Notes under the pieces: generated by a model
Database searches by the model: none
What the model was told of the DNA's origin: nothing
What the model saw: only the letters and a program-made list of their open reading frames with translations
Part shown: positions 1 to 64,000 of the stretch, piece by piece
Position numbering within the stretch: the stretch's first letter is position 1
How the letters are laid out: every line of letters starts with the position of its first letter
Translations under genes and position numbers: made by a program
Origin: an uncultured bacterium
GTDB lineage: Bacteria > Patescibacteriota > Saccharimonadia > UBA4664 > SCTI01
NCBI GenBank assembly: GCA_963721685.1
Contig: CAVRJJ010000005.1
Coordinates: forward strand, 231,943 to 295,942
Reading direction: 5' to 3'
Length of the DNA stretch: 64,000 nt

Positions 1-431
1 GTCTTGCCGAGTTTAAGCCGGATTTGGTGTTGATCGCGGTTGGCGCTAATGATGTAACCCGTCTGTCATCACCGCAAATGGTTAAGGCACGTTTGCAAAG
101 CCTTTGCGAGCGGTTGGTTGAAGCCAATCGAAACATAAAAATTGTAATTACGGGCGCGCCGGATATGGGTTCAATCCCGCGGTTCGCTCAACCCTTGCGC
201 GCCCTCGCGGGATTACGTACCAAGCAGATAAACCAACTGCTTTATCCTTGGATTACTCGCGCGGGTTTTACGTTGGCGCCGATCGCTCGCGACACCGGCC
301 CGGCTTTTCGAGAAGACCCCAGCTTATTTTGTGACGACCGCTTTCATCCCAACGGCCGGGGCTACGCACTGTGGCTGAAAACCATTAATCCCGCTCTTGA
401 CCATGCCCTGGAAGCGCAAAAAGCTAAGTAA
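1..431 (+). CDS. SGNH/GDSL-family hydrolase, 5'-truncated at window edge
   Basis: Frame is open from position 3. GANDV (block II) and DDRFHPN (catalytic D..H block) motifs are present. Confidence 0.6.
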   Translation, partial: LAEFKPDLVLIAVGANDVTRLSSPQMVKARLQSLCERLVEANRNIKIVITGAPDMGSIPRFAQPLRALAGLRTKQINQLLYPWITRAGFTLAPIARDTGPAFREDPSLFCDDRFHPNGRGYALWLKTINPALDHALEAQKAK

Positions 432-526
432 TTTTGTAACATAATTGCTTGAATCGGCCAGGCGCCTATAGTACTGTGTCCCCCGTCCTAACTCAACCGG
501 GCTAAGGCCCACGGCAAGGAGGTTGT

Positions 527-832
527 ATGCGTTCGCATACCCCCAGGATCAGCAGCAGGTCTCTTCGCAGGATTCGCGGCGAGCGGTCGCGGATTTCCCG
601 GATAAGGTCGGGGATCACCAAGCACGGGGTCGCGAAGACCATCACGGCGGTGGGCGCTGGCGGGGCTTTGACCGTGATCGCACAGCGTCGGCTCGCAAAC
701 AGCGATCTCGGGATGAAGCTCGCAGACCTCGGCGGCAAGAGCGGCGACACGACGACCGCGCCCAATGGCTCCAAGCCCACTCGAACCCCCGCGTCGGCGT
801 CTGACACCACGGTTCCCAGCATTACCGGATAG
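527..832 (+). CDS. hypothetical Arg-rich small protein in a high-GC patch
   Basis: Strong SD (AAGGAGG) 4-5 nt upstream of ATG 527. 101 aa, basic and low-complexity. Local GC about 65%. Confidence 0.35.
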   Translation: MRSHTPRISSRSLRRIRGERSRISRIRSGITKHGVAKTITAVGAGGALTVIAQRRLANSDLGMKLADLGGKSGDTTTAPNGSKPTRTPASASDTTVPSITG

Positions 833-961
833 CGCCTACCGGCTAGGACGCACGCGCACCCGGGGTCAACAGCCTCGGGTGCCGCGCCCATTTACGGTAT
901 AATTTTATTTACCCCTAGTTAGATAATTGCAGCACTAAAAGCTCAAGTAAGGAGCAAATTC

Positions 962-1992
962 TTGCATAAAAAAGGTATTTGGTTGGCGGCCGCGCTACTT
1001 ATTTTAGTGGTTGCGGCGTCCAGTGTATTTGCCTGGAAGAGCCAGGATAAAACAGCCATTAAGCCTTCTGGAAACCCCGCCGCGCCAAAGGTTGAAACGC
1101 CTGCTGACCCCTTAACGATTGAGGCGATGCGATCACGCCAGTACCCGGGGAGTGATATTGTGGTTGAGCAAACCCTCAGTAACCGCGGGACTTACCAGGA
1201 CGCCTTAATTTCGTATAAGTCCGACGGCCTTAAGATCCAGGCGCTGCAAAGCATTCCCAATACCCCTAAGCCGGCGGCTGGTTGGCCGGTCGTTATTTTA
1301 GACCACGGCTATATTCCCCCTACCCAGTACCAAACCTACAGTGAGGATTACCGGGAGTTTATCGCGGCCTTTACCGTGGCCGGCTTCATGGTAATAAAGC
1401 CGGATTACGGGGGCACGGACAAAGCGAGGGGAGCCCGGAAAGCGGCCATTTCGCGCCAGCTTACGCTTACGATAACTTGAACTTGATCGCCAGCTTGAAG
1501 CGCTACAACCAAGTAGACCCGAAGCGTATCGGCTTGCTTGGCCACAGTTTAGGCGGTCATGTCGCGCTTCGCACCCTTGTGGTGAGTAAAGACGTTAAGG
1601 CTACCGTTATGATGTCGGGTGTGGTTGGCTCGCTGGAAGACCTCATTTATAGTTGGCGGCGCACCCCTGCCTCCAGTGGCATTGCAACTGCAGTGCGGGG
1701 AGCCCGCCAGGCCTTAATTGAAAAGTATGGCGACCCCAAAGCTAATCCGGAGTTTTGGAACAGCGCTTCAGCCATAACGTATGTTGACGCCGTTACTGGC
1801 GCGGTCCAAGTTCACCACAGCGAAGGGGACAGCGTGGTTCCTTTATTGTTCTCCACCCATCTCACCGAAGCCTTGCAAAAGGCGGGAAAACCGGTTGAAG
1901 AGTTTGTGTACCCAGGCGACGACCATCAGTTTATCCAGAGCCGCCGCTTCTTTTTGCAGCGGACGGTGGCGTTCTACCAAGCCAAGCTGTAG
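962..1992 (+). pseudogene. alpha/beta hydrolase (S9 peptidase / dienelactone hydrolase-like), frameshifted
   Basis: Two adjacent ORFs (962-1480, 1477-1992) form one protein with an N-terminal signal/TM, GHSLGG nucleophile elbow, Asp (HHSEGDSVVP) and His (GDDHQF). The -1 shift is near 1405-1412; the observed gattacggggg would read DYRGHGQSEG with one more C. Confidence 0.7.
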
Positions 1993-2093
1993 TTATGATG
2001 ATTGCGTGAAGAGTTAATTTATGGTATTATAGTCTTCGTCTTGTAGGGCTTTCAACCTGAAAGCGTCACCATCGATCCGGAAGGCATTTGCCA

Positions 2094-2627
2094 ATGACAA
2101 CGTTGATTGACTTGCCGCAAAGCGAGGGAGCATCTGCGGCCACACGGGCCGCATCGTGCCTCGCCGAGCTGGCTAGCCGTAAGGGCAGCGATATCGTTCG
2201 CGTGCTGGTGCCCGAGGCGCCCGTGAAGTTCTACTTCTGGCCGGACCAAGGCCGACGGGCTGAACCTAAGTACATCCCGCTGACATGGACACAAGTCAGC
2301 AGGCTGAACGCCGGGGTCTTCACCCTGGTTCACCCGAACACGTTCGACCTGTCGAACGCCAGCAACAAGGATCGGGCAACCGCCGCCTCGTGGGCAAGAC
2401 ACATGCCCTTGAAGGCGCTCAAAGAAGCCGCGCCGCGCCTGAACGACGCGCAGCTCGCATCCTTCATCCGCCTGTTCGCGGCTAACCCGGCCGCCTTCGA
2501 GCACGGCCATGGCCTCCGCGTACAGGGGATCATCGTCGCGTATTTGAGTGTGCAGCGCCTGGAGTGGCTACACGGAGTGCTTCAGGGTGATGCCAAGATC
2601 TATCTGGGCAACATCATTCCGGACTAG
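2094..2627 (+). CDS. hypothetical protein (high-GC patch)
   Basis: 177-aa ORF with protein-like composition, ATG at 2094 preceded by GGAAGG. No recognisable motifs. Confidence 0.45.
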   Translation: MTTLIDLPQSEGASAATRAASCLAELASRKGSDIVRVLVPEAPVKFYFWPDQGRRAEPKYIPLTWTQVSRLNAGVFTLVHPNTFDLSNASNKDRATAASWARHMPLKALKEAAPRLNDAQLASFIRLFAANPAAFEHGHGLRVQGIIVAYLSVQRLEWLHGVLQGDAKIYLGNIIPD

Positions 2628-2771
2628 CACCCACAAGACGACGCGCCTGGGAGGATTCACATCTCCCGGGTGCTGCCCCTAAGCAATAATTTACATGTAT
2701 ATAAAGACTGGTTGGGCCCCCGGAGGGCACCCGCCATGCTGGTGGCACGGCGGGGCCTCGCGGGAGCGGGG

Positions 2772-3254
2772 TCAGGGGAGAACGGGCTTGATGCCGCCGG
2801 TCTTGGGGTCGGTGGGCGACTCCGTTTCGGCAGCGGCACCACCGGTGAGACGCGGTACGTCGATGCACTCCTTGAGCTCGCTAAGCTTGCCGCGCACGAA
2901 GCGGACGTAGAGAATCGTGACGTAGCCGCCACGCTTCAGTCCAACCCAGGTACGCGCGCTGCGCTTGCTGCCCGGCTTCTTGACGCGTTCGTCCTTGAAG
3001 CGGCAGTCGGCCCGAACCGCACCATTCGGCAGGGTGCCGAGCTGCCGCGACATGGTGGTTGTCGAAGACCGGATGAACACATCTGTGCCGGTTGCCTGAA
3101 CCATGACCGGTGTTGCGGCTTGAGCGGTGTAGAGGTAGCCGGCCTTGATCAGCGGTGTCAACACGAGGATGATGAGCACCCAAGCCACGGCAGCGAGGAT
3201 CAGCAGGTCACGTGCTATGACCAGCTTTGACCTATTCCAGAACTTTTCGGACAA
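2772..3254 (-). CDS. hypothetical membrane-anchored protein
   Basis: TTG start at 3254 with GGGGGAGG SD 6 nt upstream. N-terminal TM helix (LLILAAVAWVLIILVL) then a soluble domain. Convergent with 2094-2627. Confidence 0.5.
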   Translation of the reverse strand: MSEKFWNRSKLVIARDLLILAAVAWVLIILVLTPLIKAGYLYTAQAATPVMVQATGTDVFIRSSTTTMSRQLGTLPNGAVRADCRFKDERVKKPGSKRSARTWVGLKRGGYVTILYVRFVRGKLSELKECIDVPRLTGGAAAETESPTDPKTGGIKPVLP

Positions 3255-3396
3255 CAGGGACCTCCCCCTTGGTGTGATTGCCTTATGTCAAACTGAATGT
3301 GCGTCACGTAAGGCAGGCGTAACGACTCTATATCATAGCATAAATTTGTATCTTTTGCAACTGCTATTAGCACAGCAGACTGTTACAATTGTGTTT

Positions 3397-4278
3397 ATGA
3401 ATCTACCGCTAGGCCAGCCCGTTACGTTCTTAAGCACCGACCAGCTGGAGCTTCAGGGATTGTTGTTTGGAAATCCCAAAGCCGCAACCGCCCATATTGT
3501 TATCCACGGGCTTGGCGGCGATGTGTTTTCGCAAATTGAAACAATCGCTCACCTGGCCAGCAACGACGTTCAAGTTTTATTCTTTAACAATCGCGGCCAC
3601 GATACCATTACACGGTTTAAGCGCCTAGATGCATCAGCCCCAAAAGGTTACCAGTCTGAAACGATTGGCGCGGCCCACGAGGTGTTTACCGATTGCGTCC
3701 ACGATATTCAAGGGGCGGTTAATTTTCTGGAAGAACAAGGGGCAGAAACTATCCAACTTACTGGCCACTCCACCGGCTGCCAAAAGACTGTTTATTATTT
3801 AAGCCAGCAGCCAAGTAAAAGTGTTAAAGGCGCCACCCTGCTGTGCACGATAAGCGACTACGCTAGCTTTATAGCTACCGAAGATGAGGCGACCCGCATC
3901 AAGGCAACCGATTTGGCAAAGAAGCTGGTAAAAGAGGGAAGACCGCACGAGCTCCTGCCGCTGGACGTGTGGCCGGAGATGCATGATGCCCAGCGCTTTT
4001 TAAGTTTGTTCACGCCTGAATCAACTGAAGAGATTTTCAGCTACGCCGTGCCGGACAAAGCTCCGGAAATCCTGCAATCAGTTAAAGTCCCTCTAAAAAT
4101 TGTCCTGGCGGAGAAGGATGAATACGCCGACCGCCCGGCGAGTGAAATTGCCGCGTGGTTTAAAAAAATGATGCCCGAAGATCAAATTGAGATAGAAATT
4201 ATTGAAGGCGCCGGACATAATTTGGAGAGGAAAGGCGCGCTGGGGATAATAATGGTCAAGCTTGATGCTAAAAAATGA
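3397..4278 (+). CDS. alpha/beta-fold hydrolase
   Basis: HGLGGD oxyanion region, GHSTGC (GxSxG), and C-terminal DEYAD / GAGHN acid-His blocks. The longer ORF from 3145 overlaps the convergent gene and is unlikely. Confidence 0.65.
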   Translation: MNLPLGQPVTFLSTDQLELQGLLFGNPKAATAHIVIHGLGGDVFSQIETIAHLASNDVQVLFFNNRGHDTITRFKRLDASAPKGYQSETIGAAHEVFTDCVHDIQGAVNFLEEQGAETIQLTGHSTGCQKTVYYLSQQPSKSVKGATLLCTISDYASFIATEDEATRIKATDLAKKLVKEGRPHELLPLDVWPEMHDAQRFLSLFTPESTEEIFSYAVPDKAPEILQSVKVPLKIVLAEKDEYADRPASEIAAWFKKMMPEDQIEIEIIEGAGHNLERKGALGIIMVKLDAKK

Positions 4279-4317
4279 GCTGTTATAATTTTTGTATTAG
4301 TAGTAAGGAGCGGTGAC

Positions 4318-6344
4318 ATGAGCGAATTATTGCATAAGGTGCTTACGGACTTGTCTGCTAGAGAAGATATTTCAATTCAAGCCGTTGTTGCAGGTATTGA
4401 GAAAAGATATTCTCCCTGGTACTAGGCATAGTCGAAATAGCAAAAACTAAAGCCATAAAAAAAGCAGTCCAAGAAGGGCTGCTTTTTTTACAGAGTGCCC
4501 AGAGGGAAGATGGGGGCTTTGACTGTGAAGCAACAACTAATGTATCTAGCTTTTTGAATAGCAGAATTCATAAAACACCTTTTTTTACAGCATTAATTTT
4601 GTCCGCGCTCAATGAGCCGCTAGATACTGATTTGCTTGGAAGCAAGGGAGTGAATTTTTTGCTAAAAAACAGAAGTTCAGTATGGTCGTGGAACTATTGG
4701 GAACGCGATTCGAAAGACTATAGTAGTCGGGCATACCCCGATGACCTAGATGATACATTTTGTGCTTTGGCGGCGGTAATGATTCACAAGCCTCAGAAAA
4801 TTGACGGGGCTGCCCAAGCGGCTCTAGCAAAGATGCTTATTGCAACTGAGAAGCAGCCTAGCGGACCTTATAAAACATGGTTGATAGATGCGAATGCTGG
4901 GTCAGATTGGTTGGATGTAGATATTGCTGTTAATGCCAATATAGGGTTTATGCTTGGAATGCTGGACGTCAAACTCAGAGGCCTAAAGGAATTCATTGAT
5001 GATGCTATAATAAGGAATAAGCTAAGCTCAAGATACTACATAGGCCAAGCTCCTATTATTTACTTTGTCTCTCGAAATTATAAAGGAGCACAAAGTGAGC
5101 TTTTAAAGCAAAAAGTTATAGAGGGGCTATTAAATGGATCTGAAGATTGCATAACTACTGCGATGCTTGTTTCGGCTGGATGTAATTTGAAAATTAATTC
5201 TGCTGAGCTTTCTCGGGCAATTGAAAGAATATTAATTCAGCAAGAACAAGGTATTTGGCCGGCCAATGCTCTTTACTACGAGCCTCCAATTAAAAAAATC
5301 AATTATTATGCTGGATCCAGTAGCCTTACAACAGCGCTCAGTATTGAGGCGTTACGAGCATATACTAAACTTTTATCTCTTAGTGAAAGCAAAGTATCCG
5401 TAATGTTGAGCAAAAACAAATCTTTTGTTCAACAAGCAATTTCGCAAATAGAATTAGCTAACACAGAAGTTATGAAAGAGTACGAAAAGGTTGCTTTTAT
5501 TGTGGCCTCAAAAGATCACGACCGGCAAATAATGAGTATTGCTAATGTCGTATCCGAAGCATTTCATATAGAGCTTGATCCAGCTATTGTTTTCGCGCTT
5601 AATTCCGCAAGTCTCAATGGATGGATTGCTTATTCGATTTACGACGACTTTATTGACGACGAAGGCAGCTCAAAGTTGATGGGTGTAGCAAATGTTGCTC
5701 ATCGATCCATGTTAAACAATTTTATTACAGCAGTGCCAAATGAAAAATTTCAAAAGCTTGTTTCGTCAACACTTAATCGAATGGATGAAGCAAATACTTG
5801 GGAAGCAGTGCGTACTCGCATGAGTCTGGTTAGCGGTAAAGTTAAATGGAAAGACCTGCCCAATTATGAAAATTTATCTCAGTTAGCACAACGTTCATCT
5901 GGCCATGCGCTTGGTGCACTTGGAGTGCTTTTTTTGTCAAGATTTAAAAATGATGAAGATATATTCTATATGCAAAAGTACTTTTATCATTTTCTTATTT
6001 CCCGTCAGTTAAATGATGATGCACATGACTGGTGGGATGATTTATCAAAAGGACATTTTACATCCACTGTAGCTTCGCTGATGAAAAAGTGGGGTAAGAA
6101 TGAAGTAGACCTTGCAAACGACCACGGCCAACTTTCAAATTTATTTTGGAATGAAGAAATCCCTCATACCGTAAGTATTATCAACTATCATGTCGGTAAA
6201 GCCAGAAAATCGCTTGAAGCAATGCCACATATAGTTAACAAAGTAACTTTAGCGGACTGGGTGGATAGACTTGAGTCATCCGGGAAAGCTGCCTTAAAGG
6301 CCAGGGAGGATGCGACGGTATTCATAAGGAGCTTCATGGCTTAA
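4318..6344 (+). CDS. two-domain terpenoid synthase-like protein with an N-terminal frameshift
   Basis: ATG 4318 has a TAAGGAG SD. A -1 shift in an A4 run near 4405 joins it to the 4554-6344 ORF. The N-terminal domain has Q..DGGF and DDLDDT (DxDDT-like). The C-terminal domain has DDFIDDE and NDDAHDWWDD about 123 aa apart, like FARM/SARM of trans-isoprenyl diphosphate synthases. AT-rich, about 38-42% GC. Confidence 0.5.
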
Positions 6345-6612
6345 TTTGTCTGCCTGGACTGAGAGAGCGACCGCTCCTGATCGTTTTTGACGCTCACACA
6401 CATTGTGCGATAAAGTCTCATGGACGAAGGTTGATTCTTGATTTTTATACAATTTTATGTTATCATGTCCTAGCTCTTTAACAGATCGCTACTTGCTTAG
6501 CCGTAGCTTCAGGGTCAGGTATACCCCGGTTCTTAAGCTGCGGCTAGCACAGTGCGGCACATCCAACGGCAGGCTGTAGACTCTGGCAATCCGCCAAAGT
6601 AGGCAGTAGGCC

Positions 6613-7260
6613 ATGACCAAGGAGGGCATCGTGCCCAGCAGCACCCAGATCAGCGGCTTCAACGTCGCCGCCCGCAACTACCAGAAGCTGGTGGAAGCAG
6701 TGATGAATCTCGGCGGTGGCGATGAGGCCATGAACCTCATCTTCAGCGATGCCGAGCTGCGCCACAAGCTGGCGGAGCTCCTCGTGGGTCAGGCTGGCTC
6801 GACCGCCGATCCTGGCACCGTCATCGGCCAGTTGATACTGACCGTCGATTACGGCTTCTCCGTGGAGGACAAGGTCGTGGGTGGCCACTATGACGGCTAC
6901 GTCAACCCTGCCATCACCTCGGTCAACTTCCCGCATCAGCGCGAAGGCGTCGAAAAGGTGACGCTCAGCTTTGTCAAGTTCGCCAGGGCGGGAACCACCG
7001 AAGAGCGTGAGCGTGCGCTGCTCGTGCACGGCGACCCGACCGACATGCATGACATGCTCGCTACCGGGATCAAGTATCCCGACGAGCAGCGGAAGTATCC
7101 GCTGGTCTTCCTCGGCGCTTCGTGGGTCCACCCCGATGGCAGCCGCAGGGTCGGTTGCCTCGGCGGTGACGGTGACGTCCGGGGCTGCTACCTGGATTGG
7201 ACGAGTCCGCAGGACGAGTGGTACCCGGGCTACGTTTTCGCGGTTCGCGCTCGCAAGTAG
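6613..7260 (+). CDS. DGR target (variable) protein, VR at C-terminus
   Basis: 215-aa ORF; its last 142 bp form the VR. High GC, about 62%. C-terminal GASW...RVG... resembles CLec/FGE-type DGR targets. Confidence 0.7.
   Translation: MTKEGIVPSSTQISGFNVAARNYQKLVEAVMNLGGGDEAMNLIFSDAELRHKLAELLVGQAGSTADPGTVIGQLILTVDYGFSVEDKVVGGHYDGYVNPAITSVNFPHQREGVEKVTLSFVKFARAGTTEERERALLVHGDPTDMHDMLATGIKYPDEQRKYPLVFLGASWVHPDGSRRVGCLGGDGDVRGCYLDWTSPQDEWYPGYVFAVRARK
7116..7257 (+). repeat. DGR variable repeat (VR)
   Basis: 142-bp copy of 7618-7759 with no indels. 18 mismatches, all opposite TR adenines. Confidence 0.85.
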
Positions 7261-7275
7261 TGCCCTTCGACTCTG

Positions 7276-7307
7276 GGATCCTTGGGGCTTCATCTCCCCT
7301 TGGATCC
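7276..7307 (+). other. hairpin 16 nt downstream of VR stop (GGATCC-tt-GGGG / 8-nt loop / CCCC-tt-GGATCC)
   Basis: Seen directly. Position matches the VR-flanking hairpin of characterised DGRs. Confidence 0.4.
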
Positions 7308-7617
7308 TTGGGTACGCGGCTTCGTGCCGCTTCTATCGCCTTTGGGTGACGGGAGCGGCTGGAGCCGCTTTCCATGTAATGTTATTATCATTGCGGATAG
7401 TAGATGATTCTGTTGGTGGTTACGGCTGCCAGCGATTGAACTCTAGGCAGCTGGGTAAGACAGAATGTTAGTCAACATAGTTGGCGGCAGAGATCGCCCG
7501 CCCGCTTTATAGTAATACTACTTGGTGCTGGCTATTGGTGGAGTATATCCCAAGTGAAATACAGCCATTTTCGAGTAATCGAAAGGCAGTGGTATAGGTG
7601 ATAGCCGGTACAAGAGA

Positions 7618-7759
7618 GCGCTTCGTGGGTCAACCCCGATGGCAACCGCAAGGTCGGTTACCTCAACAGTGACGGTGACATCCGGAACTGCAACCTGAAT
7701 TGGACGAATCCGCAGAACAAGTGGAACCCGAACTACGTTTTCGCGGTTCGCGCTCGCAA
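7618..7759 (+). repeat. DGR template repeat (TR)
   Basis: Invariant copy. The adenines at mutated positions sit mostly in AAC codons (10 AAC). Confidence 0.85.
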
Positions 7760-7769
7760 GTCTTATTTA

Positions 7770-8151
7770 CTAAGTCTCGTTGTCGGTGGCATGCAATTGC
7801 TTTCGCCACCCGCCGAGCATTTTGCCAACCTCATCAAGCGGTTCGCTGAGGCGTAAGTACTTTTTATTGTCCAACGCCTTAACCTCCCAGGCTATCTGTA
7901 AAAAGAACTTGAGGGCGTCAAGCTTGGTGCTAGCGCGCTGCACTATAGCAGCTTTTTGCGATTTTGGTGCGTAGCCAGCAAGCAAGATGTACTCGATGGT
8001 ATCGGCAAAGAGCGTGTCAATTTTAGCTCCTAATGTGTAGCGCGAAAGACGTGGGAAATCGGCTAAGAAGCGATGCCATAGCTTATAGGCATCGGTGCAT
8101 TTTTGGAGGACTGGTAAATCGGAAAAACTCCGGGGGGGCGCTTACGGGCAT
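7770..8151 (-). CDS. avd: Avd-like accessory variability determinant (four-helix-bundle / 23S rRNA IVS protein family), frameshifted near the start
   Basis: Reads ...FPRLSRYTLGAKIDTLFADTIEYILLAGYA...KFFLQIAWEVKALDNKKYLRLSEPLDEVGKMLGGWRKQL in the minus frame. The ATG at 8151 is out of frame by one C/G in a 7-nt G run (8132-8138). Confidence 0.6.
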
Positions 8152-9157
8152 GAAAACTCTGATCCAATTAGACGTTAACTACGACGATATTATCGCATCC
8201 AGTAACTTACTGCTAGCCTGGCGGGAGTTTAGGGCTGGCAAGCGTGGTAAGACGGACGTGCAAGCGTTTGAGCACCTGTTAATGGATAATCTGTTGTCGC
8301 TCCACGAGAAGCTGAAGCAAGGGGAGTATCATCACCAAGGTTATTATCAGTTTGGGATTTCCGACCCGAAGCCTCGGCAAATCCATAAGGCCAGCGTTCG
8401 CGACCGGGTGCTCAATCATGCCGCTTATCGCGTACTTTATCCCTTTTTTGATAAGACATTTATTTACGATTCATATTCCTGTCGCAAACACAAAGGTACG
8501 CACGCCGCTTTGCAACGATTTGAGCAGTTTGGCCGTCAGGTGAGCCGGAACGATACGCGCACCTGCTGGGTGCTCAAATGTGACATTAGAAAGTTCTTTG
8601 CCACCATTGACCAAGCAATCTTAGTAAGGATTTTGGCGGATTATATCCCCAACCCGGAGGTAATGGCACTGTTAAAGCTGGTTATTGGGAATTTCGAGAC
8701 GATGCCCGGAAAAGGCTTGCCGCTCGGCAACCTAACCTCTCAGTTGTTAGTGAACGTCTACCTTAATCGGTTCGATCAGTTTGTAAAGCACCGGCTTAAA
8801 GCTCGACACTACATTCGTTATGCCGATGACTTCGTACTTCTGTCTACCGACTGTGACTGGCTGTTAGCCCAGATTCCCTTGATTGATGATTTTCTGCGCG
8901 AACACCTGGACTTGCGAATGCACCCACAGAAAACATCGGTGCAGACACTTGCTTCGGGGATCGATTTTTTAGGGTGGGTGCATTATCCCCATCACCGGGT
9001 GGTACGCACGGCTACGAAAAGGCGAGCCTTACGGCAACTGGAACAATCAAGCTCACCTGAAACGCTACAATCGTACTTGGGACTACTCAATCATGGTGAT
9101 GCTTTTAAGGTGCGGCAGGAAATTCGTAATAAGGGGTATTTGTGGCATGAGGATTGA
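8150..9157 (+). CDS. DGR reverse transcriptase
   Basis: YADDFVLL (RT motif 5/C) and LGNLTSQ (DGR-specific replacement of QGxxxSP). 336 aa from ATG 8150; the listed ORF start at 8033 is an upstream extension. Confidence 0.85.
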   Translation: MKTLIQLDVNYDDIIASSNLLLAWREFRAGKRGKTDVQAFEHLLMDNLLSLHEKLKQGEYHHQGYYQFGISDPKPRQIHKASVRDRVLNHAAYRVLYPFFDKTFIYDSYSCRKHKGTHAALQRFEQFGRQVSRNDTRTCWVLKCDIRKFFATIDQAILVRILADYIPNPEVMALLKLVIGNFETMPGKGLPLGNLTSQLLVNVYLNRFDQFVKHRLKARHYIRYADDFVLLSTDCDWLLAQIPLIDDFLREHLDLRMHPQKTSVQTLASGIDFLGWVHYPHHRVVRTATKRRALRQLEQSSSPETLQSYLGLLNHGDAFKVRQEIRNKGYLWHED

Positions 9158-9406
9158 GCTAGCATCTGTTCAAGTCCCTCCATCTTGGTCTTGCTAAGGC
9201 AAACAAAATCATCTCAAAAAGCCCATTTCCATATCCGTTAGTGCTAAGCCGTGACTGGATTATAAGTCGTAAGCTGCCAGAAGCTTGTGGGCTTCAGTGC
9301 AAAGTGAGGATGGGTCAGGCTTCAGAGATTGACATTTATCCCAAATATTGCAATCATTATCCCCAGTTCGCTGATCTGACAATGCAGGTTACCGGAAGGA
9401 CATCAC

Positions 9407-9772
9407 ATGGTCGTGGCTCAGCTGTTGCCCGATGAATCGACTCTGCTGCATGGCAATTGTTTCGCCTTGGACGTAACGCTCACGCATACATCGGGAGTTT
9501 TCTCGGGTGTCTGTGAGGTTGACGCAGTGCTGAGGTGGATCATTTTCCTCCACATCTATCGCCGGACGGACCCGCCAAACCCGAGACCGCCGATGGCACC
9601 TGACATGCTCGTCGACAACTTCGTTGTACCGTTGCCCATATGGACTCCGGTACATACAAACGCTTGTGGCTACCGGGTGACCTCTGGGAGCCTGGTTCTG
9701 CTATTTCCGCCATCGGAACCGCTAGCGGTTAGCCGCCAGGCTCGTTTGCCCTGGTGGGAGTGGGATGAGTAG
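9407..9772 (+). CDS. hypothetical protein (high-GC cassette, gene 1)
   Basis: GGAAGGA SD 6 nt upstream of ATG. 121 aa. Confidence 0.4.
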   Translation: MVVAQLLPDESTLLHGNCFALDVTLTHTSGVFSGVCEVDAVLRWIIFLHIYRRTDPPNPRPPMAPDMLVDNFVVPLPIWTPVHTNACGYRVTSGSLVLLFPPSEPLAVSRQARLPWWEWDE

Positions 9773-9802
9773 GTACCTGCCATCAACGACGAAAGGACCA
9801 CA

Positions 9803-10189
9803 ATGGCTCGTCAAACAGCTGTAGATAGACTCGGATTGCTCGCGATTCGCGCTCTTGAAGGGCGTGTCATCACGTGCAGGACTGCCGGAACAATCCGGAT
9901 CGGCGTGATCGAAGAGATCACGCTTCGTCCGGACAAGTCGGTGAATGTCGCCTACTCCCTTCGGTCTGAAGTGGAGGGGCCTCACTGGTTGCTCGTATCG
10001 GGCGCGTCTAGCATTACGTTGCCCGTCAATGGGACACCACAACCCACACCTGACGGAACCGGCATCATGTGGTATGTCGCCACGACGACCGTCGTGATCC
10101 ATGGCCCTCTGTCGACGCCTAACGGCGTTGCGGGGTGGTTCACTGCCGCGGCAGCCATGCGGTTACGACCCCCAGCCCCTCGCGGGTGA
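9803..10189 (+). CDS. hypothetical protein (high-GC cassette, gene 2)
   Basis: AAAGGA SD. 128 aa. Confidence 0.45.
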   Translation: MARQTAVDRLGLLAIRALEGRVITCRTAGTIRIGVIEEITLRPDKSVNVAYSLRSEVEGPHWLLVSGASSITLPVNGTPQPTPDGTGIMWYVATTTVVIHGPLSTPNGVAGWFTAAAAMRLRPPAPRG

Positions 10190-10328
10190 CGACCACGCAA
10201 GTGGAGTTCGTCGCTTGCGGCGGGCTCTACTGCACTTATTCTTCTTGCAAATGAGTAGATTTATATTGCATAATCCTGGAACGTTCCTTGAACAGCCCAG
10301 TCTACGAAGCCCGAAAGGGGTAAGAAGC

Positions 10329-10982
10329 GTGAGTAAATCAGATCAACCCGCCTACACCGTCATGGTCAGGAAGCGGGACGACGGCCGGATCATGGATCTC
10401 AGCGTCGAGGGCATGACCCTGGGCAAGCGGCTGTGGATGCACATTCCGGAGTCGGATTTCACCCGCCCAGGCATACGCCTGGAGGGCGATGGGGAGGTGG
10501 GCGCCGATGTGCTTTCCCGTCTCCTCGACTTCCATGCCCGATGGGTCCAGCTGGGCCCTACCTGGCTCAGGTGGAGGGCAGAACCTAGGTTCGGCAGTGC
10601 GGCGAATCTCGCTCCGATCATGGGGCTGCTGGGACGACTTCCCGGCTGCGAGGTCGCCTACCTTCCCTGGTTCAACACCGATATGGTGGCGGTGGACATG
10701 ATGCCGTCGCTTACCACCCTGCAGGCCAACGTCCCCCACAACCCGGCAGCGTCCCCTCTGACACTTGTGGGTTCGCTGACGGAGAGTGGCGGCAAGGGGA
10801 TCGTGCTCGAAGCTCGGGCGATAGGCATTGACGACAATGGCGGTCGCGGCGAACCGCACGCCGAACTGCTGGTTCGTGAGGCGGACACGGAAAACCGCTG
10901 GCAGCTTGTGCGTGTACGACTTAAGGAGGGCACGCACCCAGGAGCTCCCAAGCCGCGCTTTCCCTACGAGATCTACAACTAA
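10329..10982 (+). CDS. hypothetical protein (high-GC cassette, gene 3)
   Basis: GTG start with AAAGGGG SD. 217 aa. Followed by a terminator. Confidence 0.45.
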   Translation: MSKSDQPAYTVMVRKRDDGRIMDLSVEGMTLGKRLWMHIPESDFTRPGIRLEGDGEVGADVLSRLLDFHARWVQLGPTWLRWRAEPRFGSAANLAPIMGLLGRLPGCEVAYLPWFNTDMVAVDMMPSLTTLQANVPHNPAASPLTLVGSLTESGGKGIVLEARAIGIDDNGGRGEPHAELLVREADTENRWQLVRVRLKEGTHPGAPKPRFPYEIYN

Positions 10983-10985
10983 CGC

Positions 10986-11012
10986 GCCCCGCAGGCCCCC
11001 GCTTGCGGGGCG
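10986..11012 (+). terminator. Rho-independent terminator
   Basis: GCCCCGCA stem / TGCGGGGC complement, followed by a short T tract. Confidence 0.5.
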
Positions 11013-11161
11013 CCTGTCGTTTAAACAGTTACGCTCTCGATGCGCTTAAGCTAAATGCCAAAAAAGTCGTAGAGATGCACCCGGATATTGCCACAATCTT
11101 CCAATGCACTAATGCTACGCCGAGGCGTAGAGTGGGGAGGAAATAGAGGAGGAGTTAGGCG

Positions 11162-11422
11162 ATGGCAACCAAGCAGTCACCACGATCAAAACGTAAGTAC
11201 GAAGATAATTTTTACGAGACCATGCCGGGCGGTTTGTACATTGATTCCCGCGAGCTTTTTCCGGGCCGGGTAGCGGATGACGACACACTTGAAGCTGGGG
11301 AAGATAAGCAGAAAAAAACGGGAAACCGAATGCTGCGCCAAAGCCTAATCCTTATTGGACTGCTCGTTGCTCAAGTTATCTTGTTTATGCTCCTCATTAA
11401 TTACACTGTCAATTTAGGCTAG
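11162..11422 (+). CDS. small membrane protein, hypothetical
   Basis: GAGGAG SD. C-terminal TM helix. A palindromic hairpin plus T-rich tract follows at 11417-11450. Confidence 0.45.
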   Translation: MATKQSPRSKRKYEDNFYETMPGGLYIDSRELFPGRVADDDTLEAGEDKQKKTGNRMLRQSLILIGLLVAQVILFMLLINYTVNLG

Positions 11423-11701
11423 CACAGCTAGCCTCCTTGGCGTTTTGTTGGTGGCTTCCGTTTTTGGCCGGGCGCCTGTAGCTGCTCGCCAAAGTTTTCG
11501 GAATTTGATTTATACTTCCGTCGTGTTTCCGCTGATTTTCGCCCGCCTAGCTGACCTGCGCGCGCGTGTCCGGCTGAGTCTCCGTGCCATCCTCGTGCCA
11601 TACTGGTACCCCCTTTGCATTATCTAATGATAGGGGCATTATAGCCAAGCGGGGAGGAATCTTCGTTGTGCGAATCGCTAACTTTACCGCGAAATTTGTA
11701 T

Positions 11702-12343
11702 TTACTTCTTTTGTGAAGCGTCGTCGATTAACCCTTTAAGAGTGTTGTAGTCGAAGGAAGTGGCTTTCATGCCGTCAACATAAAAGGTGGGGGTAGATTG
11801 GACTACCAACGAATTTCCATCAGCCAGATCATCTTGTACAATTTTCTTTATTTCAGCGGTAGCGCTGTCCTGCTTGAATTTAGGGATATCCAAACCAATT
11901 TCCGCGGCGTATTTATCAAAATGCTCACTGGGGTTGCCGGCGGTTGCCCATTCGGTTTGGTGTTCATACAACTTGTCGTGCATTTCCCAAAACTTATTTT
12001 GGACGGCGGCGGCTTCAGCGGCGTACGCGGCCGGTTTGGCGTTTTTATGTATCTCAAGAGGGAAGTTACGGAACACAAAATTAATTTTACCGTCAAAATC
12101 TTGGAGCACCTTTTGCATAATAGGATGCGCCTGTTTACAGGCGGGACATTGGTAGTCGCCAAACTCTACCACCTGTATTGGACCGGCGCCGGTTTTATGG
12201 CTTGTCTGGTTTGACAGCTTAGAGAGGTCAGCCTTTGGGCCGGTGGTTGAATTGCCGGAATCACCAGCTGCCATAAACAGCGCGATCATCCCCGCGGTTA
12301 TAACTAATACGATACCTGCTAAGATTTTTGCTTCACGACTCAT
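11702..12343 (-). CDS. DsbA/BdbD-like thiol-disulfide oxidoreductase, membrane-anchored
   Basis: N-terminal TM, then a thioredoxin fold with CPAC active site. Confidence 0.75.
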   Translation of the reverse strand: MSREAKILAGIVLVITAGMIALFMAAGDSGNSTTGPKADLSKLSNQTSHKTGAGPIQVVEFGDYQCPACKQAHPIMQKVLQDFDGKINFVFRNFPLEIHKNAKPAAYAAEAAAVQNKFWEMHDKLYEHQTEWATAGNPSEHFDKYAAEIGLDIPKFKQDSATAEIKKIVQDDLADGNSLVVQSTPTFYVDGMKATSFDYNTLKGLIDDASQKK

Positions 12344-12780
12344 GAGCGTTTGCCCCTTTCATACACCATCAGAGTTATCATCGATATGATTATGATACTA
12401 AAGGCAACCAAGGACATAAAGGGAATGGTGATAAAACCAAACAAGTTGATTTGGACGGTGGTGCAAGATACTCCTTGAATACAGGGAGAAAGAGTGTCGG
12501 AAATAAGCTTCCACTGAATTAGCGTGTGGTATAGGGCGATAACCCAACCGATACCGGCTAAGGGAAGGACATACTGGCACAAGCCCCGCTCGCCGCGCAA
12601 GATCCCTACGCCTAAGATAATTACTAAGGGGTACATGGCAATACGCTGGTACCAGCACAGGATGCAGGGGGGCAAGTGGCGAACCTCGCTTAAATATAAA
12701 CTCACTATCGTAGCGATAAGGGCCACGGCAAACGCGATATAAACCGAGAAGTGCATTCCTTTACGGGGGGGAGTAGACAT
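12340..12780 (-). CDS. disulfide bond formation protein B (DsbB/BdbC)
   Basis: Four TM helices and a CILC pair (CxxC) in the first periplasmic loop. Start/stop overlaps the DsbA-like gene. Confidence 0.7.
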   Translation of the reverse strand: MSTPPRKGMHFSVYIAFAVALIATIVSLYLSEVRHLPPCILCWYQRIAMYPLVIILGVGILRGERGLCQYVLPLAGIGWVIALYHTLIQWKLISDTLSPCIQGVSCTTVQINLFGFITIPFMSLVAFSIIIISMITLMVYERGKRS

Positions 12781-12865
12781 GAAACTAGTATAGCATCAGC
12801 GTAATTATGTTTTGGCAGCAGTAATCGCGTGTTTTTTGGGCCGGCGGGCACTGCAATTATTAAGC

Positions 12866-12874
12866 ATAACTGAT
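12866..12874 (+). promoter_or_regulatory. extended -10 element (TGaTATAAT) upstream of the atp cluster
   Basis: Sequence only, in the intergenic region 12781-12921. Confidence 0.3.
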
Positions 12875-12921
12875 ATAATACAGAAGTAATTACGTAAGCA
12901 TGTCACAGCTTACAGAAGGCT

Positions 12922-13566
12922 GTGGTAGAGGTGATAATGACTGATGTATTAATATTCGGATTGCTTGTGCTAAATGCCGTGCTCTTAGTGCTGGTTTGGT
13001 ACTTCTGGAAGTCCGCACAAGAAAAGCATCCGCAAAAAGCGGAGGAAGCGCCGTCTAACGCTTCCTCCGAGCCGGAGCCCCCCGCGGTTAAGCTGCCCGA
13101 GCTGTCACCGGAAGAGTTGCAACGTTTAGAGCAAGCGGCGTCAACGGCATTTGAACAAGCGGTTAACAGCGCTACCGACCGGTTTGGTAAAAGTTTGGAC
13201 GAAACTTCGGGCCGGCTTAACCAGCTTATTACCCGTTTGACTACCGGGATTGTAGAAAAAGAGCTTGACCAGTATAAGGCCAATGTCGACGAAGCCCGCA
13301 AAGCCGCCCTAGCCAGCCTTTCAAACATGCAAACCGCGGTTGAGGCCCAGCAACAAACCTTGCAAGCCGAAATTGATAAAGCCTTAATTGACCGCCGAAC
13401 CTATTTGCTTGAGCGGCTCGACAGGCGTTTGGGTGAAGCGGTATCAACTTATTTGGTTGAAAGTCTTGGCCAAGCCGCCGACCTGGGAGCCCAGCGGGCA
13501 TTCTTACTGGAAAGCTTAGAGCGCCATAAAGCTGATCTAAAAAGTGAGTTTGGTGATGAAACCTAA
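12922..13566 (+). CDS. ATP synthase b-subunit-like stator protein
   Basis: N-terminal TM followed by a long A/E/K/Q/R-rich helix. Sits immediately upstream of atpH and atpA. Confidence 0.45.
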   Translation: MVEVIMTDVLIFGLLVLNAVLLVLVWYFWKSAQEKHPQKAEEAPSNASSEPEPPAVKLPELSPEELQRLEQAASTAFEQAVNSATDRFGKSLDETSGRLNQLITRLTTGIVEKELDQYKANVDEARKAALASLSNMQTAVEAQQQTLQAEIDKALIDRRTYLLERLDRRLGEAVSTYLVESLGQAADLGAQRAFLLESLERHKADLKSEFGDET

Positions 13567-14023
13567 GCTGCCAAAAGAAGTTTATTCGATTGACCAGATT
13601 CTGGCGGTGTCCGAAGAGCTACATAGTTACAGTGTTTACCTCGCTTCCAATCGGGTACAGGGTAAAACACCGGAAACGTTTGATTTGTCTTTCCGAGCAG
13701 AAGCCGTGGTGAATTTAATGCCGGAAGACCAGCGGACCGACCAAGGGATTGAGGCCTACCGGGTAGAGCTGGAGGGATTGGCCACCAGCGCTCCTACCGT
13801 CACCCTGGTATTGGCAGCCCAGGCCAAACCCAGTCTTAAGCAAGAGCTGGTGAACTGGCTGCGTGCCAATATCCACCCCGACCTCCTGGTTAATTTCCGC
13901 GCCAACCCCAATATTGCCGGCGGGGTGGTTATCCGCACAGTCAACCACGTGTATGACTGTTCGTTCCGCCAGGCATTATTGGCCCATCCGGAAAAGTTTA
14001 CCGAGGTGTTAACCCGTGTTTGA
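13544..14023 (+). CDS. atpH: F-type ATP synthase delta (OSCP) subunit
   Basis: Operon position. C-terminal ...NIAGGVVIRTVNHVYDCSFRQAL matches the delta consensus. Start may be ATG 13556. Confidence 0.6.
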   Translation: MSLVMKPKLPKEVYSIDQILAVSEELHSYSVYLASNRVQGKTPETFDLSFRAEAVVNLMPEDQRTDQGIEAYRVELEGLATSAPTVTLVLAAQAKPSLKQELVNWLRANIHPDLLVNFRANPNIAGGVVIRTVNHVYDCSFRQALLAHPEKFTEVLTRV

Positions 14024-15439
14024 AAATGAGCAGTTTGGGCGGTTAATCGCCGACGGCAAACCATCTGGCGAGGTAGTAGCAATTAAGGAGCTGCTTACGA
14101 TTGTGCGGGGACTCGAGGGCGCGGCTGTGAATAGCCTTGTCATGTTTGAAGATGGTAGCCGCGGGATGGTGCGGTCGGTCAAAGATTCCCTAGTGGAGAT
14201 TTTAACCTTCGCGGCCGAGGGGGCTAAATTAGGGAGCATCGCCGTGCTTGAGCGCGATATTTTGCAAACCAAGGTAGGGGAGGGCCTGATCGGCCGGGTC
14301 GTGAATGTCTTGGGTGAGCCGCTCGATGGGAAAGGGCAAATAGCCACCAGCGGAGAAGAGCCGGTATTTGCTACCGCCCCCGGTATTATTGAGCGCCAAG
14401 CGCTCGATGCCCAGTTGGTTACGGGAGTGGCCATTGTTGATTCACTGTTTCCGTTTGTGTTGGGGCAGCGTATCGCCGTCCTAGGGGATAACAAGTCTGG
14501 CAAAAGTACCTTTATGCGGCAACTAACCCAGCAGCAAGCAACGCAAGATGGCCGGATAATCATTTATGTCTTAATTGCCAAGCGCCAGGTTGATGTGGAT
14601 ACGTTGATTGCCGAGCTTAATGAGACCGGCGCCATCACGCACTCTATTGTGGTGGTTGCATCCAGCTTTGATGCGCTCAGCCAATCATATCTGGCGCCCT
14701 ATGTTGCCTGCGCAATGGGCGAGTACCTCTGGAAGATGGGGCGTAATATCATTATCATTTATGATGACCTTACCAACCACGCCAAAGTCTATCGTGAAAT
14801 TTCATTGCTCGCCGAAGTCTCGCCAGGCCGCGACTCGTATCCCGGCGATATGTTCTACGCCCACTCATCCCTTTTGGAGCGGGCGGGAAAATTAAGGGAT
14901 GGCGGCGGCACCTTTAGCGCGATTCCTGTCATTTTAACGCCCAATGACGACATTACCGCCTACCTTTCAACCAGTATTATGTCCATTACCGACGGGCAAA
15001 TTATTTTTGACTTGCAGTCGTTCCGTAAAGGAGTCCGCCCGGCCGTGAACGTTGGTTTAAGCGTTTCCCGTGTGGGCGGGCGTGTGCAAAATAAGGATTG
15101 GAAAAAGCTGAGCGGGCAGTTGTTTAGGAAGCTCGCCGACTACCGGCAAGCCGCGGAGTTCTCGCAGTTCGGCTCGGAGCTTTCTCCGGAGGCGCAGGCT
15201 GACCTCGCCCTCGGTCGGCAGCTGTATGAAGTCTATAAGCAGTTGCCCCGAGATTTGTATGACATTAACACCCAATATCTCATGTTGGCGACACCGATGG
15301 CGGGTGCCGGTAAGGTTTCCTTGAATGTGGTGATGCTAAAAGCTGAGGCCGCTAAGCGGGCGGCGAGCCTCGCACCTGATGCAGACCTGAATCCGGTGGT
15401 CCAGGAGCTCTTACAAGCGGCAACGGTACAGGTGGCCAA

Positions 15440-15443
<4 letters not shown>
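14016..15443 (+). CDS. atpA: F-type ATP synthase alpha subunit
   Basis: YLAPYVACAMGEY, IIYDDL, SITDGQI and RPAVNVGLSVSRVGG blocks. P-loop reads GDNKSGKST rather than GDRQTGKT. Confidence 0.9.
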
Positions 15444-17606
<2,163 letters not shown>

Positions 17607-17608
17607 CT

Positions 17609-17866
17609 ATGGATACCCAGGAAAAATTAAAAATTAAAGTATTTTCGCCCTATCAAACTTTTTTTGAAGGAACCGGGGTATCGCTATCCGCGGTTAACCA
17701 AACCGGGCCTTTTGATATTTTAGCGGGGCATTCCAATTTCTTCTCGATTATTAAACCTGGCCGGGTAACGGTGGACACCGGATTTCAAACCCCGGTTATT
17801 ATTGAGGTTGAAAGCGGCATTTTGCGGGTTACCGACAATAAGGTAACATTGTATGCTAACGTTTAA
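17609..17866 (+). CDS. atpC: F-type ATP synthase epsilon subunit (N-terminal beta-sandwich only)
   Basis: 85 aa, immediately after atpD. Confidence 0.65.
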   Translation: MDTQEKLKIKVFSPYQTFFEGTGVSLSAVNQTGPFDILAGHSNFFSIIKPGRVTVDTGFQTPVIIEVESGILRVTDNKVTLYANV

Positions 17867-17887
17867 TTAACTATTACGGGAGCAACC

Positions 17888-18433
17888 ATGAAGCGCGTTG
17901 CCATGGTACTTTTTATTACGGCCGCCCTGGCCGCACTTTTTGGATTCATGCAGCTCGGTATCCACCAGCGTCATGTGGCCGAGCAGGTTGGCGCTATTAT
18001 CAAAGCCGATAAGGCTGGAGAGGTGATAGCCGGTACCGAGAATGACTTAGTTGCCTATACCCGGTCACATATGAAAACCTCAACCCGTTATGTGCTTGAG
18101 GGGAGTTATGCCCGAGCTGTAGAAAGCGCCCAGGCTGCCGCCAACCCCGCCAGTAACGGACAGGTTTACGCCGCGGCCCAAACGGCTTGTGCCGGTAGGG
18201 CCGACTCGGTTGCCCAGGCGCGATGTGTCCAAACTTATTTGGCAACCCACGCTACGCCCGCCGCCAACCCCTCCGCGGTCAGCTTGCCGGAAAAAGGGGA
18301 TTACACCAAAAGCGTTTCTTCGCCTGGGTGGACGCCGGATTCAGCAGGGTTGGCGCTTCTGGTTACTGTGGCGGCGTTTGTGCTGGCAGCCTACCTAATG
18401 CTTTTATCCTTAACTAAAAAAGCCTCCTATTAA
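17888..18433 (+). CDS. hypothetical membrane protein
   Basis: N- and C-terminal TM helices. Confidence 0.5.
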   Translation: MKRVAMVLFITAALAALFGFMQLGIHQRHVAEQVGAIIKADKAGEVIAGTENDLVAYTRSHMKTSTRYVLEGSYARAVESAQAAANPASNGQVYAAAQTACAGRADSVAQARCVQTYLATHATPAANPSAVSLPEKGDYTKSVSSPGWTPDSAGLALLVTVAAFVLAAYLMLLSLTKKASY

Positions 18434-18447
18434 GCAGGAGGCTTTTT
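18416..18447. terminator. bidirectional Rho-independent terminator
   Basis: AGCCTCCT / AGGAGGCT 8-bp stem with a 7-nt loop, flanked by A5 and T5. Serves convergent genes 17888-18433 and 18465-18971. Confidence 0.75.
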
Positions 18448-18464
18448 AGAAATAACAGCTTAAC

Positions 18465-18971
18465 TTACTTTTTTCCGCTCGCTTTATATTCTTTGATGGC
18501 TTGGGCTACTTTCCCGTCATCCTTAAGATTTTCCCAAAAGAGGACTTGCTCGCGAGATACATACATGGAATCTTCCGGTCCATGAAGTTCGCCGCCAAGC
18601 TTGGCTAAAGAAACCTTGGGCTGGGCCGTGTCGGCCTTTTGTCCTGGCTGGACTTGCTGCTGGGCAGCACCGTCCACCTGAAGGTAGTAAATATCGGTGA
18701 GTTTTACATAGCTGCTGTTAATATTGGCCAGCTTGCCAAAATAAACCTGCCCGTTGGTTAGGAACAAGGCTTGGGTCTGCTTGCCTTTTACGGGAGGGTT
18801 GTCTCCGCTACTGCCTATAAGGCGAGTAACCAGGTAGGCGGTTAAGACTACGGAAGTGATAATGAGCAATACTACCAGTACGGTATTAAGAATACTGCTA
18901 TTGCCTGATCCGCTAGCCGGAATTACCGGAGCGTGGTGAACGGGGGGTTGCGCGCTGCGACGAGGTTCCAT
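18465..18971 (-). CDS. hypothetical membrane-anchored protein
   Basis: 168 aa with one TM after a Pro-rich N-terminus. Confidence 0.5.
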   Translation of the reverse strand: MEPRRSAQPPVHHAPVIPASGSGNSSILNTVLVVLLIITSVVLTAYLVTRLIGSSGDNPPVKGKQTQALFLTNGQVYFGKLANINSSYVKLTDIYYLQVDGAAQQQVQPGQKADTAQPKVSLAKLGGELHGPEDSMYVSREQVLFWENLKDDGKVAQAIKEYKASGKK

Positions 18972-19199
18972 AAAAACTCCACTTAACTTTAAAAACTATA
19001 GACCACTGCCTTTAGACTTAAGTATAACTTAATAAGCTTATGGCTACAACCGCCCCGAGAGGCTAAATCAGCTAAATCTGAGATTTTTACCAAAAATGGG
19101 CGCCAATCTGTTGGAGGCCTATTTTCAGATAGAAAAGTTGACAACCCTACAACCGTTAGCTTAATCTGAAACTCAAGATTAACTATAAGTGAGGTTCCG

Positions 19200-19397
19200 A
19201 TGGCTTTTTCGCACGTTAACTCAAAAGGTCAAACATATTATCTACATATGCGTGACGTCACCCTTAAGGGTGGCCGCGTACAGCGCATATATTTCTTTGC
19301 CCGCGAGGTAAAGGATGGTGCTATTGACGCGCTGCCAGATGGCTATATTGTAGTGGAAAACCCACGCACCGGCCTGCCGATTCTCAAGAAGGGCTAA
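19200..19397 (+). CDS. small hypothetical protein
   Basis: 65 aa with a weak SD (TGAGG). Confidence 0.35.
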   Translation: MAFSHVNSKGQTYYLHMRDVTLKGGRVQRIYFFAREVKDGAIDALPDGYIVVENPRTGLPILKKG

Positions 19398-19611
19398 TCC
19401 CCTCCCTAAGGAAGCAAAAAAGTCGCTTAAGAAAGCGGCTTTTTTGATACCCACACGAAAATTCCTAAAAGGGTAGTGTATACTTAAGCCTACTATGAAA
19501 CCAGAGCTACGATCATGTTGATAAACAAACGCGTAACCACCTGGTCCGGTTTTAGCGGATAAGCACTCTCGCGAGAGGGGCTTATTACTTAACCGACTAG
19601 GGAAAAATTAA

Positions 19612-20301
19612 ATGAATATTTTTAAAAGTGTTAAAATTCGTACCTTTGATATGGTGGTGGCGCTCTATATTTTCGGGGTCATGACATCTGAAATGCTTGG
19701 GTCTAAAACCTTCCCCATCGCGACCATCGGTACCTTTCACTTAAACGCGACGGTTGCCATTTTTGTTTTACCGCTCCTGTTTACTTTGACCGACGCTGTA
19801 GTTGAGGTATACGGCAGGGCGCGGGCGAGAAGTATGATTTTTGCCGGTTTAGCCACCATTGTCCTGCTCTTTTTCTTCCTTTGGCTAGCAACGAGCTTGC
19901 CGCCATCAACAAGATCCAGTGAAAATGAAGTAGCCTATGATGCCATTTTTGGCGCTTCAATGCGGATTGCCTTAGCTAGCCTGGCGGCCTTCGCGATCGC
20001 GGAACTCTTGGATGTAGCTATCTTTAGCAAGCTGCGGGAAAAAATGAAGAGCAAGGCCTTGTGGTTTCGCAATAACGCCTCTAACTTCGTATCCCAGTTT
20101 GTCGACTCCGCGGTATTCTTAACGCTGGCTTTTTACGCGTTCAACATGCCATTTAACGAAAACTTCAGTTTTTTGTTGGGACTGTTGATTCCCTACTGGC
20201 TGTTACGCTGCTTACTTTCCCTGCTGGAAACCCCGCTGGTTTACGCTGGTGTTTGGTGGCTAAAGCGCGATAAGGAAGCGCTAGCTACTGCAGCCAAATG
20301 A
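19612..20301 (+). CDS. yhhQ: queuosine-precursor transporter YhhQ (VUT/DUF165 family)
   Basis: Blocks LTDAV, ASLAAFAIAELLDVAIFSKLRE and NFVSQFVDSAVF align with E. coli YhhQ as recalled. Confidence 0.65.
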   Translation: MNIFKSVKIRTFDMVVALYIFGVMTSEMLGSKTFPIATIGTFHLNATVAIFVLPLLFTLTDAVVEVYGRARARSMIFAGLATIVLLFFFLWLATSLPPSTRSSENEVAYDAIFGASMRIALASLAAFAIAELLDVAIFSKLREKMKSKALWFRNNASNFVSQFVDSAVFLTLAFYAFNMPFNENFSFLLGLLIPYWLLRCLLSLLETPLVYAGVWWLKRDKEALATAAK

Positions 20302-21053
20302 TCGTCCGGGCTGTCACTACCCGAGTGGTGGTTCCCGGCGGGGGAACGTTATTGCAACTGCTCGATGAGACAATAACTGAGTTACCCGAGGGAAGCATCT
20401 TGGCTATCACTTCAAAGGTGGTGTCAATCTGTGAAGGAAGGGTCGTGCCAATCGAGGGTACCAATAAGTCGGCGTTGGTGCAGCAGGAGTCGCAACACTA
20501 CTTACCGGCGGAGGCCACCCGCTATGATTTTGAGTTGGCAATCGCTAATAACACCCTGGTGCCAAGCGCCGGCATTGACTCCTCAAATGGGGGTAGCTAC
20601 TACGTGCTATGGCCAAATGATCCCCAGGGTTCAGCCAATCAAGCACGAGAGTTTTTGGCAAAACGGTTCGGATTAGAAAAGGTGGGCGTGGTAATTACCG
20701 ACAGCACTTGTACGCCACTGCGTTGGGGCGTTACCGGTATCGCCCTAGCACATAGTGGCTTTGAAGCTCTCCATAGTTACGTTGGACAACCCGACTTGTT
20801 TGGCCGTCCCTTTGAAGTGAGCCAGGCCAACATTGCCGGAGGATTAGCCGCCGCGGCCGTACTGGAGATGGGGGAGGGCGCTGAGAGTACTCCCATCGCG
20901 ATCATTGAAGCTCCCTCTCGCGTTAGCTTTCAGTCGCGCAACCCAACTGCCGAAGAACTCGCCGCCCTTGTAATTGACCCCAAAGATGATGTCTTTGCGC
21001 CACTATTAACCAGCGTAGATTGGCAAAAGGGCGATAAGTCTGCTTCTACTTAG
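20298..21053 (+). CDS. CofE-like F420-0:gamma-glutamyl ligase family protein
   Basis: SKVVSICEGR, AGIDSSNGG and VITDS blocks. Start overlaps the yhhQ stop (ATGA). Confidence 0.55.
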   Translation: MIVRAVTTRVVVPGGGTLLQLLDETITELPEGSILAITSKVVSICEGRVVPIEGTNKSALVQQESQHYLPAEATRYDFELAIANNTLVPSAGIDSSNGGSYYVLWPNDPQGSANQAREFLAKRFGLEKVGVVITDSTCTPLRWGVTGIALAHSGFEALHSYVGQPDLFGRPFEVSQANIAGGLAAAAVLEMGEGAESTPIAIIEAPSRVSFQSRNPTAEELAALVIDPKDDVFAPLLTSVDWQKGDKSAST

Positions 21054-21240
21054 TTTCTTTATCGGACACGAAGAACAGCAACACGCCAAGCAGAGAGGCA
21101 GGTATGCCGAACATACTTGCAAGGAGGGTAATGCTTTTTGTAGTTTCTTTATCAGGGATTACGCCTGTTACTACCAACAGCACAATTATTACCAGTAGAA
21201 GTGGGAACGATAACATTAAATACTTACTATTTTTTCGCAT
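21046..21240 (-). CDS. small two-TM membrane protein
   Basis: 64 aa, hydrophobic. Confidence 0.4.
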   Translation of the reverse strand: MRKNSKYLMLSFPLLLVIIVLLVVTGVIPDKETTKSITLLASMFGIPASLLGVLLFFVSDKETK

Positions 21241-21508
21241 ATAATATCCTCCTATAGCATTATAGATAAAAAAACCGGCCGCCTGCTATAGACGACCGGT
21301 TGCCTCTTAGGCGCTGGGTTAGATCTAGGCGCTATCCCCTCCTTGATAGCTGTTCGAACGCCCGTTAGATAAAGGACTTTCCAAGATCACCCCCTTTCGT
21401 TTTATTATGCCCATATAATATCAAATAATAACCGTAAGCGGAATATTGTTTGCAATTTCTATGGATAAAATGCTACCGTAAGCGTAACTAAAGGTGAGCA
21501 TTAATTTT

Positions 21509-22192
21509 ATGAAGAAACTATTAAACCAACGGGGATTCGGCGCGTTGGAAATGATTTTGGTCGTGCTGTTGCTTGCTGCAATCGGCGCGGCCGGTTACTT
21601 CGCCTATCAAGCACGGCAGGCTGATTCTGATACAGCTTCTAGTAAAAACGTAACCGCTGAGAACCCTGAAGCAAAAGCGAATCCGTACGAAGGATGGAAA
21701 ACATTTGAATCGGTTGCCTATAAAGGGGCTAGTTTTCGGTATCCAACCGACTGGAATACGAAAGTTGAAGCAAGCCCATTTCCGGAAGTTGCCGACGGCA
21801 AAAATGTTATTTTGACGTCGCCTAAAGGATTGCAACTTAATTATGTCGAATTCATAGATGGACTTGGCGGCGGTTGCCCGGATACCGATCCGCATGTGAA
21901 CTTAACGACAGTTGAAGAGTTGGCCAATGGCTCAGTCCCTCCGGTATATTTTATTGAAAACAAATCAATAATTGCCCTGGCGAGCGAAAGCTCATGGCCA
22001 AATAATAAAGCTCAAGTTGGAGATACCGGAACCTGCTTATACTATCCCCTGGTGAGTACCAATAGTGCCCAAGGTAGCCAATTGAGCTTTAGCACATCCA
22101 TTCAAGCTAGAGGAGGTGATGCAGCTCCCCTGGTAGCCGACAAGGCGGAATTAGCAGAGGCACGCCTAATACTAAAAAGCTTCAAATTATAA
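21509..22192 (+). CDS. type IV pilin / pseudopilin-like protein (prepilin N-terminal methylation motif)
   Basis: MKKLLNQRG|FGALEMILVVLLLAAIGAAGYFA: short basic leader, G-F cleavage site, Glu at +5. Confidence 0.7.
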   Translation: MKKLLNQRGFGALEMILVVLLLAAIGAAGYFAYQARQADSDTASSKNVTAENPEAKANPYEGWKTFESVAYKGASFRYPTDWNTKVEASPFPEVADGKNVILTSPKGLQLNYVEFIDGLGGGCPDTDPHVNLTTVEELANGSVPPVYFIENKSIIALASESSWPNNKAQVGDTGTCLYYPLVSTNSAQGSQLSFSTSIQARGGDAAPLVADKAELAEARLILKSFKL

Positions 22193-22226
22193 CATTTTAC
22201 TGCCCTTAATTTGATAAGATGGGGCA

Positions 22227-23114
22227 GTGAAACCCTCTACTAGCATATTCATCATCTATAACCCCAAAAGTACCGGTGACAGCAAGTCGGCTGCGAAGGA
22301 CTTAGAGCGCCAGTTAATAAAAGAACTTCCTAGAACACGCGTCGAGTCCATTGCTACCCACTACGCCGGTCATGCTGAAAAGTTAGCTTACTCACTCGCG
22401 CACAAGCATGCCGCGCCGCTAATTGTGTCGTCCAGCGGGGATGGCGGGTACCACGAAGTAATTAATGGGGTAATGAAGTCATCGGCAGAAGGGAAACCCG
22501 CCATTGCCGCGGTTTTACCGGCTGGTAATGCCAATGACCACAGCCGGACCATGCAAGATAAGCCCCTATGGGAGTCCATTAAAAAGGGGAAGGCAACTCA
22601 GATTGATTTACTAAAAGTTAGCGTGGGGGATAGCACCAATAAGACACACCGCTATGCCCATTCCTACGCAGGGCTGGGCTTAACGCCTATTATTGCCACC
22701 GAGTTAAACCGCCACACCTTGTCAGCATTCAATGAAACCATTTTGGTGCTTAAGACTTTTTTCACCCATCGACCATTTAAAATACGTCGTAATAACAAAG
22801 TAATTACATTAGATAGCTTACTCTTTATGAACATCAATCAGATGGCCAAAGTGTTGACGCTGGCTAAAACCAATCAGCCGGATGATGGCAAATTTGAAGT
22901 AATTACCTTCCCCCACGCCCATAAGTTTAAGCTTATTATAAAGCTATTTAAGGCTGCCACCAAAGGGTTAGAAACCGCGCGGCGCGAAAGTGCTTACTCG
23001 TTTGAGGTGATAAAAAAAATGCCGATGCAACTGGATGGTGAAGTTACGCAGCTGGCGCCAAACAGTAAGGTGGAGGTAATATCCGCCGCTAAAGCGCTTG
23101 CAACCATTGTTTAA
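22227..23114 (+). CDS. diacylglycerol/lipid kinase catalytic-domain protein (YegS/BmrU-like)
   Basis: IYNPKSTG...SSSGDGG nucleotide-binding block (GGDG-like). Confidence 0.6.
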   Translation: MKPSTSIFIIYNPKSTGDSKSAAKDLERQLIKELPRTRVESIATHYAGHAEKLAYSLAHKHAAPLIVSSSGDGGYHEVINGVMKSSAEGKPAIAAVLPAGNANDHSRTMQDKPLWESIKKGKATQIDLLKVSVGDSTNKTHRYAHSYAGLGLTPIIATELNRHTLSAFNETILVLKTFFTHRPFKIRRNNKVITLDSLLFMNINQMAKVLTLAKTNQPDDGKFEVITFPHAHKFKLIIKLFKAATKGLETARRESAYSFEVIKKMPMQLDGEVTQLAPNSKVEVISAAKALATIV

Positions 23115-23217
23115 AGTTGTGCAACAGTATAAAAATAAAATAATCTGATAACTAGAATATTGCACATTGGTTAATATGCTTGTTTTGCTTACAATTCAAG
23201 CATAAAGGGAGATAACT

Positions 23218-23580
23218 ATGGCCGACAGGATTATTACTACCGAAGATCGCCCAGCGCGCCGTTCCGGAGCGTGGAGCGCTGTAAATATTGTATATCTGCT
23301 CTTTGGTTTACTGGAAGCGCTGCTAGCGTTCCGGTTGATTTTCTTGTTGCTAGGAGCTAATCCGGCTAGTGGCTTTGTCAGTTTTATCTATAACCTCACC
23401 GAGCCGTTTGTGTGGCCGTTTTATGGTATTTTCCCGCAGGCTACAAACCAGGGCGCCGCGACAACCTCCGTTTTTGAACCCGCCACCATAATCGCCATGA
23501 TTGTTTACGCGCTCGTAGCTTGGTTGATCGCGCGCTTGATTGGCGCCGCCGCCGGAAGGCCGGTAGATAGGGAAGTTTAA
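23218..23580 (+). CDS. YggT-family membrane protein
   Basis: FRLIFLLLGANP...TEPFVWPF pattern. 120 aa. Confidence 0.55.
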   Translation: MADRIITTEDRPARRSGAWSAVNIVYLLFGLLEALLAFRLIFLLLGANPASGFVSFIYNLTEPFVWPFYGIFPQATNQGAATTSVFEPATIIAMIVYALVAWLIARLIGAAAGRPVDREV

Positions 23581-23608
23581 GCTGCCAATAACACGTATAT
23601 AAAAATAA

Positions 23609-23640
23609 AACGGCCCGTCGCAAATGACGGGCCGTTTTGT
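23609..23640 (+). terminator. Rho-independent terminator
   Basis: ACGGCCCGTC / GACGGGCCGT 10-bp stem with a 6-nt loop and TTTT tail. Confidence 0.75.
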
Positions 23641-23664
23641 GGAACGGTGGTCGCCCGCGACGGG

Positions 23665-24258
23665 CTAGTGGTTGGGTCGGGGAGGCTGCGGCACTTTCTG
23701 CAGGATGGGGCCTCGGACAGGCCTGGGTTCGGCTTGGTGAACGAGGCCGCGGTGCTTGGAGCAGCGGAAGTAGATCTCTCCAGTTTCCGCTGACAGCACA
23801 GCTGTGGTGGCTGGGTCGCCACACTGACGTTTGGCGGGAGTGTGGTAGGTGCACTTGAGCTTGAGGTCGGTGACAGGCACCTCCGGCACAGTGCCTTCCG
23901 TCTCCGGTTGGAGCAGGCTTCCTCCGTCCAGAATGTTGGCCGAGTTGATTTCCGTCATCCTGAAGAAGATGTGAGTCCGGCGCCTCTCCGGAAGCACCTT
24001 CGACGGGTCGATCGTGAGAGAGGTTGGCTCGGCACACGCCACCCACTCCGATCCAGCTTTTATATCCTCCTCCCACTGCCCCTTATGGACTAGCAGTTGA
24101 GGGTTGCTGAGCTGGAACCTCAGCTTGTTCGAACTGTCGAGATTGGCAGACTTGATGGTTCCGTGATAGAAACCACCGTTCACCAAGAACTCCAGAACTA
24201 GACCCGTGAGTTCGTCTAAGGGGACGTCATCCCAGGTCAACACATTCGATGGGGGCAC
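23665..24258 (-). CDS. hypothetical protein in a high-GC patch next to a tRNA
   Basis: GTG 24258 with GGAG SD. The listed ORF start at 24378 would overlap the tRNA. C-terminus has a CxxH...C...C cluster. Confidence 0.45.
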   Translation of the reverse strand: MPPSNVLTWDDVPLDELTGLVLEFLVNGGFYHGTIKSANLDSSNKLRFQLSNPQLLVHKGQWEEDIKAGSEWVACAEPTSLTIDPSKVLPERRRTHIFFRMTEINSANILDGGSLLQPETEGTVPEVPVTDLKLKCTYHTPAKRQCGDPATTAVLSAETGEIYFRCSKHRGLVHQAEPRPVRGPILQKVPQPPRPNH

Positions 24259-24344
24259 TGCGATACTCCAATCTCTGGGGGATGTGCGCGACGACACGAT
24301 TTGTCGAGGTGATTTATAATGGCATGATAATTGAGGAAAATCAA

Positions 24345-24420
24345 TGGTGGGCCCGGCTGGACTTGAACCAGCGACCAATCGGTTATGAGCCGACTGCTCT
24401 AACCACTGAGCTACGGGCCC
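24345..24420 (-). tRNA. tRNA with CAU anticodon, probably tRNA-Ile2 (lysidine) rather than Met
   Basis: Cloverleaf GGGCCCG...CUCAUAA...CGGGCCCACCA with G1-C72. Almost identical to E. coli ileX over the D-loop, anticodon arm and T-arm as recalled. Confidence 0.7.
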
Positions 24421-24508
24421 GCGGATGCACGGATGGTACGCAACCGATTATGCTGGAAAACGCCCGGCTTTGCCAGCGCGCTGTAATTGTTACGGTAGGC
24501 ATACTACA

Positions 24509-24913
24509 ATGGAAGCTATGAATCCGGTTATTCGAAAATTCCTGCGGCGCATCCATTTTGGCTTAGTTCTAGGAATTTTAGTGGTAACCTACATTTCTTT
24601 TTATTTAGTCCAGACCATTAGCTACAACTACAAGTTAAAGCATCAAATTAATGATCTTGAAACTCGGCTGACTCACTTGCAGACTGAAAAGCAAACCTTA
24701 GAATACAAAATTCAGTACTACCAAACCGACGACTATAAGGAAAAACAAGCTCGGGCCAAGCTGGGGTTGCAGGCGCCTGGCGAAGAAGTGATTATCCTGC
24801 CCCACGACGATACCGATAAATCAAACCAAGAAGCGCGGGAAGACGAAGCGAAGCCCAAGAAGTCGAATTTTGCCCAATGGGTAGACTTTCTGCTTGGAAA
24901 AACAAGCTCTTGA
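24509..24913 (+). CDS. FtsB/DivIC-like septum formation initiator
   Basis: Single TM followed by a coiled coil. ATG at 24509. Confidence 0.5.
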   Translation: MEAMNPVIRKFLRRIHFGLVLGILVVTYISFYLVQTISYNYKLKHQINDLETRLTHLQTEKQTLEYKIQYYQTDDYKEKQARAKLGLQAPGEEVIILPHDDTDKSNQEAREDEAKPKKSNFAQWVDFLLGKTSS

Positions 24914-26505
24914 AGCGTCTCTTCCTGTTCTGCGCCTCGGCCTTCTACCTGCTGGTTGTAAGCAGCGCCTCGGCCTTTGCCGCCGAACGGATTATTACTT
25001 TCGACTCTCAGGTGACGGTTACCAAAGAAAATGTTGCCGATATTACTGAAACGATCCAATATGATTTCGGCTCCGATTACCGCCACGGCATTTTCCGCTA
25101 TGTCCCGCTGGATTATACCGATGACAAAGGAAAGAAGTACCATAATAGCCTGAAGTTTATCGGCGTTACCCAAGAGGGGAAGAAGGTGGATGTCGAGACC
25201 ACCAAGACGACCAGCAAGGGAAGCAGTAATTCCGTCATACGCATAGGAGATCCGGATACAACCATTAACGGTGTTCACACCTACGTCATCCATTACCGGT
25301 TGCTGCCGGTTGTGCGGCAAGAAGGTGCGCTTGGGTTCTTGTCGCTGGATATTACCGGTGATGGCTGGGAGGTTCCGATTGAGCGGGCAAGCGCGACGTT
25401 AGCATTTGAGGATGGTACTAGCCTATCGAACCCCAAATGTTTTTACGGCCCTCCGGGTTCTACTGCTGGATGCGTTATCCAAGAAAGCCTGCCGCCTACC
25501 TATGTAGCTCAAAATCTCAGTGCCCGGGAAGGCCTAACGGTACAGGGCCTTTTGCCGGCCGGGTATGTCAGCGAATATCTTATTGCCGGGAAAAGGGCTC
25601 CTCTGACGCTGGAAGAAATTGCTACATTTATAGTAATTGGATTAAGCATTCTGGGAGCCTTGCTTATCGCCTGGATCTTCCTCCTAAGATACCTACGCAA
25701 GCGCGGTCGTAAAAAAGCTCAAACCGTCATTGCGCAATATGAGCCTCCCAGCAATTTAACCCCAGGGGAAATCGGCTTACTGCAAGATGACACATCGGGA
25801 ATGCGTGAAATTACCGCCATGCTGATTGACCTAGCGGTACGCGGGTTCATGAAGATTGAGCAGACTAAGCCTAAAACCTGGTTTAGAAAAGCCAAATATA
25901 CTTTGCATATGCTACAAGAACCAGTGGGTCTCACGAGCTACGAGCAAAAGCTGTGGGACCAGTTGTTTGGCGGACGAAATAAAATTGCTCTGGACGATAT
26001 AAATAAGTCCTCAATGTCGGCCGCGATAACGAAAATCCATTCCGAGTTAAAGACAGGGCTCAAGAAAAAAGGCTTTTACGGATCATTTTCCAAAGAGCCG
26101 GGGCTTATGGAGAAGCTGATTGATACCGGCACCATCTCAGACGCCGGTGCGGTGGAATGGGCAAAAGTTGAAGGATTAAAGCTGTATTTAAAAGTTGCCG
26201 AAAAAGACCGGTTAAATTTTACCGACGCTCCCGAACGCACTCCGGAGCGTTTCAACAAATTGCTGCCCTACGCGGTCGCACTAGGGGTTGAAAAAGAGTG
26301 GGCCAAGCAGTTCGAGGACATTAACTTGCAGCAATCCTCCAGCTGGTACGCTGGCAATTACGCGGTCTTTTCCTCATCGGCGCTAGCCAGTGATCTTGGG
26401 GGAGGCTTCGCCTCGTCATTTAGCAGCAACGCGACCGTTTCATCGTCATCGTCCGGCGGTAGCTCGGGTGGAGGAGGCGGCGGAGGTGGAGGCGGGAGCT
26501 GGTAG
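24877..26505 (+). CDS. DUF2207-family membrane protein with C-terminal Gly-rich tail
   Basis: Signal peptide, large extracytoplasmic domain, TM, and GGSSGGGGGGGGGGSW tail. Confidence 0.6.
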   Translation: MGRLSAWKNKLLKRLFLFCASAFYLLVVSSASAFAAERIITFDSQVTVTKENVADITETIQYDFGSDYRHGIFRYVPLDYTDDKGKKYHNSLKFIGVTQEGKKVDVETTKTTSKGSSNSVIRIGDPDTTINGVHTYVIHYRLLPVVRQEGALGFLSLDITGDGWEVPIERASATLAFEDGTSLSNPKCFYGPPGSTAGCVIQESLPPTYVAQNLSAREGLTVQGLLPAGYVSEYLIAGKRAPLTLEEIATFIVIGLSILGALLIAWIFLLRYLRKRGRKKAQTVIAQYEPPSNLTPGEIGLLQDDTSGMREITAMLIDLAVRGFMKIEQTKPKTWFRKAKYTLHMLQEPVGLTSYEQKLWDQLFGGRNKIALDDINKSSMSAAITKIHSELKTGLKKKGFYGSFSKEPGLMEKLIDTGTISDAGAVEWAKVEGLKLYLKVAEKDRLNFTDAPERTPERFNKLLPYAVALGVEKEWAKQFEDINLQQSSSWYAGNYAVFSSSALASDLGGGFASSFSSNATVSSSSSGGSSGGGGGGGGGGSW

Positions 26506-26568
26506 TTTCATTTTTATTTAATCTCAAGTTGGTAAGCTGGTAGAATTGAAATAATACAAGGATTAGTT

Positions 26569-26922
26569 ATGGCATTAACTCTCGAGGAAAAACAGTATTT
26601 TGACCGGCGTTTTGACGGCATCGAGCAAGCCAGGCACGAGGATCGCGCATATTTTACGGGCTTGTTTAACGCGGCATTGCGAGAAATTTCTAAAAAGTTT
26701 GATTCCGTCCAAAAGCAGCTTGATGCCATAAAAGTGCGGATGGAACGGCTCGAAGAACGTGTCGGACAACTCGAAACGCGCGTTGCGGCGCTGGAGAAAG
26801 ATATTAAAGAAATCAAGCTAGATCTCCAGGATGTGCGCGCTCGTGTATTTGATGCGGCCCAGCGAACAGAATGGTTGTCGTTGGTGCGCCGAGTTGAGGT
26901 GCTCGAGAAAGATTGTAAATAG
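26569..26922 (+). CDS. hypothetical coiled-coil protein
   Basis: 117 aa, heptad-rich, AAGGA SD. Confidence 0.45.
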
Positions 26923-26933
26923 TAAATTCCAAA

Positions 26934-27008
<75 letters not shown>

Positions 27009-27056
27009 ATACGGTAAGCATTGTACTTGGTTAGCTTCTTCTCGAAAAGCCTTGTA

Positions 27057-27632
27057 CTAAAAGCCCAGGAAATAGTTATGAAATTTTGAGTTCTCGTCCA
27101 ATTCAGTGTGGAAAGAGGTCGCTAGGATATTTCCTTGGCGAACCGCGATTGGTGCTTCCTGGTAACTGGATAAAATCTCAACCTGAGGACCTACTGCCGT
27201 AATGCCAGGCGAGCGGATAAACACAACGTTTACGCGGTCGGGGGTGACTTTGGGTATTGATAGGCGGGCGCTAAAACTTTGGATTTGCCGCCCGTAATAG
27301 TTCCGTGTGGCAGTGATGTTGAGCCCGCCTAGTAGGACTTGGCCATCGTGCTTTTGTCCCTCAACCCGATCGGCCAACATGATTAGCCCGGCGCAGGTTC
27401 CCCATACCGGCATCTTCGCCGCGATAAATGCCCGCAACGGCTTTATGAGGCCGGTGCTTTGGGCAACAATTCCAATGGCAGTGCTTTCCCCGCCGGGAAT
27501 AATCAACGAATCAATGGCTTCTAAGTCACCAGGTGTTTTAACAAGCCGGACGGCTGCCCCGCAGCGCTCAACCGCGGCGGCGTGCTCAGCAAAATCTCCC
27601 TGGAGTGCCAGTATGCCAACAGTTTTAGCCAA
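27057..27632 (-). CDS. pdxT: pyridoxal 5'-phosphate synthase glutaminase subunit
   Basis: Class I glutamine amidotransferase blocks (GILALQG, GTCAG, IIPGGEST). Confidence 0.85.
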   Translation of the reverse strand: MAKTVGILALQGDFAEHAAAVERCGAAVRLVKTPGDLEAIDSLIIPGGESTAIGIVAQSTGLIKPLRAFIAAKMPVWGTCAGLIMLADRVEGQKHDGQVLLGGLNITATRNYYGRQIQSFSARLSIPKVTPDRVNVVFIRSPGITAVGPQVEILSSYQEAPIAVRQGNILATSFHTELDENSKFHNYFLGF

Positions 27633-27637
27633 CCTGG

Positions 27638-28522
27638 TTACCAGCCGCGGGTGGCGAGTCGCTCTTCGTTGGGCAACGTGTCGAGGTTAATGCCAACCAT
27701 CGGCTCACCTAAATCTTCACTTACCTTGGCGAGCATCTTCGCGTCATTAAAGTGAGTGGTGGCAAGCACAATGGCCTTGGCGCGCTTGGCTGGGTTGCCG
27801 CTTTTGTAAATGCCGGAGCCAACAAATACACCGTCGACACCTAATTGCATCATTAAGGCGGCGTCGGCGGGGGTGGCAATACCGCCGGCGGCGAAGTTTA
27901 CTACCGGTAAGCGGCCAAGTTTAACGGTTTGGCCAGCCAGCTCTTCCGTCACCCGCTCAGTTTTAGCGAAGGCTTTGATGGCGGCTGATCCGGCTTTTTT
28001 CAGGATTGCCAGTTCATCGCTAACGGTCCGGGCATGGCGGACGGCTTCAACGATATTGCCGGTGCCGGCTTCCCCCTTTGTTCGGATCATGGCAGCGCCT
28101 TCCTGGATGCGCCGGAGGGCTTCGCCTAAATTACGGCAGCCGCACACAAAAGGCACGGTAAAGGGGTGCTTATCAATATGGTGGGTGTCGTCAGCCGGTG
28201 TCAGGACTTCGCTTTCATCAATGTAGTCCACGCCAAGCTCCTGGAGAATTTGGGCTTCTACAAAATGACCAATGCGCGCCTTTGCCATCACCGGGATCGT
28301 TACCGCCTTAATAATTTCTTTAATCATTTTGGGGTCGCTCATGCGCGCTACACCGCCATCGGCGCGGATATCGGCTGGAACGCGTTCAAGTGCCATCACA
28401 GCCGCCGCCCCAGCCTCTTCAGCAATGCGAGCCTGTTCGGGGGTGACCACATCCATAATAACGCCGCCTTTGAGCATTTGGGCGAGGCCGCTTTTTACGG
28501 CAAAGGTTCCGGTGTGTTTCAT
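27638..28522 (-). CDS. pdxS: pyridoxal 5'-phosphate synthase lyase subunit
   Basis: Near-canonical PdxS sequence, e.g. GGVIMDV and [18 protein letters not shown]. Confidence 0.9.
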
Positions 28523-28546
28523 TACATGTATCTCATAATAATTGCT

Positions 28547-28623
<77 letters not shown>

Positions 28624-28755
28624 ACGACGTTTTTACAGGATACCAGGAATAAGATGGGGGGTCAACGATTAGGTACTAGTAATTTTAAGTAAAATAGTGC
28701 AAAATAATCCTACTCCACTATCGATTGCCGATACTGTCGGCAGGAAGGATCCTAC

Positions 28756-29190
28756 GTGCATAGGCACCTTGGATTTATGGGTAACCGACCAGAGCTTCGG
28801 GGGCAGCTTTCAGTGCTGCCTCCGTCGATCTGGAGAAAGGTGGCCGACCCCGCAACCGGGAATCCGGTAACTGCGTCGCCGCATGCGCTACGGCTCGGCA
28901 ACGGCGAGACGATCGTTTTGGGCAAGGTGGTTCGGCGCGGACAGCTTGACCTGGTGCTAGTCGAATGCGACGGCACGATGGATGAGCTTCAGAAGGCAGG
29001 AAGCATCCTGCGTACCTTGGGAATCACCAATCTCTCGGACATTCGTCCCGGCCCGATCGGCTGGTTCTCGACGGAAGGAGAGCACGAGTCGACACTCCAC
29101 GGGCTTCGTGCAGCCGCCAAGGTTGGCGCTGAACAAGCGCCCATCCTTTGGTTCCGCCGTAAGCGCCAGACGGCAACGCTCGCCGCCTAA
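28756..29190 (+). CDS. hypothetical protein (high-GC patch)
   Basis: GTG start with AGGAAGG SD. 144 aa. Confidence 0.45.
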   Translation: MHRHLGFMGNRPELRGQLSVLPPSIWRKVADPATGNPVTASPHALRLGNGETIVLGKVVRRGQLDLVLVECDGTMDELQKAGSILRTLGITNLSDIRPGPIGWFSTEGEHESTLHGLRAAAKVGAEQAPILWFRRKRQTATLAA

Positions 29191-29240
29191 TGACAACCAC
29201 GACAAGGAGTTTGACATGAGCGGAGACGTTCAACCAGGAT

Positions 29241-29492
29241 ATGGCACGAAGAGTCCAGTGCCGGCAACCGGCGTGGTCGGCCCGTTTGACGGGCTTGATC
29301 CATGCGACGGGAAGGACCAGGCAGTCCTGGCAGTTGGCCTTGCACTGCTGCGGTTGCACTTCGACTTCAGCGATCCAGCTACTGCGGAGGCTGGTTCGCC
29401 AGGCGGCGGAGAGCTTCGGCATCACCACCGAGGAGCTGAGCGACCGGATTCGGAGCTTCAAGGAAGCCCTGCTTCTCCAGCCCGGCTGGTAG
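29241..29492 (+). CDS. hypothetical small protein, possibly the frameshifted 3' part of a gene starting at 29216
   Basis: Helix-rich end (...AIQLLRRLVRQAAESFGITTEELSDRIRSFKEALLLQPGW). A strong AAGGAG SD precedes an ATG at 29216 in the other frame. Confidence 0.3.
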   Translation: MARRVQCRQPAWSARLTGLIHATGRTRQSWQLALHCCGCTSTSAIQLLRRLVRQAAESFGITTEELSDRIRSFKEALLLQPGW

Positions 29493-29698
29493 CGGCCGCG
29501 CATCGAGCCGCTGGGGGTGAGGCCGGCGCCTTGCACCACCGAGCATCAAACGGCTGTTCGGCCTTTCGAGTGAGGACCCACTGTTCGGGCCGGCATGCCG
29601 AACAAGGGCCCGATAGACGACTGAGCTTCGGCTCGCAACGCGTGTGGGCGGGGCCTAAGGGTCCCGCCTGCGCCCGCAGTTTTGTTATTATTCCATCT

Positions 29699-30619
29699 AT
29701 GAAAGACACATTCATTAACAGAATTATTTGGCCCAGCCCGGGCCGTTACGTGTTTGCGCTGTCTGGCGGCGTTGATTCGGCGGCGTTGCTTGACCTAATG
29801 GCTACTCATCCTGATGCTAGCAAGAGGCAATTAGAGGTAGTCCATTTTGACCATGGCTGGAGCGCGGAAAGTAAAAAGTACACCGAGACGGCTAGGCAAG
29901 CTGCCAATAGGTATGGTTTGCCATTTCATAGTACCCGCCGGCCGGTGAAGCGGGCGGAAGCCGAAGCCCGCCAGGCGCGGTACGGTTATTTGCGCGAAAT
30001 CCAGGAGCAGACCGGGGCGAGGGCTATTATCACCGCCCAGCATCAGGATGATTTGGTTGAAACGTTGATTATGAATGTAGAGCGGGGGACAGGACGCTAC
30101 GGGTTGTCCCCATTCGTGAGCGCTAAAGATATTCTTCGGCCTTTAGCCCGGGTGCGAAAGGCCGAGCTGCTTAAATATGCAAACGAGCGGGGACTGGAAT
30201 GGATTGAAGACCCCTCCAACCAGGATCCGGCGTTTCGGCGCAATGTGGTAAGGCGCGAGCTTATTCCCGCCTTGAAGAAAATTGAACCGGACTTTCAGGC
30301 TAAAATGATTGCAATTATTGATGAAGCAACTGGACTGAACCAGCGGATTAACAAGGGGCTTCAAGCTTACTTTGACTTTACCGACGGTAAGGCCACCGCG
30401 GACTTAAACCGGCTGCGTCGATTGCCGTTTACTACGCTTACCGAAGTGCTGGTGGCAATGGCCCGCGCTGTTCAGCCTGGTGTTGAGCTGGACAGTGTGG
30501 CAGTGGAGCAGCTAGCTCTCGATTGCAAAACGCTGCGGTTGGGTCAAGCTCGCCAGCTAACTTCTCGCTTGTCGGTCAGCTGCTCCCGTGCTAGAGTGAT
30601 TACTGTGTTTACCCCTTAG
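29699..30619 (+). CDS. tilS: tRNA(Ile)-lysidine synthetase
   Basis: SGGVDS PP-loop. Conserved tilS-ftsH neighbourhood. Short form, 307 aa. Confidence 0.8.
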   Translation: MKDTFINRIIWPSPGRYVFALSGGVDSAALLDLMATHPDASKRQLEVVHFDHGWSAESKKYTETARQAANRYGLPFHSTRRPVKRAEAEARQARYGYLREIQEQTGARAIITAQHQDDLVETLIMNVERGTGRYGLSPFVSAKDILRPLARVRKAELLKYANERGLEWIEDPSNQDPAFRRNVVRRELIPALKKIEPDFQAKMIAIIDEATGLNQRINKGLQAYFDFTDGKATADLNRLRRLPFTTLTEVLVAMARAVQPGVELDSVAVEQLALDCKTLRLGQARQLTSRLSVSCSRARVITVFTP

Positions 30620-30681
30620 GGAAGCCACATTCTGCTTATGGTTACAAGTTTTTCCGACAGCACAAGAAAGGTACAAGTTAC

Positions 30682-32565
30682 ATGAAGACCCGCTCCCGCA
30701 ATTTTTTTATTTTAATTGGTATTTTAGTATTGCTTGCCATTACGGCGGTAGTTTCAATGCCGCAGAAAAAAACCGAACCGGTTTCTTTATCTAAAATTAT
30801 TGATGAAGCTCGATCCGGCAACATTGAAAAAATTGAAGTTTCCGGCGACAAGTTAACCGCTACCCAAAAGAAAAAAGACGCGCCCCTCCTGACCGCCACC
30901 AAAGAATCAACCGCCACCCTAAAGGATTACGGAATTGATTATGGCAAGGTGAAGATTGAGCCTAAAAGCGGCGAAAGTACCACCCGTTACATTTTAGCCG
31001 GGCTGTTTAGTATTTTGCCGTTTATATTAATTGGGGCGTTCCTGTTCTTCATGATGCGCCAAGCCCAAGGCTCAAGCAACCAGGCTATGAGCTTTGGCAA
31101 AAGTCGGGCCCGGTTGTTTGGCAGCGATAAAAAGAAAGTTCTGTTTAAGGACGTGGCGGGATCGGAAGAAGCCAAGCAAGAACTCAGCGAAGTTGTGGAA
31201 TTCTTAAAATATCCGACCAAATTTGAAGCCCTGGGCGCCAAAATTCCCAAAGGTGTGCTTCTCTTTGGCCCTCCGGGAACCGGCAAAACTTTGCTGGCCA
31301 GGGCGGTAGCGGGAGAGGCGGAAGTTCCATTTTTTAGCATTTCCGGTTCAGAGTTCGTAGAGATGTTCGTGGGTGTTGGCGCTTCCCGGGTACGCGACTT
31401 GTTTGCTAAGGCCAAAAAGAACGCCCCCTGTATTATTTTTGTTGATGAAATCGACGCCGTCGGACGCCAGCGCGGCACGGGAATGGGTGGCGGCCATGAT
31501 GAGCGTGAGCAGACCCTTAACCAAATTTTGGTTGAGATGGATGGTTTTGAGCAAGGTACTAATGTAATCGTTATGGCCGCGACCAACCGGCCGGACGTGC
31601 TTGACCCCGCGCTGCTTCGGCCGGGCCGCTTTGACCGCCGCGTTACACTTGACGCCCCCGATGTCCACAACCGTAAAGCGATCTTGGACGTACATGCTGT
31701 TGGCAAGCCGCTTGACCCGGCTACTAACCTTATGCAAATCGCTAAGAAAACCCCTGGCTTTTCCGGAGCCGACCTAGCCAACCTTTTAAATGAAGCGGCA
31801 ATCTTAACAGCGCGAAACAACCGTAAAAAAATTACCCAGCATGATTTGGATATGTCGGTTGAAAAAGTCCTGCTTGGGCCAGAACGTCGCAGCCACATTA
31901 TGAACGGCAGGGAAAAAGAGATTACCGCCTACCACGAAGCCGGCCACGCGATTGTTGGCCATTTCATGGAGAATGCCCACCCGGTACATAAAATCACGAT
32001 TGTCCCCCGGGGAAATGCCGGCGGTTTTACTTGGAGCCTCCCGGTTGAAGACCGTCATCTTTCCAGCGTGCAGGATTTTAAAGATGATATGGCCATGATG
32101 CTGGGCGGACGCTTGGCTGAGCGGATTGTTTATAACGAAATTACTACCGGCGCCTCCAATGACCTCCAAAACGCTACCAACTTGGCACGTAAAATGATTA
32201 TGGATTATGGGATGAGCGTAAAACTTCCTAACCTTGTGTTTGGCCGGCAAAGCGACGCCATATTCATGGGCCGCGACCTTGGAGAAGGCAAAAACTACTC
32301 CGACGATATTGCCAAGGTAATTGATGATGAGGTCGCGGCGCTGATTGATGAGGCGGCTGAACGGGCTAAAACAACAATCTTGAAGTACCGCAAAGAATTG
32401 AACGCGGTAGCTGACTTTCTGGTAAAAGAAGAAACCATGGAAGAAGATGATTTCTTGAAAATCGTGGGCGGCCCAAACAAGAAAAAGAAATACCAGGCAC
32501 CGGCCCTTGATATTGGCGGCGACACGGGCACCCCTAAACCCGCCGGAAAACTGGCCGAAGCCTAA
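30682..32565 (+). CDS. ftsH: ATP-dependent zinc metalloprotease FtsH
   Basis: Two N-terminal TMs, AAA+ Walker [12 protein letters not shown], and HEAGH zinc site. Confidence 0.95.
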
Positions 32566-32624
32566 GCATTGAAAGGATGGCTTTCGCTGTCCAAAACGCT
32601 TTAGCGCGACTATAATTACCAGCA

Positions 32625-34202
32625 GTGAATTCTCTTGTTTCTCGTTTAAATACCCGTAATACGGTAAATATGGCCGCTTTGGTAATTGGCCTGTCATTTA
32701 TGGCCAGCCGCCTGCTGGGCTTATTGCGCGACCGGCTGCTGGTGGCGCAGTTTGGGGTAGGTCCGGAAACGGACGCCTATACCGCGGCCTTCCGTTTGCC
32801 GGAGCTGCTATTTACCTTGCTGGTGTCAGGGGCATTCGCGGTAGCCTTTATCCCGGTATTTGCCGAGCATTTAAGCAAAAACGACCGCAAATCTGCCTGG
32901 GAAATGTCCTCGGTGCTGCTAAATTTTCTGCTTATTTTCACCGCTGTGGCAGGAGTGATTGCCTTTATTTTTGCCGGACCCTTAACCAGCCTGCTCGCCC
33001 CGGGCTTTAATGAGTACCAACACAACCTCACCGTTTACTTAACGCGCATCATGCTTATAACGCCAATGCTGTTCGCGGTCTCAAGCTTGCTGGGCAGTGT
33101 AGCCCAGTCGTTTGGCCGGTTTATTATTTTTGCGTTGGCTAGCGTATTTTATAACTTAGGCATTATTTTCGGCATTGTCTTCTTAAGTCCAACCGAGTCA
33201 ATTTACGGCGTTGCTTATGGAGTGGTAATTGGGGCGTTCTTACAGGCAGTGCTGCAAATTGGCGGGTTGGCTGGCCTCGGATACCGCTATCATTGGTCGC
33301 TAAAGTTTCGGCGTAATGATGTCCAGCGGGTAGTGAAGCTAATGGTTCCCCGGTCGCTTGACCAGGGGATCGACCAAATCCATTACATAGTGGAAACCAT
33401 TATCGCTTCACGGCTGCAGGTAGGAAGTTTGGCAATCTACTATTTTGCCAACAACCTGAAAAATGTTCCTTTGGTATTAATCGGAAATTCGGTTGCCACG
33501 GCGGCTTTTCCTACCATGGCGGCCCGGGCAGCTAAGGGAGCGTACGAAACGCTTATTAAAGAGTTTGTATTAAACGCCCGGCTCATTTTGTTTTTAGTAA
33601 TACCGGCAGCAATTGTCACCGTGATCATGCGTGGCTATATTGTCCGGTTGCTCTATGGTTTTGGTGATCCCACTACCGCCAACACGCTGGGCTGGTTTGC
33701 CGGGGCAATTGTTTTTCAAGCCTTATTTTTCCTGGTTGCACGCATGTTTTACGCGCTGCAGGATAGCAAAACCCCACTTTATGTTAGCTTGTCGGCCATC
33801 GCCATAAATGTTCCGCTGAGCTTTGGGCTTTCGCATGAGTTTGGGGTGGTTGGGCTCGCCATGGCTCAGTCGGTCCTAGCCGTAATTGAAGTGGTGGTAC
33901 TCACTGTTCTGCTTCAGCGGCGAATGAAGCAAATTGGCTTGCATTCCATTTGGGCAGGGTTGTGGCGGATGCTTCTTTCAGGAGCAATAATGGCAGGAAC
34001 TACTTACATTTTGGTAGCCCGGGTCGCTCCGCTTTACTTAGCAGATACCGGCTTCTTTGTTGTTGCACCTAAGTTCTTTGGCATACTTGCGTTATCACTC
34101 GCGGCCTACTTCATCCCGTGCTACTTGCTGGATCTGCACGAAGCCCGCAAAGTTTACGGCAGGTTAAAAGAGCAAATCCTTAAACCGCTGAATTTAACAT
34201 GA
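32625..34202 (+). CDS. murJ: lipid II flippase MurJ
   Basis: 14-TM MOP/MVF-family pattern. N-terminal ...SRLLGLLRDRLLVAQFG. Confidence 0.8.
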   Translation: MNSLVSRLNTRNTVNMAALVIGLSFMASRLLGLLRDRLLVAQFGVGPETDAYTAAFRLPELLFTLLVSGAFAVAFIPVFAEHLSKNDRKSAWEMSSVLLNFLLIFTAVAGVIAFIFAGPLTSLLAPGFNEYQHNLTVYLTRIMLITPMLFAVSSLLGSVAQSFGRFIIFALASVFYNLGIIFGIVFLSPTESIYGVAYGVVIGAFLQAVLQIGGLAGLGYRYHWSLKFRRNDVQRVVKLMVPRSLDQGIDQIHYIVETIIASRLQVGSLAIYYFANNLKNVPLVLIGNSVATAAFPTMAARAAKGAYETLIKEFVLNARLILFLVIPAAIVTVIMRGYIVRLLYGFGDPTTANTLGWFAGAIVFQALFFLVARMFYALQDSKTPLYVSLSAIAINVPLSFGLSHEFGVVGLAMAQSVLAVIEVVVLTVLLQRRMKQIGLHSIWAGLWRMLLSGAIMAGTTYILVARVAPLYLADTGFFVVAPKFFGILALSLAAYFIPCYLLDLHEARKVYGRLKEQILKPLNLT

Positions 34203-36070
34203 ACCAGTCCCACATACGAAATTTTTGTATTATCGCCCACATCGACCATGGCAAATCGACCCTGGCCGACCGTATGCTTGAGCTAACGGGCACGGTGGCG
34301 GGGCGGGACATGCAGGCGCAGCTGCTCGATAGTATGGACTTGGAGCGGGAGAAGGGGATTACGATTAAGCTGCAACCGGTACAAATGGCGTGGACGCCCG
34401 GGTCGATGCGCTCATCGAACGAGCGAGGACTGTTTGAGCCGAAGGCGAGTTCCGCAGCCGGAGAGGATGCGCGCGACCCAGGCACCTACCAGCTAAACCT
34501 GATTGATACTCCCGGCCACGTTGATTTCAGTTATGAGGTTAGCCGTAGCTTAGCCGCCTGCGAAGGGGCAATCCTCGTGGTTGACGCGGCTCAGGGAATC
34601 CAGGCCCAAACCTTGGCCAATGTGTATTTAGCAATTGAGGCCGGCCTGGAGATTATTCCAGTGCTGAACAAAATTGATTTACCGGCGGCCGAGCCGGAAC
34701 GGGTAGCCAAAGAGGTCGCTAGCTTGCTCGGCTGCAAGGTGGAAGACGTGCTAGCAATTTCGGCTAAAAACGGGACAGGTGTTATCGAATTACTGAATAA
34801 AGTAGTCGAGCTGGTGCCGCCCCCCAGCGGTGAACCGGAAAAGCCCTTGCGGGGATTGGTGTTTGACTCAGTGTACGACGAGTACCGCGGCGTAATCTTG
34901 TTTCTTCGGATTGTGGATGGGTCGTTAGAGCGGCAAGCAAGTTTAAAACTCATGTCTTCGGGACATACAGGCCTGGCGGTCGAAACCGGTATCTTTAAGC
35001 CCAAGCAAGTCGTGCAACCGGGACTGACAACCGGGCAAATCGGGTACGTGGTAACGAACTTAAAGTCAATTGCCGAGGCCAGGGTAGGTGATACGGTAAC
35101 GCTTGAGCGCGATGAGGCGGAATCGCCACTACCGGGGTACCGGGCGGTTAAGCCGTTTGTATTTGCCGGCTTTTTTACTTCAAGTGCTGAACAGTATCCA
35201 GAGCTGAAAGACGCCCTTGAAAAGCTGAAGCTCAACGATGCGGCGCTGGTATATGAGCCGGAAACCTCGCAGATCTTAGGGTTTGGTTACCGGGTGGGTT
35301 TTCTGGGGCTCTTGCATATGGAAATCATTAAAGAGCGCCTTGAGCGCGAACATGGCTTGGATATGGTTATCACCACACCCTCCACCGATTATCAAGTGCG
35401 CACCAGCGACGGCCAGGAGTTAACGGTTCGTTCAGCCGCCGAGCTTCCGGAGACCAGCCGGATTGAGCTATTGCGCGAGCCGTGGATTAAGGGGGAGGTG
35501 GTGGTACCGGGCGGTTATGTTGGCGCGGTGATCCAATTGATTAACCGGATTCGGGGGCTGCAGTCGAACATGAACTACATCGACCAAACCTTGGCGCTGA
35601 TTGCGTTTGAGGCGCCGCTGGCAAATGTGCTGACTAATTTTTATGATTCATTGAAGTCAATCACCAGCGGGTATGGATCTTTCAACTATGAGCTGGATGA
35701 TTACCGGACCGAAGACTTGGTGCGGCTGGATATTTTAGTCGGCGGCGAGCTGGTAGATAGCTTAAGCTCCATTGCCCACCGCGATGAGGCTTACGGACGC
35801 GGGAAAGCGATAGTGGAGAAACTCAAAGACGTTGTTCCCCGCCAGCTGTTTGAAGTTAGCCTTCAGGCCGCCATTGGCGGCAAGATTATTGCTCGGGAAA
35901 ACATCCGCTCAATGGGCAAGAACGTCACGGCCAAGCTGTATGGTGGAGATGTGAGCCGAAAGAATAAGCTGTTAGATAAACAGAAAAAAGGGAAGAAGCG
36001 CATGAAGAAAGTGGGGAAGGTTGAAATTCCCGCCGAAGCCTTTATGGTGCTGGTAAAGGCCGACTCATAA
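34199..36070 (+). CDS. lepA: elongation factor 4 (LepA)
   Basis: G1-G5 GTPase motifs and a LepA-specific C-terminal domain. Contains a roughly 25-aa insertion before TYQLNLIDTPGH. Confidence 0.95.
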   Translation: MNQSHIRNFCIIAHIDHGKSTLADRMLELTGTVAGRDMQAQLLDSMDLEREKGITIKLQPVQMAWTPGSMRSSNERGLFEPKASSAAGEDARDPGTYQLNLIDTPGHVDFSYEVSRSLAACEGAILVVDAAQGIQAQTLANVYLAIEAGLEIIPVLNKIDLPAAEPERVAKEVASLLGCKVEDVLAISAKNGTGVIELLNKVVELVPPPSGEPEKPLRGLVFDSVYDEYRGVILFLRIVDGSLERQASLKLMSSGHTGLAVETGIFKPKQVVQPGLTTGQIGYVVTNLKSIAEARVGDTVTLERDEAESPLPGYRAVKPFVFAGFFTSSAEQYPELKDALEKLKLNDAALVYEPETSQILGFGYRVGFLGLLHMEIIKERLEREHGLDMVITTPSTDYQVRTSDGQELTVRSAAELPETSRIELLREPWIKGEVVVPGGYVGAVIQLINRIRGLQSNMNYIDQTLALIAFEAPLANVLTNFYDSLKSITSGYGSFNYELDDYRTEDLVRLDILVGGELVDSLSSIAHRDEAYGRGKAIVEKLKDVVPRQLFEVSLQAAIGGKIIARENIRSMGKNVTAKLYGGDVSRKNKLLDKQKKGKKRMKKVGKVEIPAEAFMVLVKADS

Positions 36071-36079
36071 TTTGTTACA

Positions 36080-37306
36080 ATGAAGTCTATGTCTTACACC
36101 CCTACACAAAAAATTCTTGAAAACTACGCCAAAGTACTAGTTAATTTCGCTCTTAATAGCGGCCAGGGCATTAAAAATGGTGAGGTTGTCTACGTAATGG
36201 GGCACGAGGTTTCCAAGCCCTTGTACATGGAAGTTTGCAAAGCCATTTGGCGCTCCGGCGGACATGTTATTGACGGCTTTTTCCCAAATGAAGCCGGCCG
36301 CTATGGCGAACTCAATAATGTTTTTGATTTTGCCAACGACGCCCAGCTCGATTTCTTCCCTTCAAAGTATTATAAGGGCCTAACCGAGAACATGGATCAT
36401 CAGCTGATGATCTTAAGCGATTCGGATTTGCACGCGCTTGAAAATGTAGATCCCATGAAGATTTTACGCCGTCGTAAGGCCCGCCATCCGTTTATGCAAT
36501 GGCGTGACGAAAAAGAAAACGATGGAAAATTTACTTGGACGCTTGGTCTCTACGGTACACCGGCCTCCGCCACTGAAGCGCGGATGACAGAAGAGGAATA
36601 CTGGGACCAGATTATTAACGCGTGCTATTTAGACGATCCGGATCCGGTTGCGCGCTGGCGGGAAACCGAAGCTACTATTAAAGAAATTGTTGGAAAGCTC
36701 AACGCCTTGGAGATAGAAAAAGTTCATGTTGAAGGAGATGACGTTGACCTGTGGCTAACCATTGGCGAAAAGCGCGCGTGGATGGGCGGCAGCGGCCGCA
36801 ATATTCCCAGCTTCGAGGTTTTTACTAGTCCCGATTGGCGTGGTACTGAAGGCTGGATCCGTTTTAACCAGCCGCTCTATAACTACGGCAGTATGATTGA
36901 AAACATCCGGTTGGAATTTAAGGCGGGAAGGGTCGTTAAGGCCACGGCCGATACCAACGAGCCGGTGCTTAAGCAAATGATCGCCACCGAAAATGCTGAT
37001 AAAGTGGGTGAGTTTTCCATGACTGACCGACGCCTCTCTCGCATTACCAAGTTTATGGCCAACACCTTATATGACGAAAACATCGGCGGACCCTTTGGCA
37101 ATACCCATATCGCGGTAGGGAAGTCATACCAGGATTGCTACGCCGGTGATCCTTCAGGCGTGAGTAAGGATGAATGGGAACGGCTTGGCTACAATGAATC
37201 AAGCGTCCATACCGATATGATTACCACCACCGACCGTATAATTACGGCAACCTTAAAGGACGGCACGCAAAAGGTAATTTATAAGGACGGGCAGTACGAA
37301 CTGTAA
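36080..37306 (+). CDS. M29-family aminopeptidase (AmpS/PepS-like)
   Basis: Full-length similarity to M29 aminopeptidases as recalled. Confidence 0.7.
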   Translation: MKSMSYTPTQKILENYAKVLVNFALNSGQGIKNGEVVYVMGHEVSKPLYMEVCKAIWRSGGHVIDGFFPNEAGRYGELNNVFDFANDAQLDFFPSKYYKGLTENMDHQLMILSDSDLHALENVDPMKILRRRKARHPFMQWRDEKENDGKFTWTLGLYGTPASATEARMTEEEYWDQIINACYLDDPDPVARWRETEATIKEIVGKLNALEIEKVHVEGDDVDLWLTIGEKRAWMGGSGRNIPSFEVFTSPDWRGTEGWIRFNQPLYNYGSMIENIRLEFKAGRVVKATADTNEPVLKQMIATENADKVGEFSMTDRRLSRITKFMANTLYDENIGGPFGNTHIAVGKSYQDCYAGDPSGVSKDEWERLGYNESSVHTDMITTTDRIITATLKDGTQKVIYKDGQYEL

Positions 37307-37318
37307 GAAAGGCGGGTA

Positions 37319-37837
37319 ATGGGGGGTCGCATCAAACAGGGGATAAGGGTAATTGCTGCCATGGCATTCATTTTCGTTATGGGCTTCCTGTTTGGCTGGT
37401 ATCAACGTCCACTACCCCCGCCAACGGCTTCGGACAGCACTGCCCAGCCGGTCCCGGCTGAAAAGCCACGGCGGGCGCATTCCCAGCTATATATCGATAA
37501 TCATCTAGGTTTTCAGATGGAAGTGCCTAAAGAGTGGGTAAACCGCTATGGCCCCATCCAGAGTGGCGTATCAGTAGGATTTGCTTTTGAAAAAGCTAGC
37601 AGCCCTCCGGGAACTCCCAAAATGGATTTGGCGCAGGTATTTACCATTACCCGCTACCCGTCGGCGCAGTTTGATGAAACTGTCTGCGGGTGCAAGGAGC
37701 TAGGGCGCGGCAAAGGCGTAGTGTTTGGCTACAAGTTCGACGGCCAAACGGTGCCGTTGGCGTCTCCTTTAACCATCGCTGGCATCCAGGCGGCGCTGCA
37801 AAATGACATACCGGCCTATTTCCAACCCATCGAGTAA
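37319..37837 (+). CDS. hypothetical membrane-anchored protein
   Basis: N-terminal TM, 172 aa. Confidence 0.45.
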   Translation: MGGRIKQGIRVIAAMAFIFVMGFLFGWYQRPLPPPTASDSTAQPVPAEKPRRAHSQLYIDNHLGFQMEVPKEWVNRYGPIQSGVSVGFAFEKASSPPGTPKMDLAQVFTITRYPSAQFDETVCGCKELGRGKGVVFGYKFDGQTVPLASPLTIAGIQAALQNDIPAYFQPIE

Positions 37838-37844
37838 TGAATGA

Positions 37845-37871
37845 TTGGCAGTCTTGACATAAGAGTGCTAA
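37845..37871 (+). promoter_or_regulatory. CIRCE-like HrcA operator (TTGGCAGTC-N9-GAGTGCTAA) overlapping a sigma70-like promoter (-35 TTGACA 37854-59, -10 TATGAT 37877-82)
   Basis: 7/9 and 9/9 matches to the TTAGCACTC-N9-GAGTGCTAA halves. 17-bp spacer between -35 and -10. Confidence 0.6.
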
Positions 37872-37890
37872 TTTCTTATGATAGAGCTAC

Positions 37891-37917
37891 TTAGCAAACC
37901 CGTAATGAGAGTGCTTA
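37891..37917 (+). promoter_or_regulatory. second CIRCE-like inverted repeat (TTAGCAAAC-N9-GAGTGCTTA)
   Basis: 7/9 and 8/9 matches with a 9-nt spacer. Ends at the hrcA start codon. Confidence 0.5.
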
Positions 37918-38606
37918 TGACACCGCGTCAGCAGTATATTTTAAGTGAAATCATAGAAACCTATGCCCGCACCGCCGAGCCGGTGAGTTCGCATCTGCTA
38001 ACCTCTAAAATTGAGGTATCGTCCGCTACCATCCGCGCCGATATGGCCGAACTTGAACGTCTGGGTTATATTACGCAGCCACATACCTCTGCCGGCCGGA
38101 TTCCTACCGATAGTGGTTATCGGATGTATGTAAATAATGTAAAAGTGCTCCAGACTGATGGCCGGGTTAACCAGGCGCTTGCCCGGCGGGTTGCCAGCGC
38201 CGGTGAGGCCGACCGGGCAATAAGGCAGGCGGCTGAAAGTTTAGCCGATATTACCCAGAACCTGGGACTGGCCACTTTATCGGAAGGTTTGGTGTTTACC
38301 GGCTTGCGTAACTTATTTGGCCAGCCGGAATTTAGCGGCTCGAAAGCTTTTGAAGTTGCCCGTTTGCTCGATAGTTTAGATGAATGGTTGGCGGAGGCCT
38401 CTCCAAGCGGCCGGGTCAGCGTTTATATTGGCAAGGAGAACCCGATTGGCCGCTCGAGCGGCGCCACTTTGGTAATTGCCCGCTTTGCTTCGCCGCACAG
38501 CGACTCATCCTATATTGGCGTGCTGGGTTCTACCCGCCAAAACTATGCCCGGGTAATGGGGCTGGTTGATTATGCCGGACGGCATCTAGAGGAGGCGTTC
38601 GCGTGA
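37917..38606 (+). CDS. hrcA: heat-inducible transcription repressor HrcA (short form)
   Basis: MTPRQQYILSEIIETY...EPVSS...SSATIRADMAELERLGYITQPHTSAGRIPT. ORFs starting at 37878 would run through the CIRCE. Confidence 0.75.
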   Translation: MTPRQQYILSEIIETYARTAEPVSSHLLTSKIEVSSATIRADMAELERLGYITQPHTSAGRIPTDSGYRMYVNNVKVLQTDGRVNQALARRVASAGEADRAIRQAAESLADITQNLGLATLSEGLVFTGLRNLFGQPEFSGSKAFEVARLLDSLDEWLAEASPSGRVSVYIGKENPIGRSSGATLVIARFASPHSDSSYIGVLGSTRQNYARVMGLVDYAGRHLEEAFA

Positions 38607-39061
38607 CTAAAAAACCGACAAGCAAGGAACTGCAGGACCGCGTTGACGAGCTAACTAACGACCTGCAGCGGCTTCAAGCCGAGTTTATGAACTACAAGCG
38701 GCGCGAAGATGACGCTAAAGCTGAAATTGCCAACTTCGCGACTCAGCGGGTCGTTACCGTATTGCTGCCCCTGCTTGATAATATTGAGCGCGCCTTAGCC
38801 CACCAGCCCGAAGAACTAAAGGACAATGATTGGGCAAAAGGGGTAGGCCAGGTCAGTAAGCAAACCACGGACGTATTGAAGGTATTGGGCGTAGAAAAAA
38901 TAGCAACGGTCGGCCAGCCATTCGACCACAATTTACATGAAGCCATTAGCATGGAAGACGGCGAAGGCGATACTGAAGTGGTAGTTGAGGAAGTTCAATC
39001 GGGCTATAAAATGGGGGATCAGGTGATCCGTCACGCCATGGTGAAAGTAGGGAGGCAATGA
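38603..39061 (+). CDS. grpE: nucleotide exchange factor GrpE
   Basis: Coiled-coil N-terminus plus the GrpE C-terminal fold. Operon position. Confidence 0.8.
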   Translation: MTKKPTSKELQDRVDELTNDLQRLQAEFMNYKRREDDAKAEIANFATQRVVTVLLPLLDNIERALAHQPEELKDNDWAKGVGQVSKQTTDVLKVLGVEKIATVGQPFDHNLHEAISMEDGEGDTEVVVEEVQSGYKMGDQVIRHAMVKVGRQ

Positions 39062-39315
39062 TGGGTGAAGCGCCTGATCCTGGCGCTGAATGGGGCGGCA
39101 GAGACCCCGATAAGCCTCTCGCCTTTGAGACCACTATGGATAGAGCGCATCTAACGGAATGGGCTGCCAAGAACCCAGACTTGCCAGAGGATCCAGATGC
39201 GCGAGCTGCAAAGATAAAAGAAGATGTCGATTTGGTTATGGACCTAGGTTACACCTATGAGCAGTGGATGAAAATTATGAAGAAGCCAAAACAAGATGAA
39301 GAAGGAGAACACTAA
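39058..39315 (+). CDS. small acidic hypothetical protein inserted between grpE and dnaK
   Basis: 85 aa with overlapping start/stop codons. Its last codons supply the dnaK SD (GAAGGAG). Confidence 0.4.
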
Positions 39316-41263
39316 TGGGTAAAATTATCGGAATTGATTTAGGAACGACCAACTCGGCTATGGCCGTAATGGAAGGCGGCCAGCCAACTATTATAGCCAA
39401 TGCCGAAGGCGGCCGCACCACGCCGTCAATCGTGGCCATTAACAAACAAGGCGAGCGACTCGTCGGCCAGGCCGCAAAGCGCCAATCGGTGATTAACGGT
39501 GAAAACACCATTTTTGAAGTCAAGCGTTTAATTGGCCGCAAGTTCAAGGATAACGAGGTCCAAAAAGACGTAGGCTTGATGCCGTATAAAATTGTCGACG
39601 CCGACGGTTCAGTGAAGGTAAAGATGGGCGACAAGGACTATAGCCCGGAGGAGGTGTCAGCCATGATCCTTTCCAAGCTGAAGGCCGACGCCGAAGCCTT
39701 TATTGGCAGTCCGGTCACCGAAGCGGTTATTACGGTTCCCGCCTACTTTAGCGACGCCCAACGCCAGGCCACCAAAGACGCCGGAAAGATTGCCGGTCTT
39801 GAGGTTAAGCGAATTATTAATGAGCCAACCGCCGCCGCTTTGGCATACGGCTTAGATAAGAAAAAAGAAGAAAAGATTGTCGTCTACGACCTGGGAGGCG
39901 GTACCTTCGACGTATCTGTGCTTGAGCTTGGCGACGGTGTCTTCGAAGTCAAAAGCACCAACGGTGATACCCACTTGGGCGGCGCCGATTTTGATAACAC
40001 TATCATGAGCTTTTTGATTGATGAGTTTAAAGCCGATCAAGGCATTGACTTAAAAGACGACAAAGCCGCCGTCCAACGGCTGAAGGAAGCCGCCGAAAAA
40101 GCTAAGATTGAGCTCTCCAGCGCCCAAGACACGGAAATTAACCTGCCCTTCATTACCGCCGACGCGACTGGACCAAAGCACTTTACCTACCACCTTACCC
40201 GCTCCAAGCTGCAGCAGCTTGTCCAGGGTTTGATAGATAAGACGGCCGGCCCGTGTGAAGCCGCCCTGAAAGACGCCGGTTTGAAGGCGAGCGACATCAA
40301 CGAAGTAATTCTGGTTGGCGGCATGACCCGTATGCCAGCTGTTGCCGAAAAGGTCCAAGCCATCTTTGGCAAAGAGCCGCTCAAAGGCGTGAACCCGGAT
40401 GAGGTTGTGGCCGTTGGCGCGGCCGTCCAAGGCGGGGTGCTGGCCGGCGACGTGAAAGACGTCCTGCTCTTGATGTGACTCCCCTCTCACTGGGACTGGA
40501 AACCATGGGCGGCGTTATGACCAAGCTGATTGAGCGCAACACCACGGTGCCAACCAGCAAAAGCCAGGTGTTTTCCACGGCGGCCGATAACCAAAACCAG
40601 GTAGAGATTAACGTGCTTCAGGGCGAACGTGAGTTCGCGGTTGATAATAAAAGCCTGGGCCGGTTCATTCTGGATGGTATTCCCCCAGCTCCCCGCGGCG
40701 TCCCCCAAGTAGAGGTAACCTTCAACATTGATGCCAACGGTATTGTAAATGTTAAAGCCGTAGACAAGGGTACCAATAAGGAACAACACATCACCATTAC
40801 CGGCAGCGGCAACATGAGCGACGAAGACATTAAAAAAGCCCAGGCTGAAGCCGAAGCTCATGCCGAAGAAGATAAAAAGCGTAAAGCCGTGGTAGAAGCC
40901 CGCAACAATTTGGATAACACCATCTATACCGCCGAAAAGACCATGAAAGACGCTGGTGATAAGGCCAAAGAAGAAGACAAGACCGCTTTGCAGGCGGCCA
41001 TTGATGAGGCCAAAAAGCTGGGCGAAACCGATGACCCGGCAGTGCTGGAAAAAGCCACCCAGGAGCTTAGCGATAAGATGCAGGTAGTGGGCGCGGCTAT
41101 GTACGCCGCGGCCGCTGAAGCCGCCGGCGACACCACCGGTAGTGCCGAAGCCTCGGCCTCCGCTACCGCTAGTGCCGAAACCACCGTTGAAGAGCCGGTT
41201 GAAGGCGAGGTGGTTGACGAAAAGACCGAAGAGAAAAAAGACAAGAAACCTGACGAAAAATAA
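39315..41263 (+). pseudogene. dnaK: molecular chaperone DnaK, interrupted by a 1-nt deletion near 40476 (sequencing error possible)
   Basis: ORFs 39315-40478 and 40475-41263 together give a full DnaK. Observed ttgatgtgact; restoring ttggatgtgact gives [13 protein letters not shown]. Confidence 0.9.
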
Positions 41264-41282
41264 TAAGAACAGGGTACAATAA

Positions 41283-42402
41283 GTGCCAGTGGCAAAACGT
41301 GATTACTATGATGTATTAGGTGTAAGCAAGTCGGCCACGGCCGATGAGATTAAGCGCGCCTACCGCAAGCTGGCCATGCAGCACCATCCTGACAAGCATG
41401 GTGGTGACGATGGCCCCTTTAAAGAGCTTGGTGAAGCCTACGAAGTCCTGAAAGACCCTAAAAAAAAGGCGATTTACGACCAGTACGGGCACGCCGCCAA
41501 CGCCCAAAACCCCGGCAGCCAAGGTGGTAATCCCTTTGGCGGGGGCTTTAACGCCGAAGGCTTCGACTTCTCCCAATTTCAAGGAGCTGGAGGGGGATTT
41601 GGCGATATCTTTGATATGTTTTTCCAAGGCCAAGGCGGGGGAAGGCGGCGCCAAGCCGCCCGTGGTGCCGATATGGAAACCGTGGTTACTTTGGATTTTA
41701 AAGAAGCCATCTTTGGAGCCAGCCGCAAGCTTCAAATAACCACTGATGAGCGCTGTGACCATTGTTCGGGTAATGGTGCCGAACCCGGCACCAAAGTGAA
41801 AACTTGTGAAACCTGCAAGGGTCAAGGTCAAGTTACGCGAGTGCAACAGACCATCCTTGGCGCAATCCAACAGGCGACGGTATGCCCGACCTGCCGCGGT
41901 GAAGGCGAAGTTCCCGAACAAAAGTGCAATAAATGCCGGGGCTCGGGGACGATCAAGAAAACCAAAGAGCTGGAGGTAAAGATTCCCGCTGGCATTGATA
42001 ACGGCCAAACCATCCGTTTGGATGGCAAAGGCGCGGCCCATAAAAAAGCGCCCAACGGTGACTTATACATTCACGTACAAGTCCGGCCGGATGCGTAAGT
42101 TGCAGCGTCATGGCCAGGATATTAGTTCAACTATTAAGCTTGATATGGTAGGAGCGGCGCTGGGAAGCGAAGTGCCGGTCCACACGGTTGATGGCAATGT
42201 AAAACTGAAAGTTCCGGCCGGAACCCAAAGCGGCAAAACCTTCCGTTTAAGCGAGCGCGGTGTCCCGGGTATGGGTGGCCGCAAGCGCGGTGACCACTTG
42301 GTGACCGTAACGGTGGAAACCCCCAGCAAGCTTTCATCCAAGCAAAAAGAACTGTTAGAGCAATTCGCGAGCGAGGGCGGCAAAAAGCGCAAGTTCTGGT
42401 AG
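41283..42402 (+). pseudogene. dnaJ: co-chaperone DnaJ, interrupted by a +1 frameshift near 42093
   Basis: J domain with HPD, G/F region and four CxxCxGxG repeats, then the C-terminal domain in the next frame. An extra t creates TAA after VRPDA. Confidence 0.85.
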
Positions 42403-44113
42403 TTAATGCTGAGCTAGAAATACCTTAAATAGTCCGTCTTTTCCGGATAGCTCATCGTAGGTACCTTCTTGTATAACCCGGCCATTATCAAATACCAAAA
42501 TGCGGTCGGAGTTGCGCAGGGTACTCAGGCGGTGGGCGACGGTAATAATAGTTTTATCTTTAAATATATCTTCCAGGACTTTTTGAATGGCGGCTTCATT
42601 ACGGTTATCAAGGGCGCTGGTAGCTTCATCAAAAATCAAGATGTCTGGCGCCTGCAGAATAATGCGGGCAATTGCCAGGCGCTGTTTCTGCCCACCGCTT
42701 AGGTTGCCCCCTTGCTCGTGAACCTTGCCGTTTAGTCCGCCTAGCGAGCCTTCAATCTCCTCCCAAATATGGGCTTTTTCGCATGCTGCTTGGATCTCGG
42801 TAACGGTGTGATGCTTGTGCCCCGCTCCATAAGTAATATTTTCTTTAATGGTACCGCTAAATAAGTACGTTTTTTGGGGGATGTAGGCTATGGTTTGGGC
42901 TAGCGCTTGGCGGTTCAACGCGAGCAGGTCTTTGTCCAGGATATCAATCGAACCCTGGTAATTATGATTAAGCCGCAACAGCAACTTAATCAACGTGCTT
43001 TTTCCGCAGCCGGAAGCGCCGGCAATCCCAACCTTTTCGCCCACCGCAATATCCAGGTTTATTTGGTCTAATATTAAGCGCTCAGGACGTGAAGGGTAGT
43101 GGTACGAAAGGTTGGATATTTTGATAGCAACGTTGGTAGATCTGGACGTTTGCGGACTCTCGGCAGCGGCGTAGGCGGGGTCAATAGGCTGGCGTTGCAG
43201 AGCGTGTAAATCTTCAACCCGGATCGAGCTTTCATGAGCCTCGTCTAAGATACGATGAATTTGGCGAAGCGGGGCGGTAATACTTAAGAATAGGATTGAG
43301 TACACCAATATATCACCCTTGGTAATTACTCCTTGGCTGGCAAGGTAGATGGAAAGACAAATCACGAGCACGTAGAAAAATCCTTCATTAAGGTATTTGG
43401 CAGCGTCATAGAGCGCCATCTGAAAATGGTGCTTAATCTCACGCTTGCGCAAAGCTTCAGCGGAAGCTTCAATCCGGTCCAGTTCCACACCGGTGGTATC
43501 AAGGCTGCGGACGGTTTCAATCCCGCCTAACACCTCAACCACGGCCGCGTCGGTGGTTTCCTTGCCGCGTAGCAAGGCGATGCGGATACCCTTCTGGCTA
43601 GCGATTTGCTTAACAATAATATAAAGACCGGCGGGAATAACCAGCAGCATAACGGTAGCGATGAGCGGCTTATGCAGTAACGCGATACCAAGAGCGGCGA
43701 GCGCGCTAAAGGCGGCGGGCAGAAAATCGAGAAAGCTCAGCTTAATCAGGCGGATCAAGCCCCTCGATAGAACGAAAAATCCGTCCATGCAAGGCGCCTA
43801 CCCGAAAACCTTCCAGCTGATGAGTGTCGGTATGCAAGATGCGCCCAATAGTAGCGACGGTTTGCTTCTTTTCGGTTTGGGTCGCGATATTTTCCACCTG
43901 GTATTTGCGCAACACGGTTAATGCCTCACGAATGATAATAATGCCGACTATCAGCAGGATAAAACCGAATACTGAACTAAATTGGATTACATTATTAGCG
44001 GTTAATTGATCAACCAGCCGCCCCAAGATCACGGCTGGTAAGTTGGTGAGGATACCGGTAATGAGCATTACTACTCGATACCGCGGCCAAGACACGTTTT
44101 TCGGACCCGTCAA
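42403..44113 (-). pseudogene. ABC exporter (fused permease and ATPase, MsbA-like), frameshifted in an A5/T5 run near 43766-43770
   Basis: N-terminal TM segment ORF 43742-44113 plus 42403-43788 with Walker A, LSGGQKQR, Walker B and H-loop. Removing one T restores ...HGRIFVLSRGLIRL. Confidence 0.8.
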
Positions 44114-44210
44114 TCAAGCGAAAAGGTTTTGGCTGAGTCCGGCGCGGATTTCTTTAAATTCGGTGTTCATGATTGCTCTTCTGCTAAGTATATAGCTAAA
44201 TTAATTATGT

Positions 44211-45125
44211 CTAAAAGAAGTAAAGCAGGCCGATGCTTAGCGCGATTAGCACGCTGCCGATTAGTTTTTGCTTGAGGCGTTGCCGTTCATTTAAGAATAT
44301 GTAGCCGCCAATCAAGCTGAATACCATAGCACTTTGTTGTACCGGTGTGACCTTTGAGGCTTCGCCAGTAGCTAAAGCCGCGAAGAAGACCAACTCAAAA
44401 ACTGCAAAAATAGCACCGGCAACTAAGAGTTTTGTTGGCTTGGTCGGTAGTAATCGTTTGGGAATATCATTGCGTATAGCTAGTGTCAGAAACGCTAAAA
44501 CACTGCACCCGATAAAGCCAAACGACGCCAAAAAGGCAATCGAGACGTCATCCGCTAAAAGCTTAGTTAGAAGGAAAGCAAACCCAATGAACGCGGCGCT
44601 TTGAATCGCGTAGATAACATCTTTTGTAGGCTTAATGCCGGTTTTCCCAAGCGCCGCGATTGCCACTCCCACCACCAGCAACACGATGGCAATGACTTTA
44701 CTGCTAGTAACGCGCTCGCTAAAGAGAAAATAAGCGCCTGCCAATACAACGATATGGCGCAGCTGGGCAATAATCTGGAAAACTGACGCTTCAACCGTCC
44801 GGAGCGACAGAAAAGTAAAAAGGTCGACCAGGAAATAGGTGAATGTTGAGAGCAGCAGTAGGCTCCAGTTTTCAAGGTTTGACGGTGGGTTGAAGTAATA
44901 CAGTGCAACGGGTAACAAAAGAATTCCAGCAATGCCATTATGGACTGCCATGAAGGCTACGGGATTTCCACCGCGCGTAAGAGTTGAACGTATGAGGAGG
45001 CGGTTTATCGCAAATAAAAGGCCGGCCAGAAGTGCAAGAGTGAACCACATGATAGTTAAGATCCTACCTAATATGTAGCCAAAAGCGAAATGGTTGTACA
45101 ATGTAGTTATGGTTATATCGGCCAT
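44211..45125 (-). CDS. EamA/DMT-family transporter
   Basis: About 10 TM helices with a two-EamA-repeat pattern. Confidence 0.55.
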   Translation of the reverse strand: MADITITTLYNHFAFGYILGRILTIMWFTLALLAGLLFAINRLLIRSTLTRGGNPVAFMAVHNGIAGILLLPVALYYFNPPSNLENWSLLLLSTFTYFLVDLFTFLSLRTVEASVFQIIAQLRHIVVLAGAYFLFSERVTSSKVIAIVLLVVGVAIAALGKTGIKPTKDVIYAIQSAAFIGFAFLLTKLLADDVSIAFLASFGFIGCSVLAFLTLAIRNDIPKRLLPTKPTKLLVAGAIFAVFELVFFAALATGEASKVTPVQQSAMVFSLIGGYIFLNERQRLKQKLIGSVLIALSIGLLYFF

Positions 45126-45645
45126 TTTACCAACACAAGCAGCTCTACCGGGAATTTCCGGGTTAAGCCTTGATGCCCTTATTATCGTAACAACCTTATT
45201 ACTGCTGGTTTATAGCGTGGTGCGGGGCCATATGGCGCTGATCCGTGAAGCTATTAGTATCTATGTTGGGTTGGTGCTGGCCTCAAGTTTGGGTACTCCG
45301 GTATATGATTATCTTTCAAGCGGGTCACTGGAAAGTCTTCCTATTAGCGAAACCTTGGTTAAGCTGTTCTTGCTGCTGGCTCCGGTGGTCATTTTGCAGT
45401 TTGGGCGTCATCACGCCAAGGGCGGGCATAAGCACAATATCATTATCACCTTTGTACTGGCGGCGCTTACCGCCTTTCTGTTGATTTCCAGTGTGCTCAA
45501 CCAGCTGGACCCGCTAACGCTAAACAACGCGATTGAAGATTCCAACTTAGCGGCGTGGATATATGAGTTTAAGCTGGGATGGCTGGGCGCGGTGCCGCTG
45601 GCCATCGCGGCGAGCTCGTTTTTCAAGCGCCGGGGCCACCACTAA
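45094..45645 (+). CDS. CvpA-family membrane protein
   Basis: Four to five TM helices with a CvpA-like pattern. 183 aa. Confidence 0.4.
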   Translation: MYNVVMVISAILPTQAALPGISGLSLDALIIVTTLLLLVYSVVRGHMALIREAISIYVGLVLASSLGTPVYDYLSSGSLESLPISETLVKLFLLLAPVVILQFGRHHAKGGHKHNIIITFVLAALTAFLLISSVLNQLDPLTLNNAIEDSNLAAWIYEFKLGWLGAVPLAIAASSFFKRRGHH

Positions 45646-45688
45646 ACTTGGCAAGTGCCAGGAGTTAAAGGTATACTAAACCAGTTCC

Positions 45689-45765
45689 GGGCCCATAGCT
45701 CAGTTGGTTAGAGCGAGAGCCTTTTAAGCTCTGCGTCCTGGGTTCGAATCCCAGTGGGCCCTCCA
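45689..45765 (+). tRNA. tRNA-Lys (UUU)
   Basis: GGGCCCA acceptor. Anticodon stem AGAGC/GCUCU with loop CUUUUAA. T-arm GGUUCGAAUCC. CCA encoded. Confidence 0.85.
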
Positions 45766-45854
45766 TTAAGAATAAAATCAGCAAAAGTCGTCTCATTTTG
45801 GGACGATTTTTTAAAATGACCTAGTATACTACCATAAGAGATTAACTTTAAATT

Positions 45855-46445
45855 ATGACGAAAATACCAGTATCTATCAGTCAGCTTGCAAAATATGGAC
45901 TCGACTACGTCAGTCTGATTTCTAGTAGTGGCTCAAGAAGTAGGCCAGTAAAGACTGACAAGATGGATGCTGAGTTATTGTCAGTGCCTGACTTAGTTTT
46001 CAAAAATGAAGTTGAAGCCATCACGATCGAACTAATTACGTCCCTAGACAGTGAATATGATCCGGATACTCCCGATGAGGATAAAAGCGACGAGCAGCGA
46101 CGAGCAGAAGAACGTGTCACGCGTGACCGCGAAATCTTAAATAAAATTCAAGAAATTGATACCAAAATAAAAACTGATGAGTACACAAAAAGAGTTGTAT
46201 TACAGAGTGGATTTGTATCTTTCGAAGCCAAGCGTTTCCTTGAAGCTGAATACAACGAAGAATATGAAAAATATGAAGGTCCATTATTACAAGTTCCCGT
46301 GGCGGCCATTAACTTCAAGTACAGCGCCGTCGGAGTCAGCGTAGTTATTGACCTGCCTGACAGCTACGTTGAGATATTGAGTGGCCCGTTTAAAAATTAC
46401 TTGCCACAGCAATACTATGACGAGATATTTACTTCCACCCTCTAA
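45855..46445 (+). CDS. hypothetical acidic protein (island gene 1)
   Basis: 196 aa, no SD, no motifs. Confidence 0.4.
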   Translation: MTKIPVSISQLAKYGLDYVSLISSSGSRSRPVKTDKMDAELLSVPDLVFKNEVEAITIELITSLDSEYDPDTPDEDKSDEQRRAEERVTRDREILNKIQEIDTKIKTDEYTKRVVLQSGFVSFEAKRFLEAEYNEEYEKYEGPLLQVPVAAINFKYSAVGVSVVIDLPDSYVEILSGPFKNYLPQQYYDEIFTSTL

Positions 46446-46593
46446 CGCAGAATCTGACCCTTCGTACGATGGCGTAATAGCAGCTACTCGATTCACAGGT
46501 AGTGGTGTTTGAGGATGAGGAAAAGCGTGAATAAGCGGTAATTCTGAGGCCAGGGGTTCGCGAACCGTTTCAGAAAAACTAAAGGAACTCGAC

Positions 46594-49359
46594 GTGCCTT
46601 TCTTGTATGGCTACATACCAGACAAAACCTCGAAACTCTACACTGAAGCCGATGAGAAAGACAGTGCCGCGAATACTCTACTTGCATTGAACCGAGAATT
46701 TCAAAAAGGCAAAGTCGGCGACCTAAAAGAGCCTCTCGAATTGCTAACAGACCGTTTCAATATCTTCACCGATAATCTAGATAATGAGCGCTCAATATAT
46801 TCCCTTTATGAGGAGCGTAGGAGTATAGGCTACATTGAGCTTTTTTATGCGTATGGGGTGGATATCGCATGGTATGACCAGCTAGTGAACCTAGAGCAAT
46901 CAATTAGTGAAGCAGAATCTAAGGTTAATGAATTCGAAAAGAGTCGCGGTAAATTTATTAAAGCCGCTGATTCTAAGTTTAAAGATCTAGAGATAGATTA
47001 TCAGGCCACCATAGATGCTATTGAAGAAATCAACACCTATTTCAAGGCAAACATGCCCGAAAGGTCTGGCTGGATAGGCAGTAAATTAAATGACACTAAG
47101 CTGCGCAATGCGCTAAAGAAATCCTGCCGCAACATACTTCAAGAGATCTACGTAGAAATTGAGAAAATTCTTTTCTCGGATAACACTAAGTCTGCCCGCT
47201 TACAGCTACTTGATAGGGTTGAAGAATACTTTAGCTATTCTAGTGAACTGGAAATGCTGGCACAAAGCCGCTCGGCGCTACAAGAGCTTCTAGGGAGTAA
47301 GGGAATGCCGTCGACGACTTATGTAAATCTGAAAAAAGTCATCGATGAGCATGGCAAAGACAAAGTATTTAAAGATTTAACTAAATACGATGAAATATCC
47401 GATCAGATAAACGAGGTGGCATTATACTCAGCAAATGAGCTGAACCGTGAGATAAAAGATATTCGGAAGTTCTACAGAACTAATACTACAAATTATGTGC
47501 GAAATCGCATCCTAACAAGAATAGGCGAAATAAATAACAGCAAAGACATAAAAGCCACATTAGCTCAGGTTGCCAGAAGCCTCACCAAGAGTAAGAAAGC
47601 AAATAAGACATTTGATAGGCTAAAACATAACGAAGACAACTTTAGCGCAATGTCCAAGGTACTCCCTATTTGGATGATGAGCCTAGATGATGTTAGTCGT
47701 ATTGTGCCGCTACAAATGAACGCATTTGATTATGTAATTATCGATGAGGCGTCACAGTGTAACTTTGCATACGCTTTCCCTGCTATGTTCCGAGCCGAAC
47801 ATACTATTTTCTTCGGCGACACTTTGCAGATGCGGGATGACAACATTATGTTTAAGTCAAATGACCAGCTAAGTGCTATAGCCAAGAAACACAAAATACC
47901 TGATGTGTACCAAATCAAAGCCGAGGAAGATACTGTTAAGTCGGTAATGGATATCGCGCACTTAAATGGCTTCAAAACTACTACTCTCAAATACCATTAC
48001 CGTTCGCCTAAAGAACTTATTGGCTTTTCTAACGAGTCATTCTACGAGCCCATCGGACGTAAGCTGGAAGCCGTCAACGATAATATAGTGCCATTCAAAA
48101 ATACTGGACGCGTCATGATGAATCACTTAGTTAAGCCGAATGACTCAGAAGAAACATCGGATAAAACTAACTTAGCCGAGGTGCAGAAAATTCAGCAGCT
48201 AGTTGATGAGATTAGAGAAGACCCTATATTGAAGGACAAGTCGATTGCTATTCTGACGTTCTTTAATGAACAGGCCGAGCTAATACGAAATACGATTACG
48301 GATGAAGATATCAAGGTAGCAATCATCGACGGCATTCAAGGCGACGAGAAAGACATTGTTATTTATTCCTTTGTGATCAAAGACCCTAGCGATAAGAGGC
48401 GTTACATAAACCGAACTGGCGAAGGCGGTGAAATCAATAAAGACATTGCAGCGGGTCGAGTGAACGTAGCGTTTAGTCGTGCAAAGCTACAAGTTCATTG
48501 TGTAACGTCAATATCGCCAGAACTATGGCCTACGGGCATCTGGATTAAGAAGTATCTGGAATATGTCGAGAAGTATGGAGTTGTATCGCGTCGGCACATT
48601 AAATCTGAGCAACAATTTGATTCTGAATTCGAAAACCACGTTTATACTTACCTTGCCAAGAAGTTAGATGCAAATGATTATACGATTGAAACACAAACTG
48701 AATCACTAGGCTTTAAGATTGACATGACAGTACATCACAGTGGGAGAAAACTCGCCATCGAATGTGATGGTCCGACTCACTTTGAGGGTGGGGACGGTCA
48801 AGTATACGTTCAAAGCGACTGGGAGCGTCAGGGCGCATTAGAGGTTGCTGGTTGGAATTTCTATCGTATTTCGTATTTCGACTGGGTTAACGATCGGTCA
48901 GGAGAAGAAAAAGCTCTGACCGACTTTATAGCGGAATACTTTGACAATGACCACAAGATTGGCAAGACTAATGTTGTTAGAGTGCTAGAGAAAGAAACTG
49001 TAGCTCCTGTAGATGCTCCAGCAGAAATGTACGTCACCGATTTCTCCGATGAGCAGGTAGACAACATAAATGCCGTGCAAGGAACCTCTAAGCCAAAAGT
49101 CGATAAGCCTAAGACCCCAGCTAATAAAGGATTTAGCGTTGGTTCGCGTGAAGTAAACCAAGACGCATTTGGCGAATACTTGCAAGGCCGCATCTCAAAA
49201 TCGATCAACATTCGATATCAATCTACTAGGGCTGGCAGTGCAAAGTTCTGGCGTACGTTATCTCTCGTTGAGTTTGATGGTACGTATTTTTCAGCGTTTG
49301 ACTCGTACGCGGGCATGAACAAGAAGTTTCGTCGAGACCGAGTTGTAGAATTTAAGTAA
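46594..49359 (+). CDS. Upf1/DNA2-like SF1 helicase core lacking Walker A, fused to a DUF559/Vsr-like PD-(D/E)xK endonuclease domain
   Basis: GTG start with AAAGGA SD. Motif II DYVIIDEASQ, III FGDTLQM, IV YRSPKEL, V IDGIQGDEKDIVIYSFV, VI RVNVAFSRAK, then AIECDGPTHF...D. No GxxxxGK[ST] anywhere in the 921 aa. The N-terminal 330 aa is coiled-coil-like. Confidence 0.7.
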   Translation: MPFLYGYIPDKTSKLYTEADEKDSAANTLLALNREFQKGKVGDLKEPLELLTDRFNIFTDNLDNERSIYSLYEERRSIGYIELFYAYGVDIAWYDQLVNLEQSISEAESKVNEFEKSRGKFIKAADSKFKDLEIDYQATIDAIEEINTYFKANMPERSGWIGSKLNDTKLRNALKKSCRNILQEIYVEIEKILFSDNTKSARLQLLDRVEEYFSYSSELEMLAQSRSALQELLGSKGMPSTTYVNLKKVIDEHGKDKVFKDLTKYDEISDQINEVALYSANELNREIKDIRKFYRTNTTNYVRNRILTRIGEINNSKDIKATLAQVARSLTKSKKANKTFDRLKHNEDNFSAMSKVLPIWMMSLDDVSRIVPLQMNAFDYVIIDEASQCNFAYAFPAMFRAEHTIFFGDTLQMRDDNIMFKSNDQLSAIAKKHKIPDVYQIKAEEDTVKSVMDIAHLNGFKTTTLKYHYRSPKELIGFSNESFYEPIGRKLEAVNDNIVPFKNTGRVMMNHLVKPNDSEETSDKTNLAEVQKIQQLVDEIREDPILKDKSIAILTFFNEQAELIRNTITDEDIKVAIIDGIQGDEKDIVIYSFVIKDPSDKRRYINRTGEGGEINKDIAAGRVNVAFSRAKLQVHCVTSISPELWPTGIWIKKYLEYVEKYGVVSRRHIKSEQQFDSEFENHVYTYLAKKLDANDYTIETQTESLGFKIDMTVHHSGRKLAIECDGPTHFEGGDGQVYVQSDWERQGALEVAGWNFYRISYFDWVNDRSGEEKALTDFIAEYFDNDHKIGKTNVVRVLEKETVAPVDAPAEMYVTDFSDEQVDNINAVQGTSKPKVDKPKTPANKGFSVGSREVNQDAFGEYLQGRISKSINIRYQSTRAGSAKFWRTLSLVEFDGTYFSAFDSYAGMNKKFRRDRVVEFK

Positions 49360-49360
49360 A

Positions 49361-50173
49361 TTGATGAAGGCGTTCGACAAACATAGTGACCCAAATCTGA
49401 TAAAACGAGCCTTGGATGCTGGACTATCCTCAACGCCCGGCCTCTCCATTCCCTGGGCATTATGCAAAGCTCTGTATGGTAATGCTTTAGAGTTACGGCA
49501 GCAAAGAGCGCTTGAGTGGGTTGAAATGATTCGCGACAACCCTGTTATTTTTCGCAAAGAATTATTAGAATCTTCAGATTTTCAGGACGGTTTTATAGTA
49601 GCGCTGGAAGAATACTTAAAACTTAGGACGATTTTAAAGCGTGGCTTGGCTCGCAAAATTTTTATTGGCTTTGCCCAAGTTGGAGACAAAGAACAATTTG
49701 AACTCGAACGTTACAATACAACGCTGAGCCAAATATCAGGCAATTCTTTGAAATTCTTAGCGTACATAAAAGAACTAGTCGAACCAAAACGACAAGAGCG
49801 CGTTGCCGAAACTATGGGTAACATCGATTTCAAGACGTCACCTATGCAATCAGACCAGGCCAAAAGCTACATCGAAAAACAAAACCCGCTCTCGTTCGCG
49901 TATAAGGATATTCATGTGGGTTCGGGGACGCAAATTATGCTTCCCAATAAGCCGAGTCCTAGATACCCAGGTATCACAAGCTCTATGGGCATAACCATTC
50001 AAGATAGCGATCGTACAACTCACGAAGAATGTCTTACTGAACTCGTAAGCCTCGGCTTACTCAGCCGTAGCCGATACACTACGCCTGTATCCGATAAGAA
50101 CCCAACAACTGTTTATCATGACATTTGGGACTACACGAACTATGGCAAAGGCTTTGTCGAGTTCATGAAATAA
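49361..50173 (+). CDS. hypothetical protein (island gene 3)
   Basis: 270 aa. Start is 2 nt after the helicase stop. Confidence 0.4.
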   Translation: MMKAFDKHSDPNLIKRALDAGLSSTPGLSIPWALCKALYGNALELRQQRALEWVEMIRDNPVIFRKELLESSDFQDGFIVALEEYLKLRTILKRGLARKIFIGFAQVGDKEQFELERYNTTLSQISGNSLKFLAYIKELVEPKRQERVAETMGNIDFKTSPMQSDQAKSYIEKQNPLSFAYKDIHVGSGTQIMLPNKPSPRYPGITSSMGITIQDSDRTTHEECLTELVSLGLLSRSRYTTPVSDKNPTTVYHDIWDYTNYGKGFVEFMK

Positions 50174-50436
50174 ATAACAGGGCGTACTGTCTCAAAGGAC
50201 AGCGGTACATATTGTTGAATTTCTGCCATGCCTCTACTATATATACATACATTACAGGGAATTAACCGCATAACGCCCATCCCTTTTACTCACCTGATAC
50301 TGCCCAAACCTGTCATCCAGTAAGCCTTTCCAACGGATCGACTCATCAATTAGGGTTATAAACTTATCTGACGGGGGCCCTCCAAATTGATACCTACACA
50401 AGTACTTAGTCTAGTTGCCCATGTTATTATTTCTTC

Positions 50437-51177
50437 ATGGCTTATAAAAGCGGTAATCCCGCTCTCAATAAAGATACGTTCGCTGATTTGCAGCCCACTC
50501 TAAGCGGGGTGACGATGAGCCTTGACGGTGTGGCCGCCAAGTCATTACTGCTTTTTGTATTGTGCATGGGCAGCGGTTTGTTCGGCTGGAGGTTGGCCGC
50601 CGCGCAACATGAAATGCTGGGCATATTGGTAATAGGTGCCCTTATAGCGGCCTTTATTATCGCTATTATCACCATATTCAAGAAAACTTTCTCACCGGTA
50701 ACGGCGCCGCTTTACGTCATTTTAGAAGGGTTCGCGGTCGGGGCTATCTCCCAAATATATGAAGTAGAGTTTGCCGGCATTGTGCTGCAGGCGCTGTTGC
50801 TAACGGGCGGCATATTTGTAAGCATGCTGCTCTTATATTTATTTCGAATTATTAAACCAACTAAAAATTTTATGCTTGGAGTTACCGCGGCTACCGGCGG
50901 GATTGCGTTGTATTATGTCGCGAGTATCGTAATCGGTTTCTTTGGCAAAGAGTTACCGCTAATCCACAGCAACTCCCCGTGGGGGATTGGCTTTACAGTA
51001 TTTGTCATCATTATCGCGGCGTTAAACTTAGTAGTGGATTTTGATTTTATCGAGCAGGGTGTGCGGAAAAAAGCGCCGAAATACATGGAGTGGTATGCCA
51101 GCTTTGGCCTCTTTGTAACGCTGATTTGGCTTTACCTTGAGCTTTTACGATTGCTTGCAAAACTTAGGAGCCGGTAG
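50437..51177 (+). CDS. Bax inhibitor-1/YccA-family membrane protein
   Basis: Seven-TM topology at 246 aa. Located upstream of ftsH-unrelated genes. Confidence 0.45.
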   Translation: MAYKSGNPALNKDTFADLQPTLSGVTMSLDGVAAKSLLLFVLCMGSGLFGWRLAAAQHEMLGILVIGALIAAFIIAIITIFKKTFSPVTAPLYVILEGFAVGAISQIYEVEFAGIVLQALLLTGGIFVSMLLLYLFRIIKPTKNFMLGVTAATGGIALYYVASIVIGFFGKELPLIHSNSPWGIGFTVFVIIIAALNLVVDFDFIEQGVRKKAPKYMEWYASFGLFVTLIWLYLELLRLLAKLRSR

Positions 51178-51179
51178 CC

Positions 51180-51998
51180 GTGCAGCCTAAAACGGTGTTA
51201 ATTACCGGATCATCGAGCGGCATTGGTAAAGCCGTGGTGGAGGCGTTTGCCGCTGCCGGCTGGAATGTAGCGGCGACATCCAGAAAAGCCGATAAGCAGC
51301 TATTTGAAAAATGGCACAATGTTAAGGCTTATCCTCTAGATGTTACAAATAATAAAAGTATAGAAGACGCGTTTACCGCGGTTGGGAAGGACTTTAAAAC
51401 CGTTGATGTGGTGGTTAACAATGCCGGCTATGGTTTGGATGGGGTTTTTGAAGCGATGGATGATGAACAAATCCAGCGCCAGTTTGAAACGAACGTTTTT
51501 GGGCTGATGAGCGTTACACGCGAAGCGATCAAGATAATGCGTCCGGGTGGCAGCGGGACTATTATTCAAATCGCCTCGATGGGCGGTCGCTTAGCGTTCC
51601 CCCTTTACAGCGTCTACCATGCCAGTAAATGGGCGGTGGAAGGATTTTCGGAATCTCTGCAATACGAGGTCGGCCTCTTTGGTATTCGCGTGAAAATTAT
51701 TGAACCGGGCGTTATTAAAACCGACTTTTATGGACGCAGCCGTAGTTTAGTGACGCCGCCATCGAAGCTGGGGTATGACGGCTTTGTGGCGAAAGTAGAG
51801 AAAGTTTCCCAGGATTCCGGAGCCAAGGGCCAGCCATCGGAGTTGGTGGCCGCGACCATACTCAAGGCGGCAGAGGATACCAGCCGAAAATTACGTTACG
51901 TAGTAGGCGCGCCCGCGCCGCTTTTGCTGGGCTTGCGCAAGCTATTGCCTGAGCGGATTTTTTATTGGATCGTGCGCAAGAGCTACCGGATAGGGTAA
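51180..51998 (+). CDS. SDR-family oxidoreductase
   Basis: TGSSSGIGKA Rossmann motif and YHASK (YxxxK). Confidence 0.8.
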   Translation: MQPKTVLITGSSSGIGKAVVEAFAAAGWNVAATSRKADKQLFEKWHNVKAYPLDVTNNKSIEDAFTAVGKDFKTVDVVVNNAGYGLDGVFEAMDDEQIQRQFETNVFGLMSVTREAIKIMRPGGSGTIIQIASMGGRLAFPLYSVYHASKWAVEGFSESLQYEVGLFGIRVKIIEPGVIKTDFYGRSRSLVTPPSKLGYDGFVAKVEKVSQDSGAKGQPSELVAATILKAAEDTSRKLRYVVGAPAPLLLGLRKLLPERIFYWIVRKSYRIG

Positions 51999-52041
51999 AG
52001 GCAGCCAGCAATAAAGGAACTCCTTTTGCTATACTGGGCGC

Positions 52042-52767
52042 ATGACTTCGGCAATCCAAATCTCTAAATTGTCGGTTACCCTTGGGAAAAACTTTCAAGC
52101 GCTAAGGGGTATAACCGTTGAGCTGCCCAAAGGTAAAATTATTGGATTCATAGGACCCTCGGGCGCGGGAAAGACAACGCTCATGCGCTGTATTGTCGGC
52201 CGCCAGCGCGTTGGCAGCGGGAGCGTCACAATTTTTGGCATACCCGCTGGTTCGCCTCAATTGCGGCCGCAAATCAGCTATATGACCCAGGAAGTGTCGG
52301 TCTACAGCGACCTGACGGTTAAAGAAAATATCGTCTATTTCGCGACAATCTTTGGAATTTCAAGCAAAGACGTCGAGTCGCAGGTCAATCGCATACTTGA
52401 GACGGTCGACATGAAGCCGCAGGCAAACCAGCTGGTGGAAAAACTGTCCGGCGGGCAGAAGCAGCGGGTATCGCTGGCTATCGCGTTAATCGGCTCGCCT
52501 AAATTAATGGTGTTAGACGAACCAACGGTCGGGTTGGACCCGGTGCTCCGGGAACAGCTGTGGGACCTGTTTCGAACTCTGGCCGGCAAGGGGACTACGC
52601 TCATTATTTCCAGCCACGTTATGGACGAGGCCGAGCGCTGCGACGATTTACTATTGATCCGTGACGGCGAGCTTTTGGCGCATGGGTCACCTTCCGAGCT
52701 ATGCCGGCAAACCAACACGAAATCGGTAGAACAAAGCTTTCTGGCCTTAGTAGGGGAGAAGTTGTGA
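52042..52767 (+). CDS. ABC transporter ATP-binding protein
   Basis: GPSGAGKTT, LSGGQKQRVSLA, LDEPTVGLD. Confidence 0.85.
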   Translation: MTSAIQISKLSVTLGKNFQALRGITVELPKGKIIGFIGPSGAGKTTLMRCIVGRQRVGSGSVTIFGIPAGSPQLRPQISYMTQEVSVYSDLTVKENIVYFATIFGISSKDVESQVNRILETVDMKPQANQLVEKLSGGQKQRVSLAIALIGSPKLMVLDEPTVGLDPVLREQLWDLFRTLAGKGTTLIISSHVMDEAERCDDLLLIRDGELLAHGSPSELCRQTNTKSVEQSFLALVGEKL

Positions 52768-53498
52768 GTCCGCGTAAAACTTTTGCCACAGCGCGCCGGG
52801 TTTTAGCCCAGTTAAAACATGACCACAGGACAGTCGCGATGGTGCTGCTGATACCGGCACTCCTGATTACCTTGCTGAAATACGTCTTTCATAATGAGCC
52901 GCAGATCTTTAGCGGACTAGCTCCGATCATTTTGGGTGTGTTCCCTTTGATGATGATGTTCTTAATTACTTCCATCGCTACCTTACGTGAGCGTAAATCA
53001 GGTACGTTGGACCGCTTAATGACCCAGCCAATGTCAAAACTCGACTTTATCTTTGGGTACGCCATTGCCTTTTCACTGGTTGGGCTGGTTCAGGCTAGTA
53101 TTGCTAGCTTTGTAACGTTGGAATTACTTGGCGTGGAAGTGGCGGGAGGGGCAATCCCACTTTTAATCACCGCGATATTGGCAGCCTTCCTGGGAACCAC
53201 ACTTGGATTATTTGTAAGCGCGTTTGCGCGCAATGAGTTTCAGGCGGTTCAGCTGGTTATGCCTATCATGATGCCCCAAGTTTTGTTGTGCGGACTCTTC
53301 ACCCCGCGGGATCAAATGGCCGGACTTTTGCACTGGCTTTCCGGCGTTTTCCCGCTTACCTACAGCGTTGACGCGATGCGCCAGGTGGCTCTTCATCCTG
53401 AATGGACCGCAACACTTACCCGTGATCTTCTGATTGTGCTTGGTTTTGGGGTGGCAGCCTTGGTGCTTGGCGCAATCACTATCCGCCGACAAGAGTAG
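52764..53498 (+). CDS. ABC-2 family permease
   Basis: Six TM helices. GTG start overlaps the ATPase stop. Confidence 0.65.
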   Translation: MSPRKTFATARRVLAQLKHDHRTVAMVLLIPALLITLLKYVFHNEPQIFSGLAPIILGVFPLMMMFLITSIATLRERKSGTLDRLMTQPMSKLDFIFGYAIAFSLVGLVQASIASFVTLELLGVEVAGGAIPLLITAILAAFLGTTLGLFVSAFARNEFQAVQLVMPIMMPQVLLCGLFTPRDQMAGLLHWLSGVFPLTYSVDAMRQVALHPEWTATLTRDLLIVLGFGVAALVLGAITIRRQE

Positions 53499-53500
53499 GC

Positions 53501-54916
53501 ATGTCCAAACGCATCTACGTTATTATTAATCCCTCCTCTGGTACCGGCGATCCGGCCAATGTAGTGCCTGGGATTGAAGCCCAATTAAAGCAGCGGTCAC
53601 TTGAATACACGATAAAAATTGCCCAGACTCCCAGCCAAGCCAAAGCGGCCGCGAGTAAAGTGGCTTTAGCAAAATATGACGCGATAGCGGTTTACGGCGG
53701 CGATGGTACGGTTATCGCGATTTTTAAAGCTGTTTACCAAGCAAAGATCCCCGTGCTTATTTTACCGGGCGGATCGGCTAATGTTTTGGCAAAAGCCCTG
53801 AATCTTCCGCCTGATGTCGGCAAGTGTCTTGATCTTTTTGTGGAGGACTTGTATCTTCTGCGGCGGTTTGGGGTGGCCTTAGCAAACGATGAGCCTTTTA
53901 TCCTTGACCTGCATTTTGGGGTGTGGGCCGAAAGTATCCAATCGACCAGCTCCCGCTTAAAGCAGGCGTTTGGCCAGCTAGCTTACGGCTTGGCCGCTAT
54001 AAAGCAGTTAGGGTCGGCGGCTAAGTATGCCTACCAACTACAATTAGATGGTAAAAAGCTGAAGGTCGACGCTTACGCCTGTATAGTCGCCAACGAAGGA
54101 TTCCATAATATTTTAGGAGTACCGCTTTTCCCGTACCCCCATACGCCGGGGTTCTTGCAGGTGGCGGCGGTTAAGCGCGTCAACCAATTTGTATTTTTAC
54201 GCTGGTTCATTTTGCGTTGCCTGGGCCGTCAAGACTCTGGGGTGGTTGAGGCGTGGCGGGTTAAAGAAGCGGTAATTGAGGACGCGCCACAACAAATGTT
54301 GTTTGATGATGAGGCGCTAAACGCCAAACTGCCGTTTACTATCCAAGCCTCGAATTACACCATAGCCGCCATCGCGGCGCCGTTAACTGCCAGCTCATTT
54401 TGGCGCCGATTGCGGCTGCAGGCAGCGGTTGAGCCTTACCGCATTTATGACCACTTGCGCCGCGTAGTTACGGGAGGGCCCGCGCTTAAAAGCACACAGA
54501 TCGCCCTCAATTTATATGTTGGTGGCCAATACCGCCCGTGGGCGGTAGGCAGGCTGCGCAAGTGGGGGATTACCGGGGTGGTAAATATGCGCAATCTGCG
54601 CCACCCTTCCTATTCCCGGGGCCTTGAAGTATTAAATTTACCAACCCGGGACCATCATCCCCCTAGCCTTGAGGCACTGCACAAAGGAGTGGTATTTATT
54701 CAGCAACACATCCAAAATGGTGGAGCGGTGTATGTGCACTGCCAGCTTGGCGAAGGCCGGGGGCCCATTATGGCAGCGGCGTATCTGGTAAGCCAGGGTA
54801 TGCGTCCGCGCGACGCGGTGGCGCACATTGAACGTTTCCGCCGATTGGTACGCCCAAATGCTAAGCAACTGCATCAGTTGGCCCGGTTTGAGGAAGAGTT
54901 AAAGGAAATGCCATGA
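53501..54916 (+). CDS. fusion protein: DAGK-like lipid kinase catalytic domain plus dual-specificity (CX5R) phosphatase domain
   Basis: N-terminal IINPSSGTG...YGGDGT. C-terminal VHCQLGEGRGP (HCx5R P-loop). Confidence 0.65.
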   Translation: MSKRIYVIINPSSGTGDPANVVPGIEAQLKQRSLEYTIKIAQTPSQAKAAASKVALAKYDAIAVYGGDGTVIAIFKAVYQAKIPVLILPGGSANVLAKALNLPPDVGKCLDLFVEDLYLLRRFGVALANDEPFILDLHFGVWAESIQSTSSRLKQAFGQLAYGLAAIKQLGSAAKYAYQLQLDGKKLKVDAYACIVANEGFHNILGVPLFPYPHTPGFLQVAAVKRVNQFVFLRWFILRCLGRQDSGVVEAWRVKEAVIEDAPQQMLFDDEALNAKLPFTIQASNYTIAAIAAPLTASSFWRRLRLQAAVEPYRIYDHLRRVVTGGPALKSTQIALNLYVGGQYRPWAVGRLRKWGITGVVNMRNLRHPSYSRGLEVLNLPTRDHHPPSLEALHKGVVFIQQHIQNGGAVYVHCQLGEGRGPIMAAAYLVSQGMRPRDAVAHIERFRRLVRPNAKQLHQLARFEEELKEMP

Positions 54917-55653
54917 CCTTTTCGGTGCTTCAATGGAATATTTGGTACAAAGAAGATATCCGAAATATTGGGAAATTTCTTGAGTCTCACAAAGCTGACA
55001 TTATTTGTTTGCAGGAACTCTCGCTCAATCATCCGTTACAGACTATTAAAGATACCCCAGCATATATCGCGGAGCAACTTGGCTACAACTATTATCATAA
55101 AGAGTTGCCGATCGAATCCACAGAAGGGGAGCCGATCACGCTTGCCAATGGCATATTCAGCCGCTTTCCAATTACCTCCAAGCGATTCACCTGGATTAAT
55201 CAGCCGGAACAAAGTGGCGGACCAGAGGATGAGTACCGCGCTTATGTTGAGGTATTGATTGATGTGGAGGGTAAGGAAGCGCGGGCAGGAACTACGCACA
55301 TGTCGTATACCCATCGGTTTGAAAGTACGGCCAACAAGCAGCGGGAAACCGATGTGCTTGTTGCCGAGCTAAAAAAGTCCGCCACGCCGCTTATTTTTAC
55401 CGGAGACCTGAACGCGCTGCCAGGTTCATACACAATCGAGTCGGTTGAAAGCATATTGAAGCATGCCGGGCCGAGCATGGATCAAAAGTCTTGGGCGACC
55501 AAGCCGTTTTCTTATAATGGCTTCGAAGAAGACAAATTAAATTGGCGATTGGATTACGTGTTTGCGTCCAAAGATCTAAAAATTGAGTCATCAAAAATTC
55601 TACAGACTGAATATTCGGATCACCTGCCGATACTAACAAAAGTATCTCTCTGA
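54913..55653 (+). CDS. endonuclease/exonuclease/phosphatase (EEP) family protein
   Basis: WNIW...ICLQE N-terminal block, SDHLPI C-terminal block. Confidence 0.65.
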   Translation: MTFSVLQWNIWYKEDIRNIGKFLESHKADIICLQELSLNHPLQTIKDTPAYIAEQLGYNYYHKELPIESTEGEPITLANGIFSRFPITSKRFTWINQPEQSGGPEDEYRAYVEVLIDVEGKEARAGTTHMSYTHRFESTANKQRETDVLVAELKKSATPLIFTGDLNALPGSYTIESVESILKHAGPSMDQKSWATKPFSYNGFEEDKLNWRLDYVFASKDLKIESSKILQTEYSDHLPILTKVSL

Positions 55654-55745
55654 CAGCATAACTAAATTGCAATTATTTTAAAAAAGGTGTTTACTACGAA
55701 ATACGTCAATTCCAGTAGTGCTATGCAGCGCGAAAGGAGAATGTC

Positions 55746-55865
55746 GTGAACACGTTCATTGGGTTGAGCATCACTGGTGGGGCGCTTGCCATATGCGCTC
55801 TGATCGTGTGGTGTTTGCGATCCAAACGACACTCGGATGACGGTGAAGCTGAAATCTCGCTCTAG
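55746..55865 (+). CDS. 39-aa single-TM peptide (not in ORF track)
   Basis: AAGGAG SD 5 nt upstream of GTG. Hydrophobic core with a charged C-terminus. Confidence 0.3.
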   Translation: MNTFIGLSITGGALAICALIVWCLRSKRHSDDGEAEISL

Positions 55866-55907
55866 AAGCGAGGAGGAGTGGTTAGATCGATCTTCGAAAG
55901 GATAGTG

Positions 55908-56027
55908 ATGCACTCACTCGATATTGCCATTGTGTTCCTCGCCGCTCCCGCGACAGCCCTCGCCATCATCGCGGTGATGTGGGTGATCAAGGTGCTTTTC
56001 GATGATCAACCGGTGAGCACACCGTAG
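55908..56027 (+). CDS. 39-aa single-TM peptide (not in ORF track)
   Basis: AAAGGA SD 5 nt upstream of ATG. Same size and architecture as the preceding peptide. Confidence 0.3.
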   Translation: MHSLDIAIVFLAAPATALAIIAVMWVIKVLFDDQPVSTP

Positions 56028-56082
56028 GAATCGAGCGACATGCTGGAGAACACAGGCTGATGTTGGATCCGAACCTAGAGAG

Positions 56083-56283
56083 GTGAGCAGCGTGGCAGCG
56101 CAGAACAACAAGCACAAGGCTCGCACGAACGGCAGATGGCAGTTCAAGGACGGGAGCCACAAGAAAAACCAGGGGGCGGTTAAGAAGGCTGCTCGACAGA
56201 AGGCCGCAACCAACAAGCAGATGGCTAAGAAGCGGGCCAAGCAGAATTCGGGTGAGCGCTACCCGCCGCCGTACTTCTTCTAG
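56083..56283 (+). CDS. small highly basic protein (K/R-rich, 63-66 aa)
   Basis: GAGGTG SD. GTG at 56083 or 56092. High-GC patch. Confidence 0.4.
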   Translation: MSSVAAQNNKHKARTNGRWQFKDGSHKKNQGAVKKAARQKAATNKQMAKKRAKQNSGERYPPPYFF

Positions 56284-56367
56284 GCCGCGCGGGCGGCACC
56301 ATATTACGGGCTCGGCGGACACGGATGTCTGCCGAGCCTGGTTCGTCTTTTGCTATACTAAGCACGC

Positions 56368-57579
56368 ATGTTAGGCCACCGTACATTTTCTTCGCTACGT
56401 AACCCAATCTACCGATTCTACTTCGCCAGCCAAATTGTTTCCCTGGCTGGTACCTGGGCACAAGTAATTGCCTTGTCCTGGTTGGTGCTGCAAATGACCG
56501 GTTCCGGAACGGCCTTGGGCTTGATTCACGCGGTCCATTTTTTGCCCTTATTATTGTTTGGACCGTGGGGCGGTCTGATTGCTGACCGCCAAATGAAGCA
56601 TCGGTTATTGCTGGTAACCCAGTCGGTATCGGCAATATTGTCGTTATTGCTAGGTATCCTCGTGATGACTGGCCTGGCTGAACTTTGGATGGTGTTTGCC
56701 ATCACCCTGGGACTCGGCATGGTCCGGGTGTTCGACCATCCCGCCCGGGTAACCTTAATTTATGAGATTGCCGGGCGGAAGCATTTGCAAAACGCTATGG
56801 CCTGGAACTCCACCGCCATTAGTCTTACCCGTATGATAGGCCCGGCGATTGCCGGTCTGTTGATCGCTACTGTGGGCATTGGGATGTGCTTTGTTATTAA
56901 CGCCCTTTCTTACTTGCCCATGTTCGCGGCATTAACCCGGATTAAGCCTGAAAATTTGGAAGCCGCGCCGTTGCTTGAGCGGGCAAAAGGACAATTGCGG
57001 GATGGGTTTCGTTACGTGTGGGCAACGCCGGTCTTACGGAATAGTTTAATTATGGTGGCGTTGATTGGGACGCTTACCTATGAATGGCCGGTGGTCCTGC
57101 CCTTGCTAGCCCGATTTAGCTTTGATGGCAACGCGGCAGACTACGCGGCCCTCATGACCGCCATGGGTATTGGGGCCAGTATTGGGGGTGTTTATAGTTC
57201 ACGTCACCAAAAGGTTGCACCATGGATGATTAGTTTATCGGCGCTGATGATAGGCCTGGCAGTAATGCTGGTAGCTTTGGCACCCACACTTACCATTGCC
57301 TTGCTTGCCATGGGCTTGGTCGGGTTTGTCGCTATTAACTTTGACACATTAAGTAATACGCTGGTGCAGCTTCATAGCTCACCGGAAATGCGTGGCCGGG
57401 TAGCCTCTTTATGGGGAATGGCCTTTTTAGGTTCCTCGCCGATTGGGGGTCCGATACTAGGGTGGGTTTGCCAAATAGGTGGTCCCCGGACCGGTTTAAT
57501 CGTGGGGGCATTAGCCGCCTTTGCCGCCGCCGCGTTTGGTTATGTGACGACACGGCGCGCGGGCGCTATACTTAAGTAA
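56368..57579 (+). CDS. MFS transporter
   Basis: 12 TM helices. Stop overlaps the purN ATG (TAATG). Confidence 0.75.
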   Translation: MLGHRTFSSLRNPIYRFYFASQIVSLAGTWAQVIALSWLVLQMTGSGTALGLIHAVHFLPLLLFGPWGGLIADRQMKHRLLLVTQSVSAILSLLLGILVMTGLAELWMVFAITLGLGMVRVFDHPARVTLIYEIAGRKHLQNAMAWNSTAISLTRMIGPAIAGLLIATVGIGMCFVINALSYLPMFAALTRIKPENLEAAPLLERAKGQLRDGFRYVWATPVLRNSLIMVALIGTLTYEWPVVLPLLARFSFDGNAADYAALMTAMGIGASIGGVYSSRHQKVAPWMISLSALMIGLAVMLVALAPTLTIALLAMGLVGFVAINFDTLSNTLVQLHSSPEMRGRVASLWGMAFLGSSPIGGPILGWVCQIGGPRTGLIVGALAAFAAAAFGYVTTRRAGAILK

Positions 57580-58153
57580 TGATTAATCTCGCGGTTCTCG
57601 CTTCGGGAACCGGCACTATTTTGGAGGCAATGCTTGCAAGGACGTCTCGGTAGGCTTAGTGCTGGCCGACCGTCCGTGCCGGGCGTTAGAGGTTGCCGAA
57701 CAGGCTGGCGTGAAAGCGGTCATGGTCGACCGCAAGGCGTTTGGCTATCAAGGTCCAGGCTCTACCTGGGACCGGGCCGGATTTACCAAAGCCGTGATCG
57801 CGGCGCTGCAAGAACACAACATTAGCCTGGTCGCCATGGCCGGGTTTATGACGATTCTGGACGCGAACATGTTTGAAACCTATCCAAACCAAATACTCAA
57901 CACCCATCCTTCGCTGCTCCCCCAATTTAAAGGCGACAACGCCGTGCAGGACGCGCTGGACGCCGGGGCTACCGCTACTGGCTGCACCATTCACTACGCC
58001 ACCGCCGATCTTGATGGGGGCCCTATCCTAGAGCAGCGCGAGGTTAAGGTAATCCCCGGAGACACCAAAGAAGAGTTGCATGAACGGATTAAGGCAGTCG
58101 AGCGGGAACTCTACCCCCAAGTAATCAAAAGATTGATGGCCAAAGATGCGTAA
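57579..58153 (+). pseudogene. purN: phosphoribosylglycinamide formyltransferase, frameshifted by a 1-nt deletion near 57636-57640 (A3 run read as A2)
   Basis: MINLAVLASGTGTILEAMLA in frame 0, then ...DVSVGLVLADRPCRALEVAEQAGV...NTHPSLLP...HYATADLDGGPIL in frame -1. Re-reading one a gives AMLAKDVSVG. Confidence 0.8.
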
Positions 58154-58193
58154 AATAGCTTTACACAATTCATATTTATGGTATAATTAAGGT

Positions 58194-59588
58194 ATGCAAG
58201 GCGACTATTCATCTTATAACTCACCGTTAGGATACCGCTACGCTTCGCCGGAAATGCGGACACTTTTTAGCGAAGCGTCCAAATATAAGCTGTGGCGCCG
58301 GATATGGGTGGCTCTCGCGAAAGTTGAACATGAAGCCGGACTTATTAGCAACGAAGAGCTTGCCGACCTAGAAGCCAACCAAGACAATATTGATATTGCC
58401 CGCATCCTGGAAATTGAGCAGGATACCAAGCATGATGTGGTGGCGGCCATCCGCGAGTTTGCCGAGAAAGCCACAATTGGCGGCGGCAAGGTCCATTTAG
58501 GTGCAACCAGCATGGACATTAATGACAACGCCGATGCCATGCGGGTCAAGCAAGCAATTGAACTTATTGAGGAGCGTCTCAGGACTCTTTTGAAAGTTGT
58601 TTCCGTCCAAGCCGCTAAGTACGCCGATACTCCTTGCTTAGGCTACACCCATTTGCAGCCGGCTGAGCCAACCACCATTGGGTATAGGCTTGCCTTCTAC
58701 GGTGACGATCTCTTAAGCGATCTCCAGCGCATCCAAGGGCTCCATTACCGCTTTGTTGGCAAAGGCATGAAAGGCGCTATTGGCACCCGAGCCAGCTATA
58801 CCGCCATCCTCGAAGGCACGAACATGACCGCCGCCCAGCTGGATGAAAAAGTTATGGCAGACTTGCACCTTAAGCCGGCCTTAATTGCTACCCAGGTATT
58901 ATCACGCAAGCAAGACTACGATATCCTTTCTGCCCTGGCCGGTATTGGCGGGAGTTTAGCTAAACTGGGGGCCGATCTTAGGCTTTTACAATCCCCCGGC
59001 TTTGGCGAGTGGTCGGAACCGTTTTCGGAAAACCAAGTTGGTTCTTCAGCTATGCCATTTAAAAAAAATCCCATAACTGCCGAGAAAATTTGCTCGCTAG
59101 CCCGCCAGTTGGCCCAACTCCCTGGCGTAGCACTTAACAATGCTGCCCATTCCTACTTAGAGCGTACCTTGGATGATTCCGCTAACCGACGGATGACAAC
59201 CCCTGAAGCTTTTCTCCTGGCTGATGAGATTATACTGTCTGCCACCAAGCTGGTTGAAGGGCTGGTGGTCAACGAAAAGCGCGTAGCCGAAAACCTAACC
59301 CAGTTCGGCCCGTTCGCGGCGACTGAAGTCTTAATAATTGAAGCGGTCAAGCATGGCGCTGACCGCCAGGCTATGCACGAACTGCTGCGGACTATTGCTT
59401 TGGAGGCTTGGTCGCAACCCCAGCCTGGCACGGCGATGGTTGAGTTGCTAAAACGCAATTCCGAGTTAGAGAGGTACGTAAAATCCGACCGCTTAAATGA
59501 ACTTCTGGACGTGCGGGCCCATTTGGGTGACGCTCCCGAGCGGGCAAAGCAGTTATCTGTCCTAATTGATAAGGAGCTGGCCGCTTGA
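58194..59588 (+). CDS. purB: adenylosuccinate lyase
   Basis: Fumarate lyase signature SSAMPFKKNP. 464 aa. Confidence 0.9.
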   Translation: MQGDYSSYNSPLGYRYASPEMRTLFSEASKYKLWRRIWVALAKVEHEAGLISNEELADLEANQDNIDIARILEIEQDTKHDVVAAIREFAEKATIGGGKVHLGATSMDINDNADAMRVKQAIELIEERLRTLLKVVSVQAAKYADTPCLGYTHLQPAEPTTIGYRLAFYGDDLLSDLQRIQGLHYRFVGKGMKGAIGTRASYTAILEGTNMTAAQLDEKVMADLHLKPALIATQVLSRKQDYDILSALAGIGGSLAKLGADLRLLQSPGFGEWSEPFSENQVGSSAMPFKKNPITAEKICSLARQLAQLPGVALNNAAHSYLERTLDDSANRRMTTPEAFLLADEIILSATKLVEGLVVNEKRVAENLTQFGPFAATEVLIIEAVKHGADRQAMHELLRTIALEAWSQPQPGTAMVELLKRNSELERYVKSDRLNELLDVRAHLGDAPERAKQLSVLIDKELAA

Positions 59589-60712
59589 ATCACCGCTTAG
59601 GGATAGTTGGCGGGGGCCAACTGGGACGCATGATGGCGATGGACGCGAAAAAACTGGGGATTGCCATAACGGTGCTTGACCCAACTCCCAATAGCCCAGC
59701 GGGACAGGTGGCTGACCATGAAATTACGGCGGCGTACGACGACGAAACCGCGGTCCGGCAATTATCTGAATCGGTAGATTTCATTACCTATGATATTGAA
59801 TCCGCCGGCAAGGGAGTCTTGTCTGAATTGGCGGCCGAAGGGAAGCCCGTGAACCCGGCGCCTTCAACCCTTGAAATTCTGCGTGACAAGCTAGGGCAAC
59901 ACTGCTTTTTACAGGAAGCGGGTATTCCGGTTGCGGCCTTTGCCGAAATTAGTACTGTGGATGACGTGTCTAAGGCGGCTGAGGCTTTTGGCTATCCGGT
60001 GGTCCTGAAAGCCCGGTTTGACGCTTACGATGGGCGGGGGAACGCGGTTATTAAGACGGCTGAAGATATTACTGAAGCTATGCAAAAACTTTCAGGCCGC
60101 GAGCTCTACGCTGAACAATGGGTGCCGTTTACCAAAGAACTGGCGGTGGTTACGGCCCGCGGCATGGATGGCTCAACCGCGGTGTATCCGGTGGTTGAAA
60201 CCATCCACCAAAATAATATTTGCCACATGGTGTACGCCCCGGCCCGGGTTAACGCCGACGTGCAGAAAAAGGCTCATGAGTTGGCCAAACGGGTTATCAC
60301 TCGGTTGGAGGGCGCGGGCGTCTTTGCCATTGAAATGTTTGTAACGGAAAAAGGGGAGGTGTTAGTTAACGAGATTGCCCCCCGGGTCCATAACAGCGGC
60401 CATCTTACTATTGAAGCGGCGGTAACCTCACAGTTTGAGCAGCATGTCCGGGCTGTTACCGGGATGCCGCTTGGCGATACAGCCCTAAAAGTCCCGGCAG
60501 CGGTTATGATTAATATACTTGGCGAGCGTTCCGGTCCGGCAGAAGCTCAAGGCGTTAAACAGGCCAAGGCCATATCGGGCGTCAGTGTCCACATTTACGG
60601 CAAAGCTGAAACCCTTCCCATGCGGAAAATGGGACATATCACGGCTATTGCTGATACCCTAGAAGAAGCGGAGCGTAAAGCACTTGAAGCAAGAAAGGCA
60701 ATTACGATATGA
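59585..60712 (+). CDS. purK: N5-carboxyaminoimidazole ribonucleotide synthase
   Basis: ATP-grasp fold. Position upstream of purE. Confidence 0.85.
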
Positions 60713-61233
60713 GTGAACCAGTTGTTGGCATTATTATGGGGTCGGATTCGGATTTGGCAGTTATGCAGGAGGCGGCCAATGCCTTAAAAAAGTTCGGTAT
60801 TGCCAGTGAGGTAACGGTGGTATCAGCCCATCGTACCCCAGAGCGCATGTGGGACTACGCCAACCAGGCGCGCGCGCGGGGCATTAAGGTCATTGTTGCC
60901 GGGGCTGGCGGAGCTGCCCATTTGCCCGGGATGGTGGCCTCGATGACGGAGCTGCCGGTTATTGGCGTGCCTATCCAAACCAGCACGATGAAGGGCATTG
61001 ATTCCCTCCTCTCCATCGCCCAAATGCCCGCTGGCATCCCGGTAGCGACGGTAGCGGTGAACGGCGCCAAGAACGCCGGCTTATTGGCGGCGCGCATGCT
61101 GGGGTTGGGCGATCCGACCTTGCTTGACGCGATGAAACAGTACCAACAAGGGATGGAGGACGAGGTGAAAGCTAAAGCCGAAAAGCTTGAAACCGTTGGC
61201 TATGAGGACTATTTAGCGGAGAAAGGCGAGTAG
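60709..61233 (+). CDS. purE: N5-CAIR mutase
   Basis: GSDSD and AGGAAHLPG signature blocks. Confidence 0.9.
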
Positions 61234-61234
61234 C

Positions 61235-62203
61235 TTGATAGACGCATCCACGATTCTGGCAAATAAAAACAATGCCTTGCTCGACACCGATCTGGCGTTT
61301 TTAGGAGAGCGACATCAAGGCAAAGTGCGGGATTTTTATTCCTATAACGGCCAGCGGGTTACCATTACCACCGACCGCCTTTCAGCCTTCGATCAAGTGC
61401 TGGGTGTAGTACCCTTTAAAGGAAGCGTTCTCAATGAACTGGCCGCGTGGTGGTTCCACCATACCCGACACATTATCCCCAACCATATGATTTCGACACC
61501 CGATCCCAACGTTTTAATTTCCGATGATTGCCAAGCGGTACCGGTAGAGATCATTGTGCGCGGGTATATGAGCGGCTCAACCAAAACTTCCATATGGAGT
61601 TCCTATAGCCAAGGCGAGCGATTAATCTATGGCATTGAGTTCCCTGAAGGGATGGTGAAAAACCAAAAGCTCGTAGTGCCGGTCATTACGCCAACCACCC
61701 ACGCCGCGGCGGGTAGCCACGACGAACGGCTTACCCGGCAACAAATTTTAGAGCAGCACATTGTGCCCAAGGCGGTTTATGAGGAGATGGAACGGGTGAG
61801 TATTGAACTTTTTAAGGCAGGTCAGGAAGAAGCCTTAAAACGAGGATTAATTCTGGTTGATACCAAGTACGAGTTTGGTGTTTTGGACGGCAAGTTGATG
61901 CTAATTGACGAAATCCACACACCAGATTCCTCCCGGTTTTGGAAGGCCGACAGTTATGACGAACGTCTTAACGCTGGAGAAGAACCGGAAAACTTTGATA
62001 AGGAGTTCTTGCGGCTATGGTACGCGGACAAAGGCTACACCGGTGAAGGCGTTCCGCCGCGGATGGATGACGAATTAACTGTGCAAGTTGCCCAGCGCTA
62101 CATTACGTTATACGAGATGCTGACCGGCCAAACCTTTGAAGTCTATGACTATCCCATTAATGGCCGGATTGAAGCCGCCATAAAAAAGGAGCTGGGTCTA
62201 TGA
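61235..62203 (+). CDS. purC: SAICAR synthetase (long form)
   Basis: GKVRD...TDRLSAFD and IIVRGYMSGS blocks. 322 aa. Confidence 0.85.
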   Translation: MIDASTILANKNNALLDTDLAFLGERHQGKVRDFYSYNGQRVTITTDRLSAFDQVLGVVPFKGSVLNELAAWWFHHTRHIIPNHMISTPDPNVLISDDCQAVPVEIIVRGYMSGSTKTSIWSSYSQGERLIYGIEFPEGMVKNQKLVVPVITPTTHAAAGSHDERLTRQQILEQHIVPKAVYEEMERVSIELFKAGQEEALKRGLILVDTKYEFGVLDGKLMLIDEIHTPDSSRFWKADSYDERLNAGEEPENFDKEFLRLWYADKGYTGEGVPPRMDDELTVQVAQRYITLYEMLTGQTFEVYDYPINGRIEAAIKKELGL

Positions 62204-63309
62204 CCGAACCGCGCAATATTTCCTATTCCGACAGCGGTGTTGATTACGCAACGCTCGACGCTATGAAGCGTCTGGCTCAAGAAAAGGCCGCCGCGACAGC
62301 ACCCATGCTACAGCAAGCCGGTATGAAGGAAGTGTCCGCCAGCCGTGGCGAGTCGGCCTATGTGTGGGACGCCGGCGACCATTACGGCGCCATGGTGGTT
62401 GAAGGCCTTGGCACCAAAAACCTGGTAGCCGACGCGGTTCGCAAGCTTACCGGTAAAACCTATTATGACGTGATTGCCCAAGACGTGGTGGGCGCGATTA
62501 CCAACGATTTGATAGTGGTGGGAGCCAAGCCGTTGGTGGTTTCGGCTTATTGGGGGCTTGGGGATTCAGCCTGGCTTAGCGATGTGGACCGCGCCAAAGA
62601 TTTAGCGACCGGTTGGGCCGATGCCTGCCAAAAGGCCGGAGCGGCGTGGGGCGGAGGCGAAACCCCGGCGCATACTGGCATTGTGAACCCGGAAACCATC
62701 GATCTTGGCGGCTCGGCGGTTGGCATTATTAATCCCAAAGAGCGGCTGGTGCTGGGCGACAAGCTGACGGATGGTGACGTGATTGTGTTAATTGAAAGCA
62801 GCGGCATTCATTGCAATGGCCTGTCCTTAGCCCGCAAAGTTGCCGACCGGCTGCCTGACGGCTACGCTACTAAACTGCCAAGTGGTGCTTCTTATGGTGA
62901 GGCGCTGCTGAAGCCGCAGCATTTATACGCCCAGCTCGTCCAGAATGTATTCATGGCAGGTGCCGACATCCACTATATGGTTAGCATTACCGGCCACGGC
63001 TGGCGAAAGCTGATGCGGGCTAACCAGGAATTCAGCTATATCCTAACCGAGGTTCCGCCGGTGCAGGAGGAATTTAGCTTAATTGCCGAACAATCCGGTA
63101 ACGACGCGGCCGAAATGTACGGGAACTTTAATATGGGCGCCGGCTTTGCCATTTATGTCCCTGCTAACCACACCGAAAAAGTTACCGGGGCCGCTACCGC
63201 TGCGGGGCTGCAGTCTTGGGTGGCTGGGCGGGTGGAAACCGGCCCGAAGAAAGTAGTAATCGAACCGCTTGGCCTAAGCTTCAGTGGAGAAGAGCTGGAA
63301 GTCCGATAG
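62200..63309 (+). CDS. purM: AIR synthetase
   Basis: PurM N- and C-domain pattern (GLGTK, GGGETPAH-like). Confidence 0.8.
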   Translation: MTEPRNISYSDSGVDYATLDAMKRLAQEKAAATAPMLQQAGMKEVSASRGESAYVWDAGDHYGAMVVEGLGTKNLVADAVRKLTGKTYYDVIAQDVVGAITNDLIVVGAKPLVVSAYWGLGDSAWLSDVDRAKDLATGWADACQKAGAAWGGGETPAHTGIVNPETIDLGGSAVGIINPKERLVLGDKLTDGDVIVLIESSGIHCNGLSLARKVADRLPDGYATKLPSGASYGEALLKPQHLYAQLVQNVFMAGADIHYMVSITGHGWRKLMRANQEFSYILTEVPPVQEEFSLIAEQSGNDAAEMYGNFNMGAGFAIYVPANHTEKVTGAATAAGLQSWVAGRVETGPKKVVIEPLGLSFSGEELEVR

Positions 63310-63316
63310 GCAATAC

Positions 63317-63952
63317 ATGGCTGGCTACGTAGAGAAAACCATATCAGCTTACGACCAGAGCCCTGATAAGTACCAAAACACCACGTGGGATATGCAGCTT
63401 CAGCCTGAGTTTGACCGTTTTATTGAGATGGTACGCGGTGCCGACACGTCTGTTCTAGATGCCGGCTGCGCCTATGGCCGGGATACCGCTGCTTTCAGCA
63501 AAGAAGGGCTTGACGCCACAGGCATCGATTTATCCGAGGAACTGCTTAAGAGGGCAACGGAGCTAAACTCGGGTCTTCGGTTTAAAAAAATGGATGTCAG
63601 AAAACTGGACTTTGATGATAGCAGTTTTGACGGTATATGGTGCTCTGCGGTTTTATTGCATCTTAAAGACATCGATATTAGCCAAGCTTTGCAGGAGTTT
63701 CGTCGGGTGCTCCGGAGCGGAGGAGCGCTTTTTGTAACTTTCAAGAAAGGTGAAGGCACGCGGCAGGTGCTTGAAACGTTCTCCAGCAATAATGAGCGTT
63801 TTTATAATTTTAAAACGATTGAATCGGCAACATCATTATTGCAAAACAACGGCTTCAAAGATGTGGATGCTTACTATATAAACGAACGCGAAGTGTTTGG
63901 ACCAGATAAAAGAAATCTTGATTGGGTGCACTGCTTTTCTGTTAAAGCATAG
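63317..63952 (+). CDS. class I SAM-dependent methyltransferase
   Basis: VLDAGCAYGRD motif I. The ORF is open from 63284; ATG 63317 was chosen to avoid overlap with purM. Confidence 0.7.
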   Translation: MAGYVEKTISAYDQSPDKYQNTTWDMQLQPEFDRFIEMVRGADTSVLDAGCAYGRDTAAFSKEGLDATGIDLSEELLKRATELNSGLRFKKMDVRKLDFDDSSFDGIWCSAVLLHLKDIDISQALQEFRRVLRSGGALFVTFKKGEGTRQVLETFSSNNERFYNFKTIESATSLLQNNGFKDVDAYYINEREVFGPDKRNLDWVHCFSVKA

Positions 63953-64000
63953 ACATTATGAATATCTTATTGTAAAGTAATACGCCTGGTGTGTTATTCT

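Follow-up and report, generated by a model that had tools for sequence, protein, structure and literature searches.

Plant CPS-KS and abietadiene synthase are bifunctional class II/class I diterpene cyclase-synthases with a γ-β-α layout, and the plant β-α synthases combine a catalytically silent β domain, devoid of DxDD, with an α domain that is a canonical class I cyclase. Structures of HAD-TCβ drimenol synthases were reported in 2025, and these enzymes are said to be regarded as a striking exception to a closed set of architectures. The described set comprises α, α-β and α-β-γ for class I enzymes and β, β-γ and α-β-γ for class II enzymes (PMC12232559, PMC11469919), the γ-β-α bifunctional enzymes including five bacterial DCSs (PMC11469919). 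In AsDMS, the HAD-TCβ enzyme of Aquimarina spongiae, the general acid is an aspartate in a DxDD-type motif, D323 in 9mhs (PMC12232559). The monodomain cyclase MstE works with a DxD motif, on a meroterpenoid substrate that carries no diphosphate (PMC12324236). The earlier note on the DNA analysed here had called its fusion of a cyclase-like and a prenyl-synthase-like half a non-standard architecture, and we agree: a β domain equipped for activity joined to a prenyl-synthase-like α domain is absent from the class I and class II sets given in PMC12232559 and PMC11469919. This pairing of a squalene-cyclase-type with a prenyl-diphosphate-synthase-type domain is not described for terpene enzymes, and the family that carries it is unstudied but widespread.

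The gene product belongs to an uncharacterised family of β-α didomain, terpene-synthase-like proteins of about 640 aa that is conserved across Patescibacteria. A search with the protein of the main reading frame matches 387 proteins, and the family HMM scores the window protein at 697 bits (E 7e-211). The family is not rare, with 1,468 clusters at 50% identity (E ≤ 1e-30), and it has relatives among 301 GTDB species, the majority of them Patescibacteria; members of the top 150 clusters measure 573-698 aa, and all but two cover essentially the whole profile. Across an alignment of 35 sequences that are 32-41% identical to the window protein, there is no variation in PDDLDDT, DDxxD or QxxDDxHDxxxD, nor in the aromatic residues F40, F61, Y99, Y157, W160, W170, Y213, Y221, F222, W408, Y411, W467 and W583. 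The named members that we encountered carry hypothetical or generic names throughout. PF28380 is precomputed for five listed homologues, was not detected when two of these were scanned against Pfam, and returned nothing relevant in the literature searched; nor does that literature report a terpene cyclase in the candidate phyla radiation (Patescibacteria/Saccharibacteria), to which the family is almost wholly confined.

The gene lies on the + strand of a 64-kb window (Table 1), by which we mean the whole stretch of DNA that was analysed, from the chromosome of a member of the Saccharimonadia, in the candidate phyla radiation. Its long ORF terminates at 6344 (stop TAA, 6342-6344), and 4318-6344 had been taken for one continuous protein of 676 aa; that reading ran through a frameshift, and there are two frames instead. 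Because the span measures 2,027 nt, which is not divisible by 3, and the frames of ATG 4318 and of the main ORF differ, a single 676-codon ORF is ruled out. The ATG 4318 frame closes after 35 codons at TAG 4423-4425. The conserved main frame (4401-6344, 647 codons plus TAA) lies one base off it, is closed by TGA 4398-4400, opens at 4401 and has no in-frame ATG, GTG or TTG upstream of TTG 4554. The AAGGAG placed 7 nt 5' of ATG 4318 argues for this codon as the original start, 28 codons past which the one-base frameshift falls; the promoter-like site further upstream, a consensus match only, is the highest-scoring on the + strand within 4100-6700. One extra base anywhere in 4401-4422 joins the two frames into a 675-aa product; the A4 run at 4402-4405, lengthened to five, is the simplest site. 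Programmed frameshifting is rejected, since the sequence lacks an X XXY YYZ slippery heptamer, a slip on AAA or AGA codons would produce mispairing, and an A run of 4 nt is not long enough for slippage during transcription. Reinitiation downstream of the 35-codon ORF, at ATA or CTG codons, is conceivable, but nothing supports it.

Table 1. Features of the window gene and its protein (residues numbered on the 647-codon main frame)
Feature	Coordinates	Strand	Remarks
Promoter-like site, TTGATG-16 nt-TATAAT	4262..4289	+	TG before the -10 hexamer; 10/12 consensus matches
Shine-Dalgarno AAGGAG	4305..4310	+	7 nt upstream of ATG 4318; read from sequence
5' gene fragment, 35 codons MSELLHKVLTDLSAREDISIQAVVAGIEKRYSPWY + TAG	4318..4425	+	One frame off the main ORF
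Frameshift interval	4401..4422	+	Main frame opens after 4398-4400; ATG 4318 frame closes at 4423
Main conserved frame, 647 codons + TAA	4401..6344	+	First canonical in-frame start TTG 4554
N-terminal domain, residues 1-330 of 647, putative single alpha/alpha-barrel class II terpene-cyclase β domain	4401..5390	+	
QW-like motif FLQSAQREDGGF	4485..4520	+	Pattern [FYW][LIV]xxxQxxxGx[W/F]
PDDLDDT, DxDD(T) class II general-acid motif	4737..4757	+	D117 is the 'middle' Asp
Inter-domain linker, residues 331-335	5391..5405	+	Sole model segment with pLDDT < 50
C-terminal domain, residues 336-647, putative all-helical trans-prenyl-diphosphate-synthase-like α fold	5406..6341	+	
First Asp-rich motif YDDFIDDEG, D415-D416-x-x-D419	5640..5666	+	FARM-like
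Second Asp-rich motif QLNDDAHDWWDD, QxxDDxxD	6006..6041	+	SARM-like

An error of sequencing or assembly could account for the frameshift, in which case the window copy would be an intact 675-aa gene with its own promoter, Shine-Dalgarno sequence and ATG 4318; we consider this quite possible, at somewhat less than an even chance. The expression signals upstream of ATG 4318 are complete, the 647 codons downstream retain every family-invariant residue, and the break can be repaired within a homopolymer. A hydrolase gene 3 kb upstream is likewise split, at about 1405-1412, by a one-base, deletion-type frameshift, which suggests an indel-prone assembly. Yet the Logan assembly of run ERR12037361, perhaps built from the same reads as the window, calls the 35-aa ORF and the main ORF separately at an identical 282-nt offset, the source genome annotation calls just 521 aa for the gene, and a run of four adenines is short for a homopolymer error.

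The surroundings of the gene point to a foreign origin, as had been suggested from its position on a low-GC segment between hydrolase genes and a DGR. The island is real: 4318-6344 has 39.5% GC against 51.0% in the rest of the window and is the lowest-GC 2-kb stretch in the 64 kb, flanked upstream by hydrolase genes (GDSL, S9/DLH, DUF1749) and downstream by a DGR (RT 8033-9157, VR 7115-7258, TR 7618-7761) whose VR/TR mismatches all fall at TR adenines (18/18). Its GC offset of -0.115 (11.5 points below its surroundings), set against +0.012 ± 0.025 in 75 homologous loci, supports acquisition. The closest non-self relative of the window protein is 41% identical, with relatives of the host's LepA at 93%, and within the 64-kb window we found no regulator, kinase or synthase partner of the kinds that accompany homologues. 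On the strength of the foreign-composition 2-kb island, the missing operon partners and the one-base frameshift, we conclude that the window copy was probably acquired horizontally and is probably inactivated or N-terminally compromised; it is possibly decaying. Within this one genome the locus accordingly carries less biological weight, the copy being an orphan in an island of foreign composition, frameshifted near its start.

The N-terminal half of the protein is, by profile and predicted structure, a γ-less class II terpene-cyclase β barrel homologous to the cyclase domain of AsDMS. When a profile of the 35 members was compared with PDB sequences, it matched the AsDMS terpene-cyclase β domain at E 4e-16, profile positions 41-310 aligning to AsDMS chain residues 264-523, that is, to TCβ only. 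The family's PDDLDDT sits opposite PDDLD323TT of AsDMS, with D117 opposite the general acid (D323, 9mhs numbering), where chain 9m7d, a D-to-N mutant, has PDDLNTT. The full-length AF2 model (pLDDT 92, pTM 0.82) agrees: Foldseek with its N-terminal domain retrieves AsDMS at E 7e-11 and 8pak, 8paj and 6sbg (MstE) at E 1e-8 to 1e-6. The alpha/alpha barrel with DxDDT proposed from the letters alone is thus borne out, and its two motifs are where they had been placed, QREDGGF at nt 4500-4520 and DDLDDT at nt 4740-4757. In the 35-sequence alignment, conservation is 90% or higher at Q34 and G38 of the QW-like motif, F40 never varies, and D115-L-D117-D118-T119 is invariant in 35/35 sequences. No γ domain is present; the N-terminal region forms just one barrel, which matches monodomain cyclases of 345 aa (TMt 0.66). 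One barrel of about 330 aa, not β plus γ, sets the protein apart from squalene-hopene and oxidosqualene cyclases, and the NCBIfam hopene-cyclase model TIGR01507 gives 17.8 bits (residues 36-126 of the repaired 675-aa protein) against a cut-off of 431. The earlier note had offered a Pfam search as a check, with the absence of a significant terpenoid-family hit counting against its idea; the repaired 675-aa protein has no Pfam match at E ≤ 1, and taken literally that check would have failed. The terpenoid homology of the window protein appears just at the level of profiles and structures.

The C-terminal half is predicted to adopt the α fold of trans-prenyl diphosphate synthases, with both putative Mg2+-binding DDxxD motifs kept. 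Its model (pLDDT 93.9) has only trans-IPPS among its top 50 PDB matches (Foldseek E 1e-5 to 3e-4, TMq 0.58-0.73). A local hhalign comparison (low mact) with the neighbouring IPPS family, a single pairwise comparison, gave a probability of 76% over 264 columns, in which family YDDFLD aligns with the FARM (IPPS HDDIiD) and family RQLNDDAHD with the SARM (IPPS FQixDD); global mode returned a meaningless 38-column alignment. In the C-domain model, helix 59-83 carries the first Asp-rich motif at its C-terminal end, and helix 183-207 ends in the second. In the 35-sequence alignment D415 and D419 are invariant and D416, E421 and G422 at least 90% conserved; Q536, D539, D540, H542, D543 and D547 are all invariant, and D539/D543/D547 recur at i, i+4 and i+8, as in an NSE/DTE triad. 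An isoprenoid-synthase fold with a FARM/SARM-like motif pair, likewise claimed earlier, therefore finds support in the exclusively trans-IPPS matches, in the register of the motifs and in their position at the ends of long helices; their measured separation of 124 residues (D415 to D539) compares with the roughly 123 first given. The motifs do not establish class I cyclase chemistry, because the second one, D539-D-A-H-D543-W-x-x-D547, is of the DDxxD type and has neither the canonical S/T nor the E of NSE/DTE, although a DDxxD is present; class I cyclases are absent from the top 50 structural matches of the C-domain, and class I Pfam matches among members are weak (PF19086 in 3/35, best E 0.0074; PF03936 in 1/35, E 0.093). 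A DxxxDxxxG(R/H) pattern that follows the second motif resembles the second motif of SQS/PSY. A squalene/phytoene-synthase-like C-domain was also considered but is disfavoured, there being no SQS_PSY Pfam match in 35 members and none among the top 50 structures.

A domain so close to chain-elongating synthases might itself elongate, the α domain extending the chain and the β domain cyclising the product, as in PT-TC enzymes but with a class II cyclase. The exclusively trans-IPPS character of the nearest structures fits this, as do the two DDxxD motifs and the IPPS-typical Q three residues before the second (QxxDD). We nevertheless think it unlikely. In the hhalign comparison the basic residues of IPPS are replaced by other invariant residues (GK..R of region I, RRG after FARM, and KT becoming D..QI..LP, EG.P and R-S.GH, respectively); the C-domain has lost the basic IPP/diphosphate-binding residues of chain-elongating synthases. 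PF00348 does not match the window protein at E ≤ 1 and reaches E 0.019 in 1/35 members, and many loci have a separate, genuine PF00348 synthase (E 1.6e-51) translationally coupled downstream.

That synthase belongs to an operon that recurs around homologues. Of 79 homologous loci surveyed, 62 have a multi-transmembrane histidine kinase encoded in the same direction at position -1, the modal gap being -4 nt (an overlap), and 58 have an OmpR-type response regulator at -2 or -3. A PF00348 polyprenyl synthase, scoring best against short-chain FPP/GGPP-type models, is adjacent in 23 (29%); it stands at +1 in 18 loci, and in 10 of those 18 the gap is -4 nt. The usual order elsewhere is thus OmpR-type regulator, histidine kinase, β-α gene and, in some, short-chain-like polyprenyl diphosphate synthase, frequently with overlapping start and stop codons. 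This near-obligate coupling to a kinase and regulator provides a testable link from envelope sensing to isoprenoid chemistry in organisms of minimal metabolism.

Tight coupling to the kinase is also compatible with a regulatory role. Two-component systems have precedents for a third component (LiaF, LpqB-type third genes), and the protein might be a cytoplasmic binder of isoprenoid lipids or prenyl diphosphates that tunes the intramembrane-type kinase upstream, a third part of the system and not an enzyme. The kinase directly upstream, usually with a 4-nt overlap, would suit such a role, as would its N-terminus of about six hydrophobic segments with short loops and the lack, at most loci, of any further isoprenoid gene nearby. 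We judge it improbable all the same, given that residues catalytic elsewhere (the middle Asp of DxDD and the two DDxxD) are invariant, that the polyprenyl synthase is co-operonic in 23 loci, and that the 647-codon frame of the window copy has stayed open with no kinase in 64 kb. That the protein is not terpenoid-related at all, its N-domain a generic alpha/alpha toroid for binding (macroglobulin TED-like, LanC-like or protein-prenyltransferase-like) and its Asp motifs coincidental, we regard as very improbable: TED_complement is the commonest weak Pfam match (13/35 members, best E 3.8e-8), and LANC_like and Prenyltrans matches also occur among members, but class II cyclases, their catalytic motif in register, come first in both the sequence and the structure comparisons, the motifs are invariant in sequences just 32-41% identical to the window protein, the C-domain has an isoprenoid-synthase fold and a polyprenyl synthase recurs as neighbour.

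In our view the family most likely consists of bifunctional β-α terpenoid synthases with FPP or GGPP as substrate, and we assign a probability of about 0.55 to the whole explanation, including an atypical, probably inactivated window copy. FPP or GGPP would be supplied by the adjacent synthase or by the cell's own. In the β domain D117 would protonate the terminal double bond and the chain would cyclise, as in AsDMS; the α domain would bind the diphosphate through its Asp-Mg2+ cluster, and would then either ionise or remove it (class I-type chemistry) or hold the head group while the chain cyclises. The family must recognise the head group differently from AsDMS, since R368 and R370 of that enzyme align to W170 and D172 of the family. 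The product would be a cyclic terpenoid, made under the control of the membrane-embedded kinase. Patescibacteria are thought unable to build their own membrane lipids. A bolder proposal, and a speculative one that we hold to be a long shot, is that they carry a widespread two-component-controlled operon around a new bifunctional terpene synthase, whose cyclic sesqui- or diterpenoid would tune the membrane as a hopanoid-like homeostat, on cues from a kinase that senses within the membrane, the β-α fusion being an independent bacterial route to the plant β-α layout.

Set beside known systems, the family is closest in its β domain to AsDMS (9mhs, 9m7d), with which it shares a γ-less class II domain, a PDDLD(D/T)T motif with the general-acid Asp aligned and, as we propose for the family, fusion to a second, diphosphate-handling domain. 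The partner in AsDMS is an N-terminal HAD phosphatase, whereas the family has a C-terminal IPPS-like α domain and no HAD-like domain; the phosphate-binding R368/R370 are exchanged as noted above, structural-alignment identity is about 20%, and the hosts are marine Bacteroidota and Patescibacteria, respectively. The monodomain class II cyclases (MstE, 6sbg; 8pak and 8paj, deposited as squalene-hopene cyclases) have the same single (alpha/alpha)6 β barrel of about 330-350 aa with no γ (TMt about 0.66) but stand alone, without a fused α domain, and MstE has DxD where the family keeps the canonical DxDD.

For the C-terminal half the nearest relatives are the trans-IPPS (PF00348; HexPPS 3aqb, FPPS 1rqi, HepPPS 5h9d), which resemble it in α fold (TMq up to 0.73) and in two DDxxD about 124 residues apart at equivalent helix ends, with Q three before the second. 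They differ in the basic residues and the PF00348 score already described, in a loop after the SARM that is shortened in the family, and in the family-specific invariants R435, W467-E468, S499-x-G501-H502, H542 and W583. The bifunctional diterpene cyclase-synthases share the order β then α, DxDD in β, an Asp-rich metal motif in α and, as proposed here, a sequential logic of class II followed by diphosphate chemistry; the family is didomain, without γ, its α domain is closest to prenyl diphosphate synthases and not to class I cyclases, and its second motif is DDxxD in place of NSE/DTE, with no Pfam terpene-synthase match at threshold. Plant β-α class I terpene synthases, to which we detected no sequence relationship, have an N-terminal β, a C-terminal α and a similar total size; the family β domain, by contrast, keeps DxDD and its α domain is IPPS-like. 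Terpene-synthase architectures have been treated as a closed set, to which this family would add a β domain equipped for activity joined to an α domain derived from a prenyl synthase.

The low-GC gene at 4318-6344 (+ strand) belongs to a large, coherent family whose members join an N-terminal class II cyclase-type β domain to a C-terminal prenyl-diphosphate-synthase-like α domain (residues are numbered on the 647-codon frame from 4401). Pfam, suggested as a check in an earlier note on this DNA, returned no match to it even at E ≤ 1, and NCBIfam only squalene-hopene cyclase at 17.8 bits (cut-off 431). In a protein collection clustered at 90% identity, 387 proteins match it at E ≤ 1e-3, a count from a search whose scoring was limited to the top 8,000 candidates by shared words. 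With a threshold of E ≤ 1e-30, an exhaustive HMMER scan retrieved 1,468 clusters (50% identity); lengths among the best 150 run from 573 to 698 aa, and the profile is covered almost end to end in all of these except two. The family has relatives in 301 GTDB species representatives, with record titles overwhelmingly naming Saccharibacteria/Saccharimonadales, Microgenomates lineages (Levyi-, Davies-, Roizman- and Shapirobacteria), Parcubacteria lineages and Doudnabacteria, and a minority of MAG labels, taken as recorded, naming other phyla. One listed homologue is named by its source, generically, 'terpene cyclase/mutase family protein'; every other source name is 'hypothetical protein'. PF28380 appears as a precomputed match on the homologues P0012, P0024, P0027, P0028 and P0065; a local Pfam copy did not return it for P0012 or P0024, it was not found in the searchable literature, and a Pfam entry for the family may be very recent. 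A 35-sequence alignment, in which identity of the homologues to the window protein is just 32-41%, keeps three motifs invariant: P113-D-D-L-D117-D-T119, Y411..D415-D-x-x-D419-x-E-G and Q536-x-x-D539-D540-x-H542-D543-x-x-x-D547. Numerous aromatic residues are invariant too. On re-reading, the motifs lie where they had been reported, D415 and D539 being 124 residues apart.

Sequence and model together indicate that the N-terminal domain (residues 1-330) is a γ-less class II β domain with a canonical DxDD(T) motif. The family profile matches the terpene-cyclase β domain of AsDMS, a bifunctional HAD-TCβ drimenol synthase, at E 4e-16, aligning PDDLDDT with PDDLDTT and placing D117 on the Asp mutated in a D-to-N crystal variant, described as the catalytic general acid (PMC12232559; PMC12365925). 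A confident AF2 model (pLDDT 92.2, pTM 0.82) likewise finds AsDMS as its best structural match (E 7e-11), followed by the monodomain class II cyclases 8pak, 8paj and MstE and then by β-γ cyclases such as SHC and SsDMS. The phosphate-binding R368 and R370 of AsDMS are replaced in the family by W170 and D172, so that head-group binding must differ between the two.

For the α domain (residues 336-647), modelled alone (pLDDT 93.9), the best 50 PDB matches are all trans-prenyl diphosphate synthases (hexa-, hepta- and solanesyl-diphosphate synthases, FPPS and GGPPS; E 1e-5 to 3e-4, TMq 0.58-0.73). Profile-profile alignment with the polyprenyl synthases that adjoin family members (Prob 76%, 264 columns) sets YDDFLD on the first DDxxD motif (FARM) and RQLNDDAHD on the second (SARM); in the model each is found at the C-terminal end of a long helix, and hence inside an isoprenoid-synthase fold, and the terpenoid-synthase-like interpretation put forward earlier is supported. 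At GK..R, at RRG after FARM and at KT, the same alignment shows other invariant residues in the family, and the target has no PF00348 score. By alignment and model, the domain is derived from isoprenyl diphosphate synthases (IPPS) without being a standard chain-elongating one.

We called ORFs and clustered neighbours in 79 non-redundant homologous loci. A kinase of ~465 aa (HATPase_c, about six N-terminal hydrophobic segments) lies immediately upstream on the same strand in 62 of them, with a modal gap of -4 nt to the β-α gene, and an OmpR-type response regulator is found at position -2 in 51 loci and at position -3 in a further 7. Of the 79 loci, 23 contain a genuine polyprenyl synthase (PF00348, E 1.6e-51), which in 18 is the next downstream same-strand gene (gap -4 nt in 10 of these); its best NCBIfam scores are to short-chain (FPP/GGPP-type) models, all below cut-off. 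The recurring unit is regulator, kinase and β-α protein, with or without an IPPS, an arrangement that connects the family both with prenyl diphosphates and with a sensor embedded in the membrane. Arrangements vary: locus L004 (= L024; 80-5329) has, besides two OmpR-type regulators, genes for a Caroten_synth (PF04240) and an HD-domain protein, its polyprenyl synthase lying between regulator and kinase and not downstream of the β-α gene.

What is established for the family is its pair of folds, the catalytic-type motifs that it conserves and its partners in the operon. In the mechanism proposed, FPP or GGPP would be supplied by the adjoining or a housekeeping synthase, and D117 of the β domain would protonate it to drive cyclisation, by analogy with AsDMS. 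The Asp-Mg2+ site of the α domain would bind the diphosphate, and might then either ionise or remove it by class I-type chemistry or anchor the head group, standing in for the γ domain, which serves for capping and Mg2+ binding in β-γ cyclases. A ligand-binding accessory of the kinase would agree with the tight kinase coupling, but fits less well with the invariance of catalytic residues. That the α domain is a real prenyltransferase is argued against by its missing IPP-site residues and by the separate synthase already in the operon. It is unlikely that the toroid has nothing to do with terpenoids.

The window copy departs from the family pattern. The earlier note had read one protein of roughly 676 aa here; the interval instead holds two frames offset by one base, and its 2027 nt are not a multiple of 3, so that the earlier translation crossed a frameshift. 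For this reason the observation is only partly confirmed: motifs, GC and neighbours stand, the single ORF does not. ORF calling yields one ORF only (4554..6344, +, TTG start, 596 aa), the conserved frame contains no ATG, GTG or TTG between 4401 and 4554, and the source genome's own gene call (P0001) is only 521 aa. Adding one base anywhere in 4401-4422 restores a 675-aa fused protein, most simply if the A run at 4402-4405 gains a fifth A. An independent Logan assembly of run ERR12037361 shows the same split (35-aa and 581-aa ORFs, 282-nt spacing identical to the window), so the shift is not confined to one assembler; that assembly was possibly built on the same reads, and the shift could still be read-derived. 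An artefact of an indel-prone data set is a live alternative, kept in play by a second shift of one-base-deletion type within 3.5 kb of the target: at ~1405-1412, between ...IKPDY and RGHGQSEG..., an S9/DLH (dienelactone-hydrolase-type) α/β hydrolase (962-1992) is broken into ORFs 962-1480 and 1477-1992. This second shift points to decay of genes in the area or else to an assembly prone to indels. Programmed frameshifting is unlikely, because no slippery heptamer or long A run was found around the shift.

Features at and downstream of the β-α gene (window coordinates)
Feature	Position	Remarks
Promoter-like TTGATG-16-TATAAT	4262-4289	upstream of ATG 4318
AAGGAG	4305-4310	3' end 7 nt from ATG 4318
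35-codon frame	from ATG 4318	closed by TAG 4423-4425
Conserved frame	4401 to TAA 6342-6344	647 codons; one base off ATG 4318 frame
Diversity-generating retroelement (DGR), complete	6613-9157	downstream of target
ORF bearing the VR	6613-7260	215 aa, no Pfam match; variable repeat (VR) 7115-7258 is its 3' end
Template repeat (TR)	7618-7761	88% identical to VR; 18/18 mismatches at TR adenines
Reverse transcriptase	8033-9157	RVT_1

The gene is probably foreign, partner-less and possibly inactivated. At 39.5% GC against 51.0% in the rest of the window, a deficit of 11.5 points, it is the lowest-GC 2-kb stretch in the 64 kb, whereas across 75 homologous loci the gene differs from its flanks by +1.2 +/- 2.5 GC points (minimum -3.8). 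Searching all six frames of the window with HMMs built from the regulator, kinase and synthase clusters gave no match. The host is a Saccharimonadia bacterium whose LepA shares 93% identity with a protein so named, and the window carries ordinary chromosomal genes such as those for ATP synthase, FtsH, TilS, PurB and PurM. The target's closest relative other than itself shares only 41% identity with it. Taken together, these findings support the earlier suggestion of acquisition, here of the gene alone and from a lower-GC lineage. The hydrolase genes upstream and the genuine DGR downstream, both noted before, are confirmed. The upstream kinase is also missing, and a DGR also near, in L003 (= L028, Doudnabacteria, contig_17402; 2337-6831), where two phage-integrase genes and an RVT_1 reverse transcriptase accompanied by a bAvd accessory gene lie within 5 kb of the β-α gene. 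Elsewhere in the window, a second low-GC stretch (46001-50000, 41-43% GC) may be another acquired island; it includes a 921-aa ORF (46594-49359) with AAA_12 helicase and MTES_1575 restriction-endonuclease-like domains. A 471-aa ORF (53501-54916) has two fused domains, one diacylglycerol-kinase-like and catalytic (DAGK_cat/YegS), the other a dual-specificity phosphatase (DSPc), an unusual pairing of lipid kinase and phosphatase.

The interest rests on the family. Known bacterial class II/I fusions are five γ-β-α proteins (PMC11469919), and β-only class II cyclases comprise MstE and the HAD-TCβ enzymes (PMC12365925, PMC12324236); no paper linking Patescibacteria to a terpene cyclase was found in the literature searched. 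The family differs from SHC/OSC in having one barrel only, from PF00348 synthases in lacking both HMM score and IPP-site residues, from the γ-β-α DCS in lacking a γ domain and from HAD-TCβ enzymes in lacking a HAD domain. D539, D543 and D547 follow an i, i+4, i+8 spacing like that of the three metal-binding residues in class I cyclases, but the second Asp-rich motif does not match canonical NSE/DTE. The testable features of a class II β-domain cyclase do appear in the family, as read from alignment and model, and β-α is a new pairing of domains among terpene-synthase-like enzymes, found in a clade and an operon where it was not expected.

Follow-up and report, generated by a model that had tools for sequence, protein, structure and literature searches.

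The closest described relatives of the element reported here are the diversity-generating retroelements (DGRs) of CPR/Patescibacteria, which correspond to "DGR clade 2" (Roux et al. 2021, PMC8144416) and 90% of which have the layout "B3: TR-(avd)-RT" (Wu et al. 2018, PMC5758913). In the window, by which we mean the whole 64-kb stretch of DNA analyzed, a target gene ending in a variable repeat (VR) is followed by a template repeat (TR), a reversed avd (accessory variability determinant), and a reverse transcriptase (RT) gene, and because this order of target-VR-TR-(avd reversed)-RT is the B3 layout, the locus is a member of the known CPR type. Gene order and strands are the same, the target gene is small and ends in the VR, the VR and TR are spaced ~500 nt apart, the distance from the end of the TR to the avd stop is 12 nt (12–69 nt in relatives), and the A-to-N substitutions share the A>G bias of the clade. 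There is no essential difference from the B3 DGRs of CPR, and the element is an ordinary member of that class.

The DGR of Bordetella phage BPP-1 (mtd-VR, avd, TR, Sp, brt) resembles the locus in the adenine-specific transfer from TR to VR, the AAC-rich TR, the location of the VR in the C-terminal part of a protein with a C-type-lectin fold (predicted in our case), the presence of both Avd and RT, the GC-rich unmutated repeat end (IMH-like here), and a hairpin directly after the VR. The structured RNA at this locus lies 5′ of the TR and not in the TR-RT spacer, the place of the Sp region and the RT-10 motif (PMC5737381). The element is also chromosomal rather than phage-borne, and its target is a protein of 215 aa without tail-fiber or signal features by eye. 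For CPR, the first survey of DGRs is said to be that of Paul et al. in 2017.

A further comparison is with contingency loci, in which poly-G/C or other short repeats lie early in the coding sequence of phase-variable genes in Neisseria, Haemophilus, and Campylobacter. The avd genes of this locus and its relatives are similar in that 7–14 G:C pairs lie just after the start codon, the repeat units are never a multiple of 3, the frames of relatives are spread over all three phases, and sequences that are identical apart from the tract can have it at different lengths. They differ in that the gated gene has neither a surface nor a restriction-modification function and would instead supply a mutagenic retroelement with its accessory protein, and in that the hosts are Patescibacteria and the switching is putative.

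Results

Table 1. Features of the DGR locus (positions in the window).
Feature	Position	Strand	Description
Promoter-like site of target gene	6438..6466	+	TTGATT-17-TATCAT with TG; weak, from a consensus scan alone
DGR target gene	6613..7260	+	215-aa variable protein, VR at 3′ end
VR	7115..7258	+	Final 48 codons of target gene 6613–7260
IMH-like VR 3′ end	7230..7258	+	Same 29 nt as at the TR end, GC-rich, 4 adenines unmutated
Hairpin/cruciform	7275..7308	+	GGGATCC..GGGG-loop-CCCC..GGATCCT, right after VR; DNA fold -10.1 kcal/mol, z -2.6
Stem-loop followed by TTTCC	7316..7368	+	Fold -17.2 kcal/mol, z -3.7
Putative extended -10 promoter of a separate TR-containing RNA	7380..7388	+	TGtTATTAT
Conserved structured RNA domain	7395..7611	+	~215 nt, adjoins TR on its 5′ side
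TR	7618..7761	+	35 adenines, 8 AAC codons
avd	7770..8151	-	Opposite strand to TR and RT
G7 homopolymer	8132..8138	+	C7/Pro codons on the avd strand, between avd ATG and body
DGR reverse transcriptase	8150..9157	+	335 aa, LGNLTSQ and YADD; Pfam RVT_1 80.7 bits

Template repeat, variable repeat, and target protein

The VR and TR align without gaps at an offset of 503, as described in the initial annotation, and extend over 144 nt each. The ungapped alignment has 18 mismatches, and re-alignment agrees with the earlier count in that the TR base is A at 18/18, for which the chance probability is ~9e-12 given 35 adenines in the 144-nt TR. The changes in the VR comprise 15 A>G, 2 A>T, and 1 A>C, and one more A>G, the 19th, may be present where the repeats begin on the 5′ side (7617/7114). 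Counted by codon position, 17 TR adenines fall on the first base, 19 on the second, and none on the third. Each of the 8 in-frame AAC codons of the TR differs in the VR, and such codons hold 11/18 of the variable positions, instead of the ten counted earlier. In the protein, the variable residues number 15. With adenines in 23 TR codons, the theoretical ceiling is ~1e21 protein variants. No mismatch occurs 3′ of 7229, and by analogy the 29-nt end of the VR may act like the IMH of the Bordetella phage. The GC content is 56.9% for the TR, 68.1% for the VR, 63.3% for the target gene, and 50.6% for the whole 64-kb window; the TR is below the ~62% initially given for it. A scan of both strands of the 64-kb window with the TR, any base being permitted at adenines, found no further VR-like copies or remote targets. 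The diversified VR is a sign of past DGR activity and does not imply present competence.

As had been proposed, the DGR diversifies the C-terminus of a 215-aa protein, of which the VR supplies the last 48 codons. This protein, which is identical in a second (Logan) assembly, has no sequence match in PDB or Pfam, and its family, without a Pfam model, comprises 1,560 representative clusters and is the DGR target in ~1/4 of the related loci examined. Modeling predicts an N-terminal three-helix bundle (residues 11–62) and a divergent C-terminal C-type-lectin-like domain, for which the nearest named comparators are the DGR variable proteins with a C-type-lectin fold (Mtd 1yu0, TvpA 2y3c, and the FGE-sulfatase and Lcl_C/DUF1566 types). 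Inspection by eye found neither a hydrophobic N-terminal stretch nor tail-fiber or signal features. Transcription from the promoter-like site upstream would give a 5′ UTR of ~140 nt, parts of which are kept in the related loci L001 and L006. The hairpin after the VR has no counterpart 3′ of the TR and is also found in L001, L002, and L006, where the stem covaries among the three relatives and the apical part differs (GGGG/CCCC, GGCA/TGCC, GGCACT/AGTGCC). The stem-loop that follows it is likely the terminator of the target transcript, and relatives have a GC hairpin and a T-run at the matching position.

Reverse transcriptase

The two motifs named in the initial annotation, YADD (as YIRYADDF) and the DGR-specific LGNLTSQ, are both legible in the translation of the RT. 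The latter fits the [ILV]GxxxSQ pattern of DGR RTs, at a site that reads QGxxxSP in group II and retroviral RTs. Its start is most likely the ATG at 8150 and not position 8033, where the earlier reading placed the beginning of the ORF, because homologues begin at this ATG and 8033–8149 lies antisense to avd. The RT ATG overlaps that of avd within a CATG palindrome. More than 8,000 homologues were found, mostly from Patescibacteria, the closest being 73% identical and labeled Saccharimonadales, and identity to hundreds of Patescibacteria RTs is about 55–74%; by these matches, the RT is placed inside a huge Patescibacteria DGR clade. The best match in PDB is 8ub7, a 328-aa "Reverse transcriptase" chain that is probably the Bordetella phage enzyme (E 2.6e-45), whereas group II and retron-type RTs, to which a closer relationship would have argued against a DGR, match at ~1e-14. 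Against the NCBIfam model for group II the RT reaches 139 bits, below the cutoff of 300. Matches among phage RTs include those of Bordetella phages, the archaeal virus ANMV-1, and Bacteroides and crAss-like phages, all presumably DGR-carrying lineages. The mutation pattern extends to relatives: 62 members of the RT clade have TR/VR pairs that are 90 nt or longer, and in these, 1,070/1,151 mismatches (93%) are at TR adenines; 1,070/1,973 TR adenines are changed, 62% of them to G, and just 81 mismatches involve other bases. These comparisons support the grouping of the RT with DGR RTs rather than with those of group II introns or retrons.

A structured RNA 5′ of the TR

Between the target gene and the TR lies a candidate promoter, and TGnTAnAAT-like elements stand at an equal distance before a conserved RNA 5′ end (GGnAGTAG...) in ~25 related loci, which suggests that the RNA containing the TR starts near G7395. 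The conserved domain that follows has a 12-bp core helix (7525–7536 with 7600–7611) enclosing inner hairpins. With nhmmer it was found in ~60 loci of the first set of relatives and in 60/80 of a replicate set, in the latter always on the RT strand and 500–665 nt upstream of the RT. Across 53 loci the domain shows strong covariation, with compensatory changes in 20/23 pairs by RNAalifold, and 96.1% of alignment cells are paired, compared with 75.6% when shuffled and 30–55% when slid. No Rfam family matches 6300–8200 even at E<=1, nor is there an Rfam RT motif. We infer a role for the domain in the DGR. A terminator-like hairpin at 7937–7952 (plus strand) was considered as the end of the TR RNA and dropped for want of conservation in L002, L004, and L006.

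The frame of avd at this locus

The avd body matches NCBIfam NF033474 (DivGenRetAVD) over profile positions 1–104 of 104 with 75.8 bits (cutoff 80), the truncated ORF scores 34.2 bits against Pfam bAvd (cutoff 40), and Avd has no sequence match in PDB. Three-frame translation places the avd ATG (8151–8149) one base out of frame with the intact body and reveals an in-frame TAA at 8144–8142. The ATG and the body are separated by the G7 tract, which ends 11 nt 5′ of the RT ATG; with a tract of G6 or G9, avd would encode an intact protein of 126–127 aa. The locus had been described as a complete, active-looking DGR, of which the DGR identity holds and both the completeness and the activity must be qualified, since with G7 avd is without an in-frame start. 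The minus-strand avd at 7770–8151 and its frame break are absent from that description. An alternative start at the Leu codon of the conserved Leu-Pro-Val was rejected, as this codon is TTG in only 24/78 loci and TTA in the window.

Repeat tracts across related loci

The related loci comprise 80 genome and 80 metagenome loci of the RT clade, found via the RT, and avd is head-to-head with the RT in 74/80 and 69/80 of them, respectively. A simple repeat, either G7–14 or units of 2, 4, or 7 nt, is present at 125/143 of these junctions (about 90%), and at junctions lacking poly-G it takes the form of (CT)n, (GA)n, (TG)n, (CTGG)11, or (GATTGCT)11; the unit length is never a multiple of 3. G runs of 7 or more number 63 within 4,640 junction bases versus 6 in the remaining 606 kb, and 4 of those 6 likewise adjoin a DGR. 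The tract of the window, G7, is the shortest in the set. Judged across these loci, the repeat tract in avd, the out-of-frame avd, and the folded RNA 5′ of the TR are clade-wide features.

An ORF started by ATG enters the tract in 69/69 loci, as opposed to 45% of shuffles and 64–70% of the 5′ ends of other genes; the latter control replaced the former, which was too lenient for an antisense ATG-ORF, and the result held. The upstream ATG is in frame with avd in 25/70 and 21/62 of the tract loci and in 11/13 of the repeat-free loci, which leaves avd out of frame in ~2/3 of the 132 loci with a tract, a set drawn from numerous projects and platforms. Frames 0, +1, and +2 are represented by 19, 33, and 29 loci, and a start codon downstream of the tract is absent in most. 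As an ON fraction of ~1/3 is also the chance level if the tract were irrelevant, the case for a switch rests on the missing downstream starts, on the upstream ORF that is open at every locus, and on how the repeat-free loci differ. Length polymorphism is directly visible in relatives, with 3/9 groups of near-identical contigs differing in tract length alone (G11/G8, (TG)9/10, and G10/G9) and flanks carrying 0–2 substitutions in 450 nt. In the G10/G9 group, the G9 contig encodes a full 140-aa bAvd, while in the two G10 contigs avd is uncalled or truncated to 79 aa. In the subclade of the window (the window, L002, L004, L006, and L107), the conserved GGCAT start is not in frame with avd at any of the 5 loci, the avd of L006 being in frame solely via another ATG, and such a subclade would fit a "mostly OFF" state and would also fit a recoding mechanism.

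Discussion

We consider it highly probable that 6438–9157 is a self-contained DGR cassette of ~2.7 kb on a cellular chromosome, the host probably being a Saccharimonadia-like member of the Patescibacteria, with the CPR layout, a separate TR RNA carrying a folded domain, and a supply of Avd gated by a repeat tract. In such a cassette, the target gene would be transcribed and terminated on its own, consistent with the hairpins at its end, and the promoter at 7380–7388 would drive a separate RNA in which the ~215-nt folded domain, conserved and covarying, precedes the TR. RT and Avd would then copy the TR into cDNA with misreading of adenines, a chemistry borrowed from the Bordetella phage that fits the observed pattern and the A>G bias of the clade. 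The cDNA would replace the VR, possibly guided by the IMH-like end of 29 nt and by the hairpin that follows the VR but not the TR, and could thereby recode as many as 23 codons of a predicted C-type-lectin-like surface for ligand binding. The supply of Avd may in turn be gated by the simple-sequence repeat in the first avd codons, where the tract, the frames, and the polymorphism are observed and slippage would shift the body in or out of the frame of the ATG. Competence for mutagenesis would thus be confined to a subpopulation, with the remaining cells keeping the VR fixed. The G7 of the window is, on this reasoning, a putative phase-variation tract in the OFF state, from which G6 or G9 would restore avd; it may switch slowly or may be a decayed, locked-OFF allele.

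The same reading may apply more broadly. It is a tentative proposal, falling somewhat short of an even bet, that most Patescibacteria DGRs have mutagenesis under stochastic, heritable ON/OFF control through the avd repeat, a bet-hedging "mutator of the mutator", together with the conserved RNA 5′ of the TR as a possible scaffold or priming element for RT and Avd. We found no description of either the avd tract or this RNA domain in the literature compared, which includes PMC5758913 and PMC8144416 and stops short of the survey by Paul et al. 2017.

Several other explanations for the tract must be weighed against heritable switching. It is unlikely, though deserving of real weight, that the frame is recoded instead, with polymerase slippage on poly-C or a ribosome shift on the CCC-C proline codons yielding some Avd from any tract length, in which case tract length in the DNA would set no more than the level of Avd, in a constitutively but weakly competent DGR. 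Proline runs are prone to stalling and shifting (tRNA-Pro slippage, EF-P dependence), and the tract always encodes Pro-Pro-Pro; the spread of loci over frames 0, +1, and +2 without a single favored ON state, and the fact that most assemblies are out of frame, including the whole subclade of the window as judged by the conserved ATG, would also be expected. A programmed ribosomal shift, however, predicts one consistent offset, which is not seen, and the site is shared by dinucleotide, CTGG, and GATTGCT repeats, none of which is known as a ribosomal slippery site, while length polymorphism at the DNA level is evident among relatives. Recoding and switching are compatible and not mutually exclusive. 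That the tract controls the RT and not avd, with its length altering the spacing of an RT promoter or the structure of the leader, appears quite unlikely, although poly-G or poly-C promoter spacers occur in Neisseria and Bordetella, the distance from the tract to the RT ATG is 11 nt in the window and roughly 15–70 nt in relatives, and a TAnnnT hexamer directly follows it in 39/117 loci. Repeats of 44–77 nt are too long for a -35/-10 spacer, and control of the RT leaves both the units that are never a multiple of 3 and the ever-present ATG-ORF into the tract unexplained. The promoter-spacer form of this idea, with the -35 at the Leu-Pro codons of avd, was rejected, as tract and flank show no compensation (r = 0.01; total 15–35 nt; 117 loci). 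A hand-picked subset had suggested 17–19 nt between a -35-like CTGGCA and the TAnnnT box. Control of the RT by the tract could nevertheless be additional to the gating of avd.

Two further explanations concern the OFF state of the window's allele. The avd gene could be a pseudogene in a dead DGR whose VR differences are fossil, as its missing in-frame start and its G7, the shortest and hence least mutable tract, might suggest; yet the avd body is stop-free and matches the Avd profile from end to end, the RT is of full length with its catalytic motifs, the TR adenines are all still at codon positions 1 and 2, and the promoter, the RNA domain, and the hairpin after the VR remain intact, which makes such decay very unlikely. 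An error in assembly is given a smaller probability still. Errors in homopolymer length occur often, an assembly of short reads may miss the true length by one, and a single base separates the locus from an intact 126-aa Avd, so that the true tract could be G6 (or G9) in an ordinary, constitutively complete DGR. The independent Logan assembly of run ERR12037361, possibly built from the same reads, nonetheless also has G7, with an identical 374-aa ORF spanning the tract, and random ±1 errors on in-frame genes would not place ~2/3 of 132 tract loci out of frame.

The element adds one DGR to a clade that has been catalogued in the thousands, along with a target family that lacks a Pfam model. The covarying RNA domain provides a defined construct for reconstituting a DGR other than that of Bordetella phage, and the domain and its conserved promoter offer a sequence handle for finding TRs. 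If the domain does serve as a scaffold 5′ of the TR, the reverse-transcription complex would be organized differently from that of the Bordetella phage, which uses a 3′ spacer. Both the avd switch and the RNA domain are relevant to repurposing DGRs for directed evolution. To our knowledge, the question of how DGR activity is regulated is largely unanswered. If the switch is real, the avd tract would represent one hypermutable site controlling another, it would explain why many avd genes of CPR are annotated as truncated or are not called, and a frame switch in avd would provide a simple, testable answer to the question of regulation for the largest cellular DGR clade.

Identity of the element

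At an offset of 503 nt, the two repeats form a gap-free alignment of 144 nt, and each of the 18 mismatches between them (15 A>G, 2 A>T, 1 A>C) falls on an A of the intergenic copy, as the initial annotation had described; the probability of this arising by chance, given 35 A in 144 nt, is ~9e-12. A possible nineteenth difference, again A>G, falls at the 5' edge (7617/7114). In the frame of the target ORF, 17 adenines of the template repeat (TR) occupy codon position 1, 19 position 2, and none position 3. All eight AAC codons of TR are altered in the variable repeat (VR), and these codons hold 11 of the 18 variable positions, where ten had previously been counted. The 23 adenine-bearing codons could in theory yield ~1e21 protein variants. 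The last 29 nt of the repeats are identical, four untouched adenines included, as would be expected of an end resembling the IMH, the unmutated repeat end in Bordetella phage. No additional VR was found in the 64-kb window. The target gene has a GC content of 63% against 51% for the window, close to the ~62% and ~52% first given, a figure that did not hold for TR (57%); VR reaches 68%, an excess attributable to the A>G bias.

The 335-aa reverse transcriptase (RT) most likely starts at the tabulated ATG, as its homologues begin at that point. Its translation contains YADD and the LGNLTSQ motif noted earlier as specific to diversity-generating retroelements (DGRs), and it matches Pfam RVT_1. Its best relative of solved structure is 8ub7 (E 2.6e-45), a 328-aa reverse transcriptase that we take, from its length, to be the Bordetella phage enzyme, whereas group II/retron-type RTs score ~1e-14 and the NCBIfam group II model falls far short of its cutoff (139 of 300 bits). 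Over 8,000 homologues were scored; Patescibacteria account for nearly all of the highest-ranking, and the nearest (73%) is labelled Saccharimonadales; relatives in phages include those of Bordetella phages, ANMV-1, and Bacteroides and crAss-like phages. Together with the TR adenine pattern and the full-length match of avd to an Avd profile, the affinity of the RT supports the DGR interpretation.

The RT served as query to collect 80 related loci in species-representative genomes and another 80 in metagenomes, to which contigs of the closest homologues were added. The accessory gene avd is head-to-head with RT in 74/80 and 69/80 of these, respectively. In the first set, a TR/VR pair was detected at 70 of 83 loci; the distance from the end of TR to the avd stop is 12-69 nt, and VR lies ~360-550 nt upstream. 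Pairs of 90 nt or longer number 62; of their 1,973 TR adenines, 1,070 differ in VR (62% to G), alongside 81 non-A mismatches. The A>G bias is strong across the clade (661 G, 230 T, 175 C), and ~7% of mismatches are non-adenine; non-A substitutions are likewise frequent in the DGRs of CPR (Patescibacteria) surveyed by Wu et al. (PMC5758913). The window's DGR shares the "B3, TR-(avd)-RT" architecture that these authors found in 90% of CPR DGRs (PMC5758913), and Roux et al. assigned elements of this kind to a clade restricted to Patescibacteria (PMC8144416); the locus is thus a DGR of an already-known type. In some relatives, a second DGR lies immediately beside the first (L006 7156-10107, L035 5253-7040), with avd and RT on the same strand and a different target (Lcl_C in L006); L035 additionally carries a G10 run just upstream of the second, same-strand avd.

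Features of the DGR and its surroundings, in window coordinates
Feature	Position (strand)	Remarks
Gene upstream of DGR	4554-6344	596 aa, no family match, 39% GC
Target 5' UTR	6473-6612	long, partly conserved (related loci L001 440-530; L006 4300-4468)
Target gene	6613-7260 (+)	215 aa
VR	7115-7258	at 3' end of target gene
Identical repeat end	7230-7258	29 nt
Hairpin after VR	7275-7308	apical stem sequence differs yet pairs in three relatives
Strong stem-loop with T-rich tail	7316-7368	directly after post-VR hairpin
TGtTATTAT	7380-7388	in ~25 relatives, TGnTAnAAT equally far from conserved GGnAGTAG... start
Enclosing 12-bp helix	7525-7536 with 7600-7611	
TR	7618-7761	intergenic
avd body	7770-8131 (-)	
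G7 run	8132-8138	
TAA closing avd frame	8144-8142 (-)	
avd ATG	8151-8149 (-)	
RT ATG	8150	
GC-rich stretch	9400-11000	1.6 kb directly downstream of RT, ~60% GC; overlapping ORFs on both strands (e.g. 10101-10982 +, 10338-10937 -)
Three tRNA-Met (CAT anticodon) genes	24345-28623 (-)	within 4.3 kb, ORFs between
TilS-like PP-loop protein	28982-30619	adjoins tRNA-Met genes
AAA_12 helicase/MTES_1575 restriction-endonuclease-like protein	46594-49359	921 aa
Low-GC block	46-50 kb	40-44% GC; holds the 921-aa gene

Target protein and genomic context

The target has no match in Pfam or NCBIfam. A word-indexed search returned one relative and an exhaustive search 1,560 representative clusters (E<=1e-3), mostly of ~200 aa; none of 76 aligned family members has a meaningful Pfam match. 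An AlphaFold2 model built on the family alignment is confident (pLDDT 91.3) and consists of three N-terminal helices (residues 11-62) followed by an alpha/beta C-terminal domain. This domain may represent a divergent CLec-like fold, an assignment we make with moderate confidence given that Foldseek found no significant match to the model. By its family HMM, this target type occurs in 21 of the 83 related loci, spanning several CPR lineages.

The 5' UTR of the target contains a hairpin (GCCGTAGCTT...AAGCTGCGGC) common to the window and L006, and just before the start codon an element shared with L001, CAGGCTGTAG-stem-AATCCG-stem-TAGGCAGTAGGC, in which the stem sequences differ yet pair. No Rfam family matches this UTR, which may be a regulatory leader.

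The window also encodes FtsH, LepA, MurJ, an ATP synthase subunit, and four tRNA genes, and the element is therefore chromosomal. The GC contents of the flanking stretches place it within a compositionally mosaic region; ORFs of the downstream stretch have no match in Pfam or NCBIfam. The three tRNA-Met genes may be initiator, elongator, and tRNA-Ile2-type copies, and the 46-50 kb block may be a defence or mobile island.

A repeat tract in the first codons of avd

The avd body corresponds to Avd over the whole profile (NF033474, 75.8 bits, positions 1-104 of 104) and also matches Pfam bAvd. Its body frame lacks an ATG, GTG, or TTG before about residue 50 and is closed just upstream by a TAA; the sole nearby ATG, which overlaps that of RT within a CATG palindrome, is offset from the frame of the body by one base. 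The G7 run lies between the two, and G6 or G9 in its place would restore a complete Avd (126-127 aa). The identical 374-aa ORF spans the run in an independent Logan assembly, which thus has G7 as well. As read from sequence, avd in the window is in a putative OFF state, out of frame with its ATG, and the initial description of the DGR as active-looking must be qualified accordingly for the sequenced state.

Such tracts recur throughout the relatives. G runs of at least 7 (7-14, mostly 9-10) number 63 in the 4,640 junction bases of the genome set, compared to 6 in the other 606 kb, four of these beside another DGR junction; the metagenome set replicates this at 61/69 junctions. Junctions without poly-G hold (CT)11, (GA)17, (TG)9-12, (CTGG)11, or (GATTGCT)11 at the same spot. 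Repeat units measure 1, 2, 4, or 7 nt, and none is divisible by three. An ATG-initiated ORF on the avd strand enters the tract at 69/69 loci; the corresponding rate is 45% for shuffled sequence and 64-70% for the 5' ends of the loci's other genes. This ATG is in frame with the avd body at only 25/70 and 21/62 loci, but at 11 of the 13 repeat-free junctions. Downstream of the tract, a usable start codon is present at few loci. Tract length differs in three of nine groups of contigs with flanks at least 97% identical (G11 vs G8, (TG)9 vs (TG)10, G10 vs G9), and in the last of these, annotation of the G9 contig gives a 140-aa bAvd, whereas that of the two G10 contigs leaves avd uncalled or truncated to 79 aa. 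Collectively, these features are hallmarks of a simple-sequence contingency locus in the first avd codons, a putative switch of Avd. The tract may have an added effect on RT expression, and transcriptional or ribosomal slippage may rescue the out-of-frame avd.

One version of the tract as a promoter spacer was rejected, as its length and the flanking distance are uncompensated (r = 0.01). One RT subgroup (L094-L098 and L103-L105; RT homologues P0094, P0054) has no repeat tract: the start codons of avd and RT abut, and in 7 of 8 contigs, all those reaching avd, the gene is called at full length (109 or 116 aa); these look like natural "locked-ON" versions, of use as controls.

A structured RNA domain 5' of TR

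The VR-TR spacer spans 360 nt and, from the conserved start to 7611, is conserved in DNA across the clade. With a profile from three loci, nhmmer matched ~60 others; in the replicate set it matched 60/80, each time on the strand of RT and 500-665 nt ahead of it, and in the 64-kb window just once. RNAalifold (53 loci) predicts the enclosing helix plus inner hairpins, with compensatory changes in 20 of 23 pairs. Cells of the domain are paired in 96.1% of cases (shuffled, 75.6%; slid partners, 30-55%), and the covariation score is 0.68 (0.26 and 0.11-0.19, respectively). No Rfam family matches the domain. In Bordetella phage, the RT-10 motif is located in the TR-RT spacer (PMC5737381), whereas in this clade, the RNA domain is instead 5' of TR. 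We infer that it belongs to the DGR RNA and binds or positions RT-Avd; a role in priming is speculation.

The avd region (7770-8149) shows unusually high DNA conservation with three related loci (L002, L004, L006; mean column identity 80%), the adjoining RT proteins being only ~73% identical. Should the TR transcript cross antisense avd, this may reflect an additional constraint acting on the TR-RNA strand opposite avd.

We found no description of the repeat-tract switch or the 5' RNA domain in the literature searched, which did not extend to the key 2017 survey. The element itself is ordinary for Patescibacteria, and the putative repeat-tract switch and the 5' RNA domain are features of the clade as a whole.

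What the first reader, a model, noticed from the sequence alone, without database searches (positions are those of the whole stretch)
45756..50384. tRNA-Lys-integrated AT-rich island carrying a Walker-A-less SF1 helicase/DUF559 nuclease fusion: candidate undescribed defence module
A 4.6-kb segment of about 40% GC begins at the 3' end of tRNA-Lys and ends at a second copy of the last 10 nt of the tRNA (GGGCCCTCCA, 50375-50384), the signature of site-specific integration. Its central 921-aa protein has SF1 helicase motifs II, III, IV, V and VI in Upf1/DNA2-like order and a C-terminal AIECDGPTHF DUF559/Vsr-type endonuclease fold. It has no Walker A/P-loop anywhere; the N-terminal 330 aa are instead coiled-coil-like, so it cannot bind ATP in the canonical way. 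It is flanked by a 196-aa acidic protein and a 270-aa protein, neither with recognisable motifs. A helicase-nuclease fusion between unknown partners on a tRNA island is typical of phage-defence systems, but I do not recognise this combination.
Basis: partly seen in the sequence, partly recalled or inferred. Interest (0 to 1): 0.8.

Follow-up and report, generated by a model that had tools for sequence, protein, structure and literature searches.

The report
Broken copy of helicase-nuclease gene
The "ATP-site-less helicase with two unknown partners" is one ordinary 1288-residue helicase-nuclease gene broken in this assembly by a local lesion that removed its ATP-binding loop; an intact, otherwise identical copy exists elsewhere, so it is not a new kind of defence system.

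Summary
The raw features are real: tRNA-Lys(UUU) at 45689-45765, a second GGGCCCTCCA at 50375-50384, a 42% GC block in a 51% GC window, three ORFs, and no P-loop in any frame.

The 196-aa "acidic partner" is residues 1-193 of the helicase itself, and the 921-aa ORF is residues 368-1288. About 500 nt, encoding residues 194-360 with the Walker A loop (GPPGTGKS), are replaced by 138 nt of garbled sequence. An independent assembly holds an intact 1288-aa allele that is 100% identical on both sides, followed by the same 269-aa gene.

More than 100 full-length relatives of about 1289 aa, mostly Saccharibacteria, keep the Walker A nearly invariant. The window also has frameshifted dnaK and dnaJ, so the lesion may be an assembly error rather than a real deletion.

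The 270-aa gene is absent from 75 other helicase loci. Its relatives sit beside unrelated defence genes (a PD-Lambda-4_A-like protein, Pycsar).

The intact protein belongs to an uncharacterised family of SF1 helicases fused to a Vsr-like nuclease. It shares only its core with PDC-S37, ProA and Hhe. It often lies just downstream of tRNA genes or near serine recombinases.

Verdict: an ordinary defence-like cargo gene, broken here. Low interest.

The parts
45689..45765 (+). tRNA-Lys (anticodon UUU) with encoded CCA; left edge of the variable segment
   Evidence: ARAGORN and Rfam tRNA at 70.8 bits. It is 100% identical to the tRNA-Lys of the related MAG locus L164. Similarity to L164 stops exactly after the CCA.
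45756..45765 (+). First copy of the 10-nt repeat GGGCCCTCCA (last 10 nt of the tRNA)
   Evidence: Its significance is weak.
45855..46433 (+). Helicase-nuclease gene, fragment A: codons 1-193 (the '196-aa acidic protein'). The reading frame then runs into 3 junk codons and a stop at 46443-46445.
46435..46572 (.). Lesion: 138 nt replacing about 500 nt that encode residues 194-360, including the Walker A loop. Net loss is 362 nt, which shifts the frame.
   Evidence: The same breakpoints appear against 11 homologous loci. GC is 0.507. Read in the ORF2 frame it shows colinear relics of the missing residues, including G*GKA*ISGN against GTGKSQTISN (P=0.002; DNA level P=0.03).
46573..49359 (+). Helicase-nuclease gene, fragment B: codons 361-1288. 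It is called as a 921-aa ORF from GTG at 46594. It contains the coiled-coil insertion, motif II DEASQ (47743-47757), AAA_12/RecA2 (47956-48507), the MTES_1575 Vsr-like nuclease (48628-48930) and a conserved C-terminal tail.
   Evidence: 920/921 residues identical to P0220 residues 368-1288; the only difference is the start codon. 87% identical to P0002. Family matches: Pfam, PADLOC, NCBIfam. Motifs. The closest solved structure by sequence is IGHMBP2, 4b3f.
49364..50173 (+). ORF3, 269 aa: helical N-terminal domain plus C-terminal winged helix; function unknown. It belongs to a gene family of Saccharibacteria/Patescibacteria mobile or defence islands and is not a dedicated helicase partner.
50375..50384 (+). 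Second copy of GGGCCCTCCA, 201 nt after the ORF3 stop and 52 nt before the next gene, where GC rises again. Possible but unproven right boundary.
50437..53498 (+). Four genes of normal GC (BaxI_1 membrane protein, SDR, ABC ATPase, ABC permease). They are also absent between tRNA-Lys and the DAGK/PTP gene in the related MAG, so the lineage-specific stretch is 7.7 kb (45766-53500), not only 4.6 kb.
   Evidence: Synteny with L164. Pfam BaxI_1. GC 0.50.

Best explanation
ORF1 and ORF2 are the two halves of one gene. It encodes a 1288-residue protein made of an N-terminal domain of unknown fold, an Upf1/IGHMBP2-like SF1 helicase with a long coiled-coil insertion, an MTES_1575 (Vsr/DUF559-like) nuclease and a conserved C-terminal tail.

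In this assembly about 500 nt in the middle of the gene, coding for residues 194-360 and the Walker A loop GPPGTGKS, are replaced by 138 nt of scrambled sequence. That shifts the frame and produces a 196-aa ORF and a 921-aa ORF with no P-loop. The P-loop-less helicase is therefore a lesion and not a design.

The lesion is either a very recent strain-specific inactivating deletion or rearrangement, or a local consensus or assembly error. I rate these two as about equally likely; the tools here cannot separate them.

Inferred, not shown: the intact protein is a single-polypeptide, ATP-dependent helicase-nuclease. It most likely acts against foreign DNA by loading on it, translocating with its SF1 motor and cutting with the Vsr-like domain, as is assumed for the related candidate defence proteins PDC-S37, ProA and Hhe.

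The gene is cargo in a variable slot directly downstream of tRNA-Lys. It lies next to ORF3, a winged-helix protein that elsewhere accompanies other defence cargo. In the state recorded in this window the gene cannot make a working motor.
For: Shown:
- ORF1 equals residues 1-193 and ORF2 equals residues 368-1288 of full-length relatives.
- P0220, from an independent Logan assembly of run ERR12037361, is 100% identical over both parts and carries the missing 174 residues with VEGPPGTGKSQT.
- On that contig the gene is followed 4 nt later by a 269-aa gene, as in the window. The contig length of 5090 equals the window span 45736-50463 plus the 362 missing nt.
- The same DNA breakpoints, 46434/46435 and 46572/46573, appear against 11 loci.
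- In full-length relatives Pfam places the P-loop at residues 312-366. GPPGTGKSQT, DEASQ and the nuclease E-x-D-G-P-x-H positions are 90% or more conserved in 45 relatives.
- More than 100 relatives of about 1289 aa were found.
- The filler keeps in-frame relics of the lost segment, with stop codons inside the former P-loop.
- Assembly quality: dnaK is split by a 1-nt deletion and dnaJ is also split.
- Defence-like family links: PDC-S37 at 1e-52 to 5e-72, ProA at 1e-46 to 6e-67, Hhe at 2e-26 to 4e-38, and MkoA/MkoC.
- Mobile context: a same-strand tRNA lies within 1.5 kb upstream in 12 of 56 loci, with 9 different anticodons. Large serine recombinases are nearby in at least 5 loci, and a small XRE-type HTH gene lies within 3 kb in about 10.
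- The helicase segment is absent from this site in the related MAG L164.
Against: - No reads are available, so a real deletion cannot be told from an artefact.
- ORF2 has no other defect and has an AGGA 9 nt before its GTG, so a truncated protein could in principle be made.
- The defence role of the intact family is inferred from partial profile matches, all far below the NCBIfam cutoffs (226 against 1500 bits; 137 against 2000 bits), and from context. No member has been tested.
- The family is unusually well conserved across Saccharibacteria genera (61-87% identity), which could also fit a housekeeping role.
Confidence: 0.9

Rival explanations
1. One reading: a naturally Walker-A-less helicase-nuclease that works with a 196-aa acidic protein and a 270-aa protein as a new three-gene defence module.
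For: No P-loop occurs in any frame of the segment. ORF2 is otherwise intact, with conserved motifs II-VI and a nuclease domain. A Shine-Dalgarno-like AGGA precedes its GTG.
Against: ORF1 is the helicase N-terminus. An intact allele with 100% identical flanks exists. Every one of more than 100 relatives is a single protein of about 1289 aa with a conserved P-loop. The three ORFs lie in three different frames, joined by a scrambled relic. ORF3 is absent from 75 other helicase loci.
Confidence: 0.02
2. The lesion is purely an assembly or consensus artefact, and the organism carries the intact 1288-aa gene.
For: dnaK and dnaJ, which are essential genes, are frameshifted in the same window, so the assembly contains indel errors. 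The flanks are identical at protein level to an intact allele from another assembly. The filler looks like a garbled, shortened version of the true sequence and has a deviant GC of 0.507 against 0.418.
Against: The net loss of 362 nt is far larger than the 1-nt indels seen in dnaK. The 3.3 kb of helicase coding sequence outside the lesion has no error at all against P0220. No reads could be examined.
Confidence: 0.45
3. The gene is not a defence gene but a conserved DNA repair or replication helicase-nuclease of Saccharibacteria. Its loss here would be tolerated gene decay in a reduced genome.
For: The protein is highly conserved across genera: 74% identity to Ca. Saccharimonas aalborgensis L336_0164, 69% to Nanosynbacter, and a nearly constant length. 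There is no obligate partner gene. It is not found in phages.
Against: Neighbourhoods are variable, with homology ending within 10-40 bp of the ORF. The gene lies next to tRNA genes of 9 different anticodons and to serine recombinases. Its GC is 9 points below the host. It is absent from the syntenic site in L164. Its best profile matches are to candidate or named anti-phage proteins.
Confidence: 0.1
4. The helicase-nuclease gene is itself a small mobile cassette, or is moved as a single-gene cassette, that targets the 3' flank of tRNA genes. The 10-nt repeat would be its footprint.
For: 12 of 56 loci have a same-strand tRNA just upstream, against roughly 3% expected from tRNA density. In L095 the gene alone is flanked by a 145-bp direct repeat of about 83% identity that starts in the last 6 nt of tRNA-Gly. 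L157 has a 35-nt flanking repeat. Homology between loci stops at the ORF ends.
Against: Only 2 of 12 tRNA-adjacent loci show flanking repeats above noise, and the window does not. Many loci have no tRNA. Serine recombinases are present in some loci and could do the moving. The window unit includes ORF3. Extra tRNA 3'-end copies in L091, L092, L139 and L152 lie between the tRNA and the helicase, which points to general integration hotspots.
Confidence: 0.06

Closest known systems
PADLOC candidate single-gene system PDC-S37 (profile PDLC05009, 1550 positions)
   Same: This is the best-scoring defence profile: 9.8e-53 for ORF2 and 5e-72 for the intact relative P0002. The aligned region runs from the helicase insertion through RecA2 into the nuclease (profile positions 647-1359).
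   Different: Only about half of the profile is covered. The N-terminal roughly 650 profile positions and the C-terminal end are not matched. The Saccharibacteria protein is about 260 residues shorter and has its own N-terminal domain. No paper on PDC-S37 was found in the library.
NCBIfam NF058533 'anti-phage protein ProA' (1903 positions)
   Same: Shares the helicase-nuclease core. P0002 matches profile positions 1033-1734 at E 6.5e-67.
   Different: The score is 159-227 bits against a curated cutoff of 1500, so it is not an equivalog. The first roughly 1000 positions of ProA have no counterpart here. No literature on ProA could be retrieved.
Hhe (NCBIfam NF042953, 'DUF4011 domain-containing anti-phage protein Hhe'; PADLOC PDLC02194)
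   Same: A single large protein with an SF1 helicase followed by a Vsr-like nuclease. The RecA2 and nuclease part aligns at E 2e-26 to 4e-40. Hhe is also reported as exchangeable cargo of mobile elements (PMC11551731).
   Different: Only the C-terminal roughly 250 residues align. The score is 92-137 bits against a cutoff of 2000. Pfam detects no DUF4011 and no DUF3320 in the Saccharibacteria protein.
Upf1-like SF1B helicases (IGHMBP2/SMUBP-2, PDB 4b3f; TIGR00376)
   Same: Closest solved structure by sequence (E 1.6e-12 over motif II to motif VI). Pfam AAA_11 and AAA_12 match. The motif order is the same, and an insertion interrupts the first RecA domain.
   Different: IGHMBP2 has no nuclease domain, no 300-residue N-terminal domain and a much shorter insertion. 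It is a eukaryotic RNA/DNA helicase.
MTES_1575-type Vsr REase fusions (Anantharaman et al. 2013, PMC3710099)
   Same: The nuclease domain matches Pfam PF18741 above its cutoff (65 against 38 bits). That domain was defined in a protein that fuses it to an SF1 helicase.
   Different: MTES_1575 itself also carries HEPN, transglutaminase and two wHTH (DUF3320) domains. None of these is detected here.

Membership tests
SF1 (Upf1-like) helicase, active ATPase | Walker A / motif I (GxxxxGK[ST]) | tested here: not met
   No P-loop in any of the six frames of 45766-50384. The intact allele P0220 and 45 relatives have GPPGTGKSQT. The window copy lost it through the lesion at 46435-46572.
SF1 (Upf1-like) helicase, active ATPase | Motifs II-VI in SF1 order, two RecA domains | tested here: met
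   DEASQ, GDTLQ, IQGDEKD and VAFSRAK are present. Pfam AAA_11 (partial) and AAA_12 at 7e-23. IGHMBP2 is the best PDB match.
MTES_1575 / Vsr-like REase domain (PF18741) | Profile match above the Pfam gathering score | tested here: met
   65.3 bits against a cutoff of 38.2, ORF2 residues 679-779. The E-x-D-G-P-x-H positions are 90% or more conserved in relatives. Catalysis was not tested.
Hhe anti-phage protein (NF042953) | Full-length equivalog score of at least 2000 bits, with a DUF4011 N-terminus | tested here: not met
   92 bits for ORF2 and 131-137 bits for intact relatives, covering only the C-terminal part. No DUF4011 hit in Pfam at E up to 0.1.
ProA anti-phage protein (NF058533) | Full-length equivalog score of at least 1500 bits | tested here: not met
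   159-227 bits, profile positions about 1033-1781 of 1903 only.
PADLOC PDC-S37 | Match to the single-gene profile over its full length | tested here: inconclusive
   E 5e-72, but only profile positions about 647-1371 of 1550 are aligned. PADLOC gives no cutoff in this tool.
tRNA-integrated genomic island | tRNA gene at one boundary | tested here: met
   tRNA-Lys ends at 45765. Identity with the related locus L164 stops exactly there.
tRNA-integrated genomic island | Direct repeat of the tRNA 3' end at the other boundary (attL/attR), beyond chance | tested here: inconclusive
   The repeat is 10 nt only. Between 3% and 22% of shuffled sequences reach 10 nt, and the flank alignment has z = -0.2. 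Its position fits the GC change.
tRNA-integrated genomic island | Integrase or recombinase inside the element | tested here: not met
   The segment is filled by the helicase fragments and ORF3. No recombinase family was found among them.
tRNA-integrated genomic island | Absence from the same site in a related genome (empty site) | tested here: inconclusive
   L164 has tRNA-Lys followed 16 bp later by the DAGK/PTP gene, but the difference from the window is 7.7 kb (45766-53500), not 4.6 kb. A JGI contig has yet another gene after the tRNA-sized gap. No closely related strain was available.
Multi-gene defence system (three-gene module) | Conserved co-occurrence of the component genes in other genomes | tested here: not met
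   ORF1 is part of the helicase. ORF3 is absent from 75 helicase loci and co-occurs only on the near-identical Logan contig. No conserved neighbour was found across loci apart from a small HTH gene in a divergent subgroup.
Pseudogene / disrupted gene | Collinear match to an intact orthologue interrupted by a deletion, frameshift or stop | tested here: met
   The net loss is 362 nt and the three ORFs lie in three frames.

The most novel reading that the evidence does not exclude
The roughly 1289-aa helicase-nuclease gene of Saccharibacteria is a self-contained mobile cassette. It would either home by its own nuclease and helicase, or be captured by a trans-acting recombinase, into the 3' flank of tRNA genes. 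That would explain why it sits directly downstream of tRNAs with at least nine different anticodons, and why in L095 it is flanked on its own by a 145-bp repeat that starts inside the tRNA 3' end.
Probability: 0.06. Interest if true: 0.65.

Novelty: new member of a known kind. Interest (0 to 1): 0.18.

Why it matters
As written, the finding would have been a helicase that works without an ATP site inside a new three-gene immune system. That is not what is there.

What remains is smaller:
- Public annotation carries this broken gene as two separate proteins, which should be flagged.
- Saccharibacteria, which mostly lack CRISPR, widely carry a well-conserved single-protein helicase-nuclease that has never been tested. 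It is related only in its core to candidate anti-phage proteins.
- The gene and the ORF3 family mark variable defence or mobile-element slots next to tRNA genes in these reduced genomes.

Tried and rejected
- **Empty-site test through the downstream BaxI_1 gene** (genome-contig scan). The relatives found (L005-L008) show no synteny and no tRNA.
- **Exact-protein look-ups** of the window's flanking genes and of P0001 returned nothing.
- **The two most useful contigs** (P0220 and P0223) have no DNA on hand, so the intact DNA sequence and a possible third site state could not be read.
- **Origin of the 138-nt filler.** BLAST against the window and all loci gave nothing, and a single local protein alignment was not significant (P=0.14). 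Only a colinear chain alignment was significant (P=0.002).
- **Rfam scan of the island** found only the tRNA.
- **Promoter and terminator scan** gave counts at the chance level.
- **Literature.** Nothing retrievable on ProA or PDC-S37, and only listings for Hhe.
- **Phage origin.** No relative in IMG/VR, and only two remote hits in the phage records.
- **ORF3 as a PD-Lambda-4_B-type partner.** No PADLOC hit for ORF3.
- **A general flanking direct repeat around the helicase gene.** Found only in L095 and L157 out of 12 loci.
Full report
**1. The observation**

ARAGORN and Rfam place tRNA-Lys(UUU) at 45689-45765 on the + strand. The decamer GGGCCCTCCA, the last 10 nt of the tRNA including CCA, occurs only twice in the window, at 45756-45765 and 50375-50384.

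The segment between the two copies has 42.1% GC, against 50.6% for the window and 50.2% for the next 3 kb.

It holds three + strand ORFs in three different frames:
- 45855-46445 (196 aa)
- 46594-49359 (921 aa, GTG start)
- 49361/49364-50173 (270/269 aa)

The 921-aa ORF has SF1 motifs II-VI (DEASQ, GDTLQ, IQGDEKD, VAFSRAK). It matches Pfam AAA_11 and AAA_12, and the MTES_1575 Vsr-type REase domain above its cutoff. No Walker A pattern exists in any of the six frames of the segment. So the sequence-level description is accurate.

The repeat is weaker evidence than it looks. Between 3% and 22% of Markov-shuffled downstream sequences give a match of at least 10 nt to the tRNA 3' region, depending on the search space. 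A local alignment of the two flanks is at noise level.

**2. What the ORFs are**

A search with the 921-aa ORF returned more than 100 close relatives, nearly all 1285-1295 aa. They have precomputed P-loop families (AAA_30, AAA_19). The named sources are Candidatus Saccharibacteria: Ca. Saccharimonas aalborgensis L336_0164, RAAC3_TM7 and Nanosynbacter.

Pairwise comparison with the closest relative that has DNA available (P0002, 1288 aa) shows:
- The 196-aa ORF is residues 1-193 of that protein (89% identity).
- The 921-aa ORF is residues 368-1288 (87% identity, no gaps).

The stretch between them contains VEGPPGTGKSQT. Pfam places the P-loop families at residues 312-366 of full-length relatives.

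At DNA level, window 45811-46434 and 46573-49364 align to L001, and the same breakpoints recur against ten other loci. About 500 nt of every relative are replaced in the window by 138 nt (46435-46572). The net loss is 362 nt, which explains the frame change.

**3. The decisive control**

The 90%-identity cluster of the 921-aa protein also contains the 196-aa protein and a 1288-aa member, P0220, from an independent Logan assembly of run ERR12037361.

P0220 is identical to ORF1 over 193/193 residues. It is identical to ORF2 over 920/921 residues, the only difference being the start codon read as M instead of V. It carries the missing 174 residues with an ordinary Walker A.

On its 5090-bp contig the gene is followed 4 nt later by a 269-aa gene, as in the window. 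The exact ORF3 protein is also recorded from Logan. The contig length equals window 45736-50463 plus the 362 missing nt.

In an alignment of 45 relatives, GPPGTGKSQT, DEASQ and the nuclease residues are 90% or more conserved. The P-loop-less helicase is therefore a lesion in one copy of a canonical gene.

**4. Nature of the lesion**

- The 138-nt filler has no BLAST match in the window or in any fetched locus. Its GC is 50.7%.
- Read in the frame of ORF2 it gives PPSNAESDPSYDGVIAATRFTGSGV*G*GKA*ISGNSEARGSRTVS.
- A colinear alignment that allows long gaps against the missing residues scores 53, compared with 35.3 +/- 5.2 in 1000 shuffles (P=0.002). It picks up relics of APSFDDSIIAITNKT and of GTGKSQTISN with stop codons inside.
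- A single local alignment was not significant. The DNA-level test against the 88%-identical L001 gave P=0.03.

So the filler is probably a shortened, scrambled remnant of the lost segment, flanked by error-free sequence.

The same window has dnaK split by a single missing G (CTCTTGATGTGACT where DnaK requires CTCTTGGATGTGACT, giving two ORFs at 39315-40478 and 40475-41263). dnaJ is also split. The assembly therefore contains indel errors, and a local consensus artefact is a serious possibility. A real, very recent deletion or rearrangement in one strain is equally possible. Only the reads can decide.

**5. ORF3**

The 269-aa protein has about 100 relatives in Saccharibacteria and other Patescibacteria. 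None has a Pfam, NCBIfam or PADLOC match. The family shares a conserved helical N-terminal domain and a short conserved C-terminus.

None of 75 other helicase loci contains an ORF3 relative. ORF3 relatives instead lie in these contexts:
- 10 nt downstream of an unrelated 1277-aa protein that matches PADLOC PD-Lambda-4_A.
- Next to a Pycsar pair (PycTM and PycC) and a serine recombinase.
- After a SEC-C protein, in an element with a DnaG-type primase, AAA_25 and DUF5659.
- In a plain chromosomal context.

ORF3 is thus a gene of variable defence or mobile-element slots. It is not a dedicated partner of the helicase.

**6. The helicase family and its context**

The intact protein consists of:
- an Upf1/IGHMBP2-like SF1 core (closest solved structure 4b3f) with a coiled-coil insertion of about 330 residues between the Walker A region and motif II;
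- the MTES_1575 nuclease;
- a conserved C-terminal tail.

The best defence profiles are PDC-S37, ProA and Hhe, then MkoA/MkoC. All matches are partial and far below the NCBIfam cutoffs, so it is a separate family sharing the helicase-nuclease core.

Homology between loci ends within 10-40 bp of the ORF. In 12 of 56 loci with upstream sequence, a same-strand tRNA gene ends within 1.5 kb of the start, with nine different anticodons. Several loci have extra copies of the tRNA 3' end between tRNA and helicase. At least five loci have a large serine recombinase nearby, and about ten have a small XRE-type HTH gene within 3 kb, directly upstream in seven of them.

In L095 the gene alone is flanked by a 145-bp, roughly 83% identical direct repeat that starts in the last 6 nt of tRNA-Gly. 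Only L095 and L157 of the 12 tRNA-adjacent loci show such repeats.

The gene is not found in IMG/VR, and the phage records give only two remote hits. All this fits exchangeable cargo in integration hotspots.

**7. The island in the window**

A related Saccharimonadia MAG (L164) keeps the order hrcA-grpE-dnaK-dnaJ ... 177-aa gene ... tRNA-Lys, and its tRNA is 100% identical. There the tRNA is followed 16 bp later by a DAGK/PTP gene, whose homologue lies at 53501-54907 in the window.

The lineage-specific stretch is therefore 7.7 kb (45766-53500). It has two parts: the low-GC helicase and ORF3 part, and four genes of normal GC (BaxI_1, SDR, ABC ATPase, ABC permease).

A third relative has yet another gene after the tRNA-sized gap. 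The slot is variable. The right boundary at 50384 is plausible from composition but unproven, and there is no recombinase in the segment.

**8. Mechanism**

Shown:
- One gene, with the P-loop lost in this copy.
- All other catalytic motifs intact.
- Family-wide conservation of the ATPase and nuclease motifs.

Inferred:
- The intact protein is an ATP-driven translocase-nuclease acting on foreign DNA, by analogy with the related candidate anti-phage proteins and from its context.
- The copy as recorded here cannot hydrolyse ATP and is at best an inert or deregulated fragment.

**9. Verdict**

The headline interpretation is wrong. The feature is a disrupted or misassembled member of an uncharacterised but conventional helicase-nuclease family. 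Interest is low.

The only non-trivial residue is the recurrent position next to tRNA genes and the single-gene direct-repeat structure in L095. These leave a small chance that the gene moves as its own cassette.

Noticed in passing
window 39315-41263 and 41283-42402: dnaK is split into two ORFs by one missing G at about 40472 (CTCTTGATGTGACT instead of CTCTTGGATGTGACT). dnaJ is also split into two overlapping ORFs. Frameshifts in essential chaperone genes point to indel errors in the source assembly.
   Followed up: partly
L095 2646-2789 and 6775-6918: A 145-bp imperfect direct repeat (about 83% identical, with a 14-nt identical core GCACCAAGATGACA) begins in the last 6 nt of tRNA-Gly and flanks the helicase-nuclease gene alone. 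This suggests a single-gene insertion or duplication at a tRNA 3' flank.
   Followed up: partly
L091/L092 (1238-1260 / 962-984), L139 5671-5692, L152 4815-4831: Extra 17-23-nt copies of the tRNA 3' end lie between the tRNA and the helicase gene. They look like scars of repeated integration at these tRNA genes.
   Followed up: no
L088 5039-6233 (also L089, L090): A Pycsar pair (PycTM and the PycC cyclase; PADLOC E 1e-29 and 5e-70) lies beside an ORF3 relative and a large serine recombinase, on contigs carrying an ORF3 relative that is 69% identical to the window's ORF3.
   Followed up: no
L085 1719-5552: A 1277-aa protein with no Pfam hit matches PADLOC PD-Lambda-4_A (9e-24). It is followed 10 nt later by an ORF3 relative, so ORF3 may be the fixed neighbour of a swappable cargo position.
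   Followed up: partly
window 4001-6000 (ORF 4554-6344): A second low-GC block (39.8% GC) holds a 596-aa ORF of unknown function, possibly another acquired gene.
   Followed up: no
window 24345-28623: Three tRNA-Met (CAT) genes lie on the - strand within 4.3 kb.
   Followed up: no
window 42403-45125 versus L164 4980-5594: Between dnaJ and the 183-aa membrane gene, the window carries an ABC-type 461-aa gene and an EamA transporter, where the related MAG has a single 204-aa gene. This is a second variable spot, just upstream of tRNA-Lys.
   Followed up: no
L118, L120, L122, L123, L134, L136, L137 (directly upstream of the helicase gene): In the more divergent helicase subgroup (35-38% identity), a small HTH gene of about 70 aa abuts the helicase start. 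It is related to the HTH_31/HTH_3 gene of L001 and is likely a local regulator.
   Followed up: no
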